Assembly: GCA_963815115.1 (NCBI GenBank)
Contig: CAWFFN010000007.1
Location: 992,001-1,056,000 of the forward strand
DNA: 64,000 bases
Reading direction: 5' to 3'
Source: an uncultured delta proteobacterium
GTDB lineage: Bacteria; Desulfobacterota; Binatia; DP-6
A model generated the notes under the pieces. The model was not told the DNA's origin, searched no databases, and saw only the letters and a program-made list of their open reading frames with translations. The position numbers were made by a program, and so were the translations under genes. Shown here one piece after another: positions 1 through 64,000 of the stretch. Within the stretch, counting starts at the first letter, position 1. The number at the start of each line of letters is the position of its first letter.

Positions 1-744
1 GATCTGCGCGTCACTCAGGTTGCGCCAGTGCGGCCGCACCGCGGCCACGCCCGTATGGCTGACCAGGAGCGGCTGGCTGCGGTCGTGCACCGCGACGGCG
101 TCGAAGAACGCGCGCTCGTGGATGTGCGCCAGATCGACGAAGGTGCGCCGGGCGTTGAGCTGCGCCACCGCCTCGCGCCCCGCGTCGGTGAGCCCCTTCT
201 CTGCGCGCGCGGCGCCCAGCGGGCTCGAGGTGGCGCCGTAGACGGCGTTGGTCAGGTGGACGAGCGTCGCGCGCACCACGCCGTCGTCGGGCAACGACAG
301 CACGCCATCCGGTGCCGCCTCGAGCGCGTTCAGCCCCTGGATGGCGAGCAGGCACGCATGAGCCCCGCGCGCGCGTGCCTCGCGATATCCTTGCGGCGTC
401 CGCACCTCGGCGAGGCGTCCCCCGGAGCGGGCGATGAGCCCGCGCAGCCGCGCCAGGTTTCGCTGGAACACGCGCCAGCGCGCGCGTGGCGTACGGAGCG
501 GGTTGGTGGTGATCGACCACATCGCCCCGTCCAGGCCGCCGTCGATCATGCGGGGCACGTCGAGATGCCCGAAGAAGAAGCGTCCCAGCGGTCCGCCGCG
601 GTGACGCGCCAGCGGGTCATAGCGCCACAACCGGGACGGGATCAAGGTATCGACGTGCAGATCGATCAACTCGCAGCGTCGGGCAAGCTGCACGGCGTCA
701 AGCGAGCAGCCAATCGCCCTGGCGTGGACCGCCTCGTCGGTCAC
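1..744 (-). CDS. Membrane dipeptidase, peptidase M19 family (3' end runs off the window)
   Basis: Not in the ORF track; translated by hand from GTG744: ...ELIDLHVDTL... (HxD metal motif), GHLDVPRMIDGGL, KGLTDAGREAVAQLN..FVDLAH, LVSHTG..HWRNLSDAQI, all typical of M19. Confidence 0.85.
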   Translation of the reverse strand, partial: MTDEAVHARAIGCSLDAVQLARRCELIDLHVDTLIPSRLWRYDPLARHRGGPLGRFFFGHLDVPRMIDGGLDGAMWSITTNPLRTPRARWRVFQRNLARLRGLIARSGGRLAEVRTPQGYREARARGAHACLLAIQGLNALEAAPDGVLSLPDDGVVRATLVHLTNAVYGATSSPLGAARAEKGLTDAGREAVAQLNARRTFVDLAHIHERAFFDAVAVHDRSQPLLVSHTGVAAVRPHWRNLSDAQI

Positions 745-916
745 GTCGTGGAGCGGTCCTCGTGCGCCCTCGCCACGCCCCTCCGACCTTCGCCCGATTG
801 CCATCGCGGCCGGCATTCTGTATTCCGCCCGAACTCGCAACAAGAAATCTCCTCGCGGCACGAGACCATCGCCGGCGGCCTGCGCGTCCGGCGGTCGCGA
901 GGGGGAAAGGTACACC

Positions 917-1840
917 ATGCAATACGTCGGCCCGCGGACGTCGGTCCAGGGGCCGCGCGGATGTGTGTCCGCGCGGCTCGCCCTGACATTTCTGACCCTC
1001 GTCATGCTGCCGACCGAGAGCTGGGCGCTCGGCGCCCGCCTCAGCTGGCAACCGTCCCCGGACTCGCGGGTGACGGGCTATTTCCTCTACGTCCGCCAGG
1101 CCACCATGCCCTACGGCGTCGCCGTCGATGCCGGGGCACCGCACCCCGGGGCCGATGGCACGCTCGCGTACGACGTGTCCGGGCTCTCGGAGAACCAGGT
1201 CTACTTCGTCGCCCTCACCGCCTACACCGCCACACACCTCGAGAGCGGCCTGTCCAACGAGCTGCCGATCGGGACACCGAACCCCTGCGTGCAGGACGCG
1301 TGCGTCAGCAAGACGCAGTGCTCCGTGGTGAAGCTCCCGGACGGCACCGCATGTGGCGGCCCGGGCGGCGCGCTGTGCGGCGCCAGCTGCCTGGCGGGAA
1401 GCTGCGCCGGCATCTCGCCGCACGCGTTCACCCTGGACGGCATGCGCCTCCGCCTGTCCGGCAACGAGCTCCGCGTCACCGCGAGCGGACGGTTCACCTC
1501 GTCCCCGTCCTTCGATCCCGCCGCCGACGGCCTCGAGCTCACCGTCACCGATGATGCCGGCACGTCGCTCGCCCAGGTGACGCTCCCCGCCGGCGCGTTC
1601 GTCGGCAGCCCCGATGGCAGCTCCATCAAGCTCGTGCGCCAGAAGGGCAACCAGGGACCGGTGCGGCGGCTCCTCTTCCGCACCAAGGGCGGCGAGACGC
1701 GCTGGAAGCTCCGACTCTCGGGGGCGCCCCCTGCGGGTCTGCCGAGCGCCGGCGCCGTCACCCTCGAGAGCGGCAGCGCCTGCCTGGCGAGCTCCGTCCT
1801 GGCCTGCAGGGTACGCGCCGCGTCGGCCTCCTGTCGCTGA
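917..1840 (+). CDS. Secreted protein: FN3-like domain, Cys-rich repeat and C-terminal beta domain
   Basis: Signal-like hydrophobic stretch (LALTFLTLVMLPTESWA); FN3 signature LSWQP..VTGY.LY..GLSENQVYFVALTAY..ESGLSNE; Cys repeat NPCVQDAC..LPDGTAC; basic C-terminal domain ending SCR. Confidence 0.75.
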   Translation: MQYVGPRTSVQGPRGCVSARLALTFLTLVMLPTESWALGARLSWQPSPDSRVTGYFLYVRQATMPYGVAVDAGAPHPGADGTLAYDVSGLSENQVYFVALTAYTATHLESGLSNELPIGTPNPCVQDACVSKTQCSVVKLPDGTACGGPGGALCGASCLAGSCAGISPHAFTLDGMRLRLSGNELRVTASGRFTSSPSFDPAADGLELTVTDDAGTSLAQVTLPAGAFVGSPDGSSIKLVRQKGNQGPVRRLLFRTKGGETRWKLRLSGAPPAGLPSAGAVTLESGSACLASSVLACRVRAASASCR

Positions 1841-1858
1841 CCGGCACCCGGTTCCGGG

Positions 1859-4009
1859 TCAGCCCGCGGCGGCCACCGGCGCGGCGTCGATCGCGAGCCA
1901 GGGCGGGTCGGCCTCGCCCTCGGAGCCGCTGAAGACGAACGTGTCGTCTTCCCGCGAGAAGCCGTTCGACGGCAGGAAGTCGTGGCAGGGCGCATTGTGC
2001 GGCGTCACGACGAGGCGCGTGAGGAGCGCTTCGCCGTTTCGCCTCAGCACGCGCTTGATGTGGTTCATGACGGCGCGCTCGATGCCGTAGCCGAACACGC
2101 GGCAGCTCAGGACGAACACGGGAATCTCCATCCCGCGGGCGGTCCGCCGGGCCACCGCGATGCAGACGGTGCCGTTCGAGCCGAACCGGTCCGACGCGGA
2201 CGCGAGCAGGATCGTCGTCGCCGGGTCCTCGTGCCAGCCCTTGACCTCGGCGAACGTCGTCCGGCTGGCCTGCAGGTTGAACTGGTTGGTGCGGTTGACC
2301 AGCTCCGCGACGCGCTTCAGATCGGCGGCGTCGGCCTCCCGGATCTGGACCCGGAGCTCGAGATTGGCCAGCAACTCCCGCTCGTCCTCGGCCGAGGCGC
2401 GCGTCAGCAGCTCACTTCGCTGATGGTACTGGCGGTACATCTCCGTGCGGTCCGTTCCGCCCGACTCGAGTAGACCGGCCCACAGCTCGAGCCGGCGCCA
2501 CGCCCGCTCGGACGTGGCGTCCAGGGTGACGATGCCGGGGACGCCCTGCGCCACCATCGCCCGCTCGTCCGGGCGATCGTCGATGAAGACGAAATCCTTC
2601 GCCTTCAGGTTGAGGCTCTCGGCGATCCGCTTCGTGTTGCGCACCTTCGAGTCCCAGTTGATCTCGCGGTGGACGAAGTCGTCCTCCCGGAGCAGCCCGC
2701 CGGCGAAGTGGACCTTGTCGGGGTCGTTCTTCGAGTTGACCGCCAGCACCACCCCCTTCCGCTTGAGCGCGACGAGCACGCGCTGCCGGTCCAGGTGGTG
2801 TCGCACCGCACCTTCGCCGATCACGCCATCCCAGAGCGTGTTGTCGAGATCGCACACCACGAGCTTCTTCTTCATCAGGTCGAGCACGACCGCGACGACG
2901 TCCACGTAGACGTCGGCCAGCAGGCGCCCGAGCATCGCCGGATGCTGGTACTCGGCGGCGTGCAGATAGCGGCCGAGGCGGGCCTCGCCGTGGGCACGGA
3001 TCCAGGAGGTCTCGTCGAGGACGTGCAGATGCTCGAAGGTCTCCCGGTTGAGCGTCTCGACCGCGGCCGCCACCTGCCGGTTCAGGACGGCGGCCAGGCG
3101 GCGGCGGCCCGGCGAGGTCGCGATCCGTCGCAGCGTACTGCGCGCGGATCCGTCCGAGCGGATCACCTGGGCCGTGTTGTGCACGATCACCGGACACTCG
3201 AAGCGCTCGGCGAGCAGGGCCAGCGTCGGCATCACCTGCGCGAAGGCTTCGCTCCCCACGGCCCGTGCCTGCCACGGTCCCGACGCGGCGGCGCGAAGAT
3301 GGTGGAGCGGCTCGAGGGAGGGCACGAACTCGTAGGTGAACGGGCTGTAGAACACCGCGTGGTACTGCGCCGGATCGAGTGCACCGATCTCGCGGCGAAG
3401 CTGGGCCGGGTTCTTCGAGGTGGCGAAGGTGGGGACGAGCGTGATGCCTTCCGCCGCCAGCGCCGGCTGGGCGAACGTGACGATGTCGAGATACAGACAG
3501 TCGCCGACCAGGAGGACGCGCGCCTCGCGCTCCCCTTCGGCGAGCACCGCGGCGTAGGCACGCTCCAGGACGTCGTCCAGGGCGGCCTTCTCGGCCGCGT
3601 CGAGCTGGACGTCCAGGACGTCGTGGAAGACCCGCTTCTCGTCCTCGACGACGCGCTTGCGGAACGCGCTGCGCTCGGCGCCCTGGAGGGGGTCGTAGTG
3701 CAGCTGCTTGAGCTTCTCTCCGGTGAAGAGGTGCTCGTAGAGCGCGTCGCCGGTCTCGAATCGGAGCGCCAGGTAGTCGACCAGGGGTCGCTTCTCGGCG
3801 TCCAGCACGAATTCCACCCCCCCTTCGGCCACCATCCTCGTCGTGCGTTCCCACTCCGCCACGACGTCGTAGAGCCGCTCGCTCAGTCGCTCCCGGTTGT
3901 CGGCCAGGGCGCGCGCGAGGCGAGGCCTGGCGACGACGCCTGCGGATCCGCCGCCGCGGCCGTCACGGATCCCTTGTGAGCGACAGGAAAGCGTGGCCAT
4001 CCGCTGCAA
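1859..4009 (-). CDS. FkbH-like HAD-IIIC glyceryl-transferase with extra N-terminal helical and SGNH-like domains (start uncertain)
   Basis: CDLDNTLWDGVIGEG, NSKND, FVFIDDRPDER, RTNQFN, DRFGSNG and LSCRV motifs. Confidence 0.9.
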   Translation of the reverse strand: MQRMATLSCRSQGIRDGRGGGSAGVVARPRLARALADNRERLSERLYDVVAEWERTTRMVAEGGVEFVLDAEKRPLVDYLALRFETGDALYEHLFTGEKLKQLHYDPLQGAERSAFRKRVVEDEKRVFHDVLDVQLDAAEKAALDDVLERAYAAVLAEGEREARVLLVGDCLYLDIVTFAQPALAAEGITLVPTFATSKNPAQLRREIGALDPAQYHAVFYSPFTYEFVPSLEPLHHLRAAASGPWQARAVGSEAFAQVMPTLALLAERFECPVIVHNTAQVIRSDGSARSTLRRIATSPGRRRLAAVLNRQVAAAVETLNRETFEHLHVLDETSWIRAHGEARLGRYLHAAEYQHPAMLGRLLADVYVDVVAVVLDLMKKKLVVCDLDNTLWDGVIGEGAVRHHLDRQRVLVALKRKGVVLAVNSKNDPDKVHFAGGLLREDDFVHREINWDSKVRNTKRIAESLNLKAKDFVFIDDRPDERAMVAQGVPGIVTLDATSERAWRRLELWAGLLESGGTDRTEMYRQYHQRSELLTRASAEDERELLANLELRVQIREADAADLKRVAELVNRTNQFNLQASRTTFAEVKGWHEDPATTILLASASDRFGSNGTVCIAVARRTARGMEIPVFVLSCRVFGYGIERAVMNHIKRVLRRNGEALLTRLVVTPHNAPCHDFLPSNGFSREDDTFVFSGSEGEADPPWLAIDAAPVAAAG

Positions 4010-4102
4010 CCCTAAAGGACGAACTCTAGCACGGGAATGGGTCGGCGGCCCGCGGGCCCCGCGAGTGCACGTGCCGGGGCCGAGCCTGTATCATCGCCGC
4101 CG

Positions 4103-5377
4103 GTGTATCCGTCGGTTCGAGACCATGGACCACCCGGCGCGCTCGAGCCGGTACTCGTGGCAGCCCAGCCGCGCTGGGGGGCCGTCAGCCGCAACGTCGT
4201 CCTGCTCGGACTCACCAGCCTGCTCACGGACATCTCCTCGGAGTCGTTGAGTGCGGTGCTCCCGCTGTACTTCATGTTCGAGCTCGGCATGACGCCGCTG
4301 CAGTTCGGGCTGCTCGACGGCCTGTACCAGGGCTCCAGCGCGCTCGTCCGGGTCGCCGGCGGCCTCGTGGCGGATGCCGGCAGCCGCTACAAGCCGGTCG
4401 CGCTGGTCGGCTACGCCCTGTCGGCGTTCTGCAAGCTCGGCCTCCTCGTCGTGGGGTCGGCCTGGGCTCCGATCGCCTCCCTGCTGATGATCGACCGGCT
4501 CGGCAAGGGACTCCGGACCGCGCCGCGTGACGCCCTGATCACCCTCAGCAGCGAGCCGTCGCGTCTCGGCGAGGCGTTCGGCGCCCATCGGGCCATGGAC
4601 ACCGTCGGGGCGGTGCTGGGACCCATCCTCGCCGTGCTGGTGCTGGCAGCGGCGCCGGGGGCCTACGACGCGGTGTTCGTCATCAGCTTCGCCGTCGCCC
4701 TGGTCGGTCTCGCGGTCCTCGCCCTCTTCGTCGAGAACCGGAGCGATCCGCATGCCCTCGCGACGCCCGGGCCGCGGCCGCACGTCCGCCTGCGCGCCGC
4801 CTTCGCCAGCCGGCGCTTTCGCGCTCTGGTGGTCGCGGGTGGAATCCTCGGTCTGCTGACCGCCAGCGACGCGCTGATCTACCTCTTGCTGCAACGACGC
4901 GGCGCCGTCCCGATCACGCTCTTTCCCCTGTTGTTCGTGGGCACGGCCGTGGTGTATCTGCTGCTCGCGCTGCCCGTCGGACGTCTGGCGGACCGCTGGG
5001 GGCGCCACCGGGTGTTTCTCGCCGGCCATGGACTGGTGCTCGGCATCTACGTGCTCCTGCTCACCTCCACCCTGCCCGCCACGGGAATCGCGGCGTGCGT
5101 CGGGTTGCTCGGGGCGTACTACGCCGCGACCGACGGCGTCTTGTCGGCGCTCGCCAGCAGCGTGCTCGAGAAGGAACAGCTCACCACCGGCCTGGCGGTC
5201 GTCAGCACCACGACGGCGGTGGCGCGGCTGCTGGCATCGTCGCTCTTCGGCGCCGTGTGGAGCTGGCGGGGACCGACCGATGCTCTCGCGGCCTTCGGCG
5301 GGGGACTCCTCGTCGCCGCCGTCATCGCAGCCGGCCTGCTACGCGTGAGCCGCCCGTGGGTGGCCGCTCCGGAGTGA
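4103..5377 (+). CDS. MFS transporter
   Basis: About 12 hydrophobic segments; TDISSE, DRLGKGLRTAPRDALI, GRLADRWGRHR. Start placed at GTG4103; the track ORF starts at 4037. Confidence 0.9.
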   Translation: MYPSVRDHGPPGALEPVLVAAQPRWGAVSRNVVLLGLTSLLTDISSESLSAVLPLYFMFELGMTPLQFGLLDGLYQGSSALVRVAGGLVADAGSRYKPVALVGYALSAFCKLGLLVVGSAWAPIASLLMIDRLGKGLRTAPRDALITLSSEPSRLGEAFGAHRAMDTVGAVLGPILAVLVLAAAPGAYDAVFVISFAVALVGLAVLALFVENRSDPHALATPGPRPHVRLRAAFASRRFRALVVAGGILGLLTASDALIYLLLQRRGAVPITLFPLLFVGTAVVYLLLALPVGRLADRWGRHRVFLAGHGLVLGIYVLLLTSTLPATGIAACVGLLGAYYAATDGVLSALASSVLEKEQLTTGLAVVSTTTAVARLLASSLFGAVWSWRGPTDALAAFGGGLLVAAVIAAGLLRVSRPWVAAPE

Positions 5378-6429
5378 CCCTCGTGTCCCGTCGCGTCCTG
5401 CTCTTCGTCGTGATCGCGGTCTGCTGCGTCGGCGGCGCCGGCGCGTACCTCCTGCACGCCGCCCGGCGGTCGGCCCTGCCAGCCGTCCAGCCGCAGCGGT
5501 CGGACGGCGCGGGACGTCCGCTCGCGCCCGGGGAATCCCCGCCGTCCGGTCCGCTGGTCGTCTTCCGACACACCTCGACCGACCAGTACAATGGCGTGCT
5601 GGGCGTCTCGCCGCTCGCCGACCCCAGCGCTCCGCGCTTCGTGGACGGACTCCGCTGCGAGCGCGTGCACATGGCCGCGGGCAAGGGCGTCTGCTTGGTG
5701 GCCAACCGGGGCGTCTTCACCACCTACCGCGCCGTGCTCTTCGACCAGAGCTTCAAACCGCGCGGCGAGCTTCCGCTGGCGGGCGTTCCCAGCCGGGTCC
5801 AGGTCGCGCCCGACGGAAGGCTGGCCGGCACCACCGTGTTCGTCAGCGGTCACTCCTACTCGGACGGCGGCTTCTCGACCCGCACCTCGATCGCCGACCT
5901 CGATACGGGCAAGTGGCTGGTCGAGGATCTGGAGACGTTCACCGTACGCCGCAAGGGCCAGCAGATCCAGTCACCCGACTTCAACTTCTGGGGCGTCACC
6001 TTCCGGTCGGACGGCCGCACCTTCTACGCCACGCTCGGCACGGGCGCCGAGACGTTGCTGGTCAAGGGCGACGTCGACGCGCGCGTCATGGACGTGATCG
6101 AGGAGAGCGTCGAGTGCCCCTCGCTGTCACCCGACGGCCGGCGCGTGGCCTTCAAGCAACGCAGCGGCGGCGTCACCGGTCCGGTGACGTGGCGCCTCTG
6201 GGTGCTCGAGCTCGACACCGGCAAGCGGCATCCGCTCGCGGAGACGCGCAACGTGGACGATCAGGCACAGTGGCTCGACGACGGGCACGTACTCTACGCC
6301 ATCCCCGCCGGAGCCGACCGCCCGACCGTCATGGACGTGTGGGCGGTGCCTGCAGACGGCGCCGGAGAGCCCCGCCTGTTCCTCCCGGGGGCCTATTCCG
6401 CGGCCGTCGAGCGGGCAGCCCGCGGATAG
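5374..6429 (+). CDS. Membrane-anchored TolB-like (PD40) beta-propeller protein
   Basis: GTGA overlap with the MFS stop; N-terminal TM helix; propeller-type motifs APDGR, RSDGRTFY, CPSLSPDGRRVAFK. Confidence 0.8.
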   Translation: MTLVSRRVLLFVVIAVCCVGGAGAYLLHAARRSALPAVQPQRSDGAGRPLAPGESPPSGPLVVFRHTSTDQYNGVLGVSPLADPSAPRFVDGLRCERVHMAAGKGVCLVANRGVFTTYRAVLFDQSFKPRGELPLAGVPSRVQVAPDGRLAGTTVFVSGHSYSDGGFSTRTSIADLDTGKWLVEDLETFTVRRKGQQIQSPDFNFWGVTFRSDGRTFYATLGTGAETLLVKGDVDARVMDVIEESVECPSLSPDGRRVAFKQRSGGVTGPVTWRLWVLELDTGKRHPLAETRNVDDQAQWLDDGHVLYAIPAGADRPTVMDVWAVPADGAGEPRLFLPGAYSAAVERAARG

Positions 6430-6441
6430 AACCCGGCCTGG

Positions 6442-9400
6442 TCAGGGGCAGACCAGACCGCTGCGCAGGGCCTTCACGTCCGCGACTCTCGCCTGGAGCA
6501 GCTGGGTGAACTCGGCCGCGATCTGCGGCGAGATCTGCTTCCGGCCGTTGCGGGAGCGAACCTTGGCGACCGTCGCCAGCAACCGGTGCCCGGCCGAGCG
6601 TAGTGCCGCGCGCGCCCGCGGAAGCCGGCCGGCGCCACAGAGCGAAGCCGACCGGTGTACGTCGTCCTGCGCCCGATCGATCCGCTTCCCGATTCCGGAG
6701 GCGAGACCCCCGAGCTGCGACGAGGCCTCTTCGGCCCGCCCATGGAGCGCGTCGATGCGGCAGACCACGCCGTCCATGCTGACCGCGGGGTCACATCCCG
6801 GAGGCAGCGTCGTGCTCGTGGTGCTGGTGGTGGGGACGGTCGTCGACGAGGTCGTGGTCGAGGAGGTGGTCGAGGTCGTGGTCGAGCTCGTCGCGGGATT
6901 CGTGCTGGTCGACGTCGTCGGCGGGACGGTCTCCGTCGTGCTGGTCGTCGTCGAGCTGGTCGGCGGCTCGGTCGAGCTGGTCGTCGATTCCGTCGTGCTC
7001 GTCGTGGTGGTCCCGGCCACGATGGTCGTCGTCGTCGAGGCGGTCGTGGTCGAGGTGCCCGGCTCCGTCGTGCTCGTGGTGGTGGTCGACGTAGTCGTGC
7101 TTGCCGGGATGGTCGTCGTGGGACCGTCCGCGAAGACGGCCGTGTACGTGGTGTCGGCGTCGGGGGTGGTGATCGTGTGGAACTGGACGCCGGCATCCGA
7201 CCAGCTGTCGAACGTCAGCGGGCCCTGCGGAGACGGCGCCCCGACGACCCGCTTGACGCCCACCACGCCCGTGAGCTGCGCGGGCGCCGTCACCGGCTGC
7301 CCGTCGAGGTTGAGCTGCAGGCCCGGCGGGCTGCTGTCGAGGCGGAGCGTCGCGAGACGCGGCTGGATGGACACCGAGGCGACCCCGGTGAGTCCGAAGG
7401 AGTCGGTGGCGCGCAGGACGATCTCGTAGCTGACGTTCGGAGAGGTCTCGCCCGAGTCGTTCGTCTCGAACTGGAGTGACGGCCCGGTCTGCCCGCTCAG
7501 GAAAGGGTGGTAGTGCGTGTCATGGTGGAATCGCACCTCCCACTGGAGAGCCGAATCGGACACGGCGCCGTCGTGGGCGTCGCTCGCGCTTCCGGCAACC
7601 TGGATGGTCTCCCCGCCCGAGAACAACGAGCCGTCGACGGGCTGGCTGATCGTCACGACGGGCGGCGTCCCGACGGTGATGGGCAGTCGTACGCTGTCGG
7701 AACCCTGCGTGTCGCTCACCGTGAGGGTGGCGGTGTAGAGCCCCTGGGCCGGGTAGCCGTGCAAGGGTGCCGCGTCTTCCGACGTCGGGGTGCCGTCGCC
7801 GAAGTCCCACAGGACCTGCAGCGGGTCGTCGTCGGCGGCAAACACCACGTCGACGAAGTAGTTCAACGAACGATAGGAGTCCGAGGGAAAGGTGCTGGTG
7901 CTGCCGTAGCCGAAGACGCCGTTGTTGCCCGATACTCCCGTCGCCAGCGCGTGCAGCGGTGGAGCATCCACTCCCTGATTCGCGAAGTAGTCGAGCTCGC
8001 CGCTGAAGTGTCCGTTCGGGCTGAAGTACGACGCCACGTAGACGGTGTTCGGCACGATCGCCACCGGCGTCGCGAAGCTCACCTCTTGCCAGCCGGAATC
8101 GCTCTCCGCGGTGAAGGTCGCCGTCGCCAGCAGGGTGCCGGCGCTCGACCACAGGTTCCCGACGTGCGTGCCCGTGTTGGCCGGGCCCTTGTAGAAGCGG
8201 ATGCCCGTCACGAATCCCGGCACATCGGACCTGAACTTGACCCCGAGCTCCACCGCGTCGGTGTCGCCGCCGTCCACGATCGCCGGCACCGTGGTCGCGG
8301 GCCAGATCGACTCGAGGCCGCTGATGCTCGGAACGTGGGACGATCCGGAGCTGGAGAACTGCACCGCGAGCGGCGGCGCGCCCTGCGACGGCGTCGCCGT
8401 GGCGCGCGCCACCGGCGGCGTGTTCGACCCGGTCGTCGCGATGCGGTGCACCTCGCCCGCGATGACGTCGGGGTAGTAGAGCGACCCGTCCGGCCCCGCG
8501 ATCAGGTCGGTGTTGCCCTGCAGGTTGGTGGCAAAGGGGATCGCCGGCCCGGAGGCGGTGACGCCGTCGGCGGCGAGGACCACCCGGCGGATGAAGCCCA
8601 CGACGTAGTCCCCGAAGAAGTAGCTCTGCTGGTAGTCTCCCGGGAAGTTCGTTTCGGAGCCGAAGTCGCCGCCGGTGATGGCGGCGCTGCCCTTGGGAAA
8701 ACCGACGTGACTGTACGTGAAGATGGGCTGAGTGAACTGCGGGAAGGTCGCGGAATTGAAGGTACCCTCGGTCGTGGGCCAGCCGTAGTTCTTCTTCTCC
8801 AGGACCCAGTCGACCTCTTCCCAGCTGTTCTCTCCCACGTCGCCGCAGAAGAGCCGGCCGTCGGGATGGAACCTGCAGCGCCAGGGGTTGCGGAAGCCGA
8901 GTGCCCACACCTCGGGTCGCGCGTCGAAGAGACCGACGAACGGGTTGTCGAAAGGCACGGTACCGTCGGAGTTCAGGCGGAGGATCTTGCCGTTGAGCGA
9001 GTCCGGGTCCTGCGCCTTCGTGTGGATCGCTCCGCCGTCTCCGACGGCGACGTAGAGCTTGCCGTCCTGCGGCCCGAAGCCGATCCAGCCGCCGTTGTGG
9101 TTGCCGGCGTCCGAGTCGATGTCGTCGAGGAGCACGACGTGGCTGGTCGGGTCCGCGACGTCCGGATTGCCCTGGTATCCGGCGGTCACGCGAGCGACGC
9201 GGTTCTTGGCGGTCTGGCACTGAGGCGTGCCGGGAACCTTGCACACCGAGTAGTAGAGGTAGACGAAGGAGTTGAGCGCGAAGTCCGGATCGAAGGCAAC
9301 GCCGAGCAGCCCTCGCTCGAGGAAGTCGTCGAAGGTCACCGACGGCTCGACCAGCTGCCTGACGTCGAGGAACGGCGTGCCGAGAAGCACCCCGTCCTTC

Positions 9401-9618
9401 ACGACGCGAAGCTGGCCCGTCTGCTGCGCGATGAACAGCCGCCCGTCGGGAGCGAAGGTGAGACCCACGGGCTGCGAGAGGCCGAAGGCGATGGTGGTGT
9501 CCTGGAACCCCGGCGGCACGTCGGCGAGCGCCCAGGCGCCCGAGAGCAGACATGCTGCGGCGGCGAGGACCGCGACGCGAATCCCCGGAATGCGGTGTTT
9601 GCGAGGTGCGATATTCAT
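6442..9618 (-). CDS. Secreted PQQ-dependent sugar dehydrogenase (GSDH)-PKD-DUF4082-Ig protein with Thr/Ser-rich linker and helical C-terminal domain
   Basis: Signal peptide; ERGLLGVAFDPDF, HNGG, GKILRL, GFRNPWR, GDVGE (GSDH); WDFGDG (PKD); [17 protein letters not shown] (DUF4082); about 100-aa T/S tract. Confidence 0.9.
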   Translation of the reverse strand: MNIAPRKHRIPGIRVAVLAAAACLLSGAWALADVPPGFQDTTIAFGLSQPVGLTFAPDGRLFIAQQTGQLRVVKDGVLLGTPFLDVRQLVEPSVTFDDFLERGLLGVAFDPDFALNSFVYLYYSVCKVPGTPQCQTAKNRVARVTAGYQGNPDVADPTSHVVLLDDIDSDAGNHNGGWIGFGPQDGKLYVAVGDGGAIHTKAQDPDSLNGKILRLNSDGTVPFDNPFVGLFDARPEVWALGFRNPWRCRFHPDGRLFCGDVGENSWEEVDWVLEKKNYGWPTTEGTFNSATFPQFTQPIFTYSHVGFPKGSAAITGGDFGSETNFPGDYQQSYFFGDYVVGFIRRVVLAADGVTASGPAIPFATNLQGNTDLIAGPDGSLYYPDVIAGEVHRIATTGSNTPPVARATATPSQGAPPLAVQFSSSGSSHVPSISGLESIWPATTVPAIVDGGDTDAVELGVKFRSDVPGFVTGIRFYKGPANTGTHVGNLWSSAGTLLATATFTAESDSGWQEVSFATPVAIVPNTVYVASYFSPNGHFSGELDYFANQGVDAPPLHALATGVSGNNGVFGYGSTSTFPSDSYRSLNYFVDVVFAADDDPLQVLWDFGDGTPTSEDAAPLHGYPAQGLYTATLTVSDTQGSDSVRLPITVGTPPVVTISQPVDGSLFSGGETIQVAGSASDAHDGAVSDSALQWEVRFHHDTHYHPFLSGQTGPSLQFETNDSGETSPNVSYEIVLRATDSFGLTGVASVSIQPRLATLRLDSSPPGLQLNLDGQPVTAPAQLTGVVGVKRVVGAPSPQGPLTFDSWSDAGVQFHTITTPDADTTYTAVFADGPTTTIPASTTTSTTTTSTTEPGTSTTTASTTTTIVAGTTTTSTTESTTSSTEPPTSSTTTSTTETVPPTTSTSTNPATSSTTTSTTSSTTTSSTTVPTTSTTSTTLPPGCDPAVSMDGVVCRIDALHGRAEEASSQLGGLASGIGKRIDRAQDDVHRSASLCGAGRLPRARAALRSAGHRLLATVAKVRSRNGRKQISPQIAAEFTQLLQARVADVKALRSGLVCP
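6805..7120 (-). repeat. Low-complexity Thr/Ser/Pro codon repeat (mucin-like linker)
   Basis: Runs of gtcgtg/gtggtc on the + strand encode PASTTTSTTTTSTTEPGTSTTT...TTSTTSTTLPP. Confidence 0.85.
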
Positions 9619-9671
9619 GGAGTCCTATAAGGAGCGGGCCGAAGGCATGGCTCGTGCTTCCCCCCCTGCTA

Positions 9672-9699
9672 TGACGCACGCCTGGACCCGATTGCGTCA
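9672..9699. promoter_or_regulatory. Inverted repeat TGACGCA-N14-TGCGTCA upstream of the 1058-aa GSDH gene; possible TF operator
   Basis: Perfect 7-bp arms at 9672-9678 and 9693-9699 in a short intergenic gap. Confidence 0.3.
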
Positions 9700-9722
9700 C
9701 TGGGGGCGGACCGGGGATCGGC

Positions 9723-10943
9723 CTAGCGCGACGTGTCCGCGGGGACTGCGCTCCGCGAGGCCGCGTGCCGCGCACTGAGCCACAGCAGCCAGCCCAGGAA
9801 TACGAGACAGATGGCGCTCCGCCACTGCCCGAGCAGCGGGATGCCGAGCTGGCAGATCAGCCGGGAGGGGATGAAGAAGAGGCCCAGCAGCACGGCTACC
9901 ACCAGGCCGGCGCCGGGGCGGCCCCGGAGATGGAGCGTCAGGGAGACGGCCAGGGGTGCCAGGTACACGGCGTCGAGGTCGTGCCCGTAGACGATCGTCA
10001 GGGTGATCAGGGGAAGCAGCGCGGGCACGTCGTCCTCGCAGATGCGGTCCCTGAACCACCAGAGGATCGCCGTGAGCATGATCCCGGCGACCGTCAGGTC
10101 CAGCGCCGGCCCTCCGGCCGCGGCGATCAGGCTCGGGAGACCGACGACGAAGCAGGAGCCAAGGAGATTCGGCAGGTGCGTCTTGTAGTCCGCGACCGCG
10201 CCCAGCCACGCCTTCATCTCCGTGATCGGGCCGTGCAGCAGGAGCGGATACGCCATCAGCAGGCCGGCCACGACGCCCGACACCACGATCATCCGCCAGC
10301 GGCGCTCGAGCAGGAACCACAGCAGGGGAAGCATCAGGAGCTGCGGCTTGATGCTCGCGATCGCCAGGCAGACGCCGGCCAGATCCGGCCGGCGCTTGCG
10401 ATCGAGATACCACGCGCCCTGGAGCGCGGTCGCTCCGACCAGCGATATCTGTCCGAGCCACAGCGTCTGGATGGTGAACGTCGAGAACGCGAACAGCGCC
10501 GGGAAGTACCAGATGACGCTTCGAGACGCCGGCAGCAGTCCCGGCGTCACCGGCTCCCACGCCATGCGGGCGGTCAGCCATCCAAGCAACGCGAGCGCCA
10601 GCAGATCGATCACGTGCACCAGACGCATCGCGGTGCTCTCGCTCAGGAGCGCGAGCCCCATGTAGAACGGCGCGGCGACGGGCGGGCTGGCGAAGGCCGG
10701 CAGGTAGGGATCTTCGCGCGGGAAGTGGCGGTCGAGCGACGACCGGTCGTACGGGCTCTCTCCGGCCAGCCAGCTGCGGCCCGCCGCCTGGAACACGGCG
10801 AGGTCCATGGCCCAGACCCCGTGCCGCGCGACACCGAGAATGCCGAAGCCGGTGAGCGCGCTCAGAGCGATCGCCAGCACGAGCGGTCGCGCCCACCGCT
10901 GAAGCGCGGCGCCGCGGGGAATGCGAGCGCCGGAGGACATCAC
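9723..10943 (-). CDS. GT87 (DUF2029) GT-C membrane glycosyltransferase
   Basis: DLAVFQAAG, PAFASPP, LWLGQ and SIKPQ motifs; multi-TM. Confidence 0.85.
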   Translation of the reverse strand: MMSSGARIPRGAALQRWARPLVLAIALSALTGFGILGVARHGVWAMDLAVFQAAGRSWLAGESPYDRSSLDRHFPREDPYLPAFASPPVAAPFYMGLALLSESTAMRLVHVIDLLALALLGWLTARMAWEPVTPGLLPASRSVIWYFPALFAFSTFTIQTLWLGQISLVGATALQGAWYLDRKRRPDLAGVCLAIASIKPQLLMLPLLWFLLERRWRMIVVSGVVAGLLMAYPLLLHGPITEMKAWLGAVADYKTHLPNLLGSCFVVGLPSLIAAAGGPALDLTVAGIMLTAILWWFRDRICEDDVPALLPLITLTIVYGHDLDAVYLAPLAVSLTLHLRGRPGAGLVVAVLLGLFFIPSRLICQLGIPLLGQWRSAICLVFLGWLLWLSARHAASRSAVPADTSR

Positions 10944-11134
10944 GTCGACGGGATCCGCACCAGCCTGGGCCCTCTATCGTGGACCCGGGATTCTCGCCAG
11001 CCTGTCGACGAGGACGATCGGCCACGCATGACCTCGACCCGCCGGCAGCGCGTTGCGCGCACCCCGGTCGTGCCGTAGATGCAGGGAGCCACGGCTCCGC
11101 GCGCGCCGGGCGCAGCCTCGATCCGCAGGAGACG

Positions 11135-11905
11135 ATGTCGCCATCGATCGATCCACCCCGCCTCTCGCACGCGACGTGGCAACACCCGGCGTTCGCGCTC
11201 ACCGCCGATCAGGACTGGGCGCCCGCCTGGGCTTCCGAGCAGCTCCTCGCAGCCGCCGCGGCGCTCGGAATGCCGCTGCACGTGTTCCGGACCAACCCCT
11301 GCCCCGTGCTCGACGAGGCCGCCGCACGAGGTCGAATCACCCAGGGATGGCATCCGAACTTCCTGCCGGGCTCGGACCACGGCGACACGCCCGAGCAGGT
11401 GATCGCCTATTGCCGCGCGCATTTTCCCGGCTGCCGCACCGCCAGGGCGCACTGCTTCATGGAGCACACCATGGCCTGGGACGCGCTCGCCGCGGCGGGG
11501 GTCATCGCCGATTCCCAGCTTCCGACCTACTTCCAGGAAGGGCTCGTCCCGCTCATGCATGCGTCGGGCATCTGGCGGCTTCCGGTCTACTTCGAGGACG
11601 ACATCTTCTTCCGCTCGTTCCCGCTCGATCTGCCTCTGGACCGCATCCAGGCGACCCTCTTCGGGCCCGGGCTGAAGGTGCTCAACTTCCATCCCACGTT
11701 CGTCGCCGCGAACGTGCCCTCGCCGGCCTACTACGCCGAGATCAAGACCCGCTGGTTCTCGCCCGCCGGCGACCACCGGAAGCTGGTCCATCCCGGCCGG
11801 GGCACCAGGGCGGTGCTCGAGGAGCTGGCGGCACTGGTCACGTCGAAGGGGTTCGCCTTCGAATCCTTCGAGGCCCTGGTCGACCGCCTCCCCGCAGTCG
11901 GCTGA
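11135..11905 (+). CDS. WbmS-like polysaccharide deacetylase (NodB-type)
   Basis: LTADQDWAP, GWHPNF, P.YFEDD and LKVLNFHP motifs; ATG11135 chosen as start. Confidence 0.75.
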   Translation: MSPSIDPPRLSHATWQHPAFALTADQDWAPAWASEQLLAAAAALGMPLHVFRTNPCPVLDEAAARGRITQGWHPNFLPGSDHGDTPEQVIAYCRAHFPGCRTARAHCFMEHTMAWDALAAAGVIADSQLPTYFQEGLVPLMHASGIWRLPVYFEDDIFFRSFPLDLPLDRIQATLFGPGLKVLNFHPTFVAANVPSPAYYAEIKTRWFSPAGDHRKLVHPGRGTRAVLEELAALVTSKGFAFESFEALVDRLPAVG

Positions 11906-11924
11906 TCGCGCACGATCCCGGGGA

Positions 11925-12932
11925 TCAGGCCCTGATCGCGAGGACGTGAGTGGTCTCGGGAAAGTGCACCAGCGTGTCGGCACGCGTCGCGAAGAACTCG
12001 TCCACCGCCTTCTTCACGCCGGAGAAGGGAACCTTCGCGCCCCGCGGCAGCTCGGGTTCCTCGGCGCAGTAGTCGTGAAACAGCATCATGCCGCCGGGCT
12101 CGAGCTTGGGGTGGAAGAACCGGCAGCATTCCATCGCCGGCTCGTACAGATCCGCGTCGTAGTAGACGAAGGCGAAGCGCTCGTCCCGCACGGCCGCCAG
12201 CGTGTCCGCGAAGAATCCCGGATGAATCCGGACGTTCGGGAAGGGCGCGAGGTAGCTTCGCACCTTGGGGAGAGTCGTGTCGGCGAACTCGCTGCGTCGC
12301 TGCGAGGGGTCGTGCGCCGACAGATCCGGAAACCCCGCGAAGCTGTCGAAGAGGCGAAGCGTCCGCCGACCGAGGATGTCACCGCCCGCGAGCAGGCTGC
12401 AGAAGGCATTGCCGCCCTGGAACACGCCGAGCTCCGCGACGTCGCCCGCGAGGTTGGCCCGATCGAGGTGCTTGAGCAGCTCCAGGTAGAGCCAGGTCCC
12501 GGCAAAGCCGCTCAGGTTCTGCGGATGGGTGTAGATTGAGAGCACGCGCGCCGTCGCGAACAGCTCGGGCGACGCCTCGATCCCCAGCGAGGCCTTCAGG
12601 CGGTGGCGATAGCTCTCGAAGTGCAGGACGGAGCAGTCGATCCAGCCGTCGGGGAAGCTCAGGCCGAATGCTGCGAGGCGGTCCCCGATCGCCCGGATGG
12701 CCGCCCCCGTATAGGCGAAGATGATCACGCGATACTCGGCGAGATTCACCCGATCGAGCTCCGCGGGCGACACGATGGGGATGCCGAACAGCGTCGTGCC
12801 CTGGGATTCCGGGCTGTCGTCGACGATGAACTCGAGGTCGAGCGGGGTCTCGCGTAACGTGAGCAGGGTGGCAAGACCCGCTCCGTAGCCGATCAGCTTG
12901 CTGCGCTTGAGCGCGTCGAGATCGATGTCCAT
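11925..12932 (-). CDS. TylF/MycF/NovP-family O-methyltransferase with N-terminal Rossmann-like domain
   Basis: GDVAELGVFQG, LFDSFAGF, GFFADT, YDADLYEP and FHDY motifs; N-terminal IGYGAG..FIVDD. Confidence 0.85.
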   Translation of the reverse strand: MDIDLDALKRSKLIGYGAGLATLLTLRETPLDLEFIVDDSPESQGTTLFGIPIVSPAELDRVNLAEYRVIIFAYTGAAIRAIGDRLAAFGLSFPDGWIDCSVLHFESYRHRLKASLGIEASPELFATARVLSIYTHPQNLSGFAGTWLYLELLKHLDRANLAGDVAELGVFQGGNAFCSLLAGGDILGRRTLRLFDSFAGFPDLSAHDPSQRRSEFADTTLPKVRSYLAPFPNVRIHPGFFADTLAAVRDERFAFVYYDADLYEPAMECCRFFHPKLEPGGMMLFHDYCAEEPELPRGAKVPFSGVKKAVDEFFATRADTLVHFPETTHVLAIRA

Positions 12933-12934
12933 GC

Positions 12935-13684
12935 CTACTTGATGAACTCTTCCGGAGGCACCTTCTTGACCACGCGCGCCGGATTCCCGAGGACGAGCGT
13001 CGCCTCGGGCACGTCCTGGAACACCACCGCGCCGAGCGCGACCACGGCCTCGCGTCCCACCGTGATGCCCGGATGCAGGGAAGCACCCGTCCCGACCCTC
13101 GCCCCCGCCCGGATCACCGGCCCCCGGCTCTCGCAGGGAATCGCCCGGCGGTGGCTGATCACCGTGCCCGATGCGGTACAGACCCGGGCTCCGATGAAGA
13201 CGTCGTCCTCGACGACCGTGTTCTCCGAGAGATACGAGGCGGTGAAGATGAGGCACCGGCTCCCGATCGTGACGTGGAACTCCAGGTTGACCCCGCGCCC
13301 CACCACGCTCTTCGCACCGATGGTGCAGTTCTCGCGGACCGAGGCCAGGTCGCCGAGGAAGGCCTCCTTTCCGATCCGGCATCCCGCGTACACGATCGCG
13401 CCGGTACCGATCAGCGCGCCGTCCTCGATCGTCGTCTGATTCCCGGTCGCCTGGGCTCCGAGGGTCGCGACCGCCGAGCTGTGCGGCCGCTTCCCGATCA
13501 CGGCGTGGTCCTGGACGGTCACGCCGCTGCCGATCGCGGTGCCGGGAAAGATCACGACGTGGCTCCCGATGCGCGTCCCGGCACCGATCCGGACGGCATC
13601 GTGGATGACCGCGAAGTGCGCGAACGACACGGACTCGTCGATCGTCGCCTCGGGCGAGATGACGTTGCCGTCAGACGGGGGCAC
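12935..13684 (-). CDS. Hexapeptide-repeat (LbH) N-acyltransferase
   Basis: Extensive [IV]GxxxxI repeats; ends VLGNPARVVK. Confidence 0.85.
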   Translation of the reverse strand: MPPSDGNVISPEATIDESVSFAHFAVIHDAVRIGAGTRIGSHVVIFPGTAIGSGVTVQDHAVIGKRPHSSAVATLGAQATGNQTTIEDGALIGTGAIVYAGCRIGKEAFLGDLASVRENCTIGAKSVVGRGVNLEFHVTIGSRCLIFTASYLSENTVVEDDVFIGARVCTASGTVISHRRAIPCESRGPVIRAGARVGTGASLHPGITVGREAVVALGAVVFQDVPEATLVLGNPARVVKKVPPEEFIK

Positions 13685-13707
13685 CTCGCCGCCTTCCTTC
13701 CGGGAAC

Positions 13708-13953
13708 TCAGCTCGACCCGCCGGGGTCCCGTCCCTGCCGCAGCAGCTCCGCGCGCAGCGCGGCGACGGCGGTGAGGGACGGAATGTCATCGGACGAGAA
13801 GTGCACGTCGAACGCCTCCTCCACGGCCAGGATCAGCGCAAAGTGACGGAGCGAATCCCACTCCGGGGTGTTCTCCATCGAGGTGCTCTCCTGCACCAGC
13901 TCGGGAGAGACCTGGAGGGCCTCCGCCACCGTCGCGACCAGCTTGTCGCTCAC
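13708..13953 (-). CDS. Acyl carrier protein (81 aa)
   Basis: WDSLRH phosphopantetheine Ser motif and VEEAFDV; GTG overlaps the FkbH stop. Confidence 0.9.
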   Translation of the reverse strand: MSDKLVATVAEALQVSPELVQESTSMENTPEWDSLRHFALILAVEEAFDVHFSSDDIPSLTAVAALRAELLRQGRDPGGSS

Positions 13954-15671
13954 TGATCGCCTCGCCAGCTCACACTGAAGAGGTCCTGGCGCGGGCCATC
14001 GACCGCCCCCGCGAGCTCGAACCGCCGGCTGCCGTCCCGCTGCTCCTCCAGGAGGCGGAAGCCCGCCCGCTCGAGAAACCCGCCGGCCACCGCGTTGCGT
14101 GGTCCCGGCACGAAGGTGGCCCGGATGGCCTCGCGGGAACCCCGCCGGACGCGATCGACGCAGGCGGCGAGGAACGCGTCCTCGAAGCTCCGGCCGATGA
14201 CCCGGCAGCTCATCATGAAGCTGTCGAGCTCCCAGCGAGCATTGGCCTGCTGGTGCTCGAGGATCGCGAGTGCGATCCAGCCGTGGTCGGTGAATCGATC
14301 CTTGAGCGAAGCGGCGATCACCATCCAGCTCGGATCGTTCAGGACGCGGGCCATCTCCGCCTCGGTATACCGCTTGAGGGTGAGATTGAACTGGTTCGTC
14401 TTCTGGGTGAGCTGCGCGCTCCGCGCCAGCAGCGAGGCGTCGTTCACGCTGAAGACGGCCTCCATGCGCAGGGATCGCAGGAACTCCTCGGGGCTGCCGC
14501 ACTCCTGCAACGCGGCGGCCGTCTGCGCCCGGGCGCGGTACTGCTCGGTCTTGGCGCGGTCCTCGCTGGTGACGTTCGCCTTGTAGAACCATCGCCACGC
14601 CAGCTCCTCGCCGAAGGCCGGGAGACCGGCGGGATCGGACGGGAATTCCGGGACCGTGACCTCGGGAAGCGCGGATCGCACCTGCTCTCGCTCGACGGGA
14701 TTGTCGTCCACGAACACGAAGCTGTCCAAGCCCACCCCGAGGGTGGCGGCGAGCCGGCCGAGCCCCTCCGACTTCGACCCCCAGCCCACGTGGCGGGCAG
14801 CGATACGATCCGGCCGCAGCACCATCTCGGGGCGGGTCGCAAAGACCTCGTCGACGTCCTCCGGGTTGTTGCGCGAGCACAGGGCCACGAGCACGCCCCG
14901 GCTCTCGAGCGCTGCGACGGTGCGCTGGAACTCCGTGTAGGCGCGTCCGATGCCGTCTCCGCCGAGACGGATGCCGCCCACACCATCCTCACCGACGATC
15001 CCGCCCCAGAGCGTGTTGTCGCAGTCGAGCGCCAGCACCTTCTTCGTTCGCCCCAGGACCGCGTTCCAGTGGGACGCGAGCCGCTCGGCGAGGGCCTTCA
15101 TGCCTCGAGCCGAGAGCGGCATGCGGGCCAGGAAGTCCATCCGGGCGTCGTAGGTGACGCCCGCGCCCAGCGCGTGGGTCACGCGCTCGCGCTCGAAGAG
15201 CGACCAGCCCGCTGCTTCCCGGCACCGGCGCCGCACCTGGGCGTTGAACACCCCGGTCGCGACCGCCACGGGATCCAGCTCGGAATCGTTCAGGCCGGCG
15301 ACGGCACCCGGGAACTCCACCTCGGCGGTGGACAGGATCCAGCTCACCTCCGGATGCCGCGCGGACAGCGAGGAGATGGCCCCGAGAAGGAATTCCGCCG
15401 CCTGGGTGCCAGCCTCCTCGGGAGCGATCTCGGGACGGGGTCCCGTGAGCTGCCGCTCGAAGAGGTCGCGCGCCTCCGGAAAGACGACGGCCGCGCGGGG
15501 CGGGTCGCTCTCGAAGTCCTCGTCTGCTCCCGACCACAGCCGGAGCTCGCGATCGAACCCGCAGACCACGATCTCGGGCTTCAATCCGTAGCTCTGGAGC
15601 GCTTTCCGGAAGACCGGGGCGAACAGCTCCCACGAGGCGCGGCCGACGACGAAGATGCGCCCATCGCTCAT
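13950..15671 (-). CDS. FkbH-like HAD-IIIC glyceryl-ACP synthase
   Basis: LDCDNTLWGGIVGEDG, CSRNN, FVFVDDNPVERE, KTNQFNLT and MSCRV; ATGA overlap with the VOC gene. Confidence 0.92.
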   Translation of the reverse strand: MSDGRIFVVGRASWELFAPVFRKALQSYGLKPEIVVCGFDRELRLWSGADEDFESDPPRAAVVFPEARDLFERQLTGPRPEIAPEEAGTQAAEFLLGAISSLSARHPEVSWILSTAEVEFPGAVAGLNDSELDPVAVATGVFNAQVRRRCREAAGWSLFERERVTHALGAGVTYDARMDFLARMPLSARGMKALAERLASHWNAVLGRTKKVLALDCDNTLWGGIVGEDGVGGIRLGGDGIGRAYTEFQRTVAALESRGVLVALCSRNNPEDVDEVFATRPEMVLRPDRIAARHVGWGSKSEGLGRLAATLGVGLDSFVFVDDNPVEREQVRSALPEVTVPEFPSDPAGLPAFGEELAWRWFYKANVTSEDRAKTEQYRARAQTAAALQECGSPEEFLRSLRMEAVFSVNDASLLARSAQLTQKTNQFNLTLKRYTEAEMARVLNDPSWMVIAASLKDRFTDHGWIALAILEHQQANARWELDSFMMSCRVIGRSFEDAFLAACVDRVRRGSREAIRATFVPGPRNAVAGGFLERAGFRLLEEQRDGSRRFELAGAVDGPRQDLFSVSWRGDQ

Positions 15672-16072
15672 CTCTCGACCCATTCGATGAGTCCCAGCGC
15701 GTGGTAGAGGACGAAGGCCATGCGTCTGCCCTCGAAGGCCTGCGAGGGCACCGGCGGGCGCACGACGATGCCGCCACTCGATCGCGCCCCCTTGATCATC
15801 TCGTCGAAGTTGTCACACCGGAAGCACAGGTGATCGGGGTGTCCGCTGTCTGCTCCGGCGGTCTTGATGCGAGAGCCGGCACAGGGTTCCACGAGCTCGA
15901 TGCGGCCGCCCTGGAAGGTCAGGAAGGCGACCCGGACCTGATCCGCGCTCACCAGCGTTGCGGGCAGCTCCACTCGCGCACCCAGCATCTCCCACCTCCG
16001 GGTCGACGCTGCCATGTCCGTCACCAGGTAGGCTGTGTGATGGAGCTCCGGGTTCTCGGGAGCAGGTACCAT
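15668..16072 (-). CDS. VOC-family (glyoxalase/methylmalonyl-CoA epimerase-like) protein
   Basis: LHHTAYLV, IELVEP, DHLCF and LIEWVE give the H/E/H/E metal ligands. Confidence 0.85.
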   Translation of the reverse strand: MVPAPENPELHHTAYLVTDMAASTRRWEMLGARVELPATLVSADQVRVAFLTFQGGRIELVEPCAGSRIKTAGADSGHPDHLCFRCDNFDEMIKGARSSGGIVVRPPVPSQAFEGRRMAFVLYHALGLIEWVER

Positions 16073-16150
16073 TCTCGACCGAAATTATCGCTCGGGAGGG
16101 GGCATGTGTCGAGCGACCGACACGACGGGACGGTGAGCGCGCCAGTGCAC

Positions 16151-16193
16151 GCGGCGACGAGCAGCGGAGCACTGCGTCCGCCGTCGTCGCCGC
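16151..16193. terminator. Hairpin downstream of the giant gene; possible terminator or RNA-stability element
   Basis: Perfect 10-bp inverted repeat GCGGCGACGA / TCGTCGCCGC with a 23-nt loop; no U-tract. Confidence 0.25.
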
Positions 16194-16224
16194 ACGCACA
16201 TCGCGCGAAGCGACTCGAAGCAGA

Positions 16225-19200
16225 TCAGGGCGTCGTGAAGATCACGTCCACCCAGTAGTTCAACGTCCGATACGTGGTCGTCGGGAAGACGCTGGTTGCT
16301 CCGTACGAGAACACGCCGTTCCCGCCCGAGACGCCGTCCGCCAGGGCATGGAGAGGCGCATTGTCCACGCCCTGCCCTGCGAAGAAGTCGAGGTTTCCGC
16401 TGTAGTGCCCGTTCGGTGCGAAATACGACGCCACGTAGGTCGTGTTCGCGGCGATCGCCACGGGGGTGGCGAAGTTCATCTGCTGCCACCCCGAAGCGGA
16501 CTCGCCCGTGAAGTTCACCGTCCCGAGGCGCGTCCCGGCGGCCGACCAGATGCTCCCGACGTGGGTCCCCGTGTTCCCGGGGCTCTTGTAGAAGCGAATT
16601 CCCGTGATGTGCCCGGCGACGTCGGAGCGGAACTTGACGCCCAGCTCCACCGCGGCGGTGTCGCCGCCATCCACGATGGCCGGGACCGGGTTGCCCGGCC
16701 AGATCATCGTGGTCGCCGCGTTGATGGTGATGCCGAGCGCCTTGGTGGTGTTCTGCGCACCCGCGGTCACCCGGACGGTGAAGTTCGACGTGCCGGTCGC
16801 GGTCGGGGTGCCCGAGATCACGCCCGAATTCGCGTTGAGCGTCAGTCCCGCCGGCAGCGTCCCGGTGGCGAGCGCCCACGAGTACGGGGGCGTCCCGCCG
16901 CTGGCCGCCAGCGTCGCCGTGTAGGCGCCTCCCACGGTGCCCGCGGGAAGCGACGTCGTGGTGATGGTCAACGGACCGGCCGCGACCGTGAGCCCGGTGC
17001 TCCCGGTGACCGAACCGAGCGTTGCCGAGATCGTCGTCGTCCCGGTCGACACCGCGGTGGCCAGCCCGCCGGTCGTCACCGTGGCCACCGCCGTGGCCGA
17101 CGACGCGAAGGTCACCTGATTGGTCACGTCGAGCGTGCTCGAGTCCGAGTACGTCGCCGTGGCGGTGAACTGCTGCGTCCCGCCCGTCGTGATCGTCGGG
17201 TTGGCGGGTGTCACCGCGATCGACGTCAGCGTCGGTGGCGGCTGCGGGCTGAACACGACGTCCACCCAGTAGTTCAACGACCGGAAGCTGTTCACCGGGA
17301 AGGTGCTGGTCGCCCCGTACGCGAACACGCCGTTGGGGCCCGACACGCCGGTCATCAGCGCGTGTAACGGGGGAGTATCCACGCCCTGCGTCGCGAAGTA
17401 GTCGAGATTGCCGCTCTCATGAGCGTTGGGAGCGAAGTACGAGGCGACGTAGACCGTGTTCGCCTGGATCGCCACCGGCGTGGAGAAGTTCACCTGCTGC
17501 CAGCCGGTGGGCGTCTCGCCGGTGAAGGTCGCCGTCGCGAGCCGGGTTCCGTTGATCGACCACAGGCTGCCGATGTGGGTGCCCGTGTTCGCGGCGCTCT
17601 TGTAGAAGCGGATCCCGAGGATGGAGCCCGCCGTCTCGGAGCGGAACTTGACGCCCAGCTCCACGGAGGAAGTGTCGCCGCCGTCCACGATCGCCGGCGT
17701 CGGATTGCTCGGCCAGATCGTCACGGTCGGCATGCTGACCGTGATGCTCAGGGGACGCGTGACGGTGTCCTCGCCCGCGCTCACCTCGGCGGTGAAGTTG
17801 AAGGTGCCGACCGCGGTCGGGGTTCCCGAGATCACGCCACTGCTCGCGGTGAGTGTGAGGCCGTCCGGCAGGGCTCCCGCCGCGATCGACCACGTGTAGG
17901 GCGGCATCCCGCCGAGTGCCGACAGGTCCGTGTTGTAGGCCGTGTTCAGGGTCGCCGGGGGCAGCGAGGCCGTGGTGATGGTGAGCGGCCCCGACTGCAC
18001 GGTCAGTCCGGTGCTTCCGTTGACCGAGCCGAGGGTTGCGGTGATGGTCGTCCCACCCGCACCGCCGGCCGTGGCGACGCCCGCTGCGTTGATGGTCGCC
18101 GCCGCCGTGTTCGAGGAGGTCCAGGTCACCTGGTTGGTCAGGTCCTGCGTGGTCACGTCCGAGTACAGCCCGGTGGCCGTGTATTGCTGCGTTCCGCCCA
18201 CCGTCACCGTGGCGTTGCTCGGCGACACCTGGATCGTGGTGAGCGTGGGCGACACGACATTGACGGTGCGCTGCGCCGGGGTGCCGAGGTTGGCGCTGTC
18301 ATCCACCGCGCGCGCGCGAAGGGACGTGGAGCCCACCACGGTGGGCAGCCAGGCATAGGTCCAGGACGTGCGTCCGACCGCGGGATGCCAGGTCACCCCT
18401 CCGTCCGTCGACACCTCGACGCCGCCCACCTGTCCGCCGGTGTCGCTCGCCGTTCCGCTGATGGTCAACGGCTTGCCGTTCGAAACTGTCGCCCCGGCCG
18501 CCGGCGACGTGATGGTCGCCGTGGGCGCGGTGGTGTCGGCCGAGGCCGTGGCCGCGACGAGTCCGGACTGTAGCGAGGTAGGCTGCACGCCCATGTCGGC
18601 GAACAGGTTGACCGTCGCCTGCTGCATGTTCGCGTCGGTCGCGGGTCCGGCGTAGTCGTGCTGCGCGTCCAGGCCCCAGGGCCACTGGATGGTGCCGGCG
18701 CCGAAGACGAGCGAACCGGAGGAGTTCTTGTAAAGGGTGAGATGGTGAGTCGCCGTGCCCGACGCGTATGTCGTGCCGTAGTCCTGCAGGTACTGCACGC
18801 CGGACACGGTCGTGCTCGACATGCGGACGATACCTGCCGGTCGAACGCCGTTGTCGATATCCTCGTCCCACTCGGTACCGAGGACGCCCGTCGGGAGCGT
18901 CGCGGTCTGGCCCGCGGCCAGCGAGGCGATGCTGGTATTGCGCCAGAAGCGCATCTTGCCGTCGGCGGCGGGAACCAGCATCGCGTCGTTGCGGATCCCG
19001 TTGACCGTGAAGAGCGACCCGTTGAGCGCGTTCTCGGGACGGCCGCCGTCGGCCGGCGGGCTGAAGCGCGGGTCGCGCCACGAGCCCGTCCACACGTTCG
19101 GCATGGGATCGATCTTGGCGTTGGCGTGCGTCTCCTTGTAGCAGACCAGCGTGCGGTACGGCGTGTTCGAGCCGTCGATGCTGTTCTCCCAGCGCGTCTT

Positions 19201-22200
19201 CCAGAAGCCGTGGTTGCCGCTGAAGATCGCGATGTGGACGCCGGCGGCGCGCGCCGCCTCGACGTTGGTCCGCTCGCCGCCCGACCAGTACTCGTCGTGG
19301 CCCACGGGCATGTACACGCGGTGCTCCAGCAGCTCGGACCCGCGTCGATCGGTGTCCATCCCGGTCGTGTAGCTGACGTCGTAGCCGTTGCGCTCGAGCC
19401 ACCGGACCATCGGGTACTCGGTGTTGAACAGCCAGCTCTCGGTCGAACCGTTGGGGAACTCGCAGCAGCGCGTGGTGAACGGGCGGTTGTAGCTCACCTT
19501 GTAGGCGCGGCCGACCGGCGAGCCGAAGTAGAGGCTGTTGCCGCCGTAGGTGTTGTAGGCCTGCCAGGTGGTGTCCGAGGTCTGGAACAGCAGGTCGGAG
19601 TGGCCGGCATCGTCACGCACGATGAAGGGGATGTGGCTGGCGCGGCCGTCCTCGGGATCCTGGCGCACCAGCTTGGCGACGTAGATGCCTGAGGTCGCGG
19701 TCGCCGGCACGCTCCACGACGCCGACACCGCCCAGTTGCCGCAGTCGACCAGGCCGGTGGTCACGTCGGAGAGACACGCAGGCTGGCTCTGCGGCAGCGT
19801 CGCCGACGGCTGCACGGTCGCCACCAGACGCGCGCCGAGGCCGCCGTAGTAGCCGAGACGGTAGATGTCGATGCGATAGGTGCTCGAGCCGGTCTGGACC
19901 TTGAAGTCGACCGCCTCCCCCTTGTTCACGCTGATGTCGGTCGCGAAGCCCTGGATGTCGGGGTCACCCGCGCCGCTCACGTCCCACTGGCTGGCCGGGT
20001 TGCCCGGGAGCAGGTTCTCCGCTGCGATCTCGTTCTGCCCGATCGAGACGACCAGGCTCTGGGTCGCCGTCTGCGCTCCCGAGGTCACGCGCACGGTCAC
20101 CGTCGACAGCCCGTTCGCCGTGGGCGTCCCCGAGATCACCCCGGTGCCCGGGGCCAGCGTCAGGCCGGCGGGCAGGGTCCCGCTCGCGATCGACCAGGTA
20201 TACGGCGAGCTCCCGCCGATCGCCGCCAGCGTCGCGCTGTAGGCGGTGTTCTTCACGCCGACCGGGAGCTGCGTCGTCGTGATCGTCACGCCCCCCGGCG
20301 GCTGGACCGTGAGGGTCGTGGTCCCGTTCAGCTCGCCCAGTGCGCCGGTGATGGTCGTCGTCCCCTGGCTCACGGCCGTCGCGCGGCCCGTGCCGTTGAT
20401 CGTCGCGATCGCGGGGCTCGCGGAGGTCCACGTCACCTGCGTGGTCAGGTCCTGGGTGCTCTGGTCGGAGTACGTGCCGGTGGCCGTGAACTGCTGCGTC
20501 CCGCCGATGCCCACCGCCGGATCGGCCGGCGTCACCGCGATCGACGTCAGCTGCGCGGTCGCCTGCGCGCTGAACACCACGTCGACCCAGTAGTTCAGGG
20601 AGCGATAGGTGCTGTTGGGGAAGACGCTGGCGGCGCCGTAGGCGTACACGCCGTTGCCGCCCGATGCCGCGTCCGCCAGGGCGTGCAGCGGCGGGTTGTC
20701 GAGCTGTTCCACGAAGTAGTCGAAGTTGCCGCTGTAGTGACCGTTGGGGGCGAAGTACGACGCGACGTAGGTGGTGTTCGCAGCGATCGCCACCGGCGTG
20801 GCGAAGTTCACCTGCTGCCATCCCGAGGCCGTCTCGGCGGTGAAGGTCACCGTGGCGAGGCGCGTGCCGGTGCTCGACCACAGGTTGCCGATATGGGCGC
20901 CCGTGTTGCCCGCGCTCTTGTAGAAGCGCAGGCCCGAGACGAAGCCGGGCACCTCGGAACGGAACTTGACGCCCAGCTCGACCGGGAGCGTATCGCCGCC
21001 GTCCACGATGTCCGGCGTCGGGGTGTTCGTCCACAGCGTGTAGCCGCCGGCCGGCGCCTCGCAGGCGTCCGTGGTCGCGTTGCAGGTCTGGCCCACCGGG
21101 CACGACGACGTGCTGACGCACACGCCGTTGGTGCAGAGATCCGCCGTGCAGGCGATGCCGTCGGTGCACGGCGCCGTATTGTTCTGGAAGACGCAGCCGG
21201 TGACGGCGTCACAGGAGTCGTCCGTGCAGGGGTTGCCGTCGTTGCAGACAGGCGGGGTGCCCGAAATGCAGGTGCCCGCCTGGCACGTCTCGACGCCGTT
21301 GCAGGCGTTGCCGTCGGTGCAGCTCGTACCGTTCGGCGCCTTCACGTCCGTCGGGCAGGCGCCGCTGGAGCCGGTGCAGGCCTCCGCGATGTCGCAGGGG
21401 CTCGCCGGTCCCCGGCACACCGTGCCGGCGGCGACGAACGTGTCGGTCGGGCAGGCCGGGCTGGAGCCGGTGCAGCTCTCGGCCTGATCGCACACGCCCG
21501 ACGCCGGGCGGCACAGCGCGCCGGCCACGGCGAGGACGTCGGCCGGGCAGGTGGCGCTGGAGCCGGTGCAGGTCTCGGCGACGTCGCAGAGGCCGGCGGC
21601 CGGCCGGCAGACTGCCCCTGCTCCCGCGAACTGGCAGCCGCCGGTGCAGCAGGCGCCGCCGTCACAGGCTTCGCCCGGATCGATCTGGCCGTTGCCGCAC
21701 TGGCCGGTCGCGCTCACGATCACCGTCGCGCTCTGCGAGGCGGTACCGTTGCGCTGATCGGTCACGGTGAGGGTCGCCGTGTAGGTTCCCGCGCTGGCAT
21801 AGGTGTGCGCCGGATCGGCCTGCGTCGAGTTGCCACCGTCCCCGAAGTCCCAGCCGTAGGTGAGCGTGGTGAACTCGGGGTCGGACGACCCCGAGCCCGT
21901 GAACTGCACGGCCAGCGGCGCGACGCCGCCCAGCGGATTGGCCGACACCACCGCGACCGGTGGCTGGTTCACGTACTGCGCGGTGTAGGTGGCCGGGGCC
22001 GTCCCGACCAGGAAGTCGTGCGAGGTCCCGGTCACCCCGTCGGCCCACTTGAAGAACGTGAGCCCGCCCTGGATCGGCTCGACCGAGACCGTGTCCTCGG
22101 ATCCCACCACGGGGTGGGCGAGCAGCGGCGACGCCTGCGTGAGGCCTTCGTTCTCGTAGTTGACCAGGAGGCCGATGGGATCGGTGGTGAGCGTGATGAG

Positions 22201-24270
22201 CGTGGTCTGCGGGAAGATGTTCACGCACTGGGTATCGGTGAGCGTCTGGTCGACGGTGGCCGTCACGCAGATCTCGTAGTGCGTGTTGTCACCGTGCTGG
22301 ATGACGTCGAACGTGCCGCCCGAGCCGCCGGGAAGGAGATTGAAGTGGATGTGCTCGTTGTGATGGAGGCGCAGCTCCCAGGTGAGTTGTGACGGATCGA
22401 CGGGCTGCCCGCCGGTCGTGGCGAACCCGGCGTAGGTGATCACGTCGCCGATCTGGTACGTGCTGCCGTCCACCGGTGACGTGATGTGCGCGAGCGGGGG
22501 CTCGTTGCCCACGGTGACCACCACGGTGGTGCTCCGCGTCGCGAAGGGCGTCGACTGCTCGGTGAGGGTCAAGGTGGCGGTGTACACGCCGGACGCGGTG
22601 TAGGTGTAGGTCGGATTCTGCTGGGTCGAGGTGCCGACGCCGTCACCGAAATCCCAGCCGTAGGAGAGCAGCTGCCCATCGGGATCGAACGACCCCACGC
22701 TGGAGAACGCGACGGTGAGCGGTGCCGTACCGATGGTGGGCGTGGCGTTGGCCACGGCCGTGGGCGGCGTGTTCCCCGCACCGACGTAGCGAATGCGGCG
22801 CACCTGGCTGCCCGACCCGTTGAGCACCACGACGTAGAGGTTGCTGTCGGGGCCGTTCAGCACCTGCACCATGCCGGCGCTGTTCTCCTTGCCGAAGTTG
22901 TTGACCGTCGCTTTCCCCTGGGCGTCGAACGTGAGGTAGCGGATCCACTGCCGGTTGTAGTCGAGGATGAACTCGGCGTTCTGGAACTGGGGCGGGTAGA
23001 CCGTGCCACGGTAGAAGGTCCCGCCGTTGGCCGAGGCGCCGCCGGCGGTGCCGGTGCCGTCGACGTGGCTGTGGTCGTACGAGAAGATCGGCGCCTTCAC
23101 CGCGCCCGGACCCTGCGAGTAGAGCGCGTTGCACGACGTGCTGGTGCTGCCGTCGTTGCCGTAGCTGCCCTGGCGCAAGCTGGTCGTCACACCGCTCTCG
23201 GCCGGCGCCGGATTGCCCGCGGCACCGCCTTCGTAGCAGGGCCAGCCGAAGTTGGCGCCCTTGCCGGTGTTGATCTCCTCCCACGTGTTCCAGCCCACGT
23301 CGCCGATGTAGACCTCGTTGGTGACCGGGTGGACCGTGAAGCGGAAGGGGTTGCGCAGGCCCATCGCGTAGACCTTGGAACGGTTACACGTCGGGCAGGT
23401 GGCATCGTAGAACGGGTTGTCGGGCAAGCCCAGGCCGGTCGCTGGATCGATCCGCATGATCTTGCCCGCCAGGCTGTTGACGTTCTGCGAGCGGAGCGCG
23501 CGGGGATCGACCGCGGTGTAGTTGGAGCCATCGCCGCTGCCGACGAAGAGCGAGCCGTCGTTGCCGAACATGACGGTGCCGATCGAGTGCGAGTCCTCGT
23601 CGGAGGGGATGCAGTTGTCGATCGGGGCACCGGCCATGGTGAGGCCGGTCATGCACGACGCCTTGGTGGTGTCGCGGCCGTCGTTCGGGTTGCCGATGTT
23701 GGCGGCCGTGCTGTTCGTGCCGAGCAGGATGACGTGTCCGGGACCACCGGGCACGGTCTGCGTCTGGTCGCTCCCGGGCAGCGCCACGTTGTAGCCCTGC
23801 GCGGGATCGGCCTCGACGCGAATCAGGCGAGAGACGCGAGCGCCGATCGCGATGTTGGAGAACCCTGGCGGGTTCCAGGTGAACAGCAGGTAGACGTACG
23901 GCGTGTGGGGAAAATCGGGATGGATCGCGACGCCCAGCAGACCGCGGTCGTTCGAGTTCGAGACCTGCGAGGTGATGTCGAGGAACGGGGTCGGGAGCAG
24001 CGTACCGTTCTGGTACACCCGCACCACCCCGCCCTTCAGCGTGATGAACATCCGGCCGTCGGGCGCGAAGGCGATGCCCGTTGCGAACGGCAGATTGCTC
24101 GCGACGACGTCCTCGACGAAGCCGGACGGCGTGAAGGTCAGGATCGCATCCGACGGTGCCGGCTTGGCGATGACGGCCAGGCCGGTGATCAGCGCCACGG
24201 CCCAGCCCCAGAAGCGGCTCGGGCGGCGACGGCCGATCGACGACCGGCGGGAGTCACACTTGACGTTCAT
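16225..24270 (-). CDS. Giant secreted multidomain protein (about 2681 aa): GSDH, PKD x2, Cys-rich repeats, DUF4082 x3, Big_2 and putative-Ig repeats, N,N-dimethylformamidase-beta-like (DUF6605) domain
   Basis: Signal peptide after MNVK; [13 protein letters not shown] and GLRNPFR; WDFGDG x2; [20 protein letters not shown] repeats; VELGVKFRS x3; [14 protein letters not shown] and GHDEYWS. Start set at ATG24270. Confidence 0.9.
21055..21700 (-). repeat. Tandem Cys-rich (disintegrin-like/myxobacterial-type) repeats inside the giant gene
   Basis: Three near-identical CR.A...CD.AE.CTGSS..CP.D units, then [12 protein letters not shown] and [12 protein letters not shown] units. Confidence 0.8.
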
Positions 24271-24487
24271 CACGGCAGGATTCCTTTCATTCATCAACGA
24301 CTGACTTGCGCACCCCGAAAGAAGCCCCTGGCAGGCCGTGCAGACTCCCGGTGTCCGATTGGCATAAGGGACGGACCGAACTCCGCTTCCGGGTCGCCCT
24401 GTCCTTGGCTCATCGGAGGCCCGTTCCCTCCCCGGGACAGTCCTGACGAGAGTCGATGCTCGATCGAGCCCCGCATTCACGCAGTGC

Positions 24488-24504
24488 AGCAAGGCGTGTG
24501 CCGG
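24488..24504 (-). promoter_or_regulatory. Sigma54 (-24/-12) promoter candidate for the giant gene
   Basis: Minus strand CCGGCACACGCCTTGCT has GG-N10-GC spacing with GGCAC and TTGC, about 220 nt upstream of ATG24270 in a divergent intergenic region. Confidence 0.6.
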
Positions 24505-24853
24505 CAAAAGCCTTATTGAATGGCGGCGTTGCCAGTGCATACGCGCATGATTGATCCGCAGCACCGCGTTTCCGCCAGGGATGGGCCCCGCCACCGTCAC
24601 GGCAGGGTTGGCAGCGGACACCGCCACTGCCATAGACAGCCCCTCACCGGGGACGGTATGAGGGCCCCGCTCCGCGGCTCGCATGCCGGGGAGCACGTGG
24701 CGCAATCACCCTCACCCGAGTGCTCGAACCCTCGATTTCCTCGCTCGGTCCCAGCCAGCCGAGCGACCGCGCGGCCCGGCGAATCGCCCCGGCAGCGATG
24801 GCCGCCGACCAGGCGGGGCCGGGGCGGGCCCCGGTCGCGGGGGGCACCTGACG

Positions 24854-26347
24854 ATGTCGCGCACCACCGCTCGCGCCCTCGTCGCCGGAGCCTTCGCGCT
24901 CTACGTCCTGCTTCACCTCGTCACCGTCGCGCGCTCGCACATTCCCTGGTTCGACGACACGTTCTTCGCCAGCATCGGCGAGACGCTGCGAAGGACCGGC
25001 GAGTTCAGGCTGACCGTCTCGCCGCTCTGGTTCCCCAAGCCCGTCTACCTCTACGGTCCCATCTACTTCCTCCTGGTCGCCGGTTCGTTCGCCACGCTCG
25101 GCTTCGGCGTGCTGCAGTACCGCCTGACCGGCCTCGTCGCCGCCTTCGTCCTGCTCGCCGTCGCCTACCGCATTCTCCAGCGCGAGGGCGTCGAGCGACG
25201 CATCGCCCTCGGGGCGTGCGTGCTCATGGCGCTGGACCCGATCCTCCTGGAGATCCTCCGCATCGGCCGGATGGACCTCCTGGCGCTCCTCTTCGTCCTG
25301 CTCGCCTACCTGCTGTTGGTGGACGCGAGACAGACCACGGGACGCGCGGCCCTGCTGTATGCCGCCGGCTCGGGTGCCCTCGCGTCCCTCGCGGTCCTGA
25401 CGACCCCGCGACCGGGCTACGCCCTCGTCCCGCTGGGGCTCATCCTGCTACATCGGTGCTGGACCGGCCCGATCGGGTCGCGCGTGGCCCAGCTGCTCGC
25501 CTGGGGGGCTGGCTTCGTCCCGCTGTGCATCGTCTGGCTGGTCTACGCTTTCGGCAGCCTGCCGGGACTCCTCGCCTACTTCTCGGAATTCGCCGACACC
25601 TATGCGGGTACGGGCCTCGCGACCGTCTCGATCCAGAAGCCGATTCTCGCGATCCTGCTCGTCCTGACGCTGCTCACGCTGTTCAGGGATCCGCGCCGCC
25701 TGCTGAACGAGCTCCCGGTCTTCCTCGGACTGGGGATCGTGCTCTTCTTCCTGTTCGTCAAGAACAAGGGAACCTTCGGAGGCGGCTACGCGATCCTCCT
25801 CATCCCGTTCGAGTACATGGCGCTGGGCTGGCTGATCGCGAATTGCCCTCCCCTCTCGGGCCCACGGTCCCGTCGAGCCGTCCAGGCCACCTCGTTCGTC
25901 CTGCTGCTCCTGCTGAACGGCGGCGCGTTCCTGGCGATCGTCGCATCGGACTTTCTGCTCTGGCCCGCTCTCGACCCGAGCGCGGCCCAGAGCCTGATCG
26001 TCGAGAAGATCCCGCCCGGATCGAAGGTGGTGGGCGACGACAAGTTCTACTTTCTCGTGACCCGCGCCGGTTCCGACTTCCAGTACCTCGAGCGGGGCGG
26101 GACGGTCGCCGAACGGGTGAGCTATCACAAGGACACGTTCGGCTTCGACTACGTCGTCACGGCCCTGGACGAGAGCTCGGAGATCCTGAGCGCCTACCTC
26201 GCCGCCACGAATCTCGTGAAGGTGGGCACCATCGATCACCCGAGCGTCAGCGCGCTGACCAGGTACCCGCTGTTCGCCCGCGGCAAGTTCATGCTCTGGG
26301 TCTTCACCACCAACTACGGCGGGACGCTCTACAAGCGGGTCCGTTGA
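24854..26347 (+). CDS. ArnT/GT39-like GT-C membrane glycosyltransferase
   Basis: PWFDD acidic loop after TM1, YGPIYF, GRMD; multi-TM with a soluble C-terminal domain. Confidence 0.8.
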   Translation: MSRTTARALVAGAFALYVLLHLVTVARSHIPWFDDTFFASIGETLRRTGEFRLTVSPLWFPKPVYLYGPIYFLLVAGSFATLGFGVLQYRLTGLVAAFVLLAVAYRILQREGVERRIALGACVLMALDPILLEILRIGRMDLLALLFVLLAYLLLVDARQTTGRAALLYAAGSGALASLAVLTTPRPGYALVPLGLILLHRCWTGPIGSRVAQLLAWGAGFVPLCIVWLVYAFGSLPGLLAYFSEFADTYAGTGLATVSIQKPILAILLVLTLLTLFRDPRRLLNELPVFLGLGIVLFFLFVKNKGTFGGGYAILLIPFEYMALGWLIANCPPLSGPRSRRAVQATSFVLLLLLNGGAFLAIVASDFLLWPALDPSAAQSLIVEKIPPGSKVVGDDKFYFLVTRAGSDFQYLERGGTVAERVSYHKDTFGFDYVVTALDESSEILSAYLAATNLVKVGTIDHPSVSALTRYPLFARGKFMLWVFTTNYGGTLYKRVR

Positions 26348-26360
26348 CCGCGTCCGACCG

Positions 26361-27596
26361 TCACAGCCTGGACGGAGTCAGCCCTCGCCGAGCTCCGAGT
26401 CCGATGCCCGCCGTTCCCCGCCTGAGGCTCATGGCCATGAGCCAGCCCACGGCCACGCACAGCGCGAGGACGCGAAGATGGAGCAGGAGCGGACTGACAT
26501 AGGGTTCGAGCAGGCTGTTCGGCAGGGTCACGATCAGCATCAGGCCGAGCGCCAGCACCGATGCAGCGGCTCGTTCGTGCACGTGGCGCCAGAACGCCGG
26601 GATGAGGGGGATCAGGGCGGCGATGTCGTAGCCGTGGGCGAAGCCGAAGAGCAGCGACATGCCGACCAGGATGGGCAGCACGTCGTCGTCGACGACGCTG
26701 GCCCGCGACCACCAGAACCACCCGAGGATGAGCAACGCCAGCGGCAGGAGGACCGGTGCGTCGACTCCCGCCACGAAGAGCAGGTTGCGCAGCCCGAAGA
26801 CCATTCGCGATCCGAGGGTGTTGTACGAACCGGCGCTGTATCGCCACGCCGCAGCGGACCAGTCCGACATCAGCTGAACGGGGCCGCTGATGAGGAGCGG
26901 CACCGCGGCCAGCGCCGCGACGCCCAGCGCGGCGGCCGCGAGCACCCGCCACCGGCGTTCGAGGACCAGCCACAGCATCGGGAGCGCACTCACCTGCGGC
27001 TTGATGGTGGCGATGGCGAGGAGCAAACCGCCGATCAGCCATCGATCGCGCCGGGCCAGGCGCCAGCCCAGCATGAGCGCCAGGATCACGATGAGCGTCG
27101 TCTGGCCGGCCCAGATGACGAACGCGGTGGACGGGTTGCCGAGGACGAGGGCGGGGATCGCCCACCACGCCGCATCCCCGAGTCCTGCCCGGCTGCGGCG
27201 TCCCGGATCGCGGGCGCATCGCAGGCTGAGGGCGGCGAGCCCCAGGGCCGCGGCGAGGTTGAGGCCGGTCATGAGCGCCCGGGCACCGACCGGCGACCAC
27301 GCCGCGAGCAGCATGCATAGGGGCGCGATCTGCGGCGGGTAGGCGAAGTCGTAGCGCGCGACCGCTTCCGCGAGCCACGGGTCGGCGGGATGCACCGACC
27401 CCGGCACGTAGGCGTTGAGGCCCTCGCGCCAGTAGAGCCCCGCCAGGTACAGGAAGCGCATATCCAGATTGGTCTGCGCCAGTCCGCCGTGTCCCGCCCC
27501 GAAGAGGCCGAGGGCGACCGTCACGCCGACGGCGCACAGGAGGATCACCGACCCGAAGCGCGGGTCATGCATGCGCGAATGTCGAACCGACGTCAT
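26361..27596 (-). CDS. GT87 GT-C glycosyltransferase
   Basis: LDMRFLYLAG, FAYPP, WAGQ and TIKPQ; GAGGAG RBS before ATG27596. Confidence 0.85.
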   Translation of the reverse strand: MTSVRHSRMHDPRFGSVILLCAVGVTVALGLFGAGHGGLAQTNLDMRFLYLAGLYWREGLNAYVPGSVHPADPWLAEAVARYDFAYPPQIAPLCMLLAAWSPVGARALMTGLNLAAALGLAALSLRCARDPGRRSRAGLGDAAWWAIPALVLGNPSTAFVIWAGQTTLIVILALMLGWRLARRDRWLIGGLLLAIATIKPQVSALPMLWLVLERRWRVLAAAALGVAALAAVPLLISGPVQLMSDWSAAAWRYSAGSYNTLGSRMVFGLRNLLFVAGVDAPVLLPLALLILGWFWWSRASVVDDDVLPILVGMSLLFGFAHGYDIAALIPLIPAFWRHVHERAAASVLALGLMLIVTLPNSLLEPYVSPLLLHLRVLALCVAVGWLMAMSLRRGTAGIGLGARRGLTPSRL

Positions 27597-27670
27597 GCTC
27601 CTCGAACGGCACCCTGACGCTCGCGCTGCTGCCGGCGAGCGCGCAGGGATCACGCTGAGCGTGGTGCTCT

Positions 27671-28630
27671 TCAGGCCGACCAGGCAGCGGGAGCGGTCTG
27701 CAACACGTGCCCGGCGGCGGTCTTCGCCTCGATGATGTACCGCGGCCGGCGTCGGGACTCGTCGAGAGCGCGCCACAGGTACTCGCCGAGCACGCCCATC
27801 ATCACCATCTGGATGCCACCCACCAGCAGGACCACGACCATCAACGACGACCAGCCCTGCACGGGAGCGCCGCGCAGGGAGTTGAGGATCACCAGGGCCG
27901 CGTAGACGAAGCCCGCGCAGGCCACGGCGAACCCGACGTACGACATGAACCGGATCGGCACGTAGCTGAACGACGTGACGGAATCGACGACGAGCTTCAG
28001 CTTCTTCTTGAGGCTCCACCCCGACCTGCCGTGCAGACGGGCTCCTTTGTCGTAGGTGATGGTGGCCTGCCGGAATCCCATCCAGGTGATGAGGGCGAGG
28101 ATGCTGGCGTTGCTCTCGCTGAACCGGGAGAAGGCTTCGACCACGTCGCGGTCGAGGAGGAAGAAGTCGGCACCCGTGGCCGGCATCTCCTTCATGTCGA
28201 CCACGCTTCGCATCAGCCAGTAGTACAGGCGCGAGAACCCGACCGTCGTCGCCTTCTCGCCCTCACGAAGAGCCCGGGCCGCCCACACGACCTTGACGCC
28301 CTCCTTCCATTGCTCGAGCAGCTGCGGGATCACCTCGGGGGGATCCTGCAGGTCCGCGGCCAGGGCCGTCACGCAGTCCCCCCGCGCCTCGTGCAGGCCG
28401 CACGTCACCGCGGCGTGCGCGCCGAAGTTCCTGGCGAAGCGCAGCCCGCGCACCCGCCGGTCGCGCTCGGCGAGCCGGGTGACGACGGCGAACGTCGCGT
28501 CCTGGGAATGGTCGTCCACCACGACCCACTCCCAGTCGAGCCCGAGGGACTCCATGGTCGCGCGGATGCGCTCGTAGAGAACGGGCAGGTTCGCCGCTTC
28601 GTTGTACGCCGGAGTGACGATGGAGATCAT
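27671..28630 (-). CDS. GT2 polyprenol-phosphate glycosyltransferase (GtrB/ArnC-like)
   Basis: ISIVTPAYNE, DDHSQD, RNFG and ADLQDPPE; two C-terminal TMs; GEYLWR..E.RRRPRY. Confidence 0.9.
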   Translation of the reverse strand: MISIVTPAYNEAANLPVLYERIRATMESLGLDWEWVVVDDHSQDATFAVVTRLAERDRRVRGLRFARNFGAHAAVTCGLHEARGDCVTALAADLQDPPEVIPQLLEQWKEGVKVVWAARALREGEKATTVGFSRLYYWLMRSVVDMKEMPATGADFFLLDRDVVEAFSRFSESNASILALITWMGFRQATITYDKGARLHGRSGWSLKKKLKLVVDSVTSFSYVPIRFMSYVGFAVACAGFVYAALVILNSLRGAPVQGWSSLMVVVLLVGGIQMVMMGVLGEYLWRALDESRRRPRYIIEAKTAAGHVLQTAPAAWSA

Positions 28631-28646
28631 GGGCACCTCGCTCGAT

Positions 28647-29789
28647 TCAGCGCGCGCCACAGGCGCGCCGCAACCCGTCCGCGACCTGCTCCTGCTCCTG
28701 CCGCGTCATCTGCCCATACAGCGGCAGGATGATGCAATGGTCCTGGGCCGCCTCCGAGTGCGGCAGCGCGTGCCGCGCCGCGCTGCCCTCGTAGCTCGGC
28801 TCGCGATGGCTGCACATGACGCCGCGCCGGGTCGCGATGCCCTGGTCGAGCATCCGCTGCATGACCTCGCGCTGATCGCACCGAGCGGGCAGCCGCACGC
28901 AGAAGCTCTGCCAGTTGCTCCGGGCCCAGTCGGGCTCTCGCGGCTGGATCAGACCGGGCACGTCGGCCAGCAGCGCCCGGTAGCGCTCGACCAGCGCCCG
29001 GCGGACGGAGACCACCTCGGGCAGCCGCTTCAGCTGCTCCCGGCCGACGGCCGCCTGGATGTCGGTCATGCGGTAGTTGTATCCGAGCACCGGGTAGGAC
29101 TCGAAGATGACCGTGTTGGCGCCGTGTCGTACCGTGTCGGGGACGCTCATCCCGTGCTGTCGCAGCAGCCTGCAGCGCGCATCCCAGTCCGCGTTGCCGG
29201 TGGTGATCATGCCGCCATCACCCGTGCTCATCACCTTGCGGGGGTGAAACGAGAAGCAGGCGATGTCGCCGTGCGGGCGGCCGATCTTCTCCCACCGGCC
29301 GCTCCAGCAGATCTCGCTGCCGCTGGCGCACGCCGCATCCTCGATCACGGCGAGTCCGGCCCGACGCGCCACCGGCAGGATCGCCGCCATGTCGCAGGGC
29401 ATCCCCATCTGGTGCACGCACAGGACGGCGCGCGTGCGATCCGTCAGCGCGCCCTCGAGCTGCGTCGGGTCGATGTTGAAGGTGTCGGGCTCCACATCGA
29501 CGAAGATCGGCGTCGCACCGCAGTAGCGGATGGCGTTCGCCGTGGCGATGTAGGAGTGGCTCACCGTGACGACGTCGTCGCCGGGACCCACCCCCGCGGC
29601 CAGGAGCGCCAGGTGCAGCGCCGTGGTACAGCTCGACACCGCACACGCGTGCTCGGCGCCCACGAAGGCCGCGAACTCGCGCTCGAAGGCGGCCACCTCC
29701 GGTCCCTGCGTGATCCAGCCGCTCAGGATGGCGCGGCCGGCCGCCGCGACCTCCCGCTCGTCCATCACGGGTTTGATGATCGGGATCAT
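28647..29789 (-). CDS. DegT/DnrJ/EryC1/StrS aminotransferase
   Basis: SSCTTALHLAL, IEDAAC, FSFHPRKVMSTGDGG, GYNYRMTD. Confidence 0.92.
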   Translation of the reverse strand: MIPIIKPVMDEREVAAAGRAILSGWITQGPEVAAFEREFAAFVGAEHACAVSSCTTALHLALLAAGVGPGDDVVTVSHSYIATANAIRYCGATPIFVDVEPDTFNIDPTQLEGALTDRTRAVLCVHQMGMPCDMAAILPVARRAGLAVIEDAACASGSEICWSGRWEKIGRPHGDIACFSFHPRKVMSTGDGGMITTGNADWDARCRLLRQHGMSVPDTVRHGANTVIFESYPVLGYNYRMTDIQAAVGREQLKRLPEVVSVRRALVERYRALLADVPGLIQPREPDWARSNWQSFCVRLPARCDQREVMQRMLDQGIATRRGVMCSHREPSYEGSAARHALPHSEAAQDHCIILPLYGQMTRQEQEQVADGLRRACGAR

Positions 29790-30757
29790 GCGGCGACGGT
29801 CGCGTTCGCGCGCCACCACTCGACGAGTCGACCGAGCCCCTCGCGGAGATCGACCTGGGCGCGGAAGCCCAGCAGGCGCTCGGCCTTCGCGGTGTCGGCC
29901 AGGCGCCGGGGCACCGGGTTGACCTTGCGCTCCGGACCGTACTCCGGCCGCAGGGTGGAACTCATCGTCGCGAGGAGCGCGTCCGCGAGCTGGTTGAGAC
30001 TCGTCTCCCGGCCGCTGCCGACGTTGAACACGTCGTCGGTCACGTCCGACTGCAACGCCAGGATGTTCGCGCGCGCCACGTCCTCGATGTAGACGAAGTC
30101 CATCGTCTGGGTGCCGTCGCCGAGGATGAGGGGCGGCTGTCCGGCGGCGATACGCTCCATCCACCGGATCAGCACCTCGGTGTACTTGCCGTGGATGTCC
30201 ATGCGCGGCCCGTAGACGTTGAAGTACCGCAAGGCGACGTAGGGCAGCCCGTACATGTCGTTGAACGAGCGCAGGAGCCCTTCGAGCATGATCTTGCTCG
30301 CGCCGTACCACGTCCGGTTGTTGTAGGGGTGGTGGTCCTCACGGGTCGGGAAGGTATCGGCCATCCCGTAGATCGACGCGGAGGACGCGGTCACGACCTT
30401 CTTGACGCCTGCGGCCTGCGCCGCCTCGACGACGTTGAAGGTGCCGTCACACATCACCTCGAGCGCCGCGCGCGGCTCGGCCGCACAGGCGGTGATCCGC
30501 AGCGTCGCCATGTGGATGACCGCGTCGATTCCCTCCATGACCTGGTGAACGGTGCCGACGTCCCGGATGTCGCCGCGCACCAGCGTCACGCGCCCATCCG
30601 CCAGCGCGTGCTCCACGTTGCCGAGGCTCCCGCGCTCGAGGTTGTCCACGATGACGATGCGGCCGGGGTCGTGGTCGTGCAGCAGCAGGTCGATGGTCGT
30701 CGATCCGACGAGGCCGCAGCCGCCGGTGACCAGGATGTTCGCGCCGTCGAGCTTCAT
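29786..30757 (-). CDS. NAD-dependent nucleotide-sugar epimerase/dehydratase
   Basis: TGGCGLVG, YGASK, LRYFNVYGP. Confidence 0.92.
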   Translation of the reverse strand: MKLDGANILVTGGCGLVGSTTIDLLLHDHDPGRIVIVDNLERGSLGNVEHALADGRVTLVRGDIRDVGTVHQVMEGIDAVIHMATLRITACAAEPRAALEVMCDGTFNVVEAAQAAGVKKVVTASSASIYGMADTFPTREDHHPYNNRTWYGASKIMLEGLLRSFNDMYGLPYVALRYFNVYGPRMDIHGKYTEVLIRWMERIAAGQPPLILGDGTQTMDFVYIEDVARANILALQSDVTDDVFNVGSGRETSLNQLADALLATMSSTLRPEYGPERKVNPVPRRLADTAKAERLLGFRAQVDLREGLGRLVEWWRANATVAA

Positions 30758-30776
30758 GTCGAGGTTTTTCCGCCTT

Positions 30777-31427
30777 TCAGAGCTGTCGTGCCGGATTGCC
30801 AGCCACTCGCGCGCCGGCCGGGACGTCCCGGATCACGCTGGAGCCCATGCCGACCAGAGCGCGATCGCCGAGACACAGGCCGTTCATGATGCTCGCGCCG
30901 CTGCCGATGTAGCAGTTCTCTCCCACCGTGGTGTTGCCGGCGATGGTGACGTTCGAGCCGATCAGGGTCCAGTCGCGCACCACCACGTCGTGATGGATGA
31001 CCGTGTTGGGCAGGATGCAGACGTGGTCGCCGATGACCGCGTTGCTGGTGATCGCGACCCCGGCCATGACGAGGACGTTCTTCCCCACCACGGCGAGCGA
31101 CGAGATGCGGGCGCTGGGATGCACGACGCGGGCGAAGCGATCGGCGCCGAGCCCGAGCCCGTCGATGATCTCGCGCCGGACCTGGTAGGACGTCGCGCTG
31201 CCGGGGACCGCCAGCACCGCCGCATCGGCCCGCTTCGCGAGCACGCCGCGATCGAAGACCGGATGGCCATGGGCATTCCCGGCCCGCTTCTCCGGCGTGT
31301 CGTCCACGAATCCCACGCAGCGGTACGCGTTCCCCAGGCAGTCGAGGGCCTCGAGGCCGTTGCCGTTGCAGGGGAAGATCAGCAGTGGCGACGCGTCCGG
31401 CACGTTCCTGGTCTCGCTTCGGGTCAT
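30777..31427 (-). CDS. NeuD/PglD-family sugar acetyltransferase
   Basis: GFVDD N-terminal domain, VHPSA, IHHD, hexapeptide repeats, GNPAR. Confidence 0.88.
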   Translation of the reverse strand: MTRSETRNVPDASPLLIFPCNGNGLEALDCLGNAYRCVGFVDDTPEKRAGNAHGHPVFDRGVLAKRADAAVLAVPGSATSYQVRREIIDGLGLGADRFARVVHPSARISSLAVVGKNVLVMAGVAITSNAVIGDHVCILPNTVIHHDVVVRDWTLIGSNVTIAGNTTVGENCYIGSGASIMNGLCLGDRALVGMGSSVIRDVPAGARVAGNPARQL

Positions 31428-31437
31428 CCCGGGCCGA

Positions 31438-32541
31438 TCACGCGGCCCGGGCGAGGCGGCGCACGGCGCCGCACACCGTCTCGCATTGCGCCGCGGTCAG
31501 CTCGGGGAACATGGGCAGGGACAGGACCTCCCGCGCCGCGTGCTCGGAGGCGGGAAACCGGCCGGCGCGATAGCCCAGGTCGGCGAAGGCGGGCTGGAGA
31601 TGCACCGGGATCGGGTAGTGAACGCCGGTGTGGATGCCGTCGCGCTGGAGCGCGTCCTGCCACTCCTGCCGGCTACCGGTGCGAACGGCATAGATGTGGT
31701 AGACGTGGCGCATGGCGGTCGCCGGCGGCAGCGTCTCCACGCCGCCGTCGATCAGCAGCTCGTCGTAGCGCGCGGCGGCGGCACGGCGGGCCTCCGTCCA
31801 GTCTTCCAGGTGGCGCAGCTTCACGCGCAGCACCGCGCCCTGGATCCCCTCCATGCGATAGTTGTAGCCCTTCAGCACGTGCTGGTACTTCTTCTCGGCG
31901 CCCCAGTCGCGCAGCATCCGGAGCGTGCGCGTGTACTCGGGGCTATCCGTCACCACGATCCCGCCCTCGCCGTACGCGCCGAGGTTCTTGCCGGGATAGA
32001 AGCTGAAGCAGGCCATGTCGCCGAGGCTTCCCGCGCGCCGTCCCTTGTACTCCGCGCCGTGCGCCTGCGCGGCGTCCTCGATGACGACGATCCCGTGGCG
32101 GCGCGCGATCGCGACGATGGGGTCCATGTCGGCCGGACGGCCGTACAGGTGCACGGGGATGATCGCCTTGGTCCGGGGCGTGATCGCCGCCTCGACGGCT
32201 CCCGGGTCCATGGTCAACGTGGACGGATCGACGTCCACGAACACCGGCCGCGCGCCGGTGTAGGCGATCGCCGACACCGTGGCGATGAAGGTGAACGGAA
32301 CGGTGATCACCTCGTCGCCCGGGCCGACGCCGGCGGCGAGCAGCGCGAGATGCAATGCGCTGGTGCCGCTGTTGACGCCGATCCCGTGCTCGGCGTGACA
32401 GTAGGCGGCGAACTCGTTCTCGAACGCCGCCACCTCGCTGCCGAGCGTGAACTCGCAGGTCTCCAGGACCGACGCGATCGCCGCGTCCACCTCGGGCTTG
32501 ATCGCCCGGTACTGGGCCTTCAGATCGACGAAGGGAATCAC
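31438..32541 (-). CDS. DegT aminotransferase (WbpE/FdtB-like sugar 3-aminotransferase)
   Basis: IPFVDL, IEDAAQAHGA, SFYPGKNLGAYGEGG. Confidence 0.92.
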   Translation of the reverse strand: MIPFVDLKAQYRAIKPEVDAAIASVLETCEFTLGSEVAAFENEFAAYCHAEHGIGVNSGTSALHLALLAAGVGPGDEVITVPFTFIATVSAIAYTGARPVFVDVDPSTLTMDPGAVEAAITPRTKAIIPVHLYGRPADMDPIVAIARRHGIVVIEDAAQAHGAEYKGRRAGSLGDMACFSFYPGKNLGAYGEGGIVVTDSPEYTRTLRMLRDWGAEKKYQHVLKGYNYRMEGIQGAVLRVKLRHLEDWTEARRAAAARYDELLIDGGVETLPPATAMRHVYHIYAVRTGSRQEWQDALQRDGIHTGVHYPIPVHLQPAFADLGYRAGRFPASEHAAREVLSLPMFPELTAAQCETVCGAVRRLARAA

Positions 32542-33566
32542 GCCATGCGCTCCTGTCGCGGGAGATGGACGGTTTCGCCCTTGCCCCGCATCGAGCTCGT
32601 CGCCGCCTCGATCAACTCCACGACGCGCACCCCCAGATGCCCGCCCGTCTGGGGTGCCGTGCCGTTCGCGATGCAGTCGACGAAATGCTCCCCGGCCACG
32701 TGCAGGGCCTCCGTGCCGTCCAGCCGCGGAGCCCACATGTCGCCGGTCCGGTACCCGACGCGCATCTGGTAGATCTGCTTCGGGTCGTCCGTGAAGCTGA
32801 TGCCCTTGTCGTACACCTTGACCTTCTCGCTCGGCTGCAGGTCGTCGTAGGTGATCATCCGCTTGCTGCCGCCGATCAGGATCTGCCGCACCTTCACGGG
32901 CGCGAGCCAGCTGACGTTGGCGTGCGCGATGACCCCGGAGTCGTAGAACAGCGAGATGTACGCCAGGTTCTCGGGCGTCCCGGGGAAGTGGTTGATCCCG
33001 CTGGCGGACACCGCGACGGGATGCTCCTTCAGGAGGAAGTCCAGGATCGAGAAGTCGTGCACGCCAAGGTCCGAGATCACGTTCACGTCGCGCTGGAAGA
33101 GCCCGAGGTTCACGCGGATGGAGTCGTAGTAGTAGACCTGCCCGAGGTCGCCGTCCCCGATGATCTGCCCCATCTTCCGGACCGCATCGGTGTAGATGAA
33201 GGTATGGTCGACCATGAGCACGCGCTGGCGCCGCTCCGCCTCGTCGACCAGCTTGCGCGCCTGGAGCGACGTCTCCGCCATCGGCTTCTCGAGCCAGAGG
33301 TGCTTGCCGGCCTTGAGGGTCGCCATGCCGAGCTCGAAGTGAGTCGCGACCGGCGTGGCCAGCGCGATCGCGTCCACCGACGGATCGTTCAGGAGCTCGT
33401 GAAAGTGCGTGGTCACCTTCACGGCGGGGAACCGCCGCTGCACGGTGGCGAGCTTCGCCTTGTCGAGGTCCGCGACGGCCGCCACCTCGGCGCCCTGCAT
33501 CTCGGCGAAGTTCCGCACGAGGTTCGGACCCCAGTAGCCGTAGCCGATGATGCCGATTCTGATCAT
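32538..33566 (-). CDS. Gfo/Idh/MocA oxidoreductase (WbpB-like sugar 3-dehydrogenase)
   Basis: GYGYWGPNL, EKP, DLGVHD. Confidence 0.9.
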   Translation of the reverse strand: MIRIGIIGYGYWGPNLVRNFAEMQGAEVAAVADLDKAKLATVQRRFPAVKVTTHFHELLNDPSVDAIALATPVATHFELGMATLKAGKHLWLEKPMAETSLQARKLVDEAERRQRVLMVDHTFIYTDAVRKMGQIIGDGDLGQVYYYDSIRVNLGLFQRDVNVISDLGVHDFSILDFLLKEHPVAVSASGINHFPGTPENLAYISLFYDSGVIAHANVSWLAPVKVRQILIGGSKRMITYDDLQPSEKVKVYDKGISFTDDPKQIYQMRVGYRTGDMWAPRLDGTEALHVAGEHFVDCIANGTAPQTGGHLGVRVVELIEAATSSMRGKGETVHLPRQERMA

Positions 33567-33955
33567 GCCGCGGTGCCCTTCTCGATGGAGATCAGCGCGA
33601 TGCCGGCGAGGATGACCGCCAGCCCCAGCACCTGTCGCCGGGTGAGAGACTCGCCGAAGACGACGACGGCACCGGCGGTCACCAGCGTGAACGTGCAGCT
33701 CACCAGCAGCGGATAGGCGACGCTCAGCCGCTCCGTGGCGACCACGCGGAACCAGACGACGCTGGCCAGAAAATACAGGATGAACCCGGTCGTGAAGCGC
33801 GGCTCCAGGAACAGGCGGACGAGCGAGCGCATCGTCTCGGCGAGACCGCCGAACGAGAAGCCGCCCGCGGCCACGATCCCCGAACGCAGCAGCAGATTGG
33901 CGGCCATCGTCAGGGCCGCGGTCACCAGGACCAGCACCAGACCACTTGCCGACAT
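33563..33955 (-). CDS. SMR/EamA-like small membrane protein (ArnE/ArnF-like flippase subunit)
   Basis: 130 aa, 4 TMs, LSVAYPL and FGE.L....LGL..IL.GI. Confidence 0.75.
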   Translation of the reverse strand: MSASGLVLVLVTAALTMAANLLLRSGIVAAGGFSFGGLAETMRSLVRLFLEPRFTTGFILYFLASVVWFRVVATERLSVAYPLLVSCTFTLVTAGAVVVFGESLTRRQVLGLAVILAGIALISIEKGTAA

Positions 33956-33957
33956 CG

Positions 33958-34437
33958 TCAGCGCCCTCGCGTCCGCGCGTCGCCGACGACCTTTGCAGGC
34001 ACCCCGGCGACGATCGCGTGGTCGGGCACGTCGCGGGTGACCACCGCCCCGGCTCCGACGAGGGCGCCCTCGCCCACCGTCAATCCCCCCAGGATGGTGG
34101 CGTTGCTGCCGATCGACGCGCGCGATTTGACCACGGTCCGGATGACCTCCCAGTCTGCGGCCGCCTGGAGCGTTCCGTCCTCGGTGACGGCGCTCGGATA
34201 GGTGTCGTTGATGAACATCACACCGTGGCCGACGAAGACACCGTCCTCGATCGTCACCCCTTCGCAGATGAAGGAGTGACTCGATATCTTGCAATTGGAT
34301 CCGACGGCGGCGCCTTTCTGAATCTCGACGAAGCTGCCGATCTTCGTCCCACCGCCGATGCGACAGCCGTAGAGATTCACCTGGTCGGGGTGAAAGACCA
34401 CGACGCCGGGCGCCAGCTCCACGTCTTCCGCTATCAT
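33958..34437 (-). CDS. LbH N-acetyltransferase (WbpD/WlbB-like)
   Basis: NLYGC.IG..TKIG.FVEIQK, ICEGVTIED.VFVGHGV.F.ND.YP. Confidence 0.88.
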   Translation of the reverse strand: MIAEDVELAPGVVVFHPDQVNLYGCRIGGGTKIGSFVEIQKGAAVGSNCKISSHSFICEGVTIEDGVFVGHGVMFINDTYPSAVTEDGTLQAAADWEVIRTVVKSRASIGSNATILGGLTVGEGALVGAGAVVTRDVPDHAIVAGVPAKVVGDARTRGR

Positions 34438-34594
34438 GGCGTCCTCCCGTCCACCGCACCTCCGGAACGCCGCTGCCGTAGAAGCGGCCGCACGATACGC
34501 TGCCGGTACGGGCTCCGGCAAGCCAGGCCTCCGGCCACGGTGCCGGGATGCGTGCCGCGCTCGAGCCGGGACGGCTGCCGCACGGAGCCGGCCC

Positions 34595-35728
34595 TCATGC
34601 GGCGTGCTCCGCCACCATCGCGCCGCGCAGGACGCCGACGATGCGCTCGCTCGCGCGGCCGTCGCCGTAGGGGTTGTGTGCGCGCGCCATCGCGTCGTAC
34701 GCCGCCCGATCGTGCAGCAAGCGCTCGGTCTCGGCCACGATCCGGCGGCGCGAGGTGCCGACCAGCCGCGCGGTGCCGGCCGCGATGCCCTCGCCGCGCT
34801 CGGTGGTGTCGCGCAGCACGAGCACGGGCTTGCCGAGAGCGGGTGCCTCCTCCTGGATGCCGCCCGAGTCGGTCAGCACCAGATGGCAGCGACGGAGCAG
34901 GCCGACGAGCTCCCAGTAGCGGAGCGGCGGCAGGAGGTGGATGCGGGGATGCCCCTGCAGCACGTGGCGCACGGCACTCTGAACCTGCGGATTGAGATGC
35001 ACCGGGTACACCAGCTCGACGTCCGGGTTGCGATCCGCCAGCTCGCGGAGCGCCCGGCAGAGCTCTCTCAGAGGCGTCCCGAAGCTCTCGCGGCGGTGCG
35101 CGGTGACCAGGACGAGGCGGCGTCCCGCATCGACCGGCAGGCGCAGACCCCCCGAGCGGCCGGCGAGTCGCTCCACGGCCCACAGCAACGCATCCACCAC
35201 CGGATTGCCGGTGACGACGACGTGCGACGCGGGCACGTGCTCGTGCAGCAGCTGATCGCGCGCCTGCGCCGTGGGCGCGAAGTGCCAGCGCGCGAGCGTG
35301 CCGACGAGCCGGCGGTTCGCTTCCTCGGGAAACGGAGAATCGAGGCGATGGGTGCGGAGGCCAGCCTCGACGTGGCCCACGGGAATGCGCGCATGGAAGG
35401 CGGCCAGCGCCGCCGCCAGCGTCGTGGTCGTGTCGCCCTGCACCAGGACGAGCGCCGGGCGTACGGAATCCAGCACCGCGGGGAGCCGCTCGAGCACCCG
35501 AGCCATGACCTCGCTCGGTGTCTGGTTCGCGCGCATCACGCCGAGGCGGTGATCCGGCCGCAGGTCGAAGAAGCCGAGCACCTGGTCGAGCATCTCGCGA
35601 TGCTGATCCGTGGCGCAGACCACCGGTTCGAGATCGGACGACGGAGCCGCGAGCGCGCGCACCACCGGCGCCATCTTGATCGCTTCGGGACGGGTGCCGA
35701 AGACGCACAGGACGCGGGGCCTATCCAT
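34595..35728 (-). CDS. wecB: UDP-N-acetylglucosamine 2-epimerase (non-hydrolysing)
   Basis: FGTRPEAIKMAP, QGDT, HVEAGLR, PFPEE.NR, HRRES, DSGGIQEE, NPYGDG. Confidence 0.93.
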   Translation of the reverse strand: MDRPRVLCVFGTRPEAIKMAPVVRALAAPSSDLEPVVCATDQHREMLDQVLGFFDLRPDHRLGVMRANQTPSEVMARVLERLPAVLDSVRPALVLVQGDTTTTLAAALAAFHARIPVGHVEAGLRTHRLDSPFPEEANRRLVGTLARWHFAPTAQARDQLLHEHVPASHVVVTGNPVVDALLWAVERLAGRSGGLRLPVDAGRRLVLVTAHRRESFGTPLRELCRALRELADRNPDVELVYPVHLNPQVQSAVRHVLQGHPRIHLLPPLRYWELVGLLRRCHLVLTDSGGIQEEAPALGKPVLVLRDTTERGEGIAAGTARLVGTSRRRIVAETERLLHDRAAYDAMARAHNPYGDGRASERIVGVLRGAMVAEHAA

Positions 35729-37305
35729 CACGAGGTGGCGCACAGGCGCCGGAGCGAGGTGGTGTCGAGCGCGTGGTGGCGATCGCGGTAGAGGTAACGA
35801 GGCCAGCCGTGCTCGTAGCGCTTCGGCAGCACGCGCAGGGCGGCGAAGCGATCGCCCAGATCGCAAGCCAGCACGTATTCGTCAGTCAGGAAGGCAAGCA
35901 CGTCGCGAGTCTCGAGAGGTTGGTTGGCGATGATGAAGGCAGGTCCGCCGGGGGCTAGCGCGGGCGCTGCGAGGCGGCGAACGACCGGACTGTCGGCCGC
36001 GTCGCGGCCCGGGCCCCGCACCAGGTCCTCGAGCGCCACCCAGTGGGCCGCCGGCCGGAGCGTGTAGCCGCTCGGCAGCTGACCCTGCCAGGGACCGAAG
36101 ACCGGGCCGCCCAGACCGCGCAGATATCCGACGAGATCCGCGTACGCCGCATGAGCCCCTGACGAAGGCAGAACGGGCCGTGGGTCATATGCGAGGGTGA
36201 TGAAGGCCAGGAGGAGTCCAATCGCCGGTAGCGGGCGCCGGTCCCATTCGGCCAGGCCGAGGGTTCCCACCAGGATGAACCAGGTCCCCATGGGGATGAA
36301 CACGTTCTCCGCGGACCCACGGTCGAGGGCCCCCATGAAGCCCGAGAGCATGGCGTAGACGAGCTGCACCCTCCAGGCATCGGGCCCCCGCCAGTGCCGG
36401 GCCAGGCTGACGACGCTCGCGGCGGCGAGCACGGGATAGAAGAGCCCGATGAACCCGAGATAGCGCAGCATCGACCGGGCGCGCAGATCGACACCCCAGT
36501 GCCGCGGCACCTCCCAGGTGAAGTAGTGAAAGTAGGGGCCGAAGAGCGCCGGGCCCGCGAAGACGTACAGGCCGGGACCGAGGACGATCGCCACGACCCA
36601 CGACGGCCAGCTCCGCAGCCCGTCGCGGAGCGAGAGGTACGCCAGTCCGCCGATCACGAAGAGCGCGCCGTGCTGCTTGAACCAGAACGACGCCACCAGG
36701 ATCGCCACGCCGGCCATGCTCCCGAGCTGCGAGCGCGTGCGGTCGAGCACGAACGTACCGGCGAGCGCAGCGAGCAGGAAGCAGGCATCGGAGTGCGCCG
36801 TGGCGAAGTAGCACTCCATGACGTCGTAGGCCGCGGCGAAGAGCCCGATCGCCACGAAGCCCCACCAGCCGCTGCCCGTCTTCTCGCGCAGCACCAGGAA
36901 GATGATGAGCGCGCTCAGCGCGGCGGCGGCCATCGAGATCAGCCGCAGGACGGGGAGGCTGACACCGCCCAGATACCCGACGGCCGCTCCCACCTCGTAG
37001 TAGAGCGGATTGTACGCCAGGGCGACGAACTCGGGGGCCGGCGCCGTGTAGATGGGACCGCCCGCCGCCGCGCGCTGGACGTGCTGCAGGACCGTGCCCT
37101 CCATCACGTCGAGGTCGAGGGGGAAGCCCACCTGCCGGGTCCAGAGGAAGCCGAGCAGCAGGAGGTTGGCCGCGGCGAGAACGACGAGGAGGGGCCGCAG
37201 CACGCGTCCGAGGCGGGGCCGACGGCGGAAGGGCAGCAGCAGGACGGCGACCAGCACGGCCGCGACGAAGGGCGCGGTCATGCGAGCGACGAACAGGCCG
37301 CTCAT
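35728..37305 (-). CDS. ArnT/GT39-like GT-C membrane glycosyltransferase
   Basis: DVMEG loop, YNPLYY, FKQ; multi-TM; ATGA overlap with the upstream gene. Only the last 525 aa of the 1759-aa track ORF look real. Confidence 0.78.
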   Translation of the reverse strand: MSGLFVARMTAPFVAAVLVAVLLLPFRRRPRLGRVLRPLLVVLAAANLLLLGFLWTRQVGFPLDLDVMEGTVLQHVQRAAAGGPIYTAPAPEFVALAYNPLYYEVGAAVGYLGGVSLPVLRLISMAAAALSALIIFLVLREKTGSGWWGFVAIGLFAAAYDVMECYFATAHSDACFLLAALAGTFVLDRTRSQLGSMAGVAILVASFWFKQHGALFVIGGLAYLSLRDGLRSWPSWVVAIVLGPGLYVFAGPALFGPYFHYFTWEVPRHWGVDLRARSMLRYLGFIGLFYPVLAAASVVSLARHWRGPDAWRVQLVYAMLSGFMGALDRGSAENVFIPMGTWFILVGTLGLAEWDRRPLPAIGLLLAFITLAYDPRPVLPSSGAHAAYADLVGYLRGLGGPVFGPWQGQLPSGYTLRPAAHWVALEDLVRGPGRDAADSPVVRRLAAPALAPGGPAFIIANQPLETRDVLAFLTDEYVLACDLGDRFAALRVLPKRYEHGWPRYLYRDRHHALDTTSLRRLCATS

Positions 37306-39587
37306 CGCCGCCTCCCGTCCGGCGCCACGAGGTACGCCGCCACCGCATCCGCGACGCGGCGGTGGCCCGCCGCGGTCCAGTGCATGTTGCCCGGCTGATA
37401 GGGACAGGAGCCGCCGCGTAGCACGTCGCGCAGGTCGTGGTACTCGGCCCCGACCGCCGCCGCGAGCTCCGCTGCCCAGCGCTGCGGGCGTTCGGTGTCG
37501 AAGCGCCGTGCGTCGCTCAGGTCCGTGCCGCGCGGCCAGTAGGCGAGATCGTGGGGGTCGCACACCTGGCCCGGCGCCGGCACCATCAGCACGACGAGAC
37601 GCGCGCCGATGCCATGAACGACGGCCGCGATCTCGCGCAGCCGCTCGGCCGTGATCGGGCGGCCCCCCTCCAGCCCGGGCCGGTCGCGCTCCAGCGCCGC
37701 GAAGTTGCCGAGGCTGTACCCGCGTTTCGTCGGCGTGCCGGTCAGGCGGGCGTACAGCGGCTGCAGCAGCTCGACCTTCACCAGATCGCGCAGGGCCGGC
37801 AGGGCCAGGATGCCCGACCACGTAGCCGGGCTCGGCCGCGCGAACCCGATCGACTCCCGGAAGTCCGCCTCGCTGGTCAGCGCGTCGTCGAAGTCGTTGA
37901 CGAACATCTCGACGACGACGACGTCGGGGCGGAAGCGCGGGGCGAACTCCCGGATCACCGCGGCCTCCTGATTCGGCCCGTAGCCGGTGATCGCGAAGTT
38001 CAGCACCTCGGCGTTCGCGCCCAGCGTGCGCTCCAGGAGGCGGGGCCACGCGAGCTCCGTGTCCACGCCTTCCGCGCTGGTGAAGGCGTCGCCGGTGACC
38101 AGCACCCGGAACGTGCCGGGAACGCGGCGCTCCGTCCGGTCGGGACCGGGGAAGCCCAGCGCGTTGGAACGGACGACGTAGTCGTAGCCGAGCCACCGCA
38201 GCCGCGTCTCGGTCGACGGCTGGAGTCGCCAGCCGAAGGCCTCGTGCGGCTCCAGGCTGGGCCGCTCGCCCCAGCCCCAGACCTCGCGCGGATCGAAGCG
38301 CCGTACGGTCAGCTCCGCGCCGACCAGCACCAGCGCGATGCCACCTCCGGCGAGTCCGAGCGCGACCGCCACGCGGCGCCATCCCAGGCGCCGCAGGCGA
38401 GCCGCGCCGGAGCCGACCGTCCATTCGAGTGCGACGGCCGAAGCCACCGTGAGGATCAGCGCGGCGGCGACGCCCGCCGTGATGCGACCGAGCCCGCCGG
38501 CGGTCCCGTGCGGCACGCACAGCGCGACGAACGGCTGGTGCGTCAGGAAGAGCGAGTACGAGTGGCGCCCGAGCCAGCTCCACCCGCCGCGCTCGCCTCG
38601 GGCACCTGCCGGACGAGCCGCCGACGCATAGACCAGGCCGAACGCGCCAGCACCGAGCAAGAACGGCGCGACGGTCATGCCGAGCAGGCCGAGCGAGAGC
38701 ACGGTGCCGGCGACCCAGGCTGCGAGGGCCGCGAGCCGGGTCGTCCGCCGGCGCAGCCAGGCGTCGGTCGCCGCCGGCCGGGAGTCCATCCACCCCGCCA
38801 GCGCCATGCCGAGCGCGAACTCGGGCAGGCGCGTGACGAAGATGGCGCCGCGCGACCATGCGTCGAGGTAGTCGTGGAAGACGAGCAGGCCCGCGCCGCG
38901 CACGACGAAGGCGAGCCCGAGCGCGGCCACCAGGAAGCGGGTCGCCCCGAGCCGGCGCAGCGCGGCCCAGAGGAGCGGGTACACCGCGTAGAGCTGGACG
39001 ACGAGCCCGACGTACCACCAGGCCGGCGCGAAGTAGTACAGCTGGTACGGCGTCACCCGCACCGCGAGCAGGTCGAGCCAGAACGTGCGTTCGCCCGGAT
39101 CGAGCCCGCGTCCCACGAGCAGGCACGGCACCACGAACAGCAGGTGGGCCGCCCACCACAGCGGGAAGATCCGCCGCGCGCGCCGCCGCCAGAAGTCGGC
39201 GAGCGACAACCGCGTCGCCGCGCCTTCGGTGAGAAGGCCCCAGGTGAGCGCGAACCCGCCGACGATGAGGAAGAGCTGCACGCCCTGGTCGCCGGACCAG
39301 CCGATCCAGCGCGCCAGGTTGAGCGGGACGTCGCGCCACCCGTGACCCGTGAGCGGCGCCAGCTGGGCGATACGATCGGCGAGCGGTGGCCAGGCTGCGT
39401 CGGGATTGGCGGCGTAGGGGAACCCGAAGAGGCGCTCGGCGACGTGATTCCAGACGATCCACACGAGCGCGAGCGCCTTCACCACCTCGACCCAGGCGAG
39501 GCGGACCGTCCGCGCTGCTCGCGCCGGCACGAGACGCGGGCAGGCGAGCGCGCTCGAGCGCTCGGGGCATACGACTTCGGGTTGCAC
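37302..39587 (-). CDS. Acyltransferase_3 / SGNH-like fusion (OafA/OatA-type O-acyltransferase with a degenerate SGNH site)
   Basis: GVQLF, RRRARRIFP, WYV, GRHSYSLFLTH (AT3); then N.LGF, VTGDAFT, GYGP.QE, NDFDD, NMHW...GH. Confidence 0.82.
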   Translation of the reverse strand: MQPEVVCPERSSALACPRLVPARAARTVRLAWVEVVKALALVWIVWNHVAERLFGFPYAANPDAAWPPLADRIAQLAPLTGHGWRDVPLNLARWIGWSGDQGVQLFLIVGGFALTWGLLTEGAATRLSLADFWRRRARRIFPLWWAAHLLFVVPCLLVGRGLDPGERTFWLDLLAVRVTPYQLYYFAPAWWYVGLVVQLYAVYPLLWAALRRLGATRFLVAALGLAFVVRGAGLLVFHDYLDAWSRGAIFVTRLPEFALGMALAGWMDSRPAATDAWLRRRTTRLAALAAWVAGTVLSLGLLGMTVAPFLLGAGAFGLVYASAARPAGARGERGGWSWLGRHSYSLFLTHQPFVALCVPHGTAGGLGRITAGVAAALILTVASAVALEWTVGSGAARLRRLGWRRVAVALGLAGGGIALVLVGAELTVRRFDPREVWGWGERPSLEPHEAFGWRLQPSTETRLRWLGYDYVVRSNALGFPGPDRTERRVPGTFRVLVTGDAFTSAEGVDTELAWPRLLERTLGANAEVLNFAITGYGPNQEAAVIREFAPRFRPDVVVVEMFVNDFDDALTSEADFRESIGFARPSPATWSGILALPALRDLVKVELLQPLYARLTGTPTKRGYSLGNFAALERDRPGLEGGRPITAERLREIAAVVHGIGARLVVLMVPAPGQVCDPHDLAYWPRGTDLSDARRFDTERPQRWAAELAAAVGAEYHDLRDVLRGGSCPYQPGNMHWTAAGHRRVADAVAAYLVAPDGRRR

Positions 39588-39596
39588 GGGCCGCGT

Positions 39597-40841
39597 TCAG
39601 CGCGCCGGCACGCGCCAGGCGACGCGCAGGTGGAGACCCCAGGCGGCGAGCAGCGCTGCCGGGTTCAGCGCGGTGACGGCGAGCCAGCTCGGGCTTCCGA
39701 CGGCCATCCCGGACGTCATGGTCCCGGTGGCCAGGTAGTTCGCGCCCGGGATCGCGATGAGCGCCAGGATGGCCCAGCGCAGCGAGGCGGGTGCGACGAC
39801 CCCACGACCCCAGCGTCCGGTCCCCAGCGCGACCGCCGGCTGCACCAGCAGCACGCCGTCGTAGGCCTGGTGGTAGCTTCCGATCAGCAGGGTGAGGCAG
39901 GCGAGTCCGACCGCGAGCTGCGTCGTGGGTACAGTGCGATCGCCCCGGAGCCGCCGCAGGCCGATGACGCCCGCTGCCGTCACCGCCAGCCCGAGCGCGA
40001 TCTCCATCCAGCCGTCCGGCACGCGGCCGAGGACACGCGCGAGCAGCGCGACGAGGTCGATGCGGGCGAAGCTCGACCAGGCGTTGCTCGTGCCCTCCGC
40101 GGAGAATGCCGCCGCGCTGCCTCCGACCGACGCCATGAACGGCCCCACGCCGCCCGCCGCGTGGGCCAGCGGCACCAGCGCAACCGCCGAGAGGGCGACC
40201 GACACGACCGCTCCGATGACCACCGCGGCGACGTCGCCGCGGCCGAGCAGCATCAGGATCGCCAGGGGCACGCCGTAGGTCGGCTTGAGCATGGCGAGCG
40301 CGAGGCCGAAGCCGGCGAGAAACGGCCGGGGGCGCGCCCAGCGCAGGGCCGCGTAGGTCCCGATCGCCACCTGCACCGCAACCTGGCCGAGCAGCAGGTT
40401 CATGTGCCCCGGACGCGACAGCAGGAGCACCGCCGTGAGCCCGAGGACGCCGGCCGCCGTGACCGCCAGCCCGCAGCCAGCGATGGCCATCGCCGCCAGG
40501 GCGGCCGTCAGGCCGACCACGACCACGAGGTAGAGATCGCCCGCCTGGGCATGCGGCAGGAGCCCGAACGGGAGGTGCGCGAGGAGGGTCAGCGGGAGAT
40601 AGGGCGGAAACGGCTGCCCGACGGGATAGGTGCGCGCCTGTGCCGGCTGGTCGTAGGGATTGCGACCATCGAGGAACGCCACCACCGGGTAGTAGACTGC
40701 ATCGCGGAAGTCCTGCAGGACCCAGCGCGCCGGCTCGACCCGCCCGGGGACATTGATGCGCGTCACGGCGCGCTGGGCCAGGACGGCGAGGACCACGGCC
40801 AGCGCGACTCCCGCCGCGACCGTCCGGGTCTGCGCAGTCAT
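39597..40841 (-). CDS. GT87 GT-C glycosyltransferase
   Basis: QDFRDAVYYP..GRNPY, PPYLP, NLLLGQ, LKP, YD. Confidence 0.85.
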   Translation of the reverse strand: MTAQTRTVAAGVALAVVLAVLAQRAVTRINVPGRVEPARWVLQDFRDAVYYPVVAFLDGRNPYDQPAQARTYPVGQPFPPYLPLTLLAHLPFGLLPHAQAGDLYLVVVVGLTAALAAMAIAGCGLAVTAAGVLGLTAVLLLSRPGHMNLLLGQVAVQVAIGTYAALRWARPRPFLAGFGLALAMLKPTYGVPLAILMLLGRGDVAAVVIGAVVSVALSAVALVPLAHAAGGVGPFMASVGGSAAAFSAEGTSNAWSSFARIDLVALLARVLGRVPDGWMEIALGLAVTAAGVIGLRRLRGDRTVPTTQLAVGLACLTLLIGSYHQAYDGVLLVQPAVALGTGRWGRGVVAPASLRWAILALIAIPGANYLATGTMTSGMAVGSPSWLAVTALNPAALLAAWGLHLRVAWRVPAR

Positions 40842-42337
40842 CCGCCGTCTCCCGCCCTGGCCTGGACGCTCGCCGCCTGCTCGAGGCAGTAGATGCGGAT
40901 GCCGCGCGTCTCGAAGGTGCCGCACGAGGCGAACCGCCGGCGCAGGTCGCCTTCGAGGGCACCGTCGGGATCCGACACCCAGGCTCGGCCGAAGACGTAG
41001 ATCGCACGTCCGTCCCGCCACGGGAGCCGCTCGGCCACCTCGTCCGCGGAGGTCGCGCTCACGACCGCCGGCGGCGCCGGGTAGTCGACGATCGGCCGCC
41101 CCGCCCAGTGGAAGCGCGCCAGATACGCCATCTCGCTCGAGGTCACGAGGAGCGGCTGCTCCGGCGCCACGTGCGCGTCGAGCCATGCCCCGGCGGCGAC
41201 GACGTCCTCGCGGCCATGGCCCGGTTCGGCGAGGTGGAGTGCGGTTCCCACCGCCAGCAGCAGCCCCACCGCGACGCCCGCCGCGGGTGCGAGCCGCGGC
41301 CAGCCGCCGCGCGCCGTCGCCCCGATCGCCAGCAGCACCAGGACGGCAGGCACGGTGGCCTGGAAGTAGCGTGGGTTCACCGGCGCCCCGGCGAGAAGGT
41401 GAACGGCGAACGGCGCCAGCAGCGCGGTGGTGAACGGCAGCATCAGCGTCAGCCGCGCGCGCCAGTCGAGCGCGCGCAGGGCGAGCATGGCGCAGGCCGC
41501 GAGCGCGGGGACGGCCGCCACGGCGATCGGCAGGTAGCGCAGCGCCGCCCGACTCCCCTCGGCGTGCAGCGCGAAGGTATCCGGCAGCAGGGTGTACCCC
41601 GCGACCAGCGACCACAGCGCTCCGGGCACCGCGAACCAGCCCAGCTCGTAGGTACCCCCGCCCCCGTGTCGTGCCACGAGGGCAGCCGCCAGGAGAGCGG
41701 CCGACGATCCCACGCTCGCCACCGCGGCGGCAGCGATCCAGGCGCGCAGCTCGCGCGGTCGGGCCGCGATGGCCGCGAGCACCGCACCTCCGAGGTAGAA
41801 CACCGCGTAGTAGTGCGTGGCGGCGAGGGCGAGCGCCGTGACGGCGAAGAGCGCGCCGAGGCGTTCGGTGCGCCCCGTCGTGAAGCGCGCCAGGGCCAGC
41901 AGGTTGGCCGCTGCCAGCGTCCCGACCAGCGCGTACATGCGCGCCTCCTGCCCGTGCTGCACCAGGAACGGCGACAGCGCCGCAAACCACGCCGTCCAGC
42001 GGGCCGCGCGACGGTCGGCGAGCGCGTCGGCCGCGGCCGCGGCGAGCGGGATCGCCGCCGCGCCGAGCACGGCGCTCGGCAGCCGGAGCGCCCAGGCCGA
42101 ATCACCCAGCAGGCCCCGCGCCAGCTTCGCCAGCACGAAATAGAGAGGCGGGTGATTGTCCGCCAGACAGAGGGCGAGCATGTCGCCCCACGACCGCCGC
42201 ACCCAGTCGGCCGTCATGACCTCGTCGAACCACAGCGGCGCCGTTCCGAGATGGAACAGGCGCAGCGCGAGGCCTACGAGAAGCGCTGCCAGGATCCACG
42301 TGTCCCGCAACGCCGCGTTGGTGCGGGGACTCGACAC
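40838..42337 (-). CDS. GT39/PMT_2-family GT-C glycosyltransferase (protein O-mannosyltransferase-like)
   Basis: LWFDE, DNHPPLYF, LRLPS, QEARMYAL, THYY. Confidence 0.88.
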   Translation of the reverse strand: MSSPRTNAALRDTWILAALLVGLALRLFHLGTAPLWFDEVMTADWVRRSWGDMLALCLADNHPPLYFVLAKLARGLLGDSAWALRLPSAVLGAAAIPLAAAAADALADRRAARWTAWFAALSPFLVQHGQEARMYALVGTLAAANLLALARFTTGRTERLGALFAVTALALAATHYYAVFYLGGAVLAAIAARPRELRAWIAAAAVASVGSSAALLAAALVARHGGGGTYELGWFAVPGALWSLVAGYTLLPDTFALHAEGSRAALRYLPIAVAAVPALAACAMLALRALDWRARLTLMLPFTTALLAPFAVHLLAGAPVNPRYFQATVPAVLVLLAIGATARGGWPRLAPAAGVAVGLLLAVGTALHLAEPGHGREDVVAAGAWLDAHVAPEQPLLVTSSEMAYLARFHWAGRPIVDYPAPPAVVSATSADEVAERLPWRDGRAIYVFGRAWVSDPDGALEGDLRRRFASCGTFETRGIRIYCLEQAASVQARAGDGG

Positions 42338-42386
42338 CGTCTCCTCAGTCGCCCCCGGGGCACGAGAGCATGCGTGGCGCGGACAT

Positions 42387-43169
42387 TCAGCGTCCCGACG
42401 CCGGCACGCGGGTGGCGGCAGTCCAGCGCGTCGCCCGCCGCAGCTGATAGCGGCCCAGCACCATGCCGAGCCGGACCCTGACCGGATCGAGGAAGGCGCG
42501 CGCTCCCTGTCCCAGCGTGACGGTCGAGCCGGGGCTGTTGCGCCAGCGCACCGGCACCTCCGCGATCGGCACGCCGAGACGCTGCGCGAGTGCCAGCACC
42601 TCGACGTCGAAGCCGAAGCGCTCGATCCGGGCACGGGCGAAGATCGGGCCGACCACGTCGGCGACGAAGAGCTTGAAGCCGCACTGCGTGTCGTGAATGC
42701 CGCGCACGGCGAACAGCTGCACCACGAAGTTGAAGAGGCGTCCCATCAGGCTACGCGCCAGCGACTGGCGCTCCTCGATGAGGGTCCGGTCGAGCGCGCG
42801 CGAGCCGATGGCGATTCCTGCGCCCTCGTCGAGGGCACGCTCGAGCTTCGGAAGCTCCTCGATGGGAGCGGACAGGTCGGCATCGGAGAAGAGCACGCGC
42901 GCACCGCGCGCCGCCAGCATGCCGCGCCGAACGCTGGCGCCCTTGCCCATGTTCTCGGGATTGCGGATCACGCGGCCTCGCTCCCCGATGGGAGCCAGTA
43001 TCTGCTCGGCCGCGGCGGCGGTCGCATCGCTCGAGCCGTCGTCGACCACGATGACCTCGTACTCCATGTCACGGGTCTCGAGATACGCGACGATCCGCTC
43101 GAGCGATGCCGGCAACCGGCCGGCCTCGTTGTACGCGGGAATGACGATCGAGAGCTTCGGGGAACTCAT
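42387..43169 (-). CDS. Dolichyl/polyprenyl-phosphate beta-glucosyltransferase (ALG5-like GT2)
   Basis: SIVIPAYNE.GRL, N.GKG.SVR.G, FSDADLS, DTQCGFKLF, FDVEVL. Confidence 0.9.
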   Translation of the reverse strand: MSSPKLSIVIPAYNEAGRLPASLERIVAYLETRDMEYEVIVVDDGSSDATAAAAEQILAPIGERGRVIRNPENMGKGASVRRGMLAARGARVLFSDADLSAPIEELPKLERALDEGAGIAIGSRALDRTLIEERQSLARSLMGRLFNFVVQLFAVRGIHDTQCGFKLFVADVVGPIFARARIERFGFDVEVLALAQRLGVPIAEVPVRWRNSPGSTVTLGQGARAFLDPVRVRLGMVLGRYQLRRATRWTAATRVPASGR

Positions 43170-44296
43170 CAGGATCCTCCGGTGGAGGTGACGGGCCACA
43201 CGGGCCCGGTGGGGCACGGCGTCGTTGCCATGCGGGCGGACGCCCGGCGCGGTTTGCGCGCGAGCGCGGGAGCTTCGATGAAGTGCCACGACAGCGCGGC
43301 GAGGACGAGCGTCGGCACGAAGGCGAGGGCGAAGAAGCGCGGCATGGAGATGCCGGTCCCCGCGGCCTGCACGATGGCCTGCTGGATCGGATAGGCGAAG
43401 ACGTAGAGGCCGTAGGAGAAGTCGCCGTACCGTCCGAATCCCTGGAGCGGCAGCGCGCGCCAGCAGCCCAGGAACAGGAGCAGGTAGGTCCCCGCGACGG
43501 GGAAGATCAGGCGTACGCCTCCGACCAGGGCGGCGGCGACGAGCGCCGCCGCGGCGCCGGCCGCGAGCAGCGCGCTGAACGGCACGCGGGCACGCAGGGC
43601 GTACAGCGCGCTGCCGGCGAAGAAGCATCCGACGAGTTCGAGCAGGGTCGTCGCGACGCTCGTGACCGGGAGGCCGAGCAGCGTCAGCAGGACCTGGCCC
43701 GCCAGCGCTCCTCCGAGGAGCAGCGGGCTGACGATGGTCCAGCGCGCGCCGAGCCACGCGCCCACCACGGCGACGAGGCCGTAGCAGAAGATCTCGTAGC
43801 GCAGCGACCAGAGCGAGGCGTTGAGCTGGTGCGGCACCGGGTTGTCGCCGAACAGCAGCGGCGAGGCGAGATGGCGGTGGAGCGCGATGCCGCCGAAGTG
43901 CGCCCAGGTGCTGCGTGCTTCGAGGTAGTCGAGCACGGAGCCGGAGGTCGCGAGCGGCCCCACGATGAGCGCGCCGAAGACGAGCGCGGCGAGCAACGCC
44001 GGGACCAGCCGGAGCGCGCGCTTCACGGCGAACCCACGCAGGTCGGGATCGCCGTCCCAGCTCTGCGTGATGAGAAATCCGCTCAGCACGAAGAACGCCT
44101 GGACCGCGAGGCTGCCGGCGTCGATCTGGCGGGTGAACGCGAACACCGGGTCCATCGAACGGCCAGCCAGGGCGTAGCAGTGCGACCAGATCACCGCGGT
44201 CGCCAGGCCGACGCGCAGGACGTCGAAGTTGTTGCGCCGCCGGTCGTAGGCGTTGGCGAATGACGGCAGGGCCGCCGATGAATTGTGTACAGACAT
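43169..44296 (-). CDS. Acyltransferase_3 family membrane O-acyltransferase
   Basis: NNFDVLR..LA.AV..SH, FFVLSGFLI, NASLWSL.YE, DFSYGLYV.AYP.QQ. Confidence 0.9.
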   Translation of the reverse strand: MSVHNSSAALPSFANAYDRRRNNFDVLRVGLATAVIWSHCYALAGRSMDPVFAFTRQIDAGSLAVQAFFVLSGFLITQSWDGDPDLRGFAVKRALRLVPALLAALVFGALIVGPLATSGSVLDYLEARSTWAHFGGIALHRHLASPLLFGDNPVPHQLNASLWSLRYEIFCYGLVAVVGAWLGARWTIVSPLLLGGALAGQVLLTLLGLPVTSVATTLLELVGCFFAGSALYALRARVPFSALLAAGAAAALVAAALVGGVRLIFPVAGTYLLLFLGCWRALPLQGFGRYGDFSYGLYVFAYPIQQAIVQAAGTGISMPRFFALAFVPTLVLAALSWHFIEAPALARKPRRASARMATTPCPTGPVWPVTSTGGS

Positions 44297-44493
44297 CGTG
44301 GAATGAGTGATTTCCCTCGTAAAACTAGTACCTTCGTCCCGCTTGCCCGGTTCGGGTGGATCGACTACGAGGGGCGGCCGGCCACCATGTAAGCGACGTA
44401 CCGAGGGCACGGCTTGCGTCAGGCCCTGTCCGCCGCGGCCGAGCACCGTCCACGTACTCTGCAAACCCACAGATCTGATGGAGATTCCCGCCG

Positions 44494-46515
44494 ATGAGCC
44501 CACGCCGACCGCCTGCCTTCGCCGCCCCTGCCCTGCTCGCGAGCGTGCTGCTGCTCGGTACCAGCGCCCTCGCCGCGCCGCTGCGCACCCTGTGGGTCGA
44601 TCACGACTCCAAGGGCGGGCACTGCAGCGACGGCTACTCGGCCAGCGATAACGCGGCTGCCAACGGGTCGAAGCCCTGGTGCACGCTGGGCGCGGCGGGA
44701 AAGGCCGCGCGCGCGGGCGATCTCGTGACCGTGCGGGGCGGGACCTACGCGGAGCCGATGGCGTGCGGCGGTGTCCCCGGCTGTGCGGGAATGTGCGTGC
44801 TGGAGCTGGTGAAGAAGGGGACCGCCGCCAATCCCATCACCTATCGCGCCTATCCCGGCGAGGTACCGACGATCGATCCTGCCGGCCAGGTTCCGAAGAG
44901 CGGCTCGGTGCCCGGCCTCGTGAATGGCGTCTGCGCCGGCATCAGCACCCCGGTGGGCATCTGCAAGGGAGGCTCCCGCGCGGGCCAGGACTGCACCAGC
45001 GACGACACCAACGCGAGCAGCGGGTGTCCCGGCACGTCCTGTCCCAAGTGCTGCGATCGGGGGCCGAGCTACCAGACCGTCATCGACGGCTTCCGGTTCC
45101 AGAACTGGAGTTTCACCGACACCAATCCGAGCTCGAGCAACACGAGCCACATCGCGTCGCAGTACGCCTTCTTCATCAACTGGGGCCTGGGCTCCCCGAC
45201 CGACATCACCATTCGCAACTCCGAGTTCGCGAACAACAACGGTGGTGGAGTGCTGCACGCCCACGGCACCGCGCGCGTCACCTTCGAGTACAACAAGGTG
45301 CACGACAACTGGACGCACGGCTGGACGTCGGCGGTGAACTTCTGGAACGCGGTCGGCAAGAACGAGGGCGCCAACGTGATTCGCGGCAACGTCATCTGGA
45401 ACAACCAGGACGATCCGCCGATCTGGTGCCTGCCCAGCTACTGCGGCGGCCCCACCTCGAACAGGAACGCCTGCGCCTGGGATCGGTACACCAACACGCA
45501 CCTCTCGACGGCCCAGGGCTACGGCTGCGCGTGCGGAGCGGACGCCGACTGCCAGAGCAACAAGTGCGTCGCGCGCGACTGCAGCGCCGCCAAGGGCGGC
45601 TGCGAGTGCGCCGGCGACACCGAGGGGCACGGCGTCATCCTCGACGTCGCGAAGGGCACCTGCACGCCCACCAACCAGCCCACCGCGACCTGCGGCTGGC
45701 TGCAGGATCCGGCGTGCACGGACGGCTGCACCGGAGCCGGCAAGCCGTACGCCTGCTGCACGGGCAAGGGCGCCGGCAACTGCTGCAACCAGGGCGACGC
45801 CGGCAACTTCGTGATCGAGAGCAACGTCTTCTACAACAACGAGGGCAACTGCATCGACCTGTTCAAGTCGGGCGGCGCCGCGGTCCGCAACAACACGTGC
45901 TGGAAGAACCAGCGCCGGCCGAGCGGCGGCGAGATCACCGCCTTCACGAATCGCTCGTCGATCTTCAACAACGTGGTCGTGCCGCGCAGCGAGAGCACCT
46001 GCTGGCAGTCCGCCAACCAGGGCGTCGACTGCACCAGCAACCCCGGCGTCTGCCAGGGAGGGATCTGCAACGACAAGTGGGCGCTGGCGCTCTACTCCAG
46101 CAGCGGCATCTTCCCCATCGATCCGACCACCAACAGCGAGGGCTACAACCTGCTGTGGTCGCCGACCACCCAGGAGATCGTGCAGTTCGCCGGGGGGTCC
46201 CGCGGAACCGTCCAGGAGTTTGTCAATGCCATGCAGCCACAGTACGGATACGGCGTGCAGGACCTCCAGAAGGACCCGCTGCTCGTGAATCCGACCGGGA
46301 ATCCTCCGGACTTCCGGCTCCAGGCCGGGTCCCCGGCCGCGGGATCGGGTAACTCCTCTCATCTGGCACCAGCCGACGTCACGGGAGCGTCGCGTTCACG
46401 GGCCGACCGGGGCGCTTACTCGCTGGGCGCCGGGGCGCCCCCGACGACGACCACGACGCAGCCGCCGACCGGAGCGCCGGCGCCGCCCACCCTGCTGCGT
46501 GTCGAGCCCCAGTAG
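44494..46515 (+). CDS. Secreted right-handed parallel beta-helix protein (polysaccharide lyase/hydrolase-like) with Cys-rich insertions
   Basis: Signal peptide; PWCT, AGD.V.VRGGTY, GTAANPITYRAYPGE; IRNS/IRGN/IESN/VRNN strands; DFRLQAGSPA..G and DRGAY. Confidence 0.8.
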   Translation: MSPRRPPAFAAPALLASVLLLGTSALAAPLRTLWVDHDSKGGHCSDGYSASDNAAANGSKPWCTLGAAGKAARAGDLVTVRGGTYAEPMACGGVPGCAGMCVLELVKKGTAANPITYRAYPGEVPTIDPAGQVPKSGSVPGLVNGVCAGISTPVGICKGGSRAGQDCTSDDTNASSGCPGTSCPKCCDRGPSYQTVIDGFRFQNWSFTDTNPSSSNTSHIASQYAFFINWGLGSPTDITIRNSEFANNNGGGVLHAHGTARVTFEYNKVHDNWTHGWTSAVNFWNAVGKNEGANVIRGNVIWNNQDDPPIWCLPSYCGGPTSNRNACAWDRYTNTHLSTAQGYGCACGADADCQSNKCVARDCSAAKGGCECAGDTEGHGVILDVAKGTCTPTNQPTATCGWLQDPACTDGCTGAGKPYACCTGKGAGNCCNQGDAGNFVIESNVFYNNEGNCIDLFKSGGAAVRNNTCWKNQRRPSGGEITAFTNRSSIFNNVVVPRSESTCWQSANQGVDCTSNPGVCQGGICNDKWALALYSSSGIFPIDPTTNSEGYNLLWSPTTQEIVQFAGGSRGTVQEFVNAMQPQYGYGVQDLQKDPLLVNPTGNPPDFRLQAGSPAAGSGNSSHLAPADVTGASRSRADRGAYSLGAGAPPTTTTTQPPTGAPAPPTLLRVEPQ

Positions 46516-47842
46516 CCCGGCACGCGCGGCCACCGAGGCGAGCGCGGCGGAGCGGCCGCGCATCGCCTACATGACCGGGGAGTACCTGCGGCTCTCCCCC
46601 TTCGTGTTCATCCATCGCGAGGTGGCCGCCCTGCGCCAGCAGGGCTTCCACGTCGAGACCTTCACCATCCGCGGCCTGTCCGATCCGGGCGAGGCCGTGA
46701 ACGACGTCCAGCGCGAGGAAGCGAAGAGCACCTTCGCCGTCCTGCCGCCGTCTCTCGGCCGCCTCCTCGGCTCCCACGCCGCGCTCCTCACCCGCTCGCC
46801 CGAGCGCTGGTGGCGCGCCCTCCGGCTGGCGTGGGCGACGCGGCCGCCCGGGCCGGCAGCGCTCTTCCGCCAGCTCGCCTACTTCGCGGAGGCCGGCATC
46901 GTCGCCGAGCGCATGCGCGAGCGCGGCCTGGTCCATCTGCACAATCACTTCGCCAGCTCGAGCGGCACGGTGGCCATGCTCGCCGCCGAGCTCGGGGGCT
47001 TCACCTTCAGCATCTCGGAGCACGGACCGGACATCTTCTACGCGCCGGAGTGGTGGCGGCTCGACGCCAAGTTCTCGCGCGCCCTCTTCGTCGCCTGCAT
47101 CAGTCATTTCTGCCGCAGCCAGGTGCTCATCTGGACACCGGTGGAACGCTGGCACCGCGTGCACATCGTGCATTGCGGCGTCGATCCGGCCGAGTTCGTG
47201 CCGCGTCCGCACGGCGGCCGGGGCCGCCGGCTGCTCTTCACCGGGCGTCTGGCCGGCGTGAAGGGCGTGCCGATCCTCCTCGAGACGCTCGCCCGCCTGC
47301 GCGAGCGCGACCCCGGCCTCGAGCTGACGCTCGCGGGTGACGGACCCGACCGCGCGAAGCTGGAAGAGGAGGCGCGCCGGCTCGGCGTCGCCGATGGCGT
47401 TCACTTCCTCGGCTATCAATCGTCCGCCCAGGTGCGATCCTTGCTGCAGGAGACCGACGTCTTCGTGCTCCCGAGCTTCGCCGAGGGCGTACCGGTGGTG
47501 CTGATGGAGGCGATGGCGTCCGGCGTGCCGGTGGTGGCAACGCAGGTCGCGGGCGTCTCCGAGCTGGTCGAGGACGGCGTCTCGGGCTTCGTCGTCCCCC
47601 CCGGCGACGTCGACGCGCTCGCCGGGGCGATCGCCAGGCTGCTCGACGACTCCGAGCTGCGCGGCCGCTTCGGTGCCGCGGGGCGCCGCGCCGTCGAGCG
47701 CGAGTTCGACGTGGGGCGCGAGGCCGGCTGGCTCGGCGAGGTCATCTCGTCGGCGCTCGAGGGAGTCGTGCTGCCGTTGCGTCCGACGATGGCCAGCGCC
47801 GCGCTGCCCGAGAACGCGCCGCGCACCTGGCCGATGCCGTAG
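46499..47842 (+). CDS. GT4 glycosyltransferase
   Basis: HLHNHF, HGPDIF, GRL.GVKG, PSFAEGVPVVLMEAMA. Confidence 0.9.
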   Translation: MSSPSSPARAATEASAAERPRIAYMTGEYLRLSPFVFIHREVAALRQQGFHVETFTIRGLSDPGEAVNDVQREEAKSTFAVLPPSLGRLLGSHAALLTRSPERWWRALRLAWATRPPGPAALFRQLAYFAEAGIVAERMRERGLVHLHNHFASSSGTVAMLAAELGGFTFSISEHGPDIFYAPEWWRLDAKFSRALFVACISHFCRSQVLIWTPVERWHRVHIVHCGVDPAEFVPRPHGGRGRRLLFTGRLAGVKGVPILLETLARLRERDPGLELTLAGDGPDRAKLEEEARRLGVADGVHFLGYQSSAQVRSLLQETDVFVLPSFAEGVPVVLMEAMASGVPVVATQVAGVSELVEDGVSGFVVPPGDVDALAGAIARLLDDSELRGRFGAAGRRAVEREFDVGREAGWLGEVISSALEGVVLPLRPTMASAALPENAPRTWPMP

Positions 47843-48726
47843 GCGAGCACCCCCGGCACGATGAGCGGCAGCGCGCGAACGAGAGCGAGCAGCTGCCACG
47901 GGCACCAGCGCGCCAGGCGGAAGACGATCTTGGCGAGCTTCGCCAGCGGCGCCACCGGCAGGAGGGCCAGAAAGAGAAGCATCGAGGTCGAGTCCGCGAA
48001 CGGGACCACGCGGCGCGCCATGGCGGTGTACTTCCCGAGCAGCATCTGGTTGCGCAGGTAGGGCCGGAGGCGGCGGCGGTTGTCGTGGAACACGCACATG
48101 GCGGGCGAGAACAGGATGCGGCCGCCGGCCATGGCGACACGGCGCGAGAAGATCAGGTCCTCGGCCGCCCGGATCTCGACGAAGGGACCGAAGCGCGCGT
48201 ACGCCGACCGTCGCATGACCAGGTTGCCCGAGAGCGCGAACCACATCTGGCGCCGCGGGGTCTCGCGCAGGAACTCGCTGAACATGAGCAGCTGCTCCGC
48301 CCGGCTGACCGCCGAGTCGCGGTTGGCGTTGCCGATCGAGCCGCAGATCAGATCGCTCCCGGACTCGGCCGCGCGCACGACCTCGTCGATCCAGTCGGAT
48401 GCCGCGTAGGCATCGCTGTCGATGAACGCCAGGATCTCCCCGCGCGCGGCCGCGACGCCCGCGGCGCGGGCGCGAGCCGCCAGCGCGCGCTCCGGCAGCT
48501 GGATGGTGCGGGCCTCGGGGAGCTCGCGCGCTGCCTCGGCGCAGGTGTCGTCCTCGCCCGAGTGCACGACGATCACCTCGAAGAGCTGGCGCGTCTGCTG
48601 AACCGCGAGCGCGGCCATGCACTTGCCGATGGTGCGCGCCGAGTTGAGGGCCGGAACGATGACGGACACGAGCGGTGTCCGGGCTTCGCTCTCGCTCACG
48701 ATGTGCATCGACATCACCGGCCTCAT
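47416..48726 (-). CDS. GT2 glycosyltransferase with an extended C-terminal tail antisense to the GT4 gene
   Basis: VSVIVPA, FIDSD, AEDL; C-terminal TMs end near 47815 and the frame stays open to 47416. Confidence 0.8.
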   Translation of the reverse strand: MRPVMSMHIVSESEARTPLVSVIVPALNSARTIGKCMAALAVQQTRQLFEVIVVHSGEDDTCAEAARELPEARTIQLPERALAARARAAGVAAARGEILAFIDSDAYAASDWIDEVVRAAESGSDLICGSIGNANRDSAVSRAEQLLMFSEFLRETPRRQMWFALSGNLVMRRSAYARFGPFVEIRAAEDLIFSRRVAMAGGRILFSPAMCVFHDNRRRLRPYLRNQMLLGKYTAMARRVVPFADSTSMLLFLALLPVAPLAKLAKIVFRLARWCPWQLLALVRALPLIVPGVLAYGIGQVRGAFSGSAALAIVGRNGSTTPSSADEMTSPSQPASRPTSNSRSTARRPAAPKRPRSSESSSSLAIAPASASTSPGGTTKPETPSSTSSETPATCVATTGTPDAIASISTTGTPSAKLGSTKTSVSCSKDRTWADD

Positions 48727-50236
48727 GCGGCGGCGCTCGCCCGCGTGCGCTCGGCCGGCGTGGCCGGTCCGGTTGGCGTCCGGGACATGATCTCGTCCGA
48801 CGACTCCACGAGCCGCGCAGCTCCGACGGCGACCCCGAACAACATGAACACGAGCTTGTAGGTGGCCGCTCCGCTCACGTGATCCATGTTGAGCGCCCAG
48901 ATGAGCGTAATCAGCGACCAGAACAGCCAGAGCCCGGCACTTTGCAGCTCGACGTCCGCAGATTCTTGAGCCGAGAGGCCGCCTGCAAGGCCACCCGGAA
49001 CAGGCAGATGAACGCCAGCAGGCCGAAGATGCCGGTCTCAGCCCAGGTCAGGAAGAACTGATTGTGAACGATGAAGACCCATCCCTCGGCGCCTGCCCTG
49101 GCGGCGTAGTCGCGCACCTGGCTGGTCCCGGTGTTGAGACCGATACCCACGAGGGGATGCGCCTTGATCATCTCCACGGCGATGAGTACGAGTCGCTTGC
49201 GCGTCTCGTAGTCGTCCATGTGGTTCTGCTCCACGCGCGCGGCGATGAACGGCCACGCGACCAGGAGCACCAGCAGCCCGCCCCCGGCCAGCGCGACGAG
49301 GCGCTCCGCCCGCAATTGACCTCGGCGAACGGCGGCCCACAGGATCCCGCCGCCGCCGAGAATGAGCCCGATCCAGGCGGTCCTGGTCTGGGTCAGCAAA
49401 AGCGCGAAGCCTCCGATCCCGAGCTGCAGATTGAGCCAGAGTCGATCCCTCGTGCCCATCGGCTGGTAGAGGCGGCTCAGAGCCGACAGCAACCCCACGA
49501 CCAACATGGTCGCGGCGGCGGACGGGGTGTTGAGCGTCCCGGTAAACCGTCCGCTGAGGGCCACGACGTCCTCGCCAGGCAGGCCGCGGCTGAGCGAGAC
49601 CTGCGCACCGGTCACGAAGCTGACGATGATGAGCACGCTTTGGATGAGGAGGGTCCACGCCACGAGTCGTTGCACGAGCCGCAGGCCGTCACGCGTAGTC
49701 GACTGATCGGCGACGGCGAGCTCGATGAGCGCCAGCGTCAGGATCTCAAAGAGACCGAAGGTCACGAGCTGGCGGTCAGTCGTGCTCAGACTCGACGCGA
49801 CGCCGGCGCCGAACATCACGATCATCCACCACATCGTGCGACGGTCGACGAAGAGCGGTGGGCCGAGTCGCCGCGCTGCCATGAGGGTCCGGAGCGCCAG
49901 GAGGAGTGCAGCGACGATCAGGATCGGGGAGATCAGGATGCCGTACGGACCCGCCGGCTTGAAGGGGCGGAACGAGTACGCGATCGCGACGTCCACCTGA
50001 TACGAGAGCAGCAACGTGGCGAACAGGAGCCGCTCGAGCGACCCCGCCCGCCGGAGAAGGCTCGGAATGAAGGCGAGCAGCACCGCCGCGCCGAGCCCGT
50101 ACACCGCGAACCGCGTCTCCTGACCGAAGAGGTAGATCACGGCGAGGCCGATGACGAGGCCGACGCCGAGGCCGGGCAGAAAGCTGCCCTGCCGCGCTCG
50201 TCGTCGGGTCGCGTCGTCGAGCACCGCCGGTGTCAC
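48723..50236 (-). pseudogene. O-antigen ligase/Wzy-family polymerase, frameshifted near 48965 (real lesion or sequencing error)
   Basis: R..GT..TP, TQTRTAW, HP..GIG and VHNQF motifs. The frame stops at 48911, but another frame encodes two more TMs (GLWLFWSLITLIWAL..LVFMLFGVAVG) and ends at TGA 48723, overlapping the next ATG. Confidence 0.78.
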
Positions 50237-51672
50237 AGGGCCACCCGCTTCGCGCCGCGCGCCACGGGCCATCCCAGGCTCTGCCGCAACTCGTCCAGCG
50301 GCACGAGTCCGAGCATCAGACAGGCGACGCCAAACGAGATCAGTGCAACAGAGGTGGCGATGATCGGGCCGGTGAACGAGAGGCTCCACAGCACGACCAG
50401 CGCCGCCGTGGTCGCGACGGCCACGCGCAGGAGATCCGGCCCGAGGGCGAGTGGCGCCGCCCAGCGGACGACGCCGGCGTACTGCAGGACCGCGTACACG
50501 GACGACGCCGCCAGCACCGCGACCGCCGCGCCCGCCGCGCCGAAGCGCGGGACCAGCAGCAGCGCGCCGCCCGCGCTCACCGCCATGCTGACCAGATTGA
50601 CCCCCAGGTCGACCGCCTGGCGATCGGCCGCGAACAGCACCTGCGCCAGGACGATCGCGATCGAGAACGGAAGCACCGCCCAGGCGAGGATGCGCAGGAT
50701 GTCGGCGGCTCCGGCGAGGTCCGCCCCGAACAGGAGGTGGATCACCGGGCCGGCGCACCCATAGAGCCCCAGCACGATCGGAACCGAGAGGAGCAGGCCG
50801 TTGCGCGTCGCGCGCCGGGCCGCGGCGGCGTACTCGATCTGACCGGCGGCGCGCAGCCGCGCCAGCACCGGATACATCGCGCGCGCGAAGGCGGGCGTCA
50901 CGGTGCGCGCGAGATCGACCATGCGCAGCGCGGCGCTGTACAAGCCGACGTCCCGCCAGCTCCCCAGGCTCGAGATGAGGAAGACGTCGGCACGGGCGTA
51001 GAGTGCGTTCACCACCGGGATCAGGCCGGTGACCGGTACGTAGCCGGCGAGCCGCCAGACGATCCGCCGGTCGAGACGCCCGCCACGGACGCCGCGGTGC
51101 CGCAACGCCAGCACGAAGACGAGCGCCGCCGCCACCCGCAGCGCGAGCAGCAGGACGGCGATGGCGACGACCCCGAACCCGCCGAGCACCAGCCCGGTGC
51201 CGATCGCGGCCCGGACCGCCGTCTCGGCCAGGTTGATCACCACGAAGTCGCGGGCATTCTCGAACGCCAGCAAGATCGCCTCGGCGCACTGCGTGACGGC
51301 CGAGGGCAGCACCGTGAGCGCCGTCAACCCGAGCGCCAGGGCCATGTCGCCGTCCGAGACCCGGAGCGCGCACACGCCGAGCGCCACCGCGACGAGAGGG
51401 AGCACGAGCGCGGACGACAGGGCCACCGCGTTGACGAACCAGCGGCCAGCGTCCTGCGGCCCCTGGGCCGCCTCGCGGGTGAGAACGACCGGCAGGCCGA
51501 ACCCGGCGGCCGACATGCAGAACACGAACACGCTCATCAGGAGCGAGTACTTCCCGAGTGTCTCGACACCCTGGAGGCGGCTGATGGCCAGCACCAGGAC
51601 GAGCGAGAACATCGGCGCGAGCAGGTTGCTCACCGCGATGAACGCGAAGTTCCTGGACACGGCTCGACTCAT
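50233..51672 (-). CDS. wzx: Wzx-type polysaccharide flippase
   Basis: About 12-14 TMs; R..G....G.Y, D...IS..G....VGLYSAA, LVP.FGA.GAA. Confidence 0.85.
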   Translation of the reverse strand: MSRAVSRNFAFIAVSNLLAPMFSLVLVLAISRLQGVETLGKYSLLMSVFVFCMSAAGFGLPVVLTREAAQGPQDAGRWFVNAVALSSALVLPLVAVALGVCALRVSDGDMALALGLTALTVLPSAVTQCAEAILLAFENARDFVVINLAETAVRAAIGTGLVLGGFGVVAIAVLLLALRVAAALVFVLALRHRGVRGGRLDRRIVWRLAGYVPVTGLIPVVNALYARADVFLISSLGSWRDVGLYSAALRMVDLARTVTPAFARAMYPVLARLRAAGQIEYAAAARRATRNGLLLSVPIVLGLYGCAGPVIHLLFGADLAGAADILRILAWAVLPFSIAIVLAQVLFAADRQAVDLGVNLVSMAVSAGGALLLVPRFGAAGAAVAVLAASSVYAVLQYAGVVRWAAPLALGPDLLRVAVATTAALVVLWSLSFTGPIIATSVALISFGVACLMLGLVPLDELRQSLGWPVARGAKRVAL

Positions 51673-52706
51673 CAGCCTGCGACCCTTCGAGCTCCCGGCG
51701 ATTCGATGACATCCTCGTCCGCCGGCAGGTGGCCTTCGCGGCGCAACCACGCCTCGCAGATGGCCATGCCGTCGTCGATCGAGGTACGCGGCGACCAGCC
51801 GAGCACCTGCCGCGCGCGGTCGATGTCGACGCTGGTTCGCTGCGCCATCAGGCGGACGTCCATGCCCTGCAGGCGTCGCGGTCGCTGCGTCAGCACCCCG
51901 TACACGCGCAGGATCTGCATCTCGAGCTTCGCGCGCCACAGCGGCACCGCCGGCGGCAGCGGCTTGTGGCACATGCGCGCGAAGTAGCCCAGGTACTCGG
52001 CCCACGTCACCGGGCGCTCGCCCGAGACCAGGCAGGCAGCACCGGCGACGCCCGGCGCTTCGGCGGCCGCGCACATGGCGTCGACCAGGTCTTCCACGAA
52101 GATCAGGTTCGCGAGCCCGCTGCCGCCGTCGACCAGGGCGACCTGCTCGAGCTTGACGCGCTCCAGATAGCCGACCACCCAGAGGGGCGCGGCCGGCCCG
52201 TACACCAGCGTCGGCCGCAGGGCCACCACCTCGACACCGCGGGCGCGGCCGAGCTCGAGCGCGAGGCGCTCGCCCTCCGCCTTGCTCACGCCGTAGGCGT
52301 CGCCGCGGCTGATCATCGGCGCGTCCTCGGTGAGCACGGCCGGCAGAGCGTCGCCGTGGACGGCCATGGTGCTCAAGTGCACGATGCGCCGCACGCCGGC
52401 CCTGGCCGCCGCCTCGATGACGTTGCGCGTGCCCTCGACGTTCACGCGGCGGGCGTCCTCGAGCGATTCACCGCCCCAGGCGCAGTGGAACACGACGTCG
52501 CATCCGGCCATGGCAGCCGGGAGCGACTCGGGGCGGGTGACGTCGCCGTGCACGCGCTCGAGCCCGGCGGCCGCCGGACCACCCGGGAGCCGCTGGCGCA
52601 CCAGCGCACGCACCGCCACGTGGCGGTCGAGCAGGCGGTCGACCACGCGCGTGCCGACGAAGCCGTTGGCGCCCGTGACGAGGACGCGTCGCATCCTGGG
52701 ACTCAT
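51672..52706 (-). CDS. NAD-dependent epimerase/dehydratase (SDR)
   Basis: TGANGFVG, YGVSK, LRPTLVYGP. Confidence 0.88.
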   Translation of the reverse strand: MSPRMRRVLVTGANGFVGTRVVDRLLDRHVAVRALVRQRLPGGPAAAGLERVHGDVTRPESLPAAMAGCDVVFHCAWGGESLEDARRVNVEGTRNVIEAAARAGVRRIVHLSTMAVHGDALPAVLTEDAPMISRGDAYGVSKAEGERLALELGRARGVEVVALRPTLVYGPAAPLWVVGYLERVKLEQVALVDGGSGLANLIFVEDLVDAMCAAAEAPGVAGAACLVSGERPVTWAEYLGYFARMCHKPLPPAVPLWRAKLEMQILRVYGVLTQRPRRLQGMDVRLMAQRTSVDIDRARQVLGWSPRTSIDDGMAICEAWLRREGHLPADEDVIESPGARRVAG

Positions 52707-53683
52707 GCGGCGATCCTCCCGTAGCAGCTGTCGATGACGCCGATGGTGGCGCGGACCTCCGCGTCCCGCACCCGGAACGGCTCGCCGGTCTCGATCGCGC
52801 GGCAGAAGTGCGCGATCTGGGCGTCGTACATGTTGCGATCCTCGAGCAGCAGGGTCTGCATGCCGGCGCGCCGGCAGAGGCGCGCGTCCTCGGCGAACAC
52901 GGTCAGCTCGGTCGGCACGTAGAGCGAGGCGCGCGCCCAGCCGCGGGCGCCGCGCACCGTGAAGGAGTTGCCGAGCGGCGTCGAGAAGCTGGCCTGGAGC
53001 GACGCCTGTCCGTCGCCCGGGAAGCGAAGGCCGACCTCCGCGTCGGTCTCGACCTCCCAGCCGCTGGCGAAGGATCCGGCGTACTCGACGTGCGCCGGCG
53101 CCTTTCCCGCGATCCACACCGCGAGGTCGAGCACGTGGACGCCGAGGTCCATCAGCACGCCGCCGCCGGAGAGCGCGCGCTGGCGGCGGAAGTCGGTCCG
53201 GCAGGCGACGCCCTCGTAGGGACCGCCGATGCTCGCGCTCACGCGCTCGACCGGACCGAGCCAGCCCGCCTCGACGACCGTCTTCAGCATCTCGAGCTGC
53301 GGGCTGAAGCGCAGGCAGTGCGCCGTCATCAGGCGGCTTCCGCCGCGTGCCGCCGCCGCCAGCATGCGCTCGACCTCCTCGCCCGTGGTCGCGAGCGGCT
53401 TCTCGCACAGCACGTGAACGCCCTGCTCGAGGAGATCGCACGCGATGGCCGCATGGGTGGTGTTGGGCGTCGCGACCAGCACGGCGTCGACCTTGCCGAT
53501 CAGCCGGCGATAGTCGTCATAGGCCGCCGGCACGCCGGAGCGCTTGGCCACCTTGGCCGCCCATTCCCGGTCCCGGTCGACCAGGCCGACCAGCTGGAGC
53601 GAGGGACACCGGCGCAGGGCGGGGAGCTGGTGCAGGGTGACGATCGCACCGCATCCGACGATGCCGAAGCGCAGCGGCGTCAT
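52703..53683 (-). CDS. Gfo/Idh/MocA oxidoreductase
   Basis: GIVGCG, EKPL, GGGVLMDLGVH. Confidence 0.88.
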   Translation of the reverse strand: MTPLRFGIVGCGAIVTLHQLPALRRCPSLQLVGLVDRDREWAAKVAKRSGVPAAYDDYRRLIGKVDAVLVATPNTTHAAIACDLLEQGVHVLCEKPLATTGEEVERMLAAAARGGSRLMTAHCLRFSPQLEMLKTVVEAGWLGPVERVSASIGGPYEGVACRTDFRRQRALSGGGVLMDLGVHVLDLAVWIAGKAPAHVEYAGSFASGWEVETDAEVGLRFPGDGQASLQASFSTPLGNSFTVRGARGWARASLYVPTELTVFAEDARLCRRAGMQTLLLEDRNMYDAQIAHFCRAIETGEPFRVRDAEVRATIGVIDSCYGRIAA

Positions 53684-54552
53684 GCCGACTGCCTCCTGCC
53701 GGCCCGCGCCGACAGGCGCCGGCGCAGCGCCTGGGGAACCTTGCGCAGGTTGCGCGCGACGAGACCGGCGTCTTCCAGCGTGCGCCGCGCGGCGGCGGCC
53801 CCGTGCTCCCGCGCCGCGAGCACCGTGGCGCCGAGCGCGCCGGCGGCAACGCCGCGCAGGTCGGGCGCGACGTGCATGGCCTCCCACGACGCGACCAGCT
53901 CGTGGCGCGCGATGGCGCGGACGCCCGGCAGATCGCGCGGGTCGATGCCGGCGGCACGAGCGACCGCGCCTTCCACCAGCACGTCGCTCGGGCTCGCCAC
54001 CCACCAGTCGCCGGTCCCGGCGTGGGTGCCACAGGCGACCGCCAGGTCCGATGCGCCGAGGCGGTGCGCCTCGGACAGCAGCAGGCTGGTCGGCGCGCCC
54101 GGATTCAGGTGGGCGAGGATCTCGGCCTGCGCCTGGAGAACGCCGCCGATGCGCCAGCGGCGATCCGGGCGGACCGGAGCAACGGTGACGAGGAAGAAGG
54201 ACTCGAACCAGAGTCGCGGCACGTGCAGCGTGGAGCCCCGAGGACCGCGTACGACGACCGTGTCGTCGCGGTCGATGGTCAGCGTCGCCAGGCCGTTACG
54301 TTGGCCGCCACCCGACGCGAGGTCGAGGAGGTCGATGCGCAGCGCCGGCGAGCGCTCGCGCAGGGCGGCCGCGAGCGCCTGGGCCGTCTCGACCGCCAGG
54401 GAGGACTGGCCGCCCGAGCCGACGTGCAGGATGGCGCGCGAGGTGGCGCGCTCGAGCCAGCCGAGCGCGGCCACGCGGCCGACGAGGTCACGCAGGCGGG
54501 CCGCTCGGACCTGGCCGTCCTGCTCCAGGATCACCAATCTGGTTTCCGTCAC
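53680..54552 (-). CDS. Hypothetical protein, degenerate DUF362-like
   Basis: Coupled to genes on both sides; VP.LWFE..FLVTV, DLAV.CG and AS.S.V.VE..VAR..G.DP..LP resemble DUF362 elements. Confidence 0.5.
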   Translation of the reverse strand: MTETRLVILEQDGQVRAARLRDLVGRVAALGWLERATSRAILHVGSGGQSSLAVETAQALAAALRERSPALRIDLLDLASGGGQRNGLATLTIDRDDTVVVRGPRGSTLHVPRLWFESFFLVTVAPVRPDRRWRIGGVLQAQAEILAHLNPGAPTSLLLSEAHRLGASDLAVACGTHAGTGDWWVASPSDVLVEGAVARAAGIDPRDLPGVRAIARHELVASWEAMHVAPDLRGVAAGALGATVLAAREHGAAAARRTLEDAGLVARNLRKVPQALRRRLSARAGRRQSA

Positions 54553-55355
54553 CACTCCTCCCTTTTCCGGCTCGAGATCAAGCGCCATACGAAGCGGGGG
54601 TTGCCCATCACGTAGCGGCGCCACAGCCTGCGAGGCTCGACGACGAGACGGAAGAGCCATTCGACCCGCAAGCGAAGCATCCAGCGAGGCGCGCGCGGGA
54701 CGCGGCCCGCGAGGTAGTCGAAGAGCGCGCCGACGCCGATCGAGACCGGCACGCCGAGCTGCGCGAGATGCGTCTCGATCCACTGCTCCTGGAGCGGGTT
54801 TCCCAGCGCCACCAGGAGGATGTGCGGCCGCGCGGCACGGACCTGCTGCACGACGCGCTCGAACGCTCCGTAGCCGGGCGCCGCGCCGACGATGCGAACG
54901 TGCCGGCCGCGCCGTGCCAGCATGCGGGCCGCCTGCTCCGTGACCTCCTGACGGCCGCCGAAGAGGAAGACGCGGACTTCGGCCGGACCGAGCGCGGCGA
55001 GCAGCTCCGGGACGAAGTCCGTCCCGACGAAGTTGTGTCCCGCGTCCGCGCGGGCGAGACGCGCAGCGAGCTCGATGCCCGCCCCGTCGCGCAGGACCAG
55101 ATCCGCCTCCTGGAGGAGGCCACGGTAGGCCGGATCACCACAGGCCAGGTTGAGCGTGTGGGCGTTGGCCAGGACCACCTGGTGCGGGCGCCCCGTCGCG
55201 ATCATGCCACGCACCCGCCCGACGGCCCCGGAGAACGAGCACAGCGTGAACGGCACGCCGAGGACGACGAGCTGCCGGCCGTCGTCGCCGGTCGGCTGCT
55301 CGCGGCGGTGCGTGATCCGCTCGGGGGCCGGCGTGCTCATGCTGGGTGAGCCCAT
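54549..55355 (-). CDS. WecB/TagA/CpsF (GT26) glycosyltransferase
   Basis: ANAH, RDG.GI, GTDF, LVALGNP.QE.W, GVGA.FD, RAP, EW.FRL..EP.RLW.RY. Confidence 0.92.
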   Translation of the reverse strand: MGSPSMSTPAPERITHRREQPTGDDGRQLVVLGVPFTLCSFSGAVGRVRGMIATGRPHQVVLANAHTLNLACGDPAYRGLLQEADLVLRDGAGIELAARLARADAGHNFVGTDFVPELLAALGPAEVRVFLFGGRQEVTEQAARMLARRGRHVRIVGAAPGYGAFERVVQQVRAARPHILLVALGNPLQEQWIETHLAQLGVPVSIGVGALFDYLAGRVPRAPRWMLRLRVEWLFRLVVEPRRLWRRYVMGNPRFVWRLISSRKREEW

Positions 55356-55356
55356 G

Positions 55357-56427
55357 TCAGCCGATCCTCGCGAGCGTCCCGGCGGCGGAGGCGAAGTCGG
55401 GACGGTAATCCTGCTCGCACGCGATCGTGTCGCCCAGGCGGAGCTGGCGTGGATCGCGCGGGCGCTCGAGAAAGCCGCGGATCATCGGCGGCGTCCACAC
55501 CGCCCAGTCCGCAATCAGGAGGAACGGCTTGGTGAGGCTCCGGCTGCGCGCGATGAAGAGCACGACCAGGAGCACGCCCAGGAAGAGCGGCGCAAGGAGC
55601 AAACCCTGGTTGCCCGTCAGCACGCTCGCGAGGCCGGCAACCAGGCCGAACGCGACCACCGCCTGGAACTGGAGATATCGCTTCATGCTGCGGGCGTGAG
55701 CGAGGAAGGTCCCCTGTCCGAGGGCCACGCGCAGGGTCTGCCCGTAGCCCTTGATGAGGTTCTCCCGGTAGCGGCGGCCGAGTTCCTGCAGGCTGCCGCG
55801 CGGACCGGTGCGGTGCGTACCCATGACGACCGGGAGCCGCATCACCGCGAAGCCGCTCTTGCGCAGGCGCGCCGCGAGCTCTGCCTCCTCGTAGGAGACG
55901 ATGAAGGGGTTGAAGGAGCCGACGCCGGCGAGCGCGACGCGCCGGTAGATCGCATTGCCTCCCAGCCCCTCGACCGCGGCCGGGGCGTCACCCGAGGCGA
56001 AGACGTCGGCGTTGCGGCCGACCAGGCGGCCGTCCTGGTAGTAGGCCTCGGGCAGCTTGCCGTCCACGGCCGCGACGTCCGGATGGGTCTCGAGAAACTC
56101 CAGGGCCGTCGCCACCCACGCCGCGTCGATCTCCGTGTCGCCATCGACGAAGAGGATGTAGCGGCTGCGCGTGGCCTCCTGGCCGACCAGACGTCCGAGC
56201 GCCGGCGAGAGCGGCGCGTCGGGGCGCAGCTCGATCAGCCGGATGGGCTGCCGGCGCGCGCGCTCCACGGTCCGGTCGCTGGAGCACGAGTCGACCAGCA
56301 CCACCTCGCTGCCGGCAAACGGCGCCACGGCCGCGACCGCCGAGCGCAGGGAGCTCTCGATCCACTGCTCCTCGTTCCGGCTGATCACCACCGCCGCCAC
56401 CAGCGGCTCGTTGCCGATCAATTCCAT
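55357..56427 (-). CDS. GT2 glycosyltransferase with C-terminal TMs
   Basis: RNEE..I..SL, VDS.SSD.T, FVDGD, EE.EL..R. Confidence 0.85.
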   Translation of the reverse strand: MELIGNEPLVAAVVISRNEEQWIESSLRSAVAAVAPFAGSEVVLVDSCSSDRTVERARRQPIRLIELRPDAPLSPALGRLVGQEATRSRYILFVDGDTEIDAAWVATALEFLETHPDVAAVDGKLPEAYYQDGRLVGRNADVFASGDAPAAVEGLGGNAIYRRVALAGVGSFNPFIVSYEEAELAARLRKSGFAVMRLPVVMGTHRTGPRGSLQELGRRYRENLIKGYGQTLRVALGQGTFLAHARSMKRYLQFQAVVAFGLVAGLASVLTGNQGLLLAPLFLGVLLVVLFIARSRSLTKPFLLIADWAVWTPPMIRGFLERPRDPRQLRLGDTIACEQDYRPDFASAAGTLARIG

Positions 56428-57311
56428 ACGCCGGACTCCAGCGCCTCTCGATAGGTGGTCACGCGGCGCGCGGCCGCGATGGTCGCGAGGGTCTCGCGCA
56501 GCAGCGTCCGCTTTCGGGCGAGCGAGTCGCGCATGCCCGGATGGCGCTCCATGCGCGGGTCGACCGCGTCGTGATGCAGATCGAGCAGGTCGGCGGCGTG
56601 GAACTCGTAGAACACGGGCAGCGACGAGCGCAGCAGCGCATCGAGGTTCCGTCGGAACAGTCGCTCCGACACGAAGTAGGCGAACGTGTGATAGACCGGG
56701 AAGCGGAGCCACCGCGTCACCGCGATGGGAAATTCGGCCAGACCGCCCTTCCCGTCGTGCAGCATGTGCGGCCATGACGGCGCGAAGGCGTGGCCCAGCA
56801 CGTCCATGCCGAGAATCGAGCGCTTGCGGGTGCCGCGCCGGTAGGTCGCGAGCCGGCTGGCGAGGAGCGCGGGGGTCGGGAAGATCGACGAGTCGTAGCG
56901 GTACCCGGCCTCGCGCACCATGCGCAGCACGCGACGATCGACGTCCCAGGCCGGCGCCCGGAAGCCGATCACATCGCTCCCGATCGCCGCCGACAGGCGT
57001 CGGCGCGAGCCGTCGATCTCCTCGCGCAGCTCGGCGTCGCCGAGCGCGCTGAAGGGCTGCGGATGGGTGAGGGAATGGCTCGCCACCTCGTGCCCTGCCG
57101 CGACGGCCCTGCGCAGGAGGTCCTGCTGCGCCTCGGCGTCCCGGCCGATCGTGAACAGCACCCCGGGAACCCCGAGCTGGTCGAAGAGCTCGAGCAGGCG
57201 CGGGAGGGCGGTGCGATAGATCAGGTCGCACGGGGGCAGGTCGTCGAAGCCGTACCCCTGGAGGTGGCGGTCGATCGTGTCCAGGTCGCAGGAGAGGACG
57301 GCGTAGCTCAT
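56418..57311 (-). CDS. Polysaccharide deacetylase (CE4)
   Basis: SCDLD, HEVASHSLTH, GFRAPAW, YDSSIFP, EFH. Confidence 0.85.
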   Translation of the reverse strand: MSYAVLSCDLDTIDRHLQGYGFDDLPPCDLIYRTALPRLLELFDQLGVPGVLFTIGRDAEAQQDLLRRAVAAGHEVASHSLTHPQPFSALGDAELREEIDGSRRRLSAAIGSDVIGFRAPAWDVDRRVLRMVREAGYRYDSSIFPTPALLASRLATYRRGTRKRSILGMDVLGHAFAPSWPHMLHDGKGGLAEFPIAVTRWLRFPVYHTFAYFVSERLFRRNLDALLRSSLPVFYEFHAADLLDLHHDAVDPRMERHPGMRDSLARKRTLLRETLATIAAARRVTTYREALESGVWN

Positions 57312-58567
57312 GCCACGGCTCGCTTCCGGCCGAGGCTGTCCACCGCCGCGCGCACGGCTCCGGCGATGAACGCGACGTGCTCGTCCGTGTAGAACTCGTT
57401 CCAGGGCAGCACGACGACCCGCTCGAGGGCCCGCATGGTATCGGGATAGTCGGCCGGGTCGTAGGTGACGTCGGAGCCGCCGTCGCGCACCCGCGAGGCC
57501 CAGGGATACTGGCTTCTGCCGAACGTCTTTCGTTTCATGAATACCTGACACATGAAGGCCGGCTTCTGGATGTAGCGCGGCGCACAGAACACACCCTGCG
57601 CCTTCAAGGCGCCCCCGAGTGCATCTGCCCCGCCCTCGATCACCTCGGGGTCGACCATCAAGGGATACTTCCAGTAGACGTGCGTCGCTCCCGCAATTGG
57701 TCGAGGCGGCGTAATCCCTGGCAGATCAGCCAGTTGTGTCGTCAGCTTGGCAGCCGAGGCACGCCGGCGCGCCACCACGCGGTCGAGTTTCCCGAGCTGG
57801 GCACGGGCGACCGCACCCTGCAGGTCGGTCATGCGATAGTTCAGCGCGAGGAAGTAGTGATCTGGCTGCGGATCGCCGTACCCCCACGCCTTGTCGCTGA
57901 AGAGTGTCATCCAGCGGGCGTAAGCCGGGTCGGAGGTGATGGTGACGCCGCCCTCCCCCGTCGTCATGTGCTTGCCCTGCTGCAGGCTGAAGGCGCCGAT
58001 CGCGCCGATGGTGCCCACCAGCCGGCCGTCCTGCGTCGCGAGGTAGGCCTGCGCGCAGTCCTCGATCACGGGGATGCCGCGCGCATCGGCCAGCAGCTTG
58101 ATGCCGATCACGTCGCATGGGCTGCCGAAGAGATGGGTGACGATGATGGCCCGCGTGCGCGGCGTGATGCGAGCGGCCACCGTCTCGGGCGTGACGTTCA
58201 GGGTCACGGGGTCGACGTCGGCGAACACCGGAATCGCCTGCTGGTAGAGGATCGGGGAGATCGCGCCCATGTCCGTGATCGAGGTCGTGATGATCTCGTC
58301 GCCCGGCTCGGGATCGATGGCCGCGATCGCGGTGTGGCAGGCTGCCGTACCGGAGGTGACGGCGCGCGCGTGCGGCACCCCGTAGCGCTCGGCGAACGCA
58401 CGCTCGAACGCCTTCACCTGCGTGCCTTTCGTGCAGTTGAGGACGCCGGAGTCGATCACCTCGCGCAGGAGGGCGATCTCGTCGTCGCCCAGGTCGCGCC
58501 CGGTATGGTCGGCGTCCGAGGGGAGTGCCGTCGTGTTCATCATGGGGAAGCTCATGGGGAAACTCAT
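57308..58567 (-). CDS. DegT/DnrJ aminotransferase
   Basis: TSGTAA.H, IEDCAQA, FSLQQGKHMTTGEGG, LNYRMTD. Confidence 0.92.
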   Translation of the reverse strand: MSFPMSFPMMNTTALPSDADHTGRDLGDDEIALLREVIDSGVLNCTKGTQVKAFERAFAERYGVPHARAVTSGTAACHTAIAAIDPEPGDEIITTSITDMGAISPILYQQAIPVFADVDPVTLNVTPETVAARITPRTRAIIVTHLFGSPCDVIGIKLLADARGIPVIEDCAQAYLATQDGRLVGTIGAIGAFSLQQGKHMTTGEGGVTITSDPAYARWMTLFSDKAWGYGDPQPDHYFLALNYRMTDLQGAVARAQLGKLDRVVARRRASAAKLTTQLADLPGITPPRPIAGATHVYWKYPLMVDPEVIEGGADALGGALKAQGVFCAPRYIQKPAFMCQVFMKRKTFGRSQYPWASRVRDGGSDVTYDPADYPDTMRALERVVVLPWNEFYTDEHVAFIAGAVRAAVDSLGRKRAVA

Positions 58568-58576
58568 GGGGAAGCT
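58541..58576. repeat. 12-bp tandem repeat x3 (CATGGGGAARCT) spanning the aminotransferase start
   Basis: Units at 58541-58552, 58553-58564 and 58565-58576; encodes MSFP-MSFP-M. Confidence 0.85.
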
Positions 58577-58606
58577 CGGGGTCGCTGATCGAGGTCGAGG
58601 GATCGG

Positions 58607-59980
58607 TCAGCGCGCCGCCGCAGCGCGGCCGAGATCGTCGAGCAGGGTCGTGACGGTCTCGGCTGCGAGCGCAACGCTGGTGTTCCACGCGGTGACGCGC
58701 GGGTAGGCCTGAGCGGTGGTGCAGAGATAGAGCCGGCTGAGCCCGACGCGAGGAGCGGGGCGCCGGCGCAGGTAGCCGAGCGTCCATGCCGGCTCGACGT
58801 GCGGAGCGCGGAAGACGTACACCGCCTCCACATCCTGGCGTCGGAAGCGGGGGTAGAGGGTCGCCAGCCCGGCGGTCGCCTGCCCGGCAATGACGTCGTC
58901 GGAGCGGTTGTAGAGCTCGCTGCCGGCGTCGCAGTAGTTCATCAGGTAGCAGAGGTGCCGGCCGCCGGTCCATTCCGGCTTGATCACGTGGGTGGTCTCC
59001 ACCACCCCCTGGAAGGGAAAGCGGGGATCGACCACGGCGGTCCAGTAGAAGCGCTCGAGCCGCTGGCGCGACACCACCAGTGCGTTGACGACGCCCTGGT
59101 ACTCGAGCTCGGGCAGCGGCACGGCCGCGCCGAGCGCGCCCCGGGAGATGCGCGTCAGCAGGGGCAACGGGAGCGTCGAGACCACGCCGTCGAAGCGCTC
59201 CGTACCCGCGGCGGTGGTCACGCGCACGTCGTCCGCCGTCTCCGTGACGGCATTCACCGGACAGCGCAGGCGGACGTCGCCGCCGCGCGCGATGACGGCG
59301 CCGCGCAATGCCTCGGCCAGGCCGCGGTAGCCGCAGCGCAGGTAACCCTTGACCTCCTGGCCGCCGTCCTTCTCCCGGTTGAGCGTGTTCCACACCCAGT
59401 ACGCCGGCACGCCGTCGCGGCGATCGCCGAACTTGGCGCGCAGCAGCGGATCCCAGATGCGCTCGAACACGCGCGGTCCGAACAGGCCGCGCAGCCAGTC
59501 CACCGCCCGGATGTCGTCCAGGTCGACGCCGCGGCGCTTGAGCTTGGTGATGTAGAGCGCGCCCAGGCCCGTCCGCAGCCGATCCGGCAGGCCGAGGGCG
59601 CGGAACTTGAGAAGATCGAGGGGCGTGTTGAAGCCGTAGAGCTCCCCGTCGACGAGAAACCCCATCCCCGTCTCGCTCCAGTGCAGCTGATCGGCGAGGT
59701 CCATCTCGCCGATCAGCCCGATCAGCTCCGCGTCGCTGTCGAGAATGACGTGGTAGTAACGATCGATGCTGTAGCCGCGGTGCTCGAAGTGCGTGCCGAG
59801 GCCGCCGACCTGCCCGGCAGCCTCGAAGATCACGGGACGATGACCGGCCTTGGCGAGGAAGTGGGCCGACGCCAGCCCGGCGATCCCGCCACCGAGAACG
59901 GCGACGCGTAGCGGGCGCCAGCCGCCGCTCACGAGCCGCAGCGGGGGGCGCTCGTCCGAATGCGCGGTCCGCACGTTCAC
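58607..59980 (-). CDS. NAD(P)/FAD-dependent oxidoreductase (amino-oxidase/protoporphyrinogen-oxidase fold)
   Basis: VAVLGGGIAGL..A, FEA...VGGL, DRYYH; GGAGG RBS before GTG59980. Confidence 0.85.
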   Translation of the reverse strand: MNVRTAHSDERPPLRLVSGGWRPLRVAVLGGGIAGLASAHFLAKAGHRPVIFEAAGQVGGLGTHFEHRGYSIDRYYHVILDSDAELIGLIGEMDLADQLHWSETGMGFLVDGELYGFNTPLDLLKFRALGLPDRLRTGLGALYITKLKRRGVDLDDIRAVDWLRGLFGPRVFERIWDPLLRAKFGDRRDGVPAYWVWNTLNREKDGGQEVKGYLRCGYRGLAEALRGAVIARGGDVRLRCPVNAVTETADDVRVTTAAGTERFDGVVSTLPLPLLTRISRGALGAAVPLPELEYQGVVNALVVSRQRLERFYWTAVVDPRFPFQGVVETTHVIKPEWTGGRHLCYLMNYCDAGSELYNRSDDVIAGQATAGLATLYPRFRRQDVEAVYVFRAPHVEPAWTLGYLRRRPAPRVGLSRLYLCTTAQAYPRVTAWNTSVALAAETVTTLLDDLGRAAAAR

Positions 59981-61704
59981 GACGCCTCCTGGACCCGGAA
60001 CTCGGACCCTGGAAGACCGCGCTCCAGGCGGCCGAGGGCGATGCTCTGCCCCGGCTCGAGGAGCGGGACGGGCAGCGACAGCGTCTCCGATTCGCGCTCC
60101 ACCAGGATGCGCGCACCCGCCATCGGCAGGCGACCCTCGTTGGCGACGACCAGCCGATCCGCGACGACGCGCACGACCACGTGCTCGCGCGCCGCCCACC
60201 AGCGAGCGACGTCGCCGGCATTCGCCAGCCACACGTCGGGCCGGTCGAGCTGTCGCCGGACGAACGCCAGGTGGGCGCCTCGGCGTGCCGAATCGCGGTC
60301 GCCGAACACGCCGCCGTGCACGATGCCGACGTAGAGCCCACCGGTCTCGCCCACGAACGCGATCTTGGCGCGGACGGCCCGGCGAAGCTGGCGGATGTCG
60401 TCGCCCTGGAACAGCGGCTGGATGCAATCGGGCGCGCTCACCGGCAGCTCGAGGCACGCACTCGGCCGCAGGCGCCCGTCGCTGGCGACGATCGGCGGGC
60501 GATACGGCACGTTGACACGCACGCCGCCGCCGAAGTGATCGAGGCTCTCCCGATCGACGTCCGGGTACGACGAGTCGTACTCGAATCCCAGGCGATCGAG
60601 CGCCCAGACGAGGTCGGGAGAGCGGTCGAGGCGCGGGCTGCGAAAGCCGGTGATGGCACGATCGAGTCGTCGCTCGAGCATGGCGCGGGCGCGCTCGATG
60701 CCGGCGGCGATGTCGATCCGGGAACCGTCGAGCGTCTCGCCGCGATGCTCGAGCCCGTGGCACAGTACCTCCGCGCGGCGCAGGCCGGCTTCCGAACGCA
60801 CGAAGAGCGATCGGCTGGCCGGCCCGGCCACCAGGCCGAAGGTCGGGGGGTGTCCGCTACGCGCCACGCTGGAGAGAAGCTGCTCGAGCCCGGCGGTGTA
60901 GGCGTAGATGGACGGCTCGATGTCGTGCGTCAGGATGGCCGCCGAGTCGTAGGGAGCAGGCCAGCGCGCCAGCCGCACCAGCTCGCCGCCCGCTCGACGG
61001 ATCAGCGCCTTCAGCAGCTCGATGAGCAGCCAGCCGCTCGGATCCACCGGATACGTGCTGGCGCACGGGCCGAGGCCTCGCAGATGGCGATCGAGGCGCG
61101 CGTAGCTGCGGCGTTGCACGACGCGCCGGACGGCATCGGGGGCGCGGTAGTAGAGCGCCAGCGCGGAGCGCGTCGCACCGGGACGCAGCGAGCGCTTCGC
61201 CGGCTCGGGAAGGTACCCCTCGGTGATGAGATCGGTGAGCGCCGCGCCGAGGTCCAGCAGACACCACACCTGCGAGCCGCGCTGGACGACTGCCGGCGCA
61301 CGCCGCCCGTGGCCGTCGTGGACGGTCGCCAGCACGGTGCCGCCGAGCCCCGACGGCGCGAGATGGGCGGTGGCCCGCGGCAGGTCCAGCATGCCATCGG
61401 CATGGGAGCGCGCGAGGCGGCGGACGGCGGCCGGCCAGATCGGCTCGTCCAGCGAGATGCCGAGCGGGACGTCGGCCAGCGCCGGGAGGGGACCCTCGAT
61501 CCCGTCGTGCCCGCCGAGCACGACCGTCGGGACCTGGCGCGCGAGCTCGGCGGCGGCGCCGTCGAGCTGATCCGCGGTCACCACCAGCACGCGGCCCTCG
61601 AACTCGGCCGCGCGAGCGATGCGGCGCGCCGGAATCCCCTCGATGGCGAGCGCGGTCGCGATCCCGAAGCCGCGCCGGTCGTCGGCGATGAGCAGGTCGA
61701 TCAC
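59977..61704 (-). CDS. Polysaccharide deacetylase-family protein with N-terminal domain
   Basis: WP..Y..A..LTHDIE, E..CHG..H, GFRSP, YDSS, LELP. Confidence 0.78.
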   Translation of the reverse strand: MIDLLIADDRRGFGIATALAIEGIPARRIARAAEFEGRVLVVTADQLDGAAAELARQVPTVVLGGHDGIEGPLPALADVPLGISLDEPIWPAAVRRLARSHADGMLDLPRATAHLAPSGLGGTVLATVHDGHGRRAPAVVQRGSQVWCLLDLGAALTDLITEGYLPEPAKRSLRPGATRSALALYYRAPDAVRRVVQRRSYARLDRHLRGLGPCASTYPVDPSGWLLIELLKALIRRAGGELVRLARWPAPYDSAAILTHDIEPSIYAYTAGLEQLLSSVARSGHPPTFGLVAGPASRSLFVRSEAGLRRAEVLCHGLEHRGETLDGSRIDIAAGIERARAMLERRLDRAITGFRSPRLDRSPDLVWALDRLGFEYDSSYPDVDRESLDHFGGGVRVNVPYRPPIVASDGRLRPSACLELPVSAPDCIQPLFQGDDIRQLRRAVRAKIAFVGETGGLYVGIVHGGVFGDRDSARRGAHLAFVRRQLDRPDVWLANAGDVARWWAAREHVVVRVVADRLVVANEGRLPMAGARILVERESETLSLPVPLLEPGQSIALGRLERGLPGSEFRVQEAS

Positions 61705-62324
61705 GGCGACACGCCCGTCCCGTCTTCGGTCACCGTCCGGTCCCGGGCACCGTGCGCGCAGGACGAGGCGGCGTCGGATGCGCCGCCCGGCAGCGGCCGA
61801 CCGCAGATGCAGACCCAGCCGCGGATGCGCGCGGGATTCCCCACCACCAGCGCGTGTGGCGGGACGTCCGCGGTGACGACCGCGCCCATGCCGACCATCG
61901 CGTATGCCCCGATGGTCAGGCCCGGTCCGATGCGCGCGCCCGCTCCGATGGTCACGCCTTCCATCACGCGGCCGGGCAGCGTGTCCTCGCCGGGAGCGGA
62001 ATCGGCCAGCCCACCGCCGCGCGCGTCGAATGCCCGTGGATACCGGTCGTTGGTGAAGATCACGCCGGCCGCGATCATGACGCGATCGTCGATGGTGATC
62101 CCGGTCGGGATGTAGACCATCGCGTTGATCTTGACGAAGTCCCCGATCCGGACGCCGTAGGCGATGTAGGTCTTCTCGCCGACGATGCAGTCGTGCCCGA
62201 TGGTGGCCGGTCCCCGGACGTGGACGTTGTCCCACACCGCGGTGCGGTCTCCGATGCGGACGCCATCCTCGATCAGTGCGGTCGGGTGGATGTGCGGCGC
62301 GTCGCCGGCGCGCGCGCGGCTCAC
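61701..62324 (-). CDS. LbH N-acetyltransferase (WbpD-like) with C-terminal Cys cluster
   Basis: IHPTALIE, FTND.YPR, GNPAR..GWVCICG. Confidence 0.88.
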   Translation of the reverse strand: MSRARAGDAPHIHPTALIEDGVRIGDRTAVWDNVHVRGPATIGHDCIVGEKTYIAYGVRIGDFVKINAMVYIPTGITIDDRVMIAAGVIFTNDRYPRAFDARGGGLADSAPGEDTLPGRVMEGVTIGAGARIGPGLTIGAYAMVGMGAVVTADVPPHALVVGNPARIRGWVCICGRPLPGGASDAASSCAHGARDRTVTEDGTGVSP

Positions 62325-63361
62325 GCCTGCGCCCTCAGGCGCGGGCGAAGCTCTTCCGCGATGGGAAGGTCGAGGCTCTCGACCGGCATCCAGCTGCCGG
62401 AGCGCAGCGAGCGGTACGACGCGTCGACCGCCGCGACGGTGCGGAGGCATTCGTCGGCCGTGATCCATGGCGGCCGTGTGCCCGCCACCACGTCGACGAA
62501 CGCGCGCATCATGGCGGCGTGCGACGCGTGCCGGTCGTAGAGACCGGCGAGCAGCGGCCGGGGCTCCTCGCCCGCCACCCGCAGGCGCGACTGGCGCCAG
62601 CCGATGTCGATGCTGCCCTTGGTGCCGTGCACCATGACGTAGGTCTCGCGCTGCGTGGCGAGGCTCCAGCTGAGGTCGATGCGGCCGATCAGACCGGTGC
62701 CGATCTCGACCATGATGGTCGCGGAATCCTCGACCCCGAGCGCCTGCCCCGGCCTCAACTGGGTGGCGTGAACGTTCGTCACCCGGCCGAGAAGAAACGC
62801 GGCGAGGTCGAAGGCGTGGCTACCGTTGTCGATGAGCACGCCGCCGCCGGCGATGCTGCGGAGGGCGTTCCAGCGCCCGGACATGTCCACGCGGCTCGAG
62901 AAGTCGATCTCGAACGCGAGTGGCCGCCCGATGGCACCGACGGCGATCAGCTCGCGCGCCGCGATCACGTCGGGGACGTGGCGGAACTTGGTGGCGATGA
63001 GCAGGCGACGGCCGGTCCGCGCGGCGGCCCGGATCATGCGCATGGCGCCGTCGCTGCGGACGCCGAGCGGCTTCTCGCACAACACGTGCAGGCCGCGATC
63101 CAGGGCGGCGATCGCCAGGGGCGTGTGGTGCACCGGCGGCGCGCAGATGCTGACCGCATCGAGGCCGGGCATTCCGAGCAGCTCGCGGGTAGCGGGCGTC
63201 GCGTACAGCCCCTCCGCCCGCGCCGCCTCCACGACGCCCGGCGACGGGTCGGCGACGGCGACGATCTCCACGTCGGGGAGTGCACGCCAGGCTTCGAGGT
63301 GAACGCGGCCGGCACGGCCGAGTCCGATCACGCCGACCCGCATGCGCCTGCGCTCGGTCAC
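62321..63361 (-). CDS. Gfo/Idh/MocA oxidoreductase
   Basis: GVIGLGR.G, EKPL, GGGVLIDNGSH. Confidence 0.88.
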   Translation of the reverse strand: MTERRRMRVGVIGLGRAGRVHLEAWRALPDVEIVAVADPSPGVVEAARAEGLYATPATRELLGMPGLDAVSICAPPVHHTPLAIAALDRGLHVLCEKPLGVRSDGAMRMIRAAARTGRRLLIATKFRHVPDVIAARELIAVGAIGRPLAFEIDFSSRVDMSGRWNALRSIAGGGVLIDNGSHAFDLAAFLLGRVTNVHATQLRPGQALGVEDSATIMVEIGTGLIGRIDLSWSLATQRETYVMVHGTKGSIDIGWRQSRLRVAGEEPRPLLAGLYDRHASHAAMMRAFVDVVAGTRPPWITADECLRTVAAVDASYRSLRSGSWMPVESLDLPIAEELRPRLRAQA

Positions 63362-64000
63362 GACGCCACCTGCGGCGTCCGCGCCCGACCGCGCGCCCAG
63401 CGCGCCGACAGGAGCGCCGCCATCAGGGCCAGGAGCCCGATGTGCGAGAGGACGGCGTCGCCGATCTTCAGCTTCGACTTCCCGAACCGGCGCGTCCCGA
63501 GCTGCATGGGCACCTCGCGCACGCGGTAGCCCTTGAGCATGCCCCGAAGCATGAGCTCCGCGACGGCGGCGAACCCGGCCGCCCGGAAGTGCGTCGCCTC
63601 GAGGACTTCGCGGCGGTACGCCCGGCACAGGCAGGTGAAGGTGTAGACGTCCTGTCCGATGAGCAGCTTGTAGAGTCCCGAGACGGCACGGCTGAGGGCG
63701 ACGCGCACCGTGCCACCCTGCGAAGGGACCGAGTCCGGGTGCCACGGCGAGGCGGTCGCAATGTCGGCGTCCCGCTCGAGCAGGTGAACCAGCTCCGGCA
63801 GTCGCTCCGGCAGGTACGTGCAGTCGCTGTCGATCGTGCACACGATCGGCGCGCGGGCATGGGCGAAGCCGGTGCGCATCGCGGCGCCGAGGCCGAGGTT
63901 GGTTCCGTGCCGCACGACGCGCATCCACGGGCGCACGCGGGCGGCGGCGAGCAGCGCCGTGAAGGTCCGGTCGCGGCTGCCGTCGTCGATGAAGATGAAC
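63358..64000 (-). CDS. GT2 (DPM1-like) glycosyltransferase (5' end outside the window)
   Basis: FIDDGSRD.T at the window edge, NLGLG.A.R.G, IDSDCTY. Confidence 0.85.
   Translation of the reverse strand, partial: FIFIDDGSRDRTFTALLAAARVRPWMRVVRHGTNLGLGAAMRTGFAHARAPIVCTIDSDCTYLPERLPELVHLLERDADIATASPWHPDSVPSQGGTVRVALSRAVSGLYKLLIGQDVYTFTCLCRAYRREVLEATHFRAAGFAAVAELMLRGMLKGYRVREVPMQLGTRRFGKSKLKIGDAVLSHIGLLALMAALLSARWARGRARTPQVAS

Follow-up and report, generated by a model that had tools for sequence, protein, structure and literature searches.

A putative acyl carrier protein-dependent cassette for glycerate decoration of an amino sugar in a surface-glycan locus of an uncultured high-GC bacterium

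Glyceryl-acyl carrier protein (glyceryl-ACP) is formed by FkbH/FkbJ, OzmB/OzmE and ZmaN/ZmaD in the methoxymalonyl-/hydroxymalonyl-ACP and tetronate pathways. The flagellin locus of C. jejuni includes ACP, methyltransferase, N-acetyltransferase and FabH-like genes. It also has an fkbH-domain gene, cj1302, and cj1301 (annotated epimerase), and the flagellin carries di-O-methylglyceroyl pseudaminic acid; in the accessible portions of the two reports, cj1295 is the only gene experimentally tied to the modification (PMC7099621, PMC3068675). As far as the accessible parts of three further accounts go, both T. forsythia and V. vulnificus carry N-glyceroyl Pse, the responsible genes being given as unidentified (PMC5378307); an FkbH-loaded, then methylated glycerate has been proposed for suomilide (PMC8609519); and the Porphyromonas gingivalis/Tannerella forsythia Wbp/Vim system is proposed to remove an N-acetyl group (VimE) and then re-acylate (VimA) a Wbp-type diamino sugar (PMC7468200). 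We found no bench test of a carrier-protein glyceryl route to a glycan in print.

The window analyzed here, a 64,000-nucleotide stretch of DNA from an uncultured high-GC bacterium, contains a five-gene operon embedded in a large surface-sugar locus (Table 1). Start/stop junctions and profile matches indicate that the VOC, FkbH, ACP, LbH and TylF-type methyltransferase genes form a single translationally coupled unit. With the ATG at 15671 as its start, FkbH equals its nearest homologues in length (573 aa) and shares an ATGA with the VOC stop codon, while the alternative first ATG at 15683 gives a 16-nt overlap. The ACP gene starts at a GTG that shares GTGA with the stop codon of FkbH, the LbH start lies 23 nt downstream of the ACP stop, and the methyltransferase ATG lies 2 nt past the LbH stop. 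The stop codons of the operon and the converging deacetylase gene are separated by 19 nt. The gene calls are supported by a third-position GC of 0.8–0.9 in the called frames. All six genes reported by the first-pass annotation are real and located where it placed them, apart from small corrections, the implied methyltransferase start having been slightly off. The promoter is predicted from a consensus match only, with two sigma-70-like sites observed in the region against 0.2 expected. The GT87 gene, divergent from the deacetylase gene, is taken as context rather than as a member of the cassette.

Table 1. Position and profile support of the cassette genes and adjoining features in the window
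Feature	Position	Strand	Remarks
Sigma-70-like promoter match (TCGACA, 17 nt, GATAAT)	16084..16112	-	directly upstream of VOC start; 10/12 consensus matches
VOC (glyoxalase-fold) metalloenzyme, 134 aa, operon gene 1	15668..16072	-	Glyoxalase_4
FkbH-like glyceryl-ACP synthase (HAD-IIIC), 573 aa	13950..15671	-	TIGR01686
Dedicated acyl carrier protein (ACP), 81 aa	13708..13953	-	weak PP-binding; W-D-S serine
LbH (left-handed beta-helix) acyltransferase, 249 aa, QdtC/WlbB-like	12935..13684	-	Hexapep
Two-domain O-methyltransferase, 335 aa, TylF-type	11925..12932	-	TylF
WbmS-like deacetylase, 256 aa, converging on operon	11135..11905	+	PF22537
GT87-family GT-C glycosyltransferase, context gene	9723..10943	-	PF09594 3.8e-20

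The surroundings are those of an amino-sugar and glycosyltransferase locus, a glycan rather than a polyketide setting, as had been supposed. A Pfam scan of 34 window ORFs found three DegT aminotransferases, two 3-dehydrogenase-like GFO/IDH/MocA proteins, WecB, GT2, GT4, two GT87 and two PMT_2 proteins, a Wzx-like flippase and an AT3-SGNH protein. The same scan returned no PKS/NRPS domain (KS, AT, A, C, acyl-ACP dehydrogenase), in line with the initial remark that KS, A and C domains are missing. The window also lacks an MBOAT, as noted before: a profile built from related loci matched nothing in it, and all four MBOAT matches of the genome are on other contigs. Profile searches of the window found no FabH-like gene, no member of an unassigned ~375-aa family and no second ACP.

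FkbH scored 276 bits against TIGR01686 (cut-off 146.65; 3.4e-82), has an N-terminal domain of ~210 aa and matched BF1531 (3slr) at 1e-42. The HAD Asp and SCR Cys on which its proposed function depended are in place: D220, D222, S492, C493 and R494 (577-aa-start numbering) were invariant in all 20 aligned homologues. The ACP fell below the PP-binding cut-off (17.5 bits vs. 20.8) and matched ACP NCBIfam models weakly; W32, D33 and S34 were invariant in 29/29 aligned cassette ACPs and kept in a 112-sequence alignment, which upholds its role as carrier. The genome has two phosphopantetheinyl transferase matches. VOC matched Glyoxalase_4 at 48 bits (cut-off 27; 1.8e-12), missed the equivalog cut-off for methylmalonyl-CoA epimerase (28.9 vs. 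114.95 bits), and had clostridial glyoxalase I entries 3hdp and 2qh0 (~2e-8) as its nearest solved structures. Its putative H-E-H-E metal ligands (H12, E59, H81, E130) were retained in ≥85% of 67 cassette VOCs, and the suggested action on a thioester is chemically sensible.

LbH (Hexapep 3.8e-25) best matched QdtC (3fs8, 8e-18) and WlbB (3mqg, 3e-16), over nearly its full length, and a Foldseek search with its model (pLDDT 93.6) placed QdtC at the top (TM 0.61–0.64), followed by LpxA. Both QdtC and WlbB are acetyl-CoA-dependent LbH N-acetyltransferases acting on nucleotide-linked 3-amino sugars, and such a sugar could be provided in the window by a 3-dehydrogenase-like enzyme together with aminotransferases. 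Unlike them, the window LbH has its gene 23 nt downstream of that for an ACP and belongs, by sequence, to a QdtC/WlbB-near subclade with an altered active-site loop, in which TASG replaces the T(S/T/A)ND of most homologues; QdtC aligns there with TND. LpxA and LpxD, which share the fold, take acyl groups from ACP onto UDP-sugars, and LbH enzymes are thus capable of using ACP donors. Membership in the LpxA/LpxD families themselves was rejected, as the scores (77–89 bits) fell far under the 207–243 equivalog cut-offs; identity was 18–22%.

We compared the cassette with 170 FkbH loci from other genomes, counting neighbors within 4 kb; because related genomes are non-independent and many loci lie on short contigs, the numbers should be read as minima rather than as statistics. 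An ACP gene was found in 154/170 loci, VOC in 71, LbH in 41, a FabH-like gene in 35, the ~375-aa protein in 27 and MBOAT in 14. The earlier statement that VOC-FkbH-ACP is usually paired with an MBOAT was therefore wrong, VOC being present in one of those 14 MBOAT loci. LbH, MBOAT and the ~375-aa family never occurred together, as expected of alternative acyl-ACP users. LbH abutted a core gene (FkbH, ACP or VOC; <250 nt) in ~38/170 loci, frequently right beside ACP, which, together with its exclusion from MBOAT loci, fits an LbH enzyme consuming acyl-ACP and makes this role plausible. The LbH subtype of the window was in none of the 170 loci; FkbH-adjacent LbH proteins of other phyla are of several unrelated types, chiefly PglD/NeuD-like 'GHD' enzymes. 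In the closest genome-resolved relative (53% FkbH identity), VOC, FkbH, ACP, LbH and methyltransferase follow one another just as in the window, and the closest LbH homologues (53–80% identical) lie on contigs of the same sizes as FkbH homologues (16224, 8774, 13283, 19334, 39898, 12352). FkbH loci repeatedly contain NeuB, DegT, PseB-like and initiating-transferase genes, and full-length FkbH relatives (~573 aa) occupy polysaccharide loci in many phyla. The proposed route, with glycerate built up on an ACP and passed to a sugar, is common in genomes.

The methyltransferase (TylF 1.5e-17; model pLDDT 94.6) combines an N-terminal Rossmann-like domain (~residues 1–100) with a TylF-type catalytic domain. 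Full-length relatives are scarce (49 representatives at E ≤ 1e-30), and a homologous gene lay near FkbH in only four of the 170 loci. Its Foldseek neighbors, SpnH, NovP, MycF and CalS11, all methylate sugars and not acyl groups, and we found no evidence for the order of acyl transfer followed by O-methylation put forward in the first-pass annotation, nor for its lactyl/glycolyl outcome, the cassette being without a reductase. The deacetylase matched PF22537 at 101.6 bits (cut-off 27; 6.7e-29) and WbmS (3hft) at 6e-11; such genes exceeded the family cut-off in only 3/201 genomes of the phylum, its own included. Its link to the cassette is weak, as is support for the suggested acyl swap: a WbmS-like gene occurred near FkbH in 0/170 loci. 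In the one other WbmS-like locus inspected, its neighbors include LbH, dehydratase and DegT genes but neither FkbH nor ACP. Linkage to the cassette is found mainly in close relatives, as judged only from coinciding contig sizes.

These data lean towards a cassette that builds a glycerate-derived acyl group on its dedicated ACP and attaches it to a surface-glycan amino sugar, the individual steps being modeled on homologous enzymes. FkbH would very probably use its HAD Asp and SCR Cys to move glyceryl from 1,3-bisphosphoglycerate onto holo-ACP. VOC might then act on the glyceryl thioester, most simply by C2 epimerization through alpha-proton abstraction, in analogy to methylmalonyl-CoA epimerase and glyoxalase I, a step that we propose tentatively. 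It seems somewhat favored that LbH would take the acyl from ACP and N-acylate a nucleotide-linked amino sugar; the likeliest acceptor is a 3-amino sugar, for example UDP-GlcNAc3N, which the 3-dehydrogenase-like and DegT enzymes of the window would supply. The TylF-type enzyme would O-methylate either the glyceroyl hydroxyl(s) or a sugar hydroxyl, with about even chances for the two; the attached glycerate group is probably methylated. It is doubtful that the deacetylase would expose an amine so that acetyl is exchanged for glyceroyl, along the lines suggested for VimE/VimA, and it may equally act in another step of the locus. The many glycosyltransferases of the window would incorporate the modified sugar into the glycan. 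What survives of the initial interpretation is the FkbH and ACP residues, the glycan setting, the LbH adjacency and the VOC chemistry; the MBOAT pairing was not borne out, and the deacetylase swap, the lactyl/glycolyl outcome and the methylation order remain conjectural.

The genes could also be co-transcribed only because all serve one glycan, with FkbH, ACP and VOC feeding some other acyl-ACP user, possibly outside the operon, LbH being an acetyl-CoA N-acetyltransferase (WbpD/QdtC paralogue) and TylF a plain sugar O-methyltransferase. The acetyl-CoA dependence of QdtC and WlbB agrees with this, as do the automatic names in the 90% cluster of LbH ('UDP-2-acetamido-3-amino-2,3-dideoxy-glucuronate N-acetyltransferase', WbpD-type) and the sugar-methylating neighbors of the methyltransferase; moreover, none of four candidate transferases lay within 4 kb of FkbH in 71/170 loci, so that the acyl-ACP user need not adjoin FkbH. 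However, the window offers no other candidate user (MBOAT, FabH-like or ~375-aa family), and three further LbH genes (four in all by LbH profile) are already available for ordinary N-acetylation. The LbH/MBOAT exclusivity, the recurrent LbH-ACP adjacency, the loop motif lost in the LbH subclade and the coupled start/stop codons also speak against such an arrangement, which we consider unlikely.

A different acceptor is less probable still. An ester on a sugar hydroxyl, or a lipid or protein acceptor, would suit a family with many O-acyltransferases (LpxA, maltose/galactoside O-acetyltransferases and WcaF all match), and the MBOAT-type FkbH cassettes presumably O-acylate; but the best full-length LbH matches are N-acyltransferases, the window is rich in aminotransferases, and the glycerate decorations described in the accessible portions of two reports are amides (PMC5378307, PMC3068675). 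Least credible, and very improbable, is a small-molecule pathway (methoxymalonyl-ACP extender, tetronate or similar) lying in the glycan locus incidentally. The FkbH enzymes for which we found published biochemistry all come from natural-product pathways, with which 36 of the 37 papers listed, out of 40 since 2016 that mention FkbH, are concerned; the absence of the corresponding domains from the 34 scanned ORFs and of a FabH-like gene from the window, its glycosyltransferase and sugar-nucleotide flanks, and the polysaccharide loci of the ~573-aa relatives point the other way.

Among known systems, Dlt-type MBOAT modules similarly use a carrier-protein-borne acyl for a surface polymer, and FkbH-ACP-MBOAT loci exist, but the window has no MBOAT and VOC is nearly absent from that type. 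As in the Wbp/Vim system, Wbp-like enzymes are present and a deacetylase adjoins an acyltransferase; VimE, however, belongs to CE4, and VimA is FemAB-like and adds serine or glycine, according to the accessible description, whereas the window has a WbmS-like deacetylase, an LbH transferase and an ACP-borne acyl. With FkbH/FkbJ-type systems the locus shares an FkbH above the TIGR01686 cut-off, invariant D-x-D and S-C-R motifs and an adjoining stand-alone ACP. It differs in its glycan setting, in lacking FkbK/FkbI-type dehydrogenases, KS and a FabH-like partner, and in adding VOC, the LbH transferase and the TylF-type methyltransferase. The C. jejuni locus is resembled more closely by FkbH loci with NeuB, FabH and PglD/NeuD-type LbH than by the window, whose cassette lacks FabH and NeuB and whose LbH is QdtC-like, and the sugar acylated in C. 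jejuni is a nonulosonic acid; the likeness, drawn from published descriptions as far as accessible, lies in the fkbH-domain gene, the epimerase-annotated cj1301 and the O-methylated glycerate amide documented there on an amino sugar.

We called genes by third-position GC and profile matches because the window has a G+C content of about 70%. The resulting cassette consists of genes for a VOC (glyoxalase-fold) protein, an FkbH-like protein, an acyl carrier protein (ACP), a left-handed beta-helix (LbH) acyltransferase and a TylF-type methyltransferase, with a WbmS-like deacetylase gene converging on them. The VOC and FkbH genes meet in an ATGA overlap when the second FkbH ATG is taken as the start, which gives a protein of 573 aa, the length of the closest homologues. 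FkbH and ACP meet in a GTGA overlap, the ACP-LbH and LbH-methyltransferase gaps measure 23 nt and 2 nt, and the convergent stop codons of the methyltransferase and deacetylase genes lie 19 nt apart. A sigma-70-like match, a resemblance to the consensus only, was found 12 nt upstream of the VOC start. The genes, order and strands described in the first-pass annotation were retained, with the methyltransferase start corrected and the second ATG taken as the likely FkbH start.

Positions of the cassette genes and of other features of the window
Feature	Position	Strand	Basis or remarks
VOC/glyoxalase-fold gene	15668-16072	-	profiles and third-position GC
FkbH-like gene	13950-15671	-	profiles and third-position GC
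ACP gene	13708-13953	-	profiles and third-position GC
LbH acyltransferase gene	12935-13684	-	profiles and third-position GC
TylF-type methyltransferase gene	11925-12932	-	profiles and third-position GC
WbmS-like deacetylase gene	11135-11905	+	profiles
Second FkbH paralogue	1859-4009	-	716 aa
Giant secreted protein	6442-9618	-	1058 aa
Giant secreted protein	16225-24705	-	2826 aa
Amino-sugar gene set	24683-35866		
Amino-sugar gene set	50233-58606		
AT3-SGNH fusion	37302-39596	-	Acyl_transf_3, GDSL_2
Strongly positive AT skew	36001-44000		0.21-0.30
Strongly positive AT skew	50001-52000		0.21-0.30

The cassette FkbH matched TIGR01686 at 276.2 bits (cut-off 146.65) over residues 213-544, and D220 and D222 of its HAD D-x-D-x-T motif, together with S492, C493 and R494, were invariant in 20 of 20 aligned homologues of 31-77% identity. 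In FkbH-type enzymes the cysteine of the S-C-R motif is the carrier of the glyceryl group. By sequence, the protein is assigned to the FkbH-type glyceryl-ACP synthase family (HAD-IIIC) and is predicted to use 1,3-bisphosphoglycerate and to load D-glyceryl onto its partner ACP. The ACP itself scored 17.5 bits against Pfam PP-binding, just under the cut-off of 20.8, and stayed below the cut-offs of all NCBIfam ACP models; the serine of its W-D-S motif, the predicted site of phosphopantetheine attachment, did not vary among the cassette ACPs aligned (29 of 29), and the genome contains two phosphopantetheinyl transferase matches. The VOC protein matched Glyoxalase_4 (48 bits, cut-off 27) and reached 28.9 bits with the methylmalonyl-CoA epimerase equivalog TIGR03081, far below the 114.95 set for that model, so its profile matches place it in the VOC superfamily only and not with the methylmalonyl-CoA epimerase equivalog. 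Its H12, E59, H81 and E130, retained in at least 85% of 67 cassette VOCs, are presumably metal ligands on paired beta-alpha-beta-beta-beta modules, judging by their position and by the general fold of VOC enzymes.

A second FkbH paralogue lies 10 kb from the cassette, followed by an MFS transporter gene and with no adjoining ACP gene. Its FkbH domain (207 bits, over the cut-off) is 33% identical to that of the cassette enzyme, with both the D-x-D-N-T and the S-C-R motif intact; the protein may rely on the ACP of the cassette. The N-terminal ~375 aa gave no family match, nothing in the protein atlas and no relative in the 170 surveyed loci described below. In two other genomes of the phylum (G143, locus L085, and G196, locus L091), the FkbH match falls within open frames of 1771 and 2164 aa, presumably fused forms serving as PKS- or NRPS-type loading modules, unlike the stand-alone FkbH of the cassette.

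At least 6518 FkbH relatives of cassette length were found at E <= 1e-10 among 8000 scored candidates. We surveyed 170 FkbH loci, comprising 80 from species genomes, 80 from metagenomes and 10 from the window's phylum, as six-frame ORFs with the window proteins and with profiles built from their matches. The counts are lower bounds rather than statistics, since many of these loci are on short contigs and related genomes do not provide independent observations; the best loci carried an FkbH 49-53% identical to that of the cassette, the relatives of 70-89% identity from the protein search not being among them. Within 4 kb of FkbH, we found an ACP in 154 loci, VOC in 71, a FabG-like SDR in 48, LbH in 41, a FabH-like protein in 35, a ~375-aa family without a Pfam match in 27 and an MBOAT membrane acyltransferase in 14. 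LbH, MBOAT and the ~375-aa family were mutually exclusive, and VOC accompanied LbH in 23 of 41 loci, FabH in 22 of 35, the ~375-aa family in 15 of 27 and MBOAT in only 1 of 14. The expectation that VOC-FkbH-ACP cassettes are usually paired with an MBOAT was therefore not borne out. Not counting the overlapping-frame artefacts L062 and L082, an LbH gene was separated from a core gene by less than 250 nt in 38 loci, and it was often the direct neighbour of an ACP gene. Of the 170 loci, 14 contained an initiating sugar transferase, 11 a CE4 deacetylase cluster and 7 NeuB. The window's order recurs in the closest genome-resolved relative, L003 (labelled Solibacteraceae; FkbH 53% identical), where VOC, FkbH and ACP are followed by a short LbH and then a Methyltransf_23 enzyme. 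From these counts, the core FkbH module is widespread and modular, with at least three transferase variants, LbH among them, that exclude one another.

The ~375-aa family directly follows the ACP gene in 24-27 of the 170 loci (e.g., L033:10098-11234 and L147:5588-6709) and is a candidate third class of acyl-ACP-using transferase. A sulfotransferase was present within 4 kb of FkbH in 25 of the 170 loci, never together with LbH (e.g., L033:11282-12154 and L096:5698-6546). Aeruginosin-type peptides carry sulfated O-methylglycerate, and this analogy suggests that the sulfotransferase-bearing loci may make sulfated glycerate decorations.

The solved proteins nearest in sequence to the cassette LbH were QdtC (3fs8, 8.2e-18, residues 23-240), WlbB (3mqg, 3e-16) and an FdtD-like protein, and a Foldseek search with the predicted model (pLDDT 93.6) ranked QdtC first (TM 0.61-0.64), followed by LpxA and WlbB. 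On these sequence and fold matches, we assign the protein as a predicted full-length LbH of the type that N-acylates nucleotide-linked 3-amino sugars, which fits the 3-dehydrogenase-like and aminotransferase genes of the window. LpxA/LpxD equivalog profiles gave 77-89 bits, below their cut-offs of 207-243, and the NeuD/PglB/VioB profile TIGR03570 gave 98.5 bits against 160.8, over the C-terminal half only. The GHD motif is missing from the cassette LbH, whereas the FkbH-adjacent LbHs of other phyla belong to other types, mostly PglD/NeuD-like with a GHD motif; distinct LbH lineages have evidently been recruited to FkbH loci. In an alignment of 37 homologues, the window LbH and the 12 closest relatives listed (52-93% identical) carry T(S)-A-S(A)-G...RR, and the more distant majority carry T-(S/T/A)-N-D, as does QdtC in a pairwise alignment; we take the N-D loop motif of QdtC-type LbHs to have a role in sugar binding. 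Six close LbH relatives lie on contigs whose sizes (16224, 8774, 13283, 19334, 39898 and 12352) coincide with those of contigs from the FkbH protein search, which suggests that this LbH subclade travels with FkbH. The cassette LbH may use acyl-ACP; a predicted complex of the LbH trimer with the ACP scored 0.01 against a mark of 0.32, a value that counts neither for nor against binding.

The methyltransferase matched TylF (PF05711) at 64.2 bits against a cut-off of 23. Its model (pLDDT 94.6) comprises an N-terminal Rossmann-like domain (approximately residues 1-100), for which the protein atlas gave a weak C2185-like_N match (score 0.83, below the 0.9 mark), and a catalytic domain whose top Foldseek matches, SpnH, NovP, MycF and CalS11, are all metal-dependent sugar O-methyltransferases. 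The acidic residues D196, D259, D261 and D287 were invariant in 39 aligned relatives. Few proteins are related to it over the full length (49 representatives at E <= 1e-30), and a homologue occurred within 4 kb of FkbH in 4 of the 170 loci. The enzyme may methylate either the glyceroyl group, at its vicinal diol, or a hydroxyl of a sugar; in one surveyed locus (L162) a weakly similar methyltransferase gene lies between VOC and FkbH, a placement that hints at the acyl unit as substrate.

The deacetylase is clearly WbmS-like in sequence (PF22537, 101.6 bits against 27; WbmS 3hft, 6.3e-11), with a predicted polysaccharide deacetylase activity. Our literature search on WbmS returned only unrelated acronyms and no demonstrated activity for the family. 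The family is rare, exceeding the cut-off in 3 of 201 genomes of the phylum, the window's own genome included. In the one other genome opened (G023), the WbmS-like gene has LbH, dehydratase and DegT genes nearby but neither FkbH nor ACP. Deacetylase homologues lie on contigs with the sizes of those of FkbH homologues in close relatives (16224, 13283, 16238 and 9602) and in one distant pair (7381); for the contigs of 19334, 39898 and 12352, with LbH relatives 53-62% identical, no deacetylase match appeared among the best 120 of 198. None of the 170 FkbH loci has a WbmS-like gene anywhere in the locus, and the shared contig sizes are mostly seen in close relatives. A deacetylate-then-reacylate step in the cassette is a weakly supported possibility.

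The window is a surface-glycan locus. Pfam searches of 34 of its ORFs, some also searched with NCBIfam, identified three DegT aminotransferases, two GFO/IDH/MocA enzymes (best NCBIfam match UDP-GlcNAc 3-dehydrogenase, under its cut-off), a WecB 2-epimerase over its cut-off, a 4,6-dehydratase-like SDR, four LbH genes in total, a GT2, a GT4, two GT87 and two PMT_2 GT-C enzymes, a Wzx-like flippase and an AT3-SGNH acyltransferase. The last, a fusion of the type that O-acetylates surface glycans, is a second, independent acylation system. The two amino-sugar gene sets contain 3-dehydrogenase-like GFO/IDH/MocA, DegT and LbH genes, accompanied by the WecB epimerase, ArnC/PgfS-like GT2, PMT_2, GT87 GT-C and a small membrane protein of TMEM234-like type; the combination is reminiscent of an Arn-like route for amino sugars on polyprenyl phosphate, alongside a Wzx-dependent one. 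The operon is flanked by giant secreted proteins, whose domains include DUF4082, GSDH, PKD, He_PIG, Big_2, disintegrin-like and DMFA2_C. The shorter has a long Ser/Thr-rich stretch, and its gene comes after a co-oriented gene for a GT87 GT-C glycosyltransferase; both proteins are possible O-glycosylation targets of the locus. The AT skew in the two regions tabulated is well above that of most other parts of the window.

Taken together, the operon is real, and it most likely serves, by way of glyceryl-ACP, to decorate an amino sugar with an N-acyl group that derives from glycerate and is probably O-methylated. Two other fates of an FkbH-loaded unit were weighed. A methoxymalonyl (FkbG/H/I/J/K) or tetronate pathway was rejected for its missing dehydrogenases, KS and FabH: Pfam detected no 3-hydroxyacyl-ACP or acyl-ACP dehydrogenase domain in the cassette or the 34 ORFs, nor any PKS or NRPS domain among these ORFs. 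A Dlt-like module, in which an MBOAT would act, was likewise rejected, as the MBOAT profile matches nothing in the window and its four genomic matches lie on other contigs. Within the preferred glycan-decoration reading, we consider a more detailed scheme rather unlikely as a whole: the subclade LbH, its active-site loop rebuilt to TASG...RR from TxNDN...GR, would take an epimerised, O-methylated glyceryl unit from the dedicated ACP rather than an acetyl group from CoA. With the WbmS-like enzyme it would replace the N-acetyl group of a UDP-diamino sugar by O-methylglyceroyl, and the modified sugar would decorate O-glycans of the flanking Ser/Thr-rich DUF4082 proteins. If true, it would supply the missing enzymology for N-glyceroyl and di-O-methylglyceroyl sugars.

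What is new here is the QdtC-like LbH subclade, the two-domain TylF enzyme and the WbmS-like neighbour, the underlying module being widespread. If FkbH-ACP cassettes are the source of such acyl groups, a function could be assigned to thousands of genes named "HAD-IIIC phosphatase" that lie in the polysaccharide loci of many phyla, and carrier-protein chemistry would extend from polyketides to glycan tailoring. The window cassette is a compact five-gene version, without FabH or reductase, and would be simple to reconstitute. The literature searched, which covered few subscription journals, yielded no bench test of an FkbH-ACP glycan module and no biochemical study of cj1298-cj1302 or of FkbH in polysaccharide; among 37 of the 40 papers on FkbH since 2016, the only glycan-related one just mentions the gene (PMC7099621), and a search for methoxypropion in the Bordetella literature found nothing.

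Several known systems can be compared with the cassette. Sugars of flagellin, S-layers and LPS are known to bear N-glyceroyl and di-O-methylglyceroyl amides. N-glyceroyl Pse is present in T. forsythia and V. vulnificus, and a 2017 paper describes the genes as "yet to be identified" and the mechanism as unidentified (PMC5378307). The flagellin of C. jejuni 11168 carries di-O-methylglyceroyl pseudaminic acid in dependence on cj1295 (PMC3068675), and in the flagellin locus cj1302 encodes an FkbH domain and cj1301 carries an epimerase annotation (PMC7099621). The route proposed for suomilide has an FkbH domain loading glycerate, which is then methylated and sulfonated (PMC8609519). In the Wbp/Vim acyl swap, a deacetylate-then-reacylate logic has been proposed for VimE and VimA (PMC7468200). 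VimE is a CE4 enzyme and VimA is FemAB-like, whereas the window has a WbmS-like deacetylase and no FemAB-like domain in the 34 ORFs, so that the two systems share their logic only.
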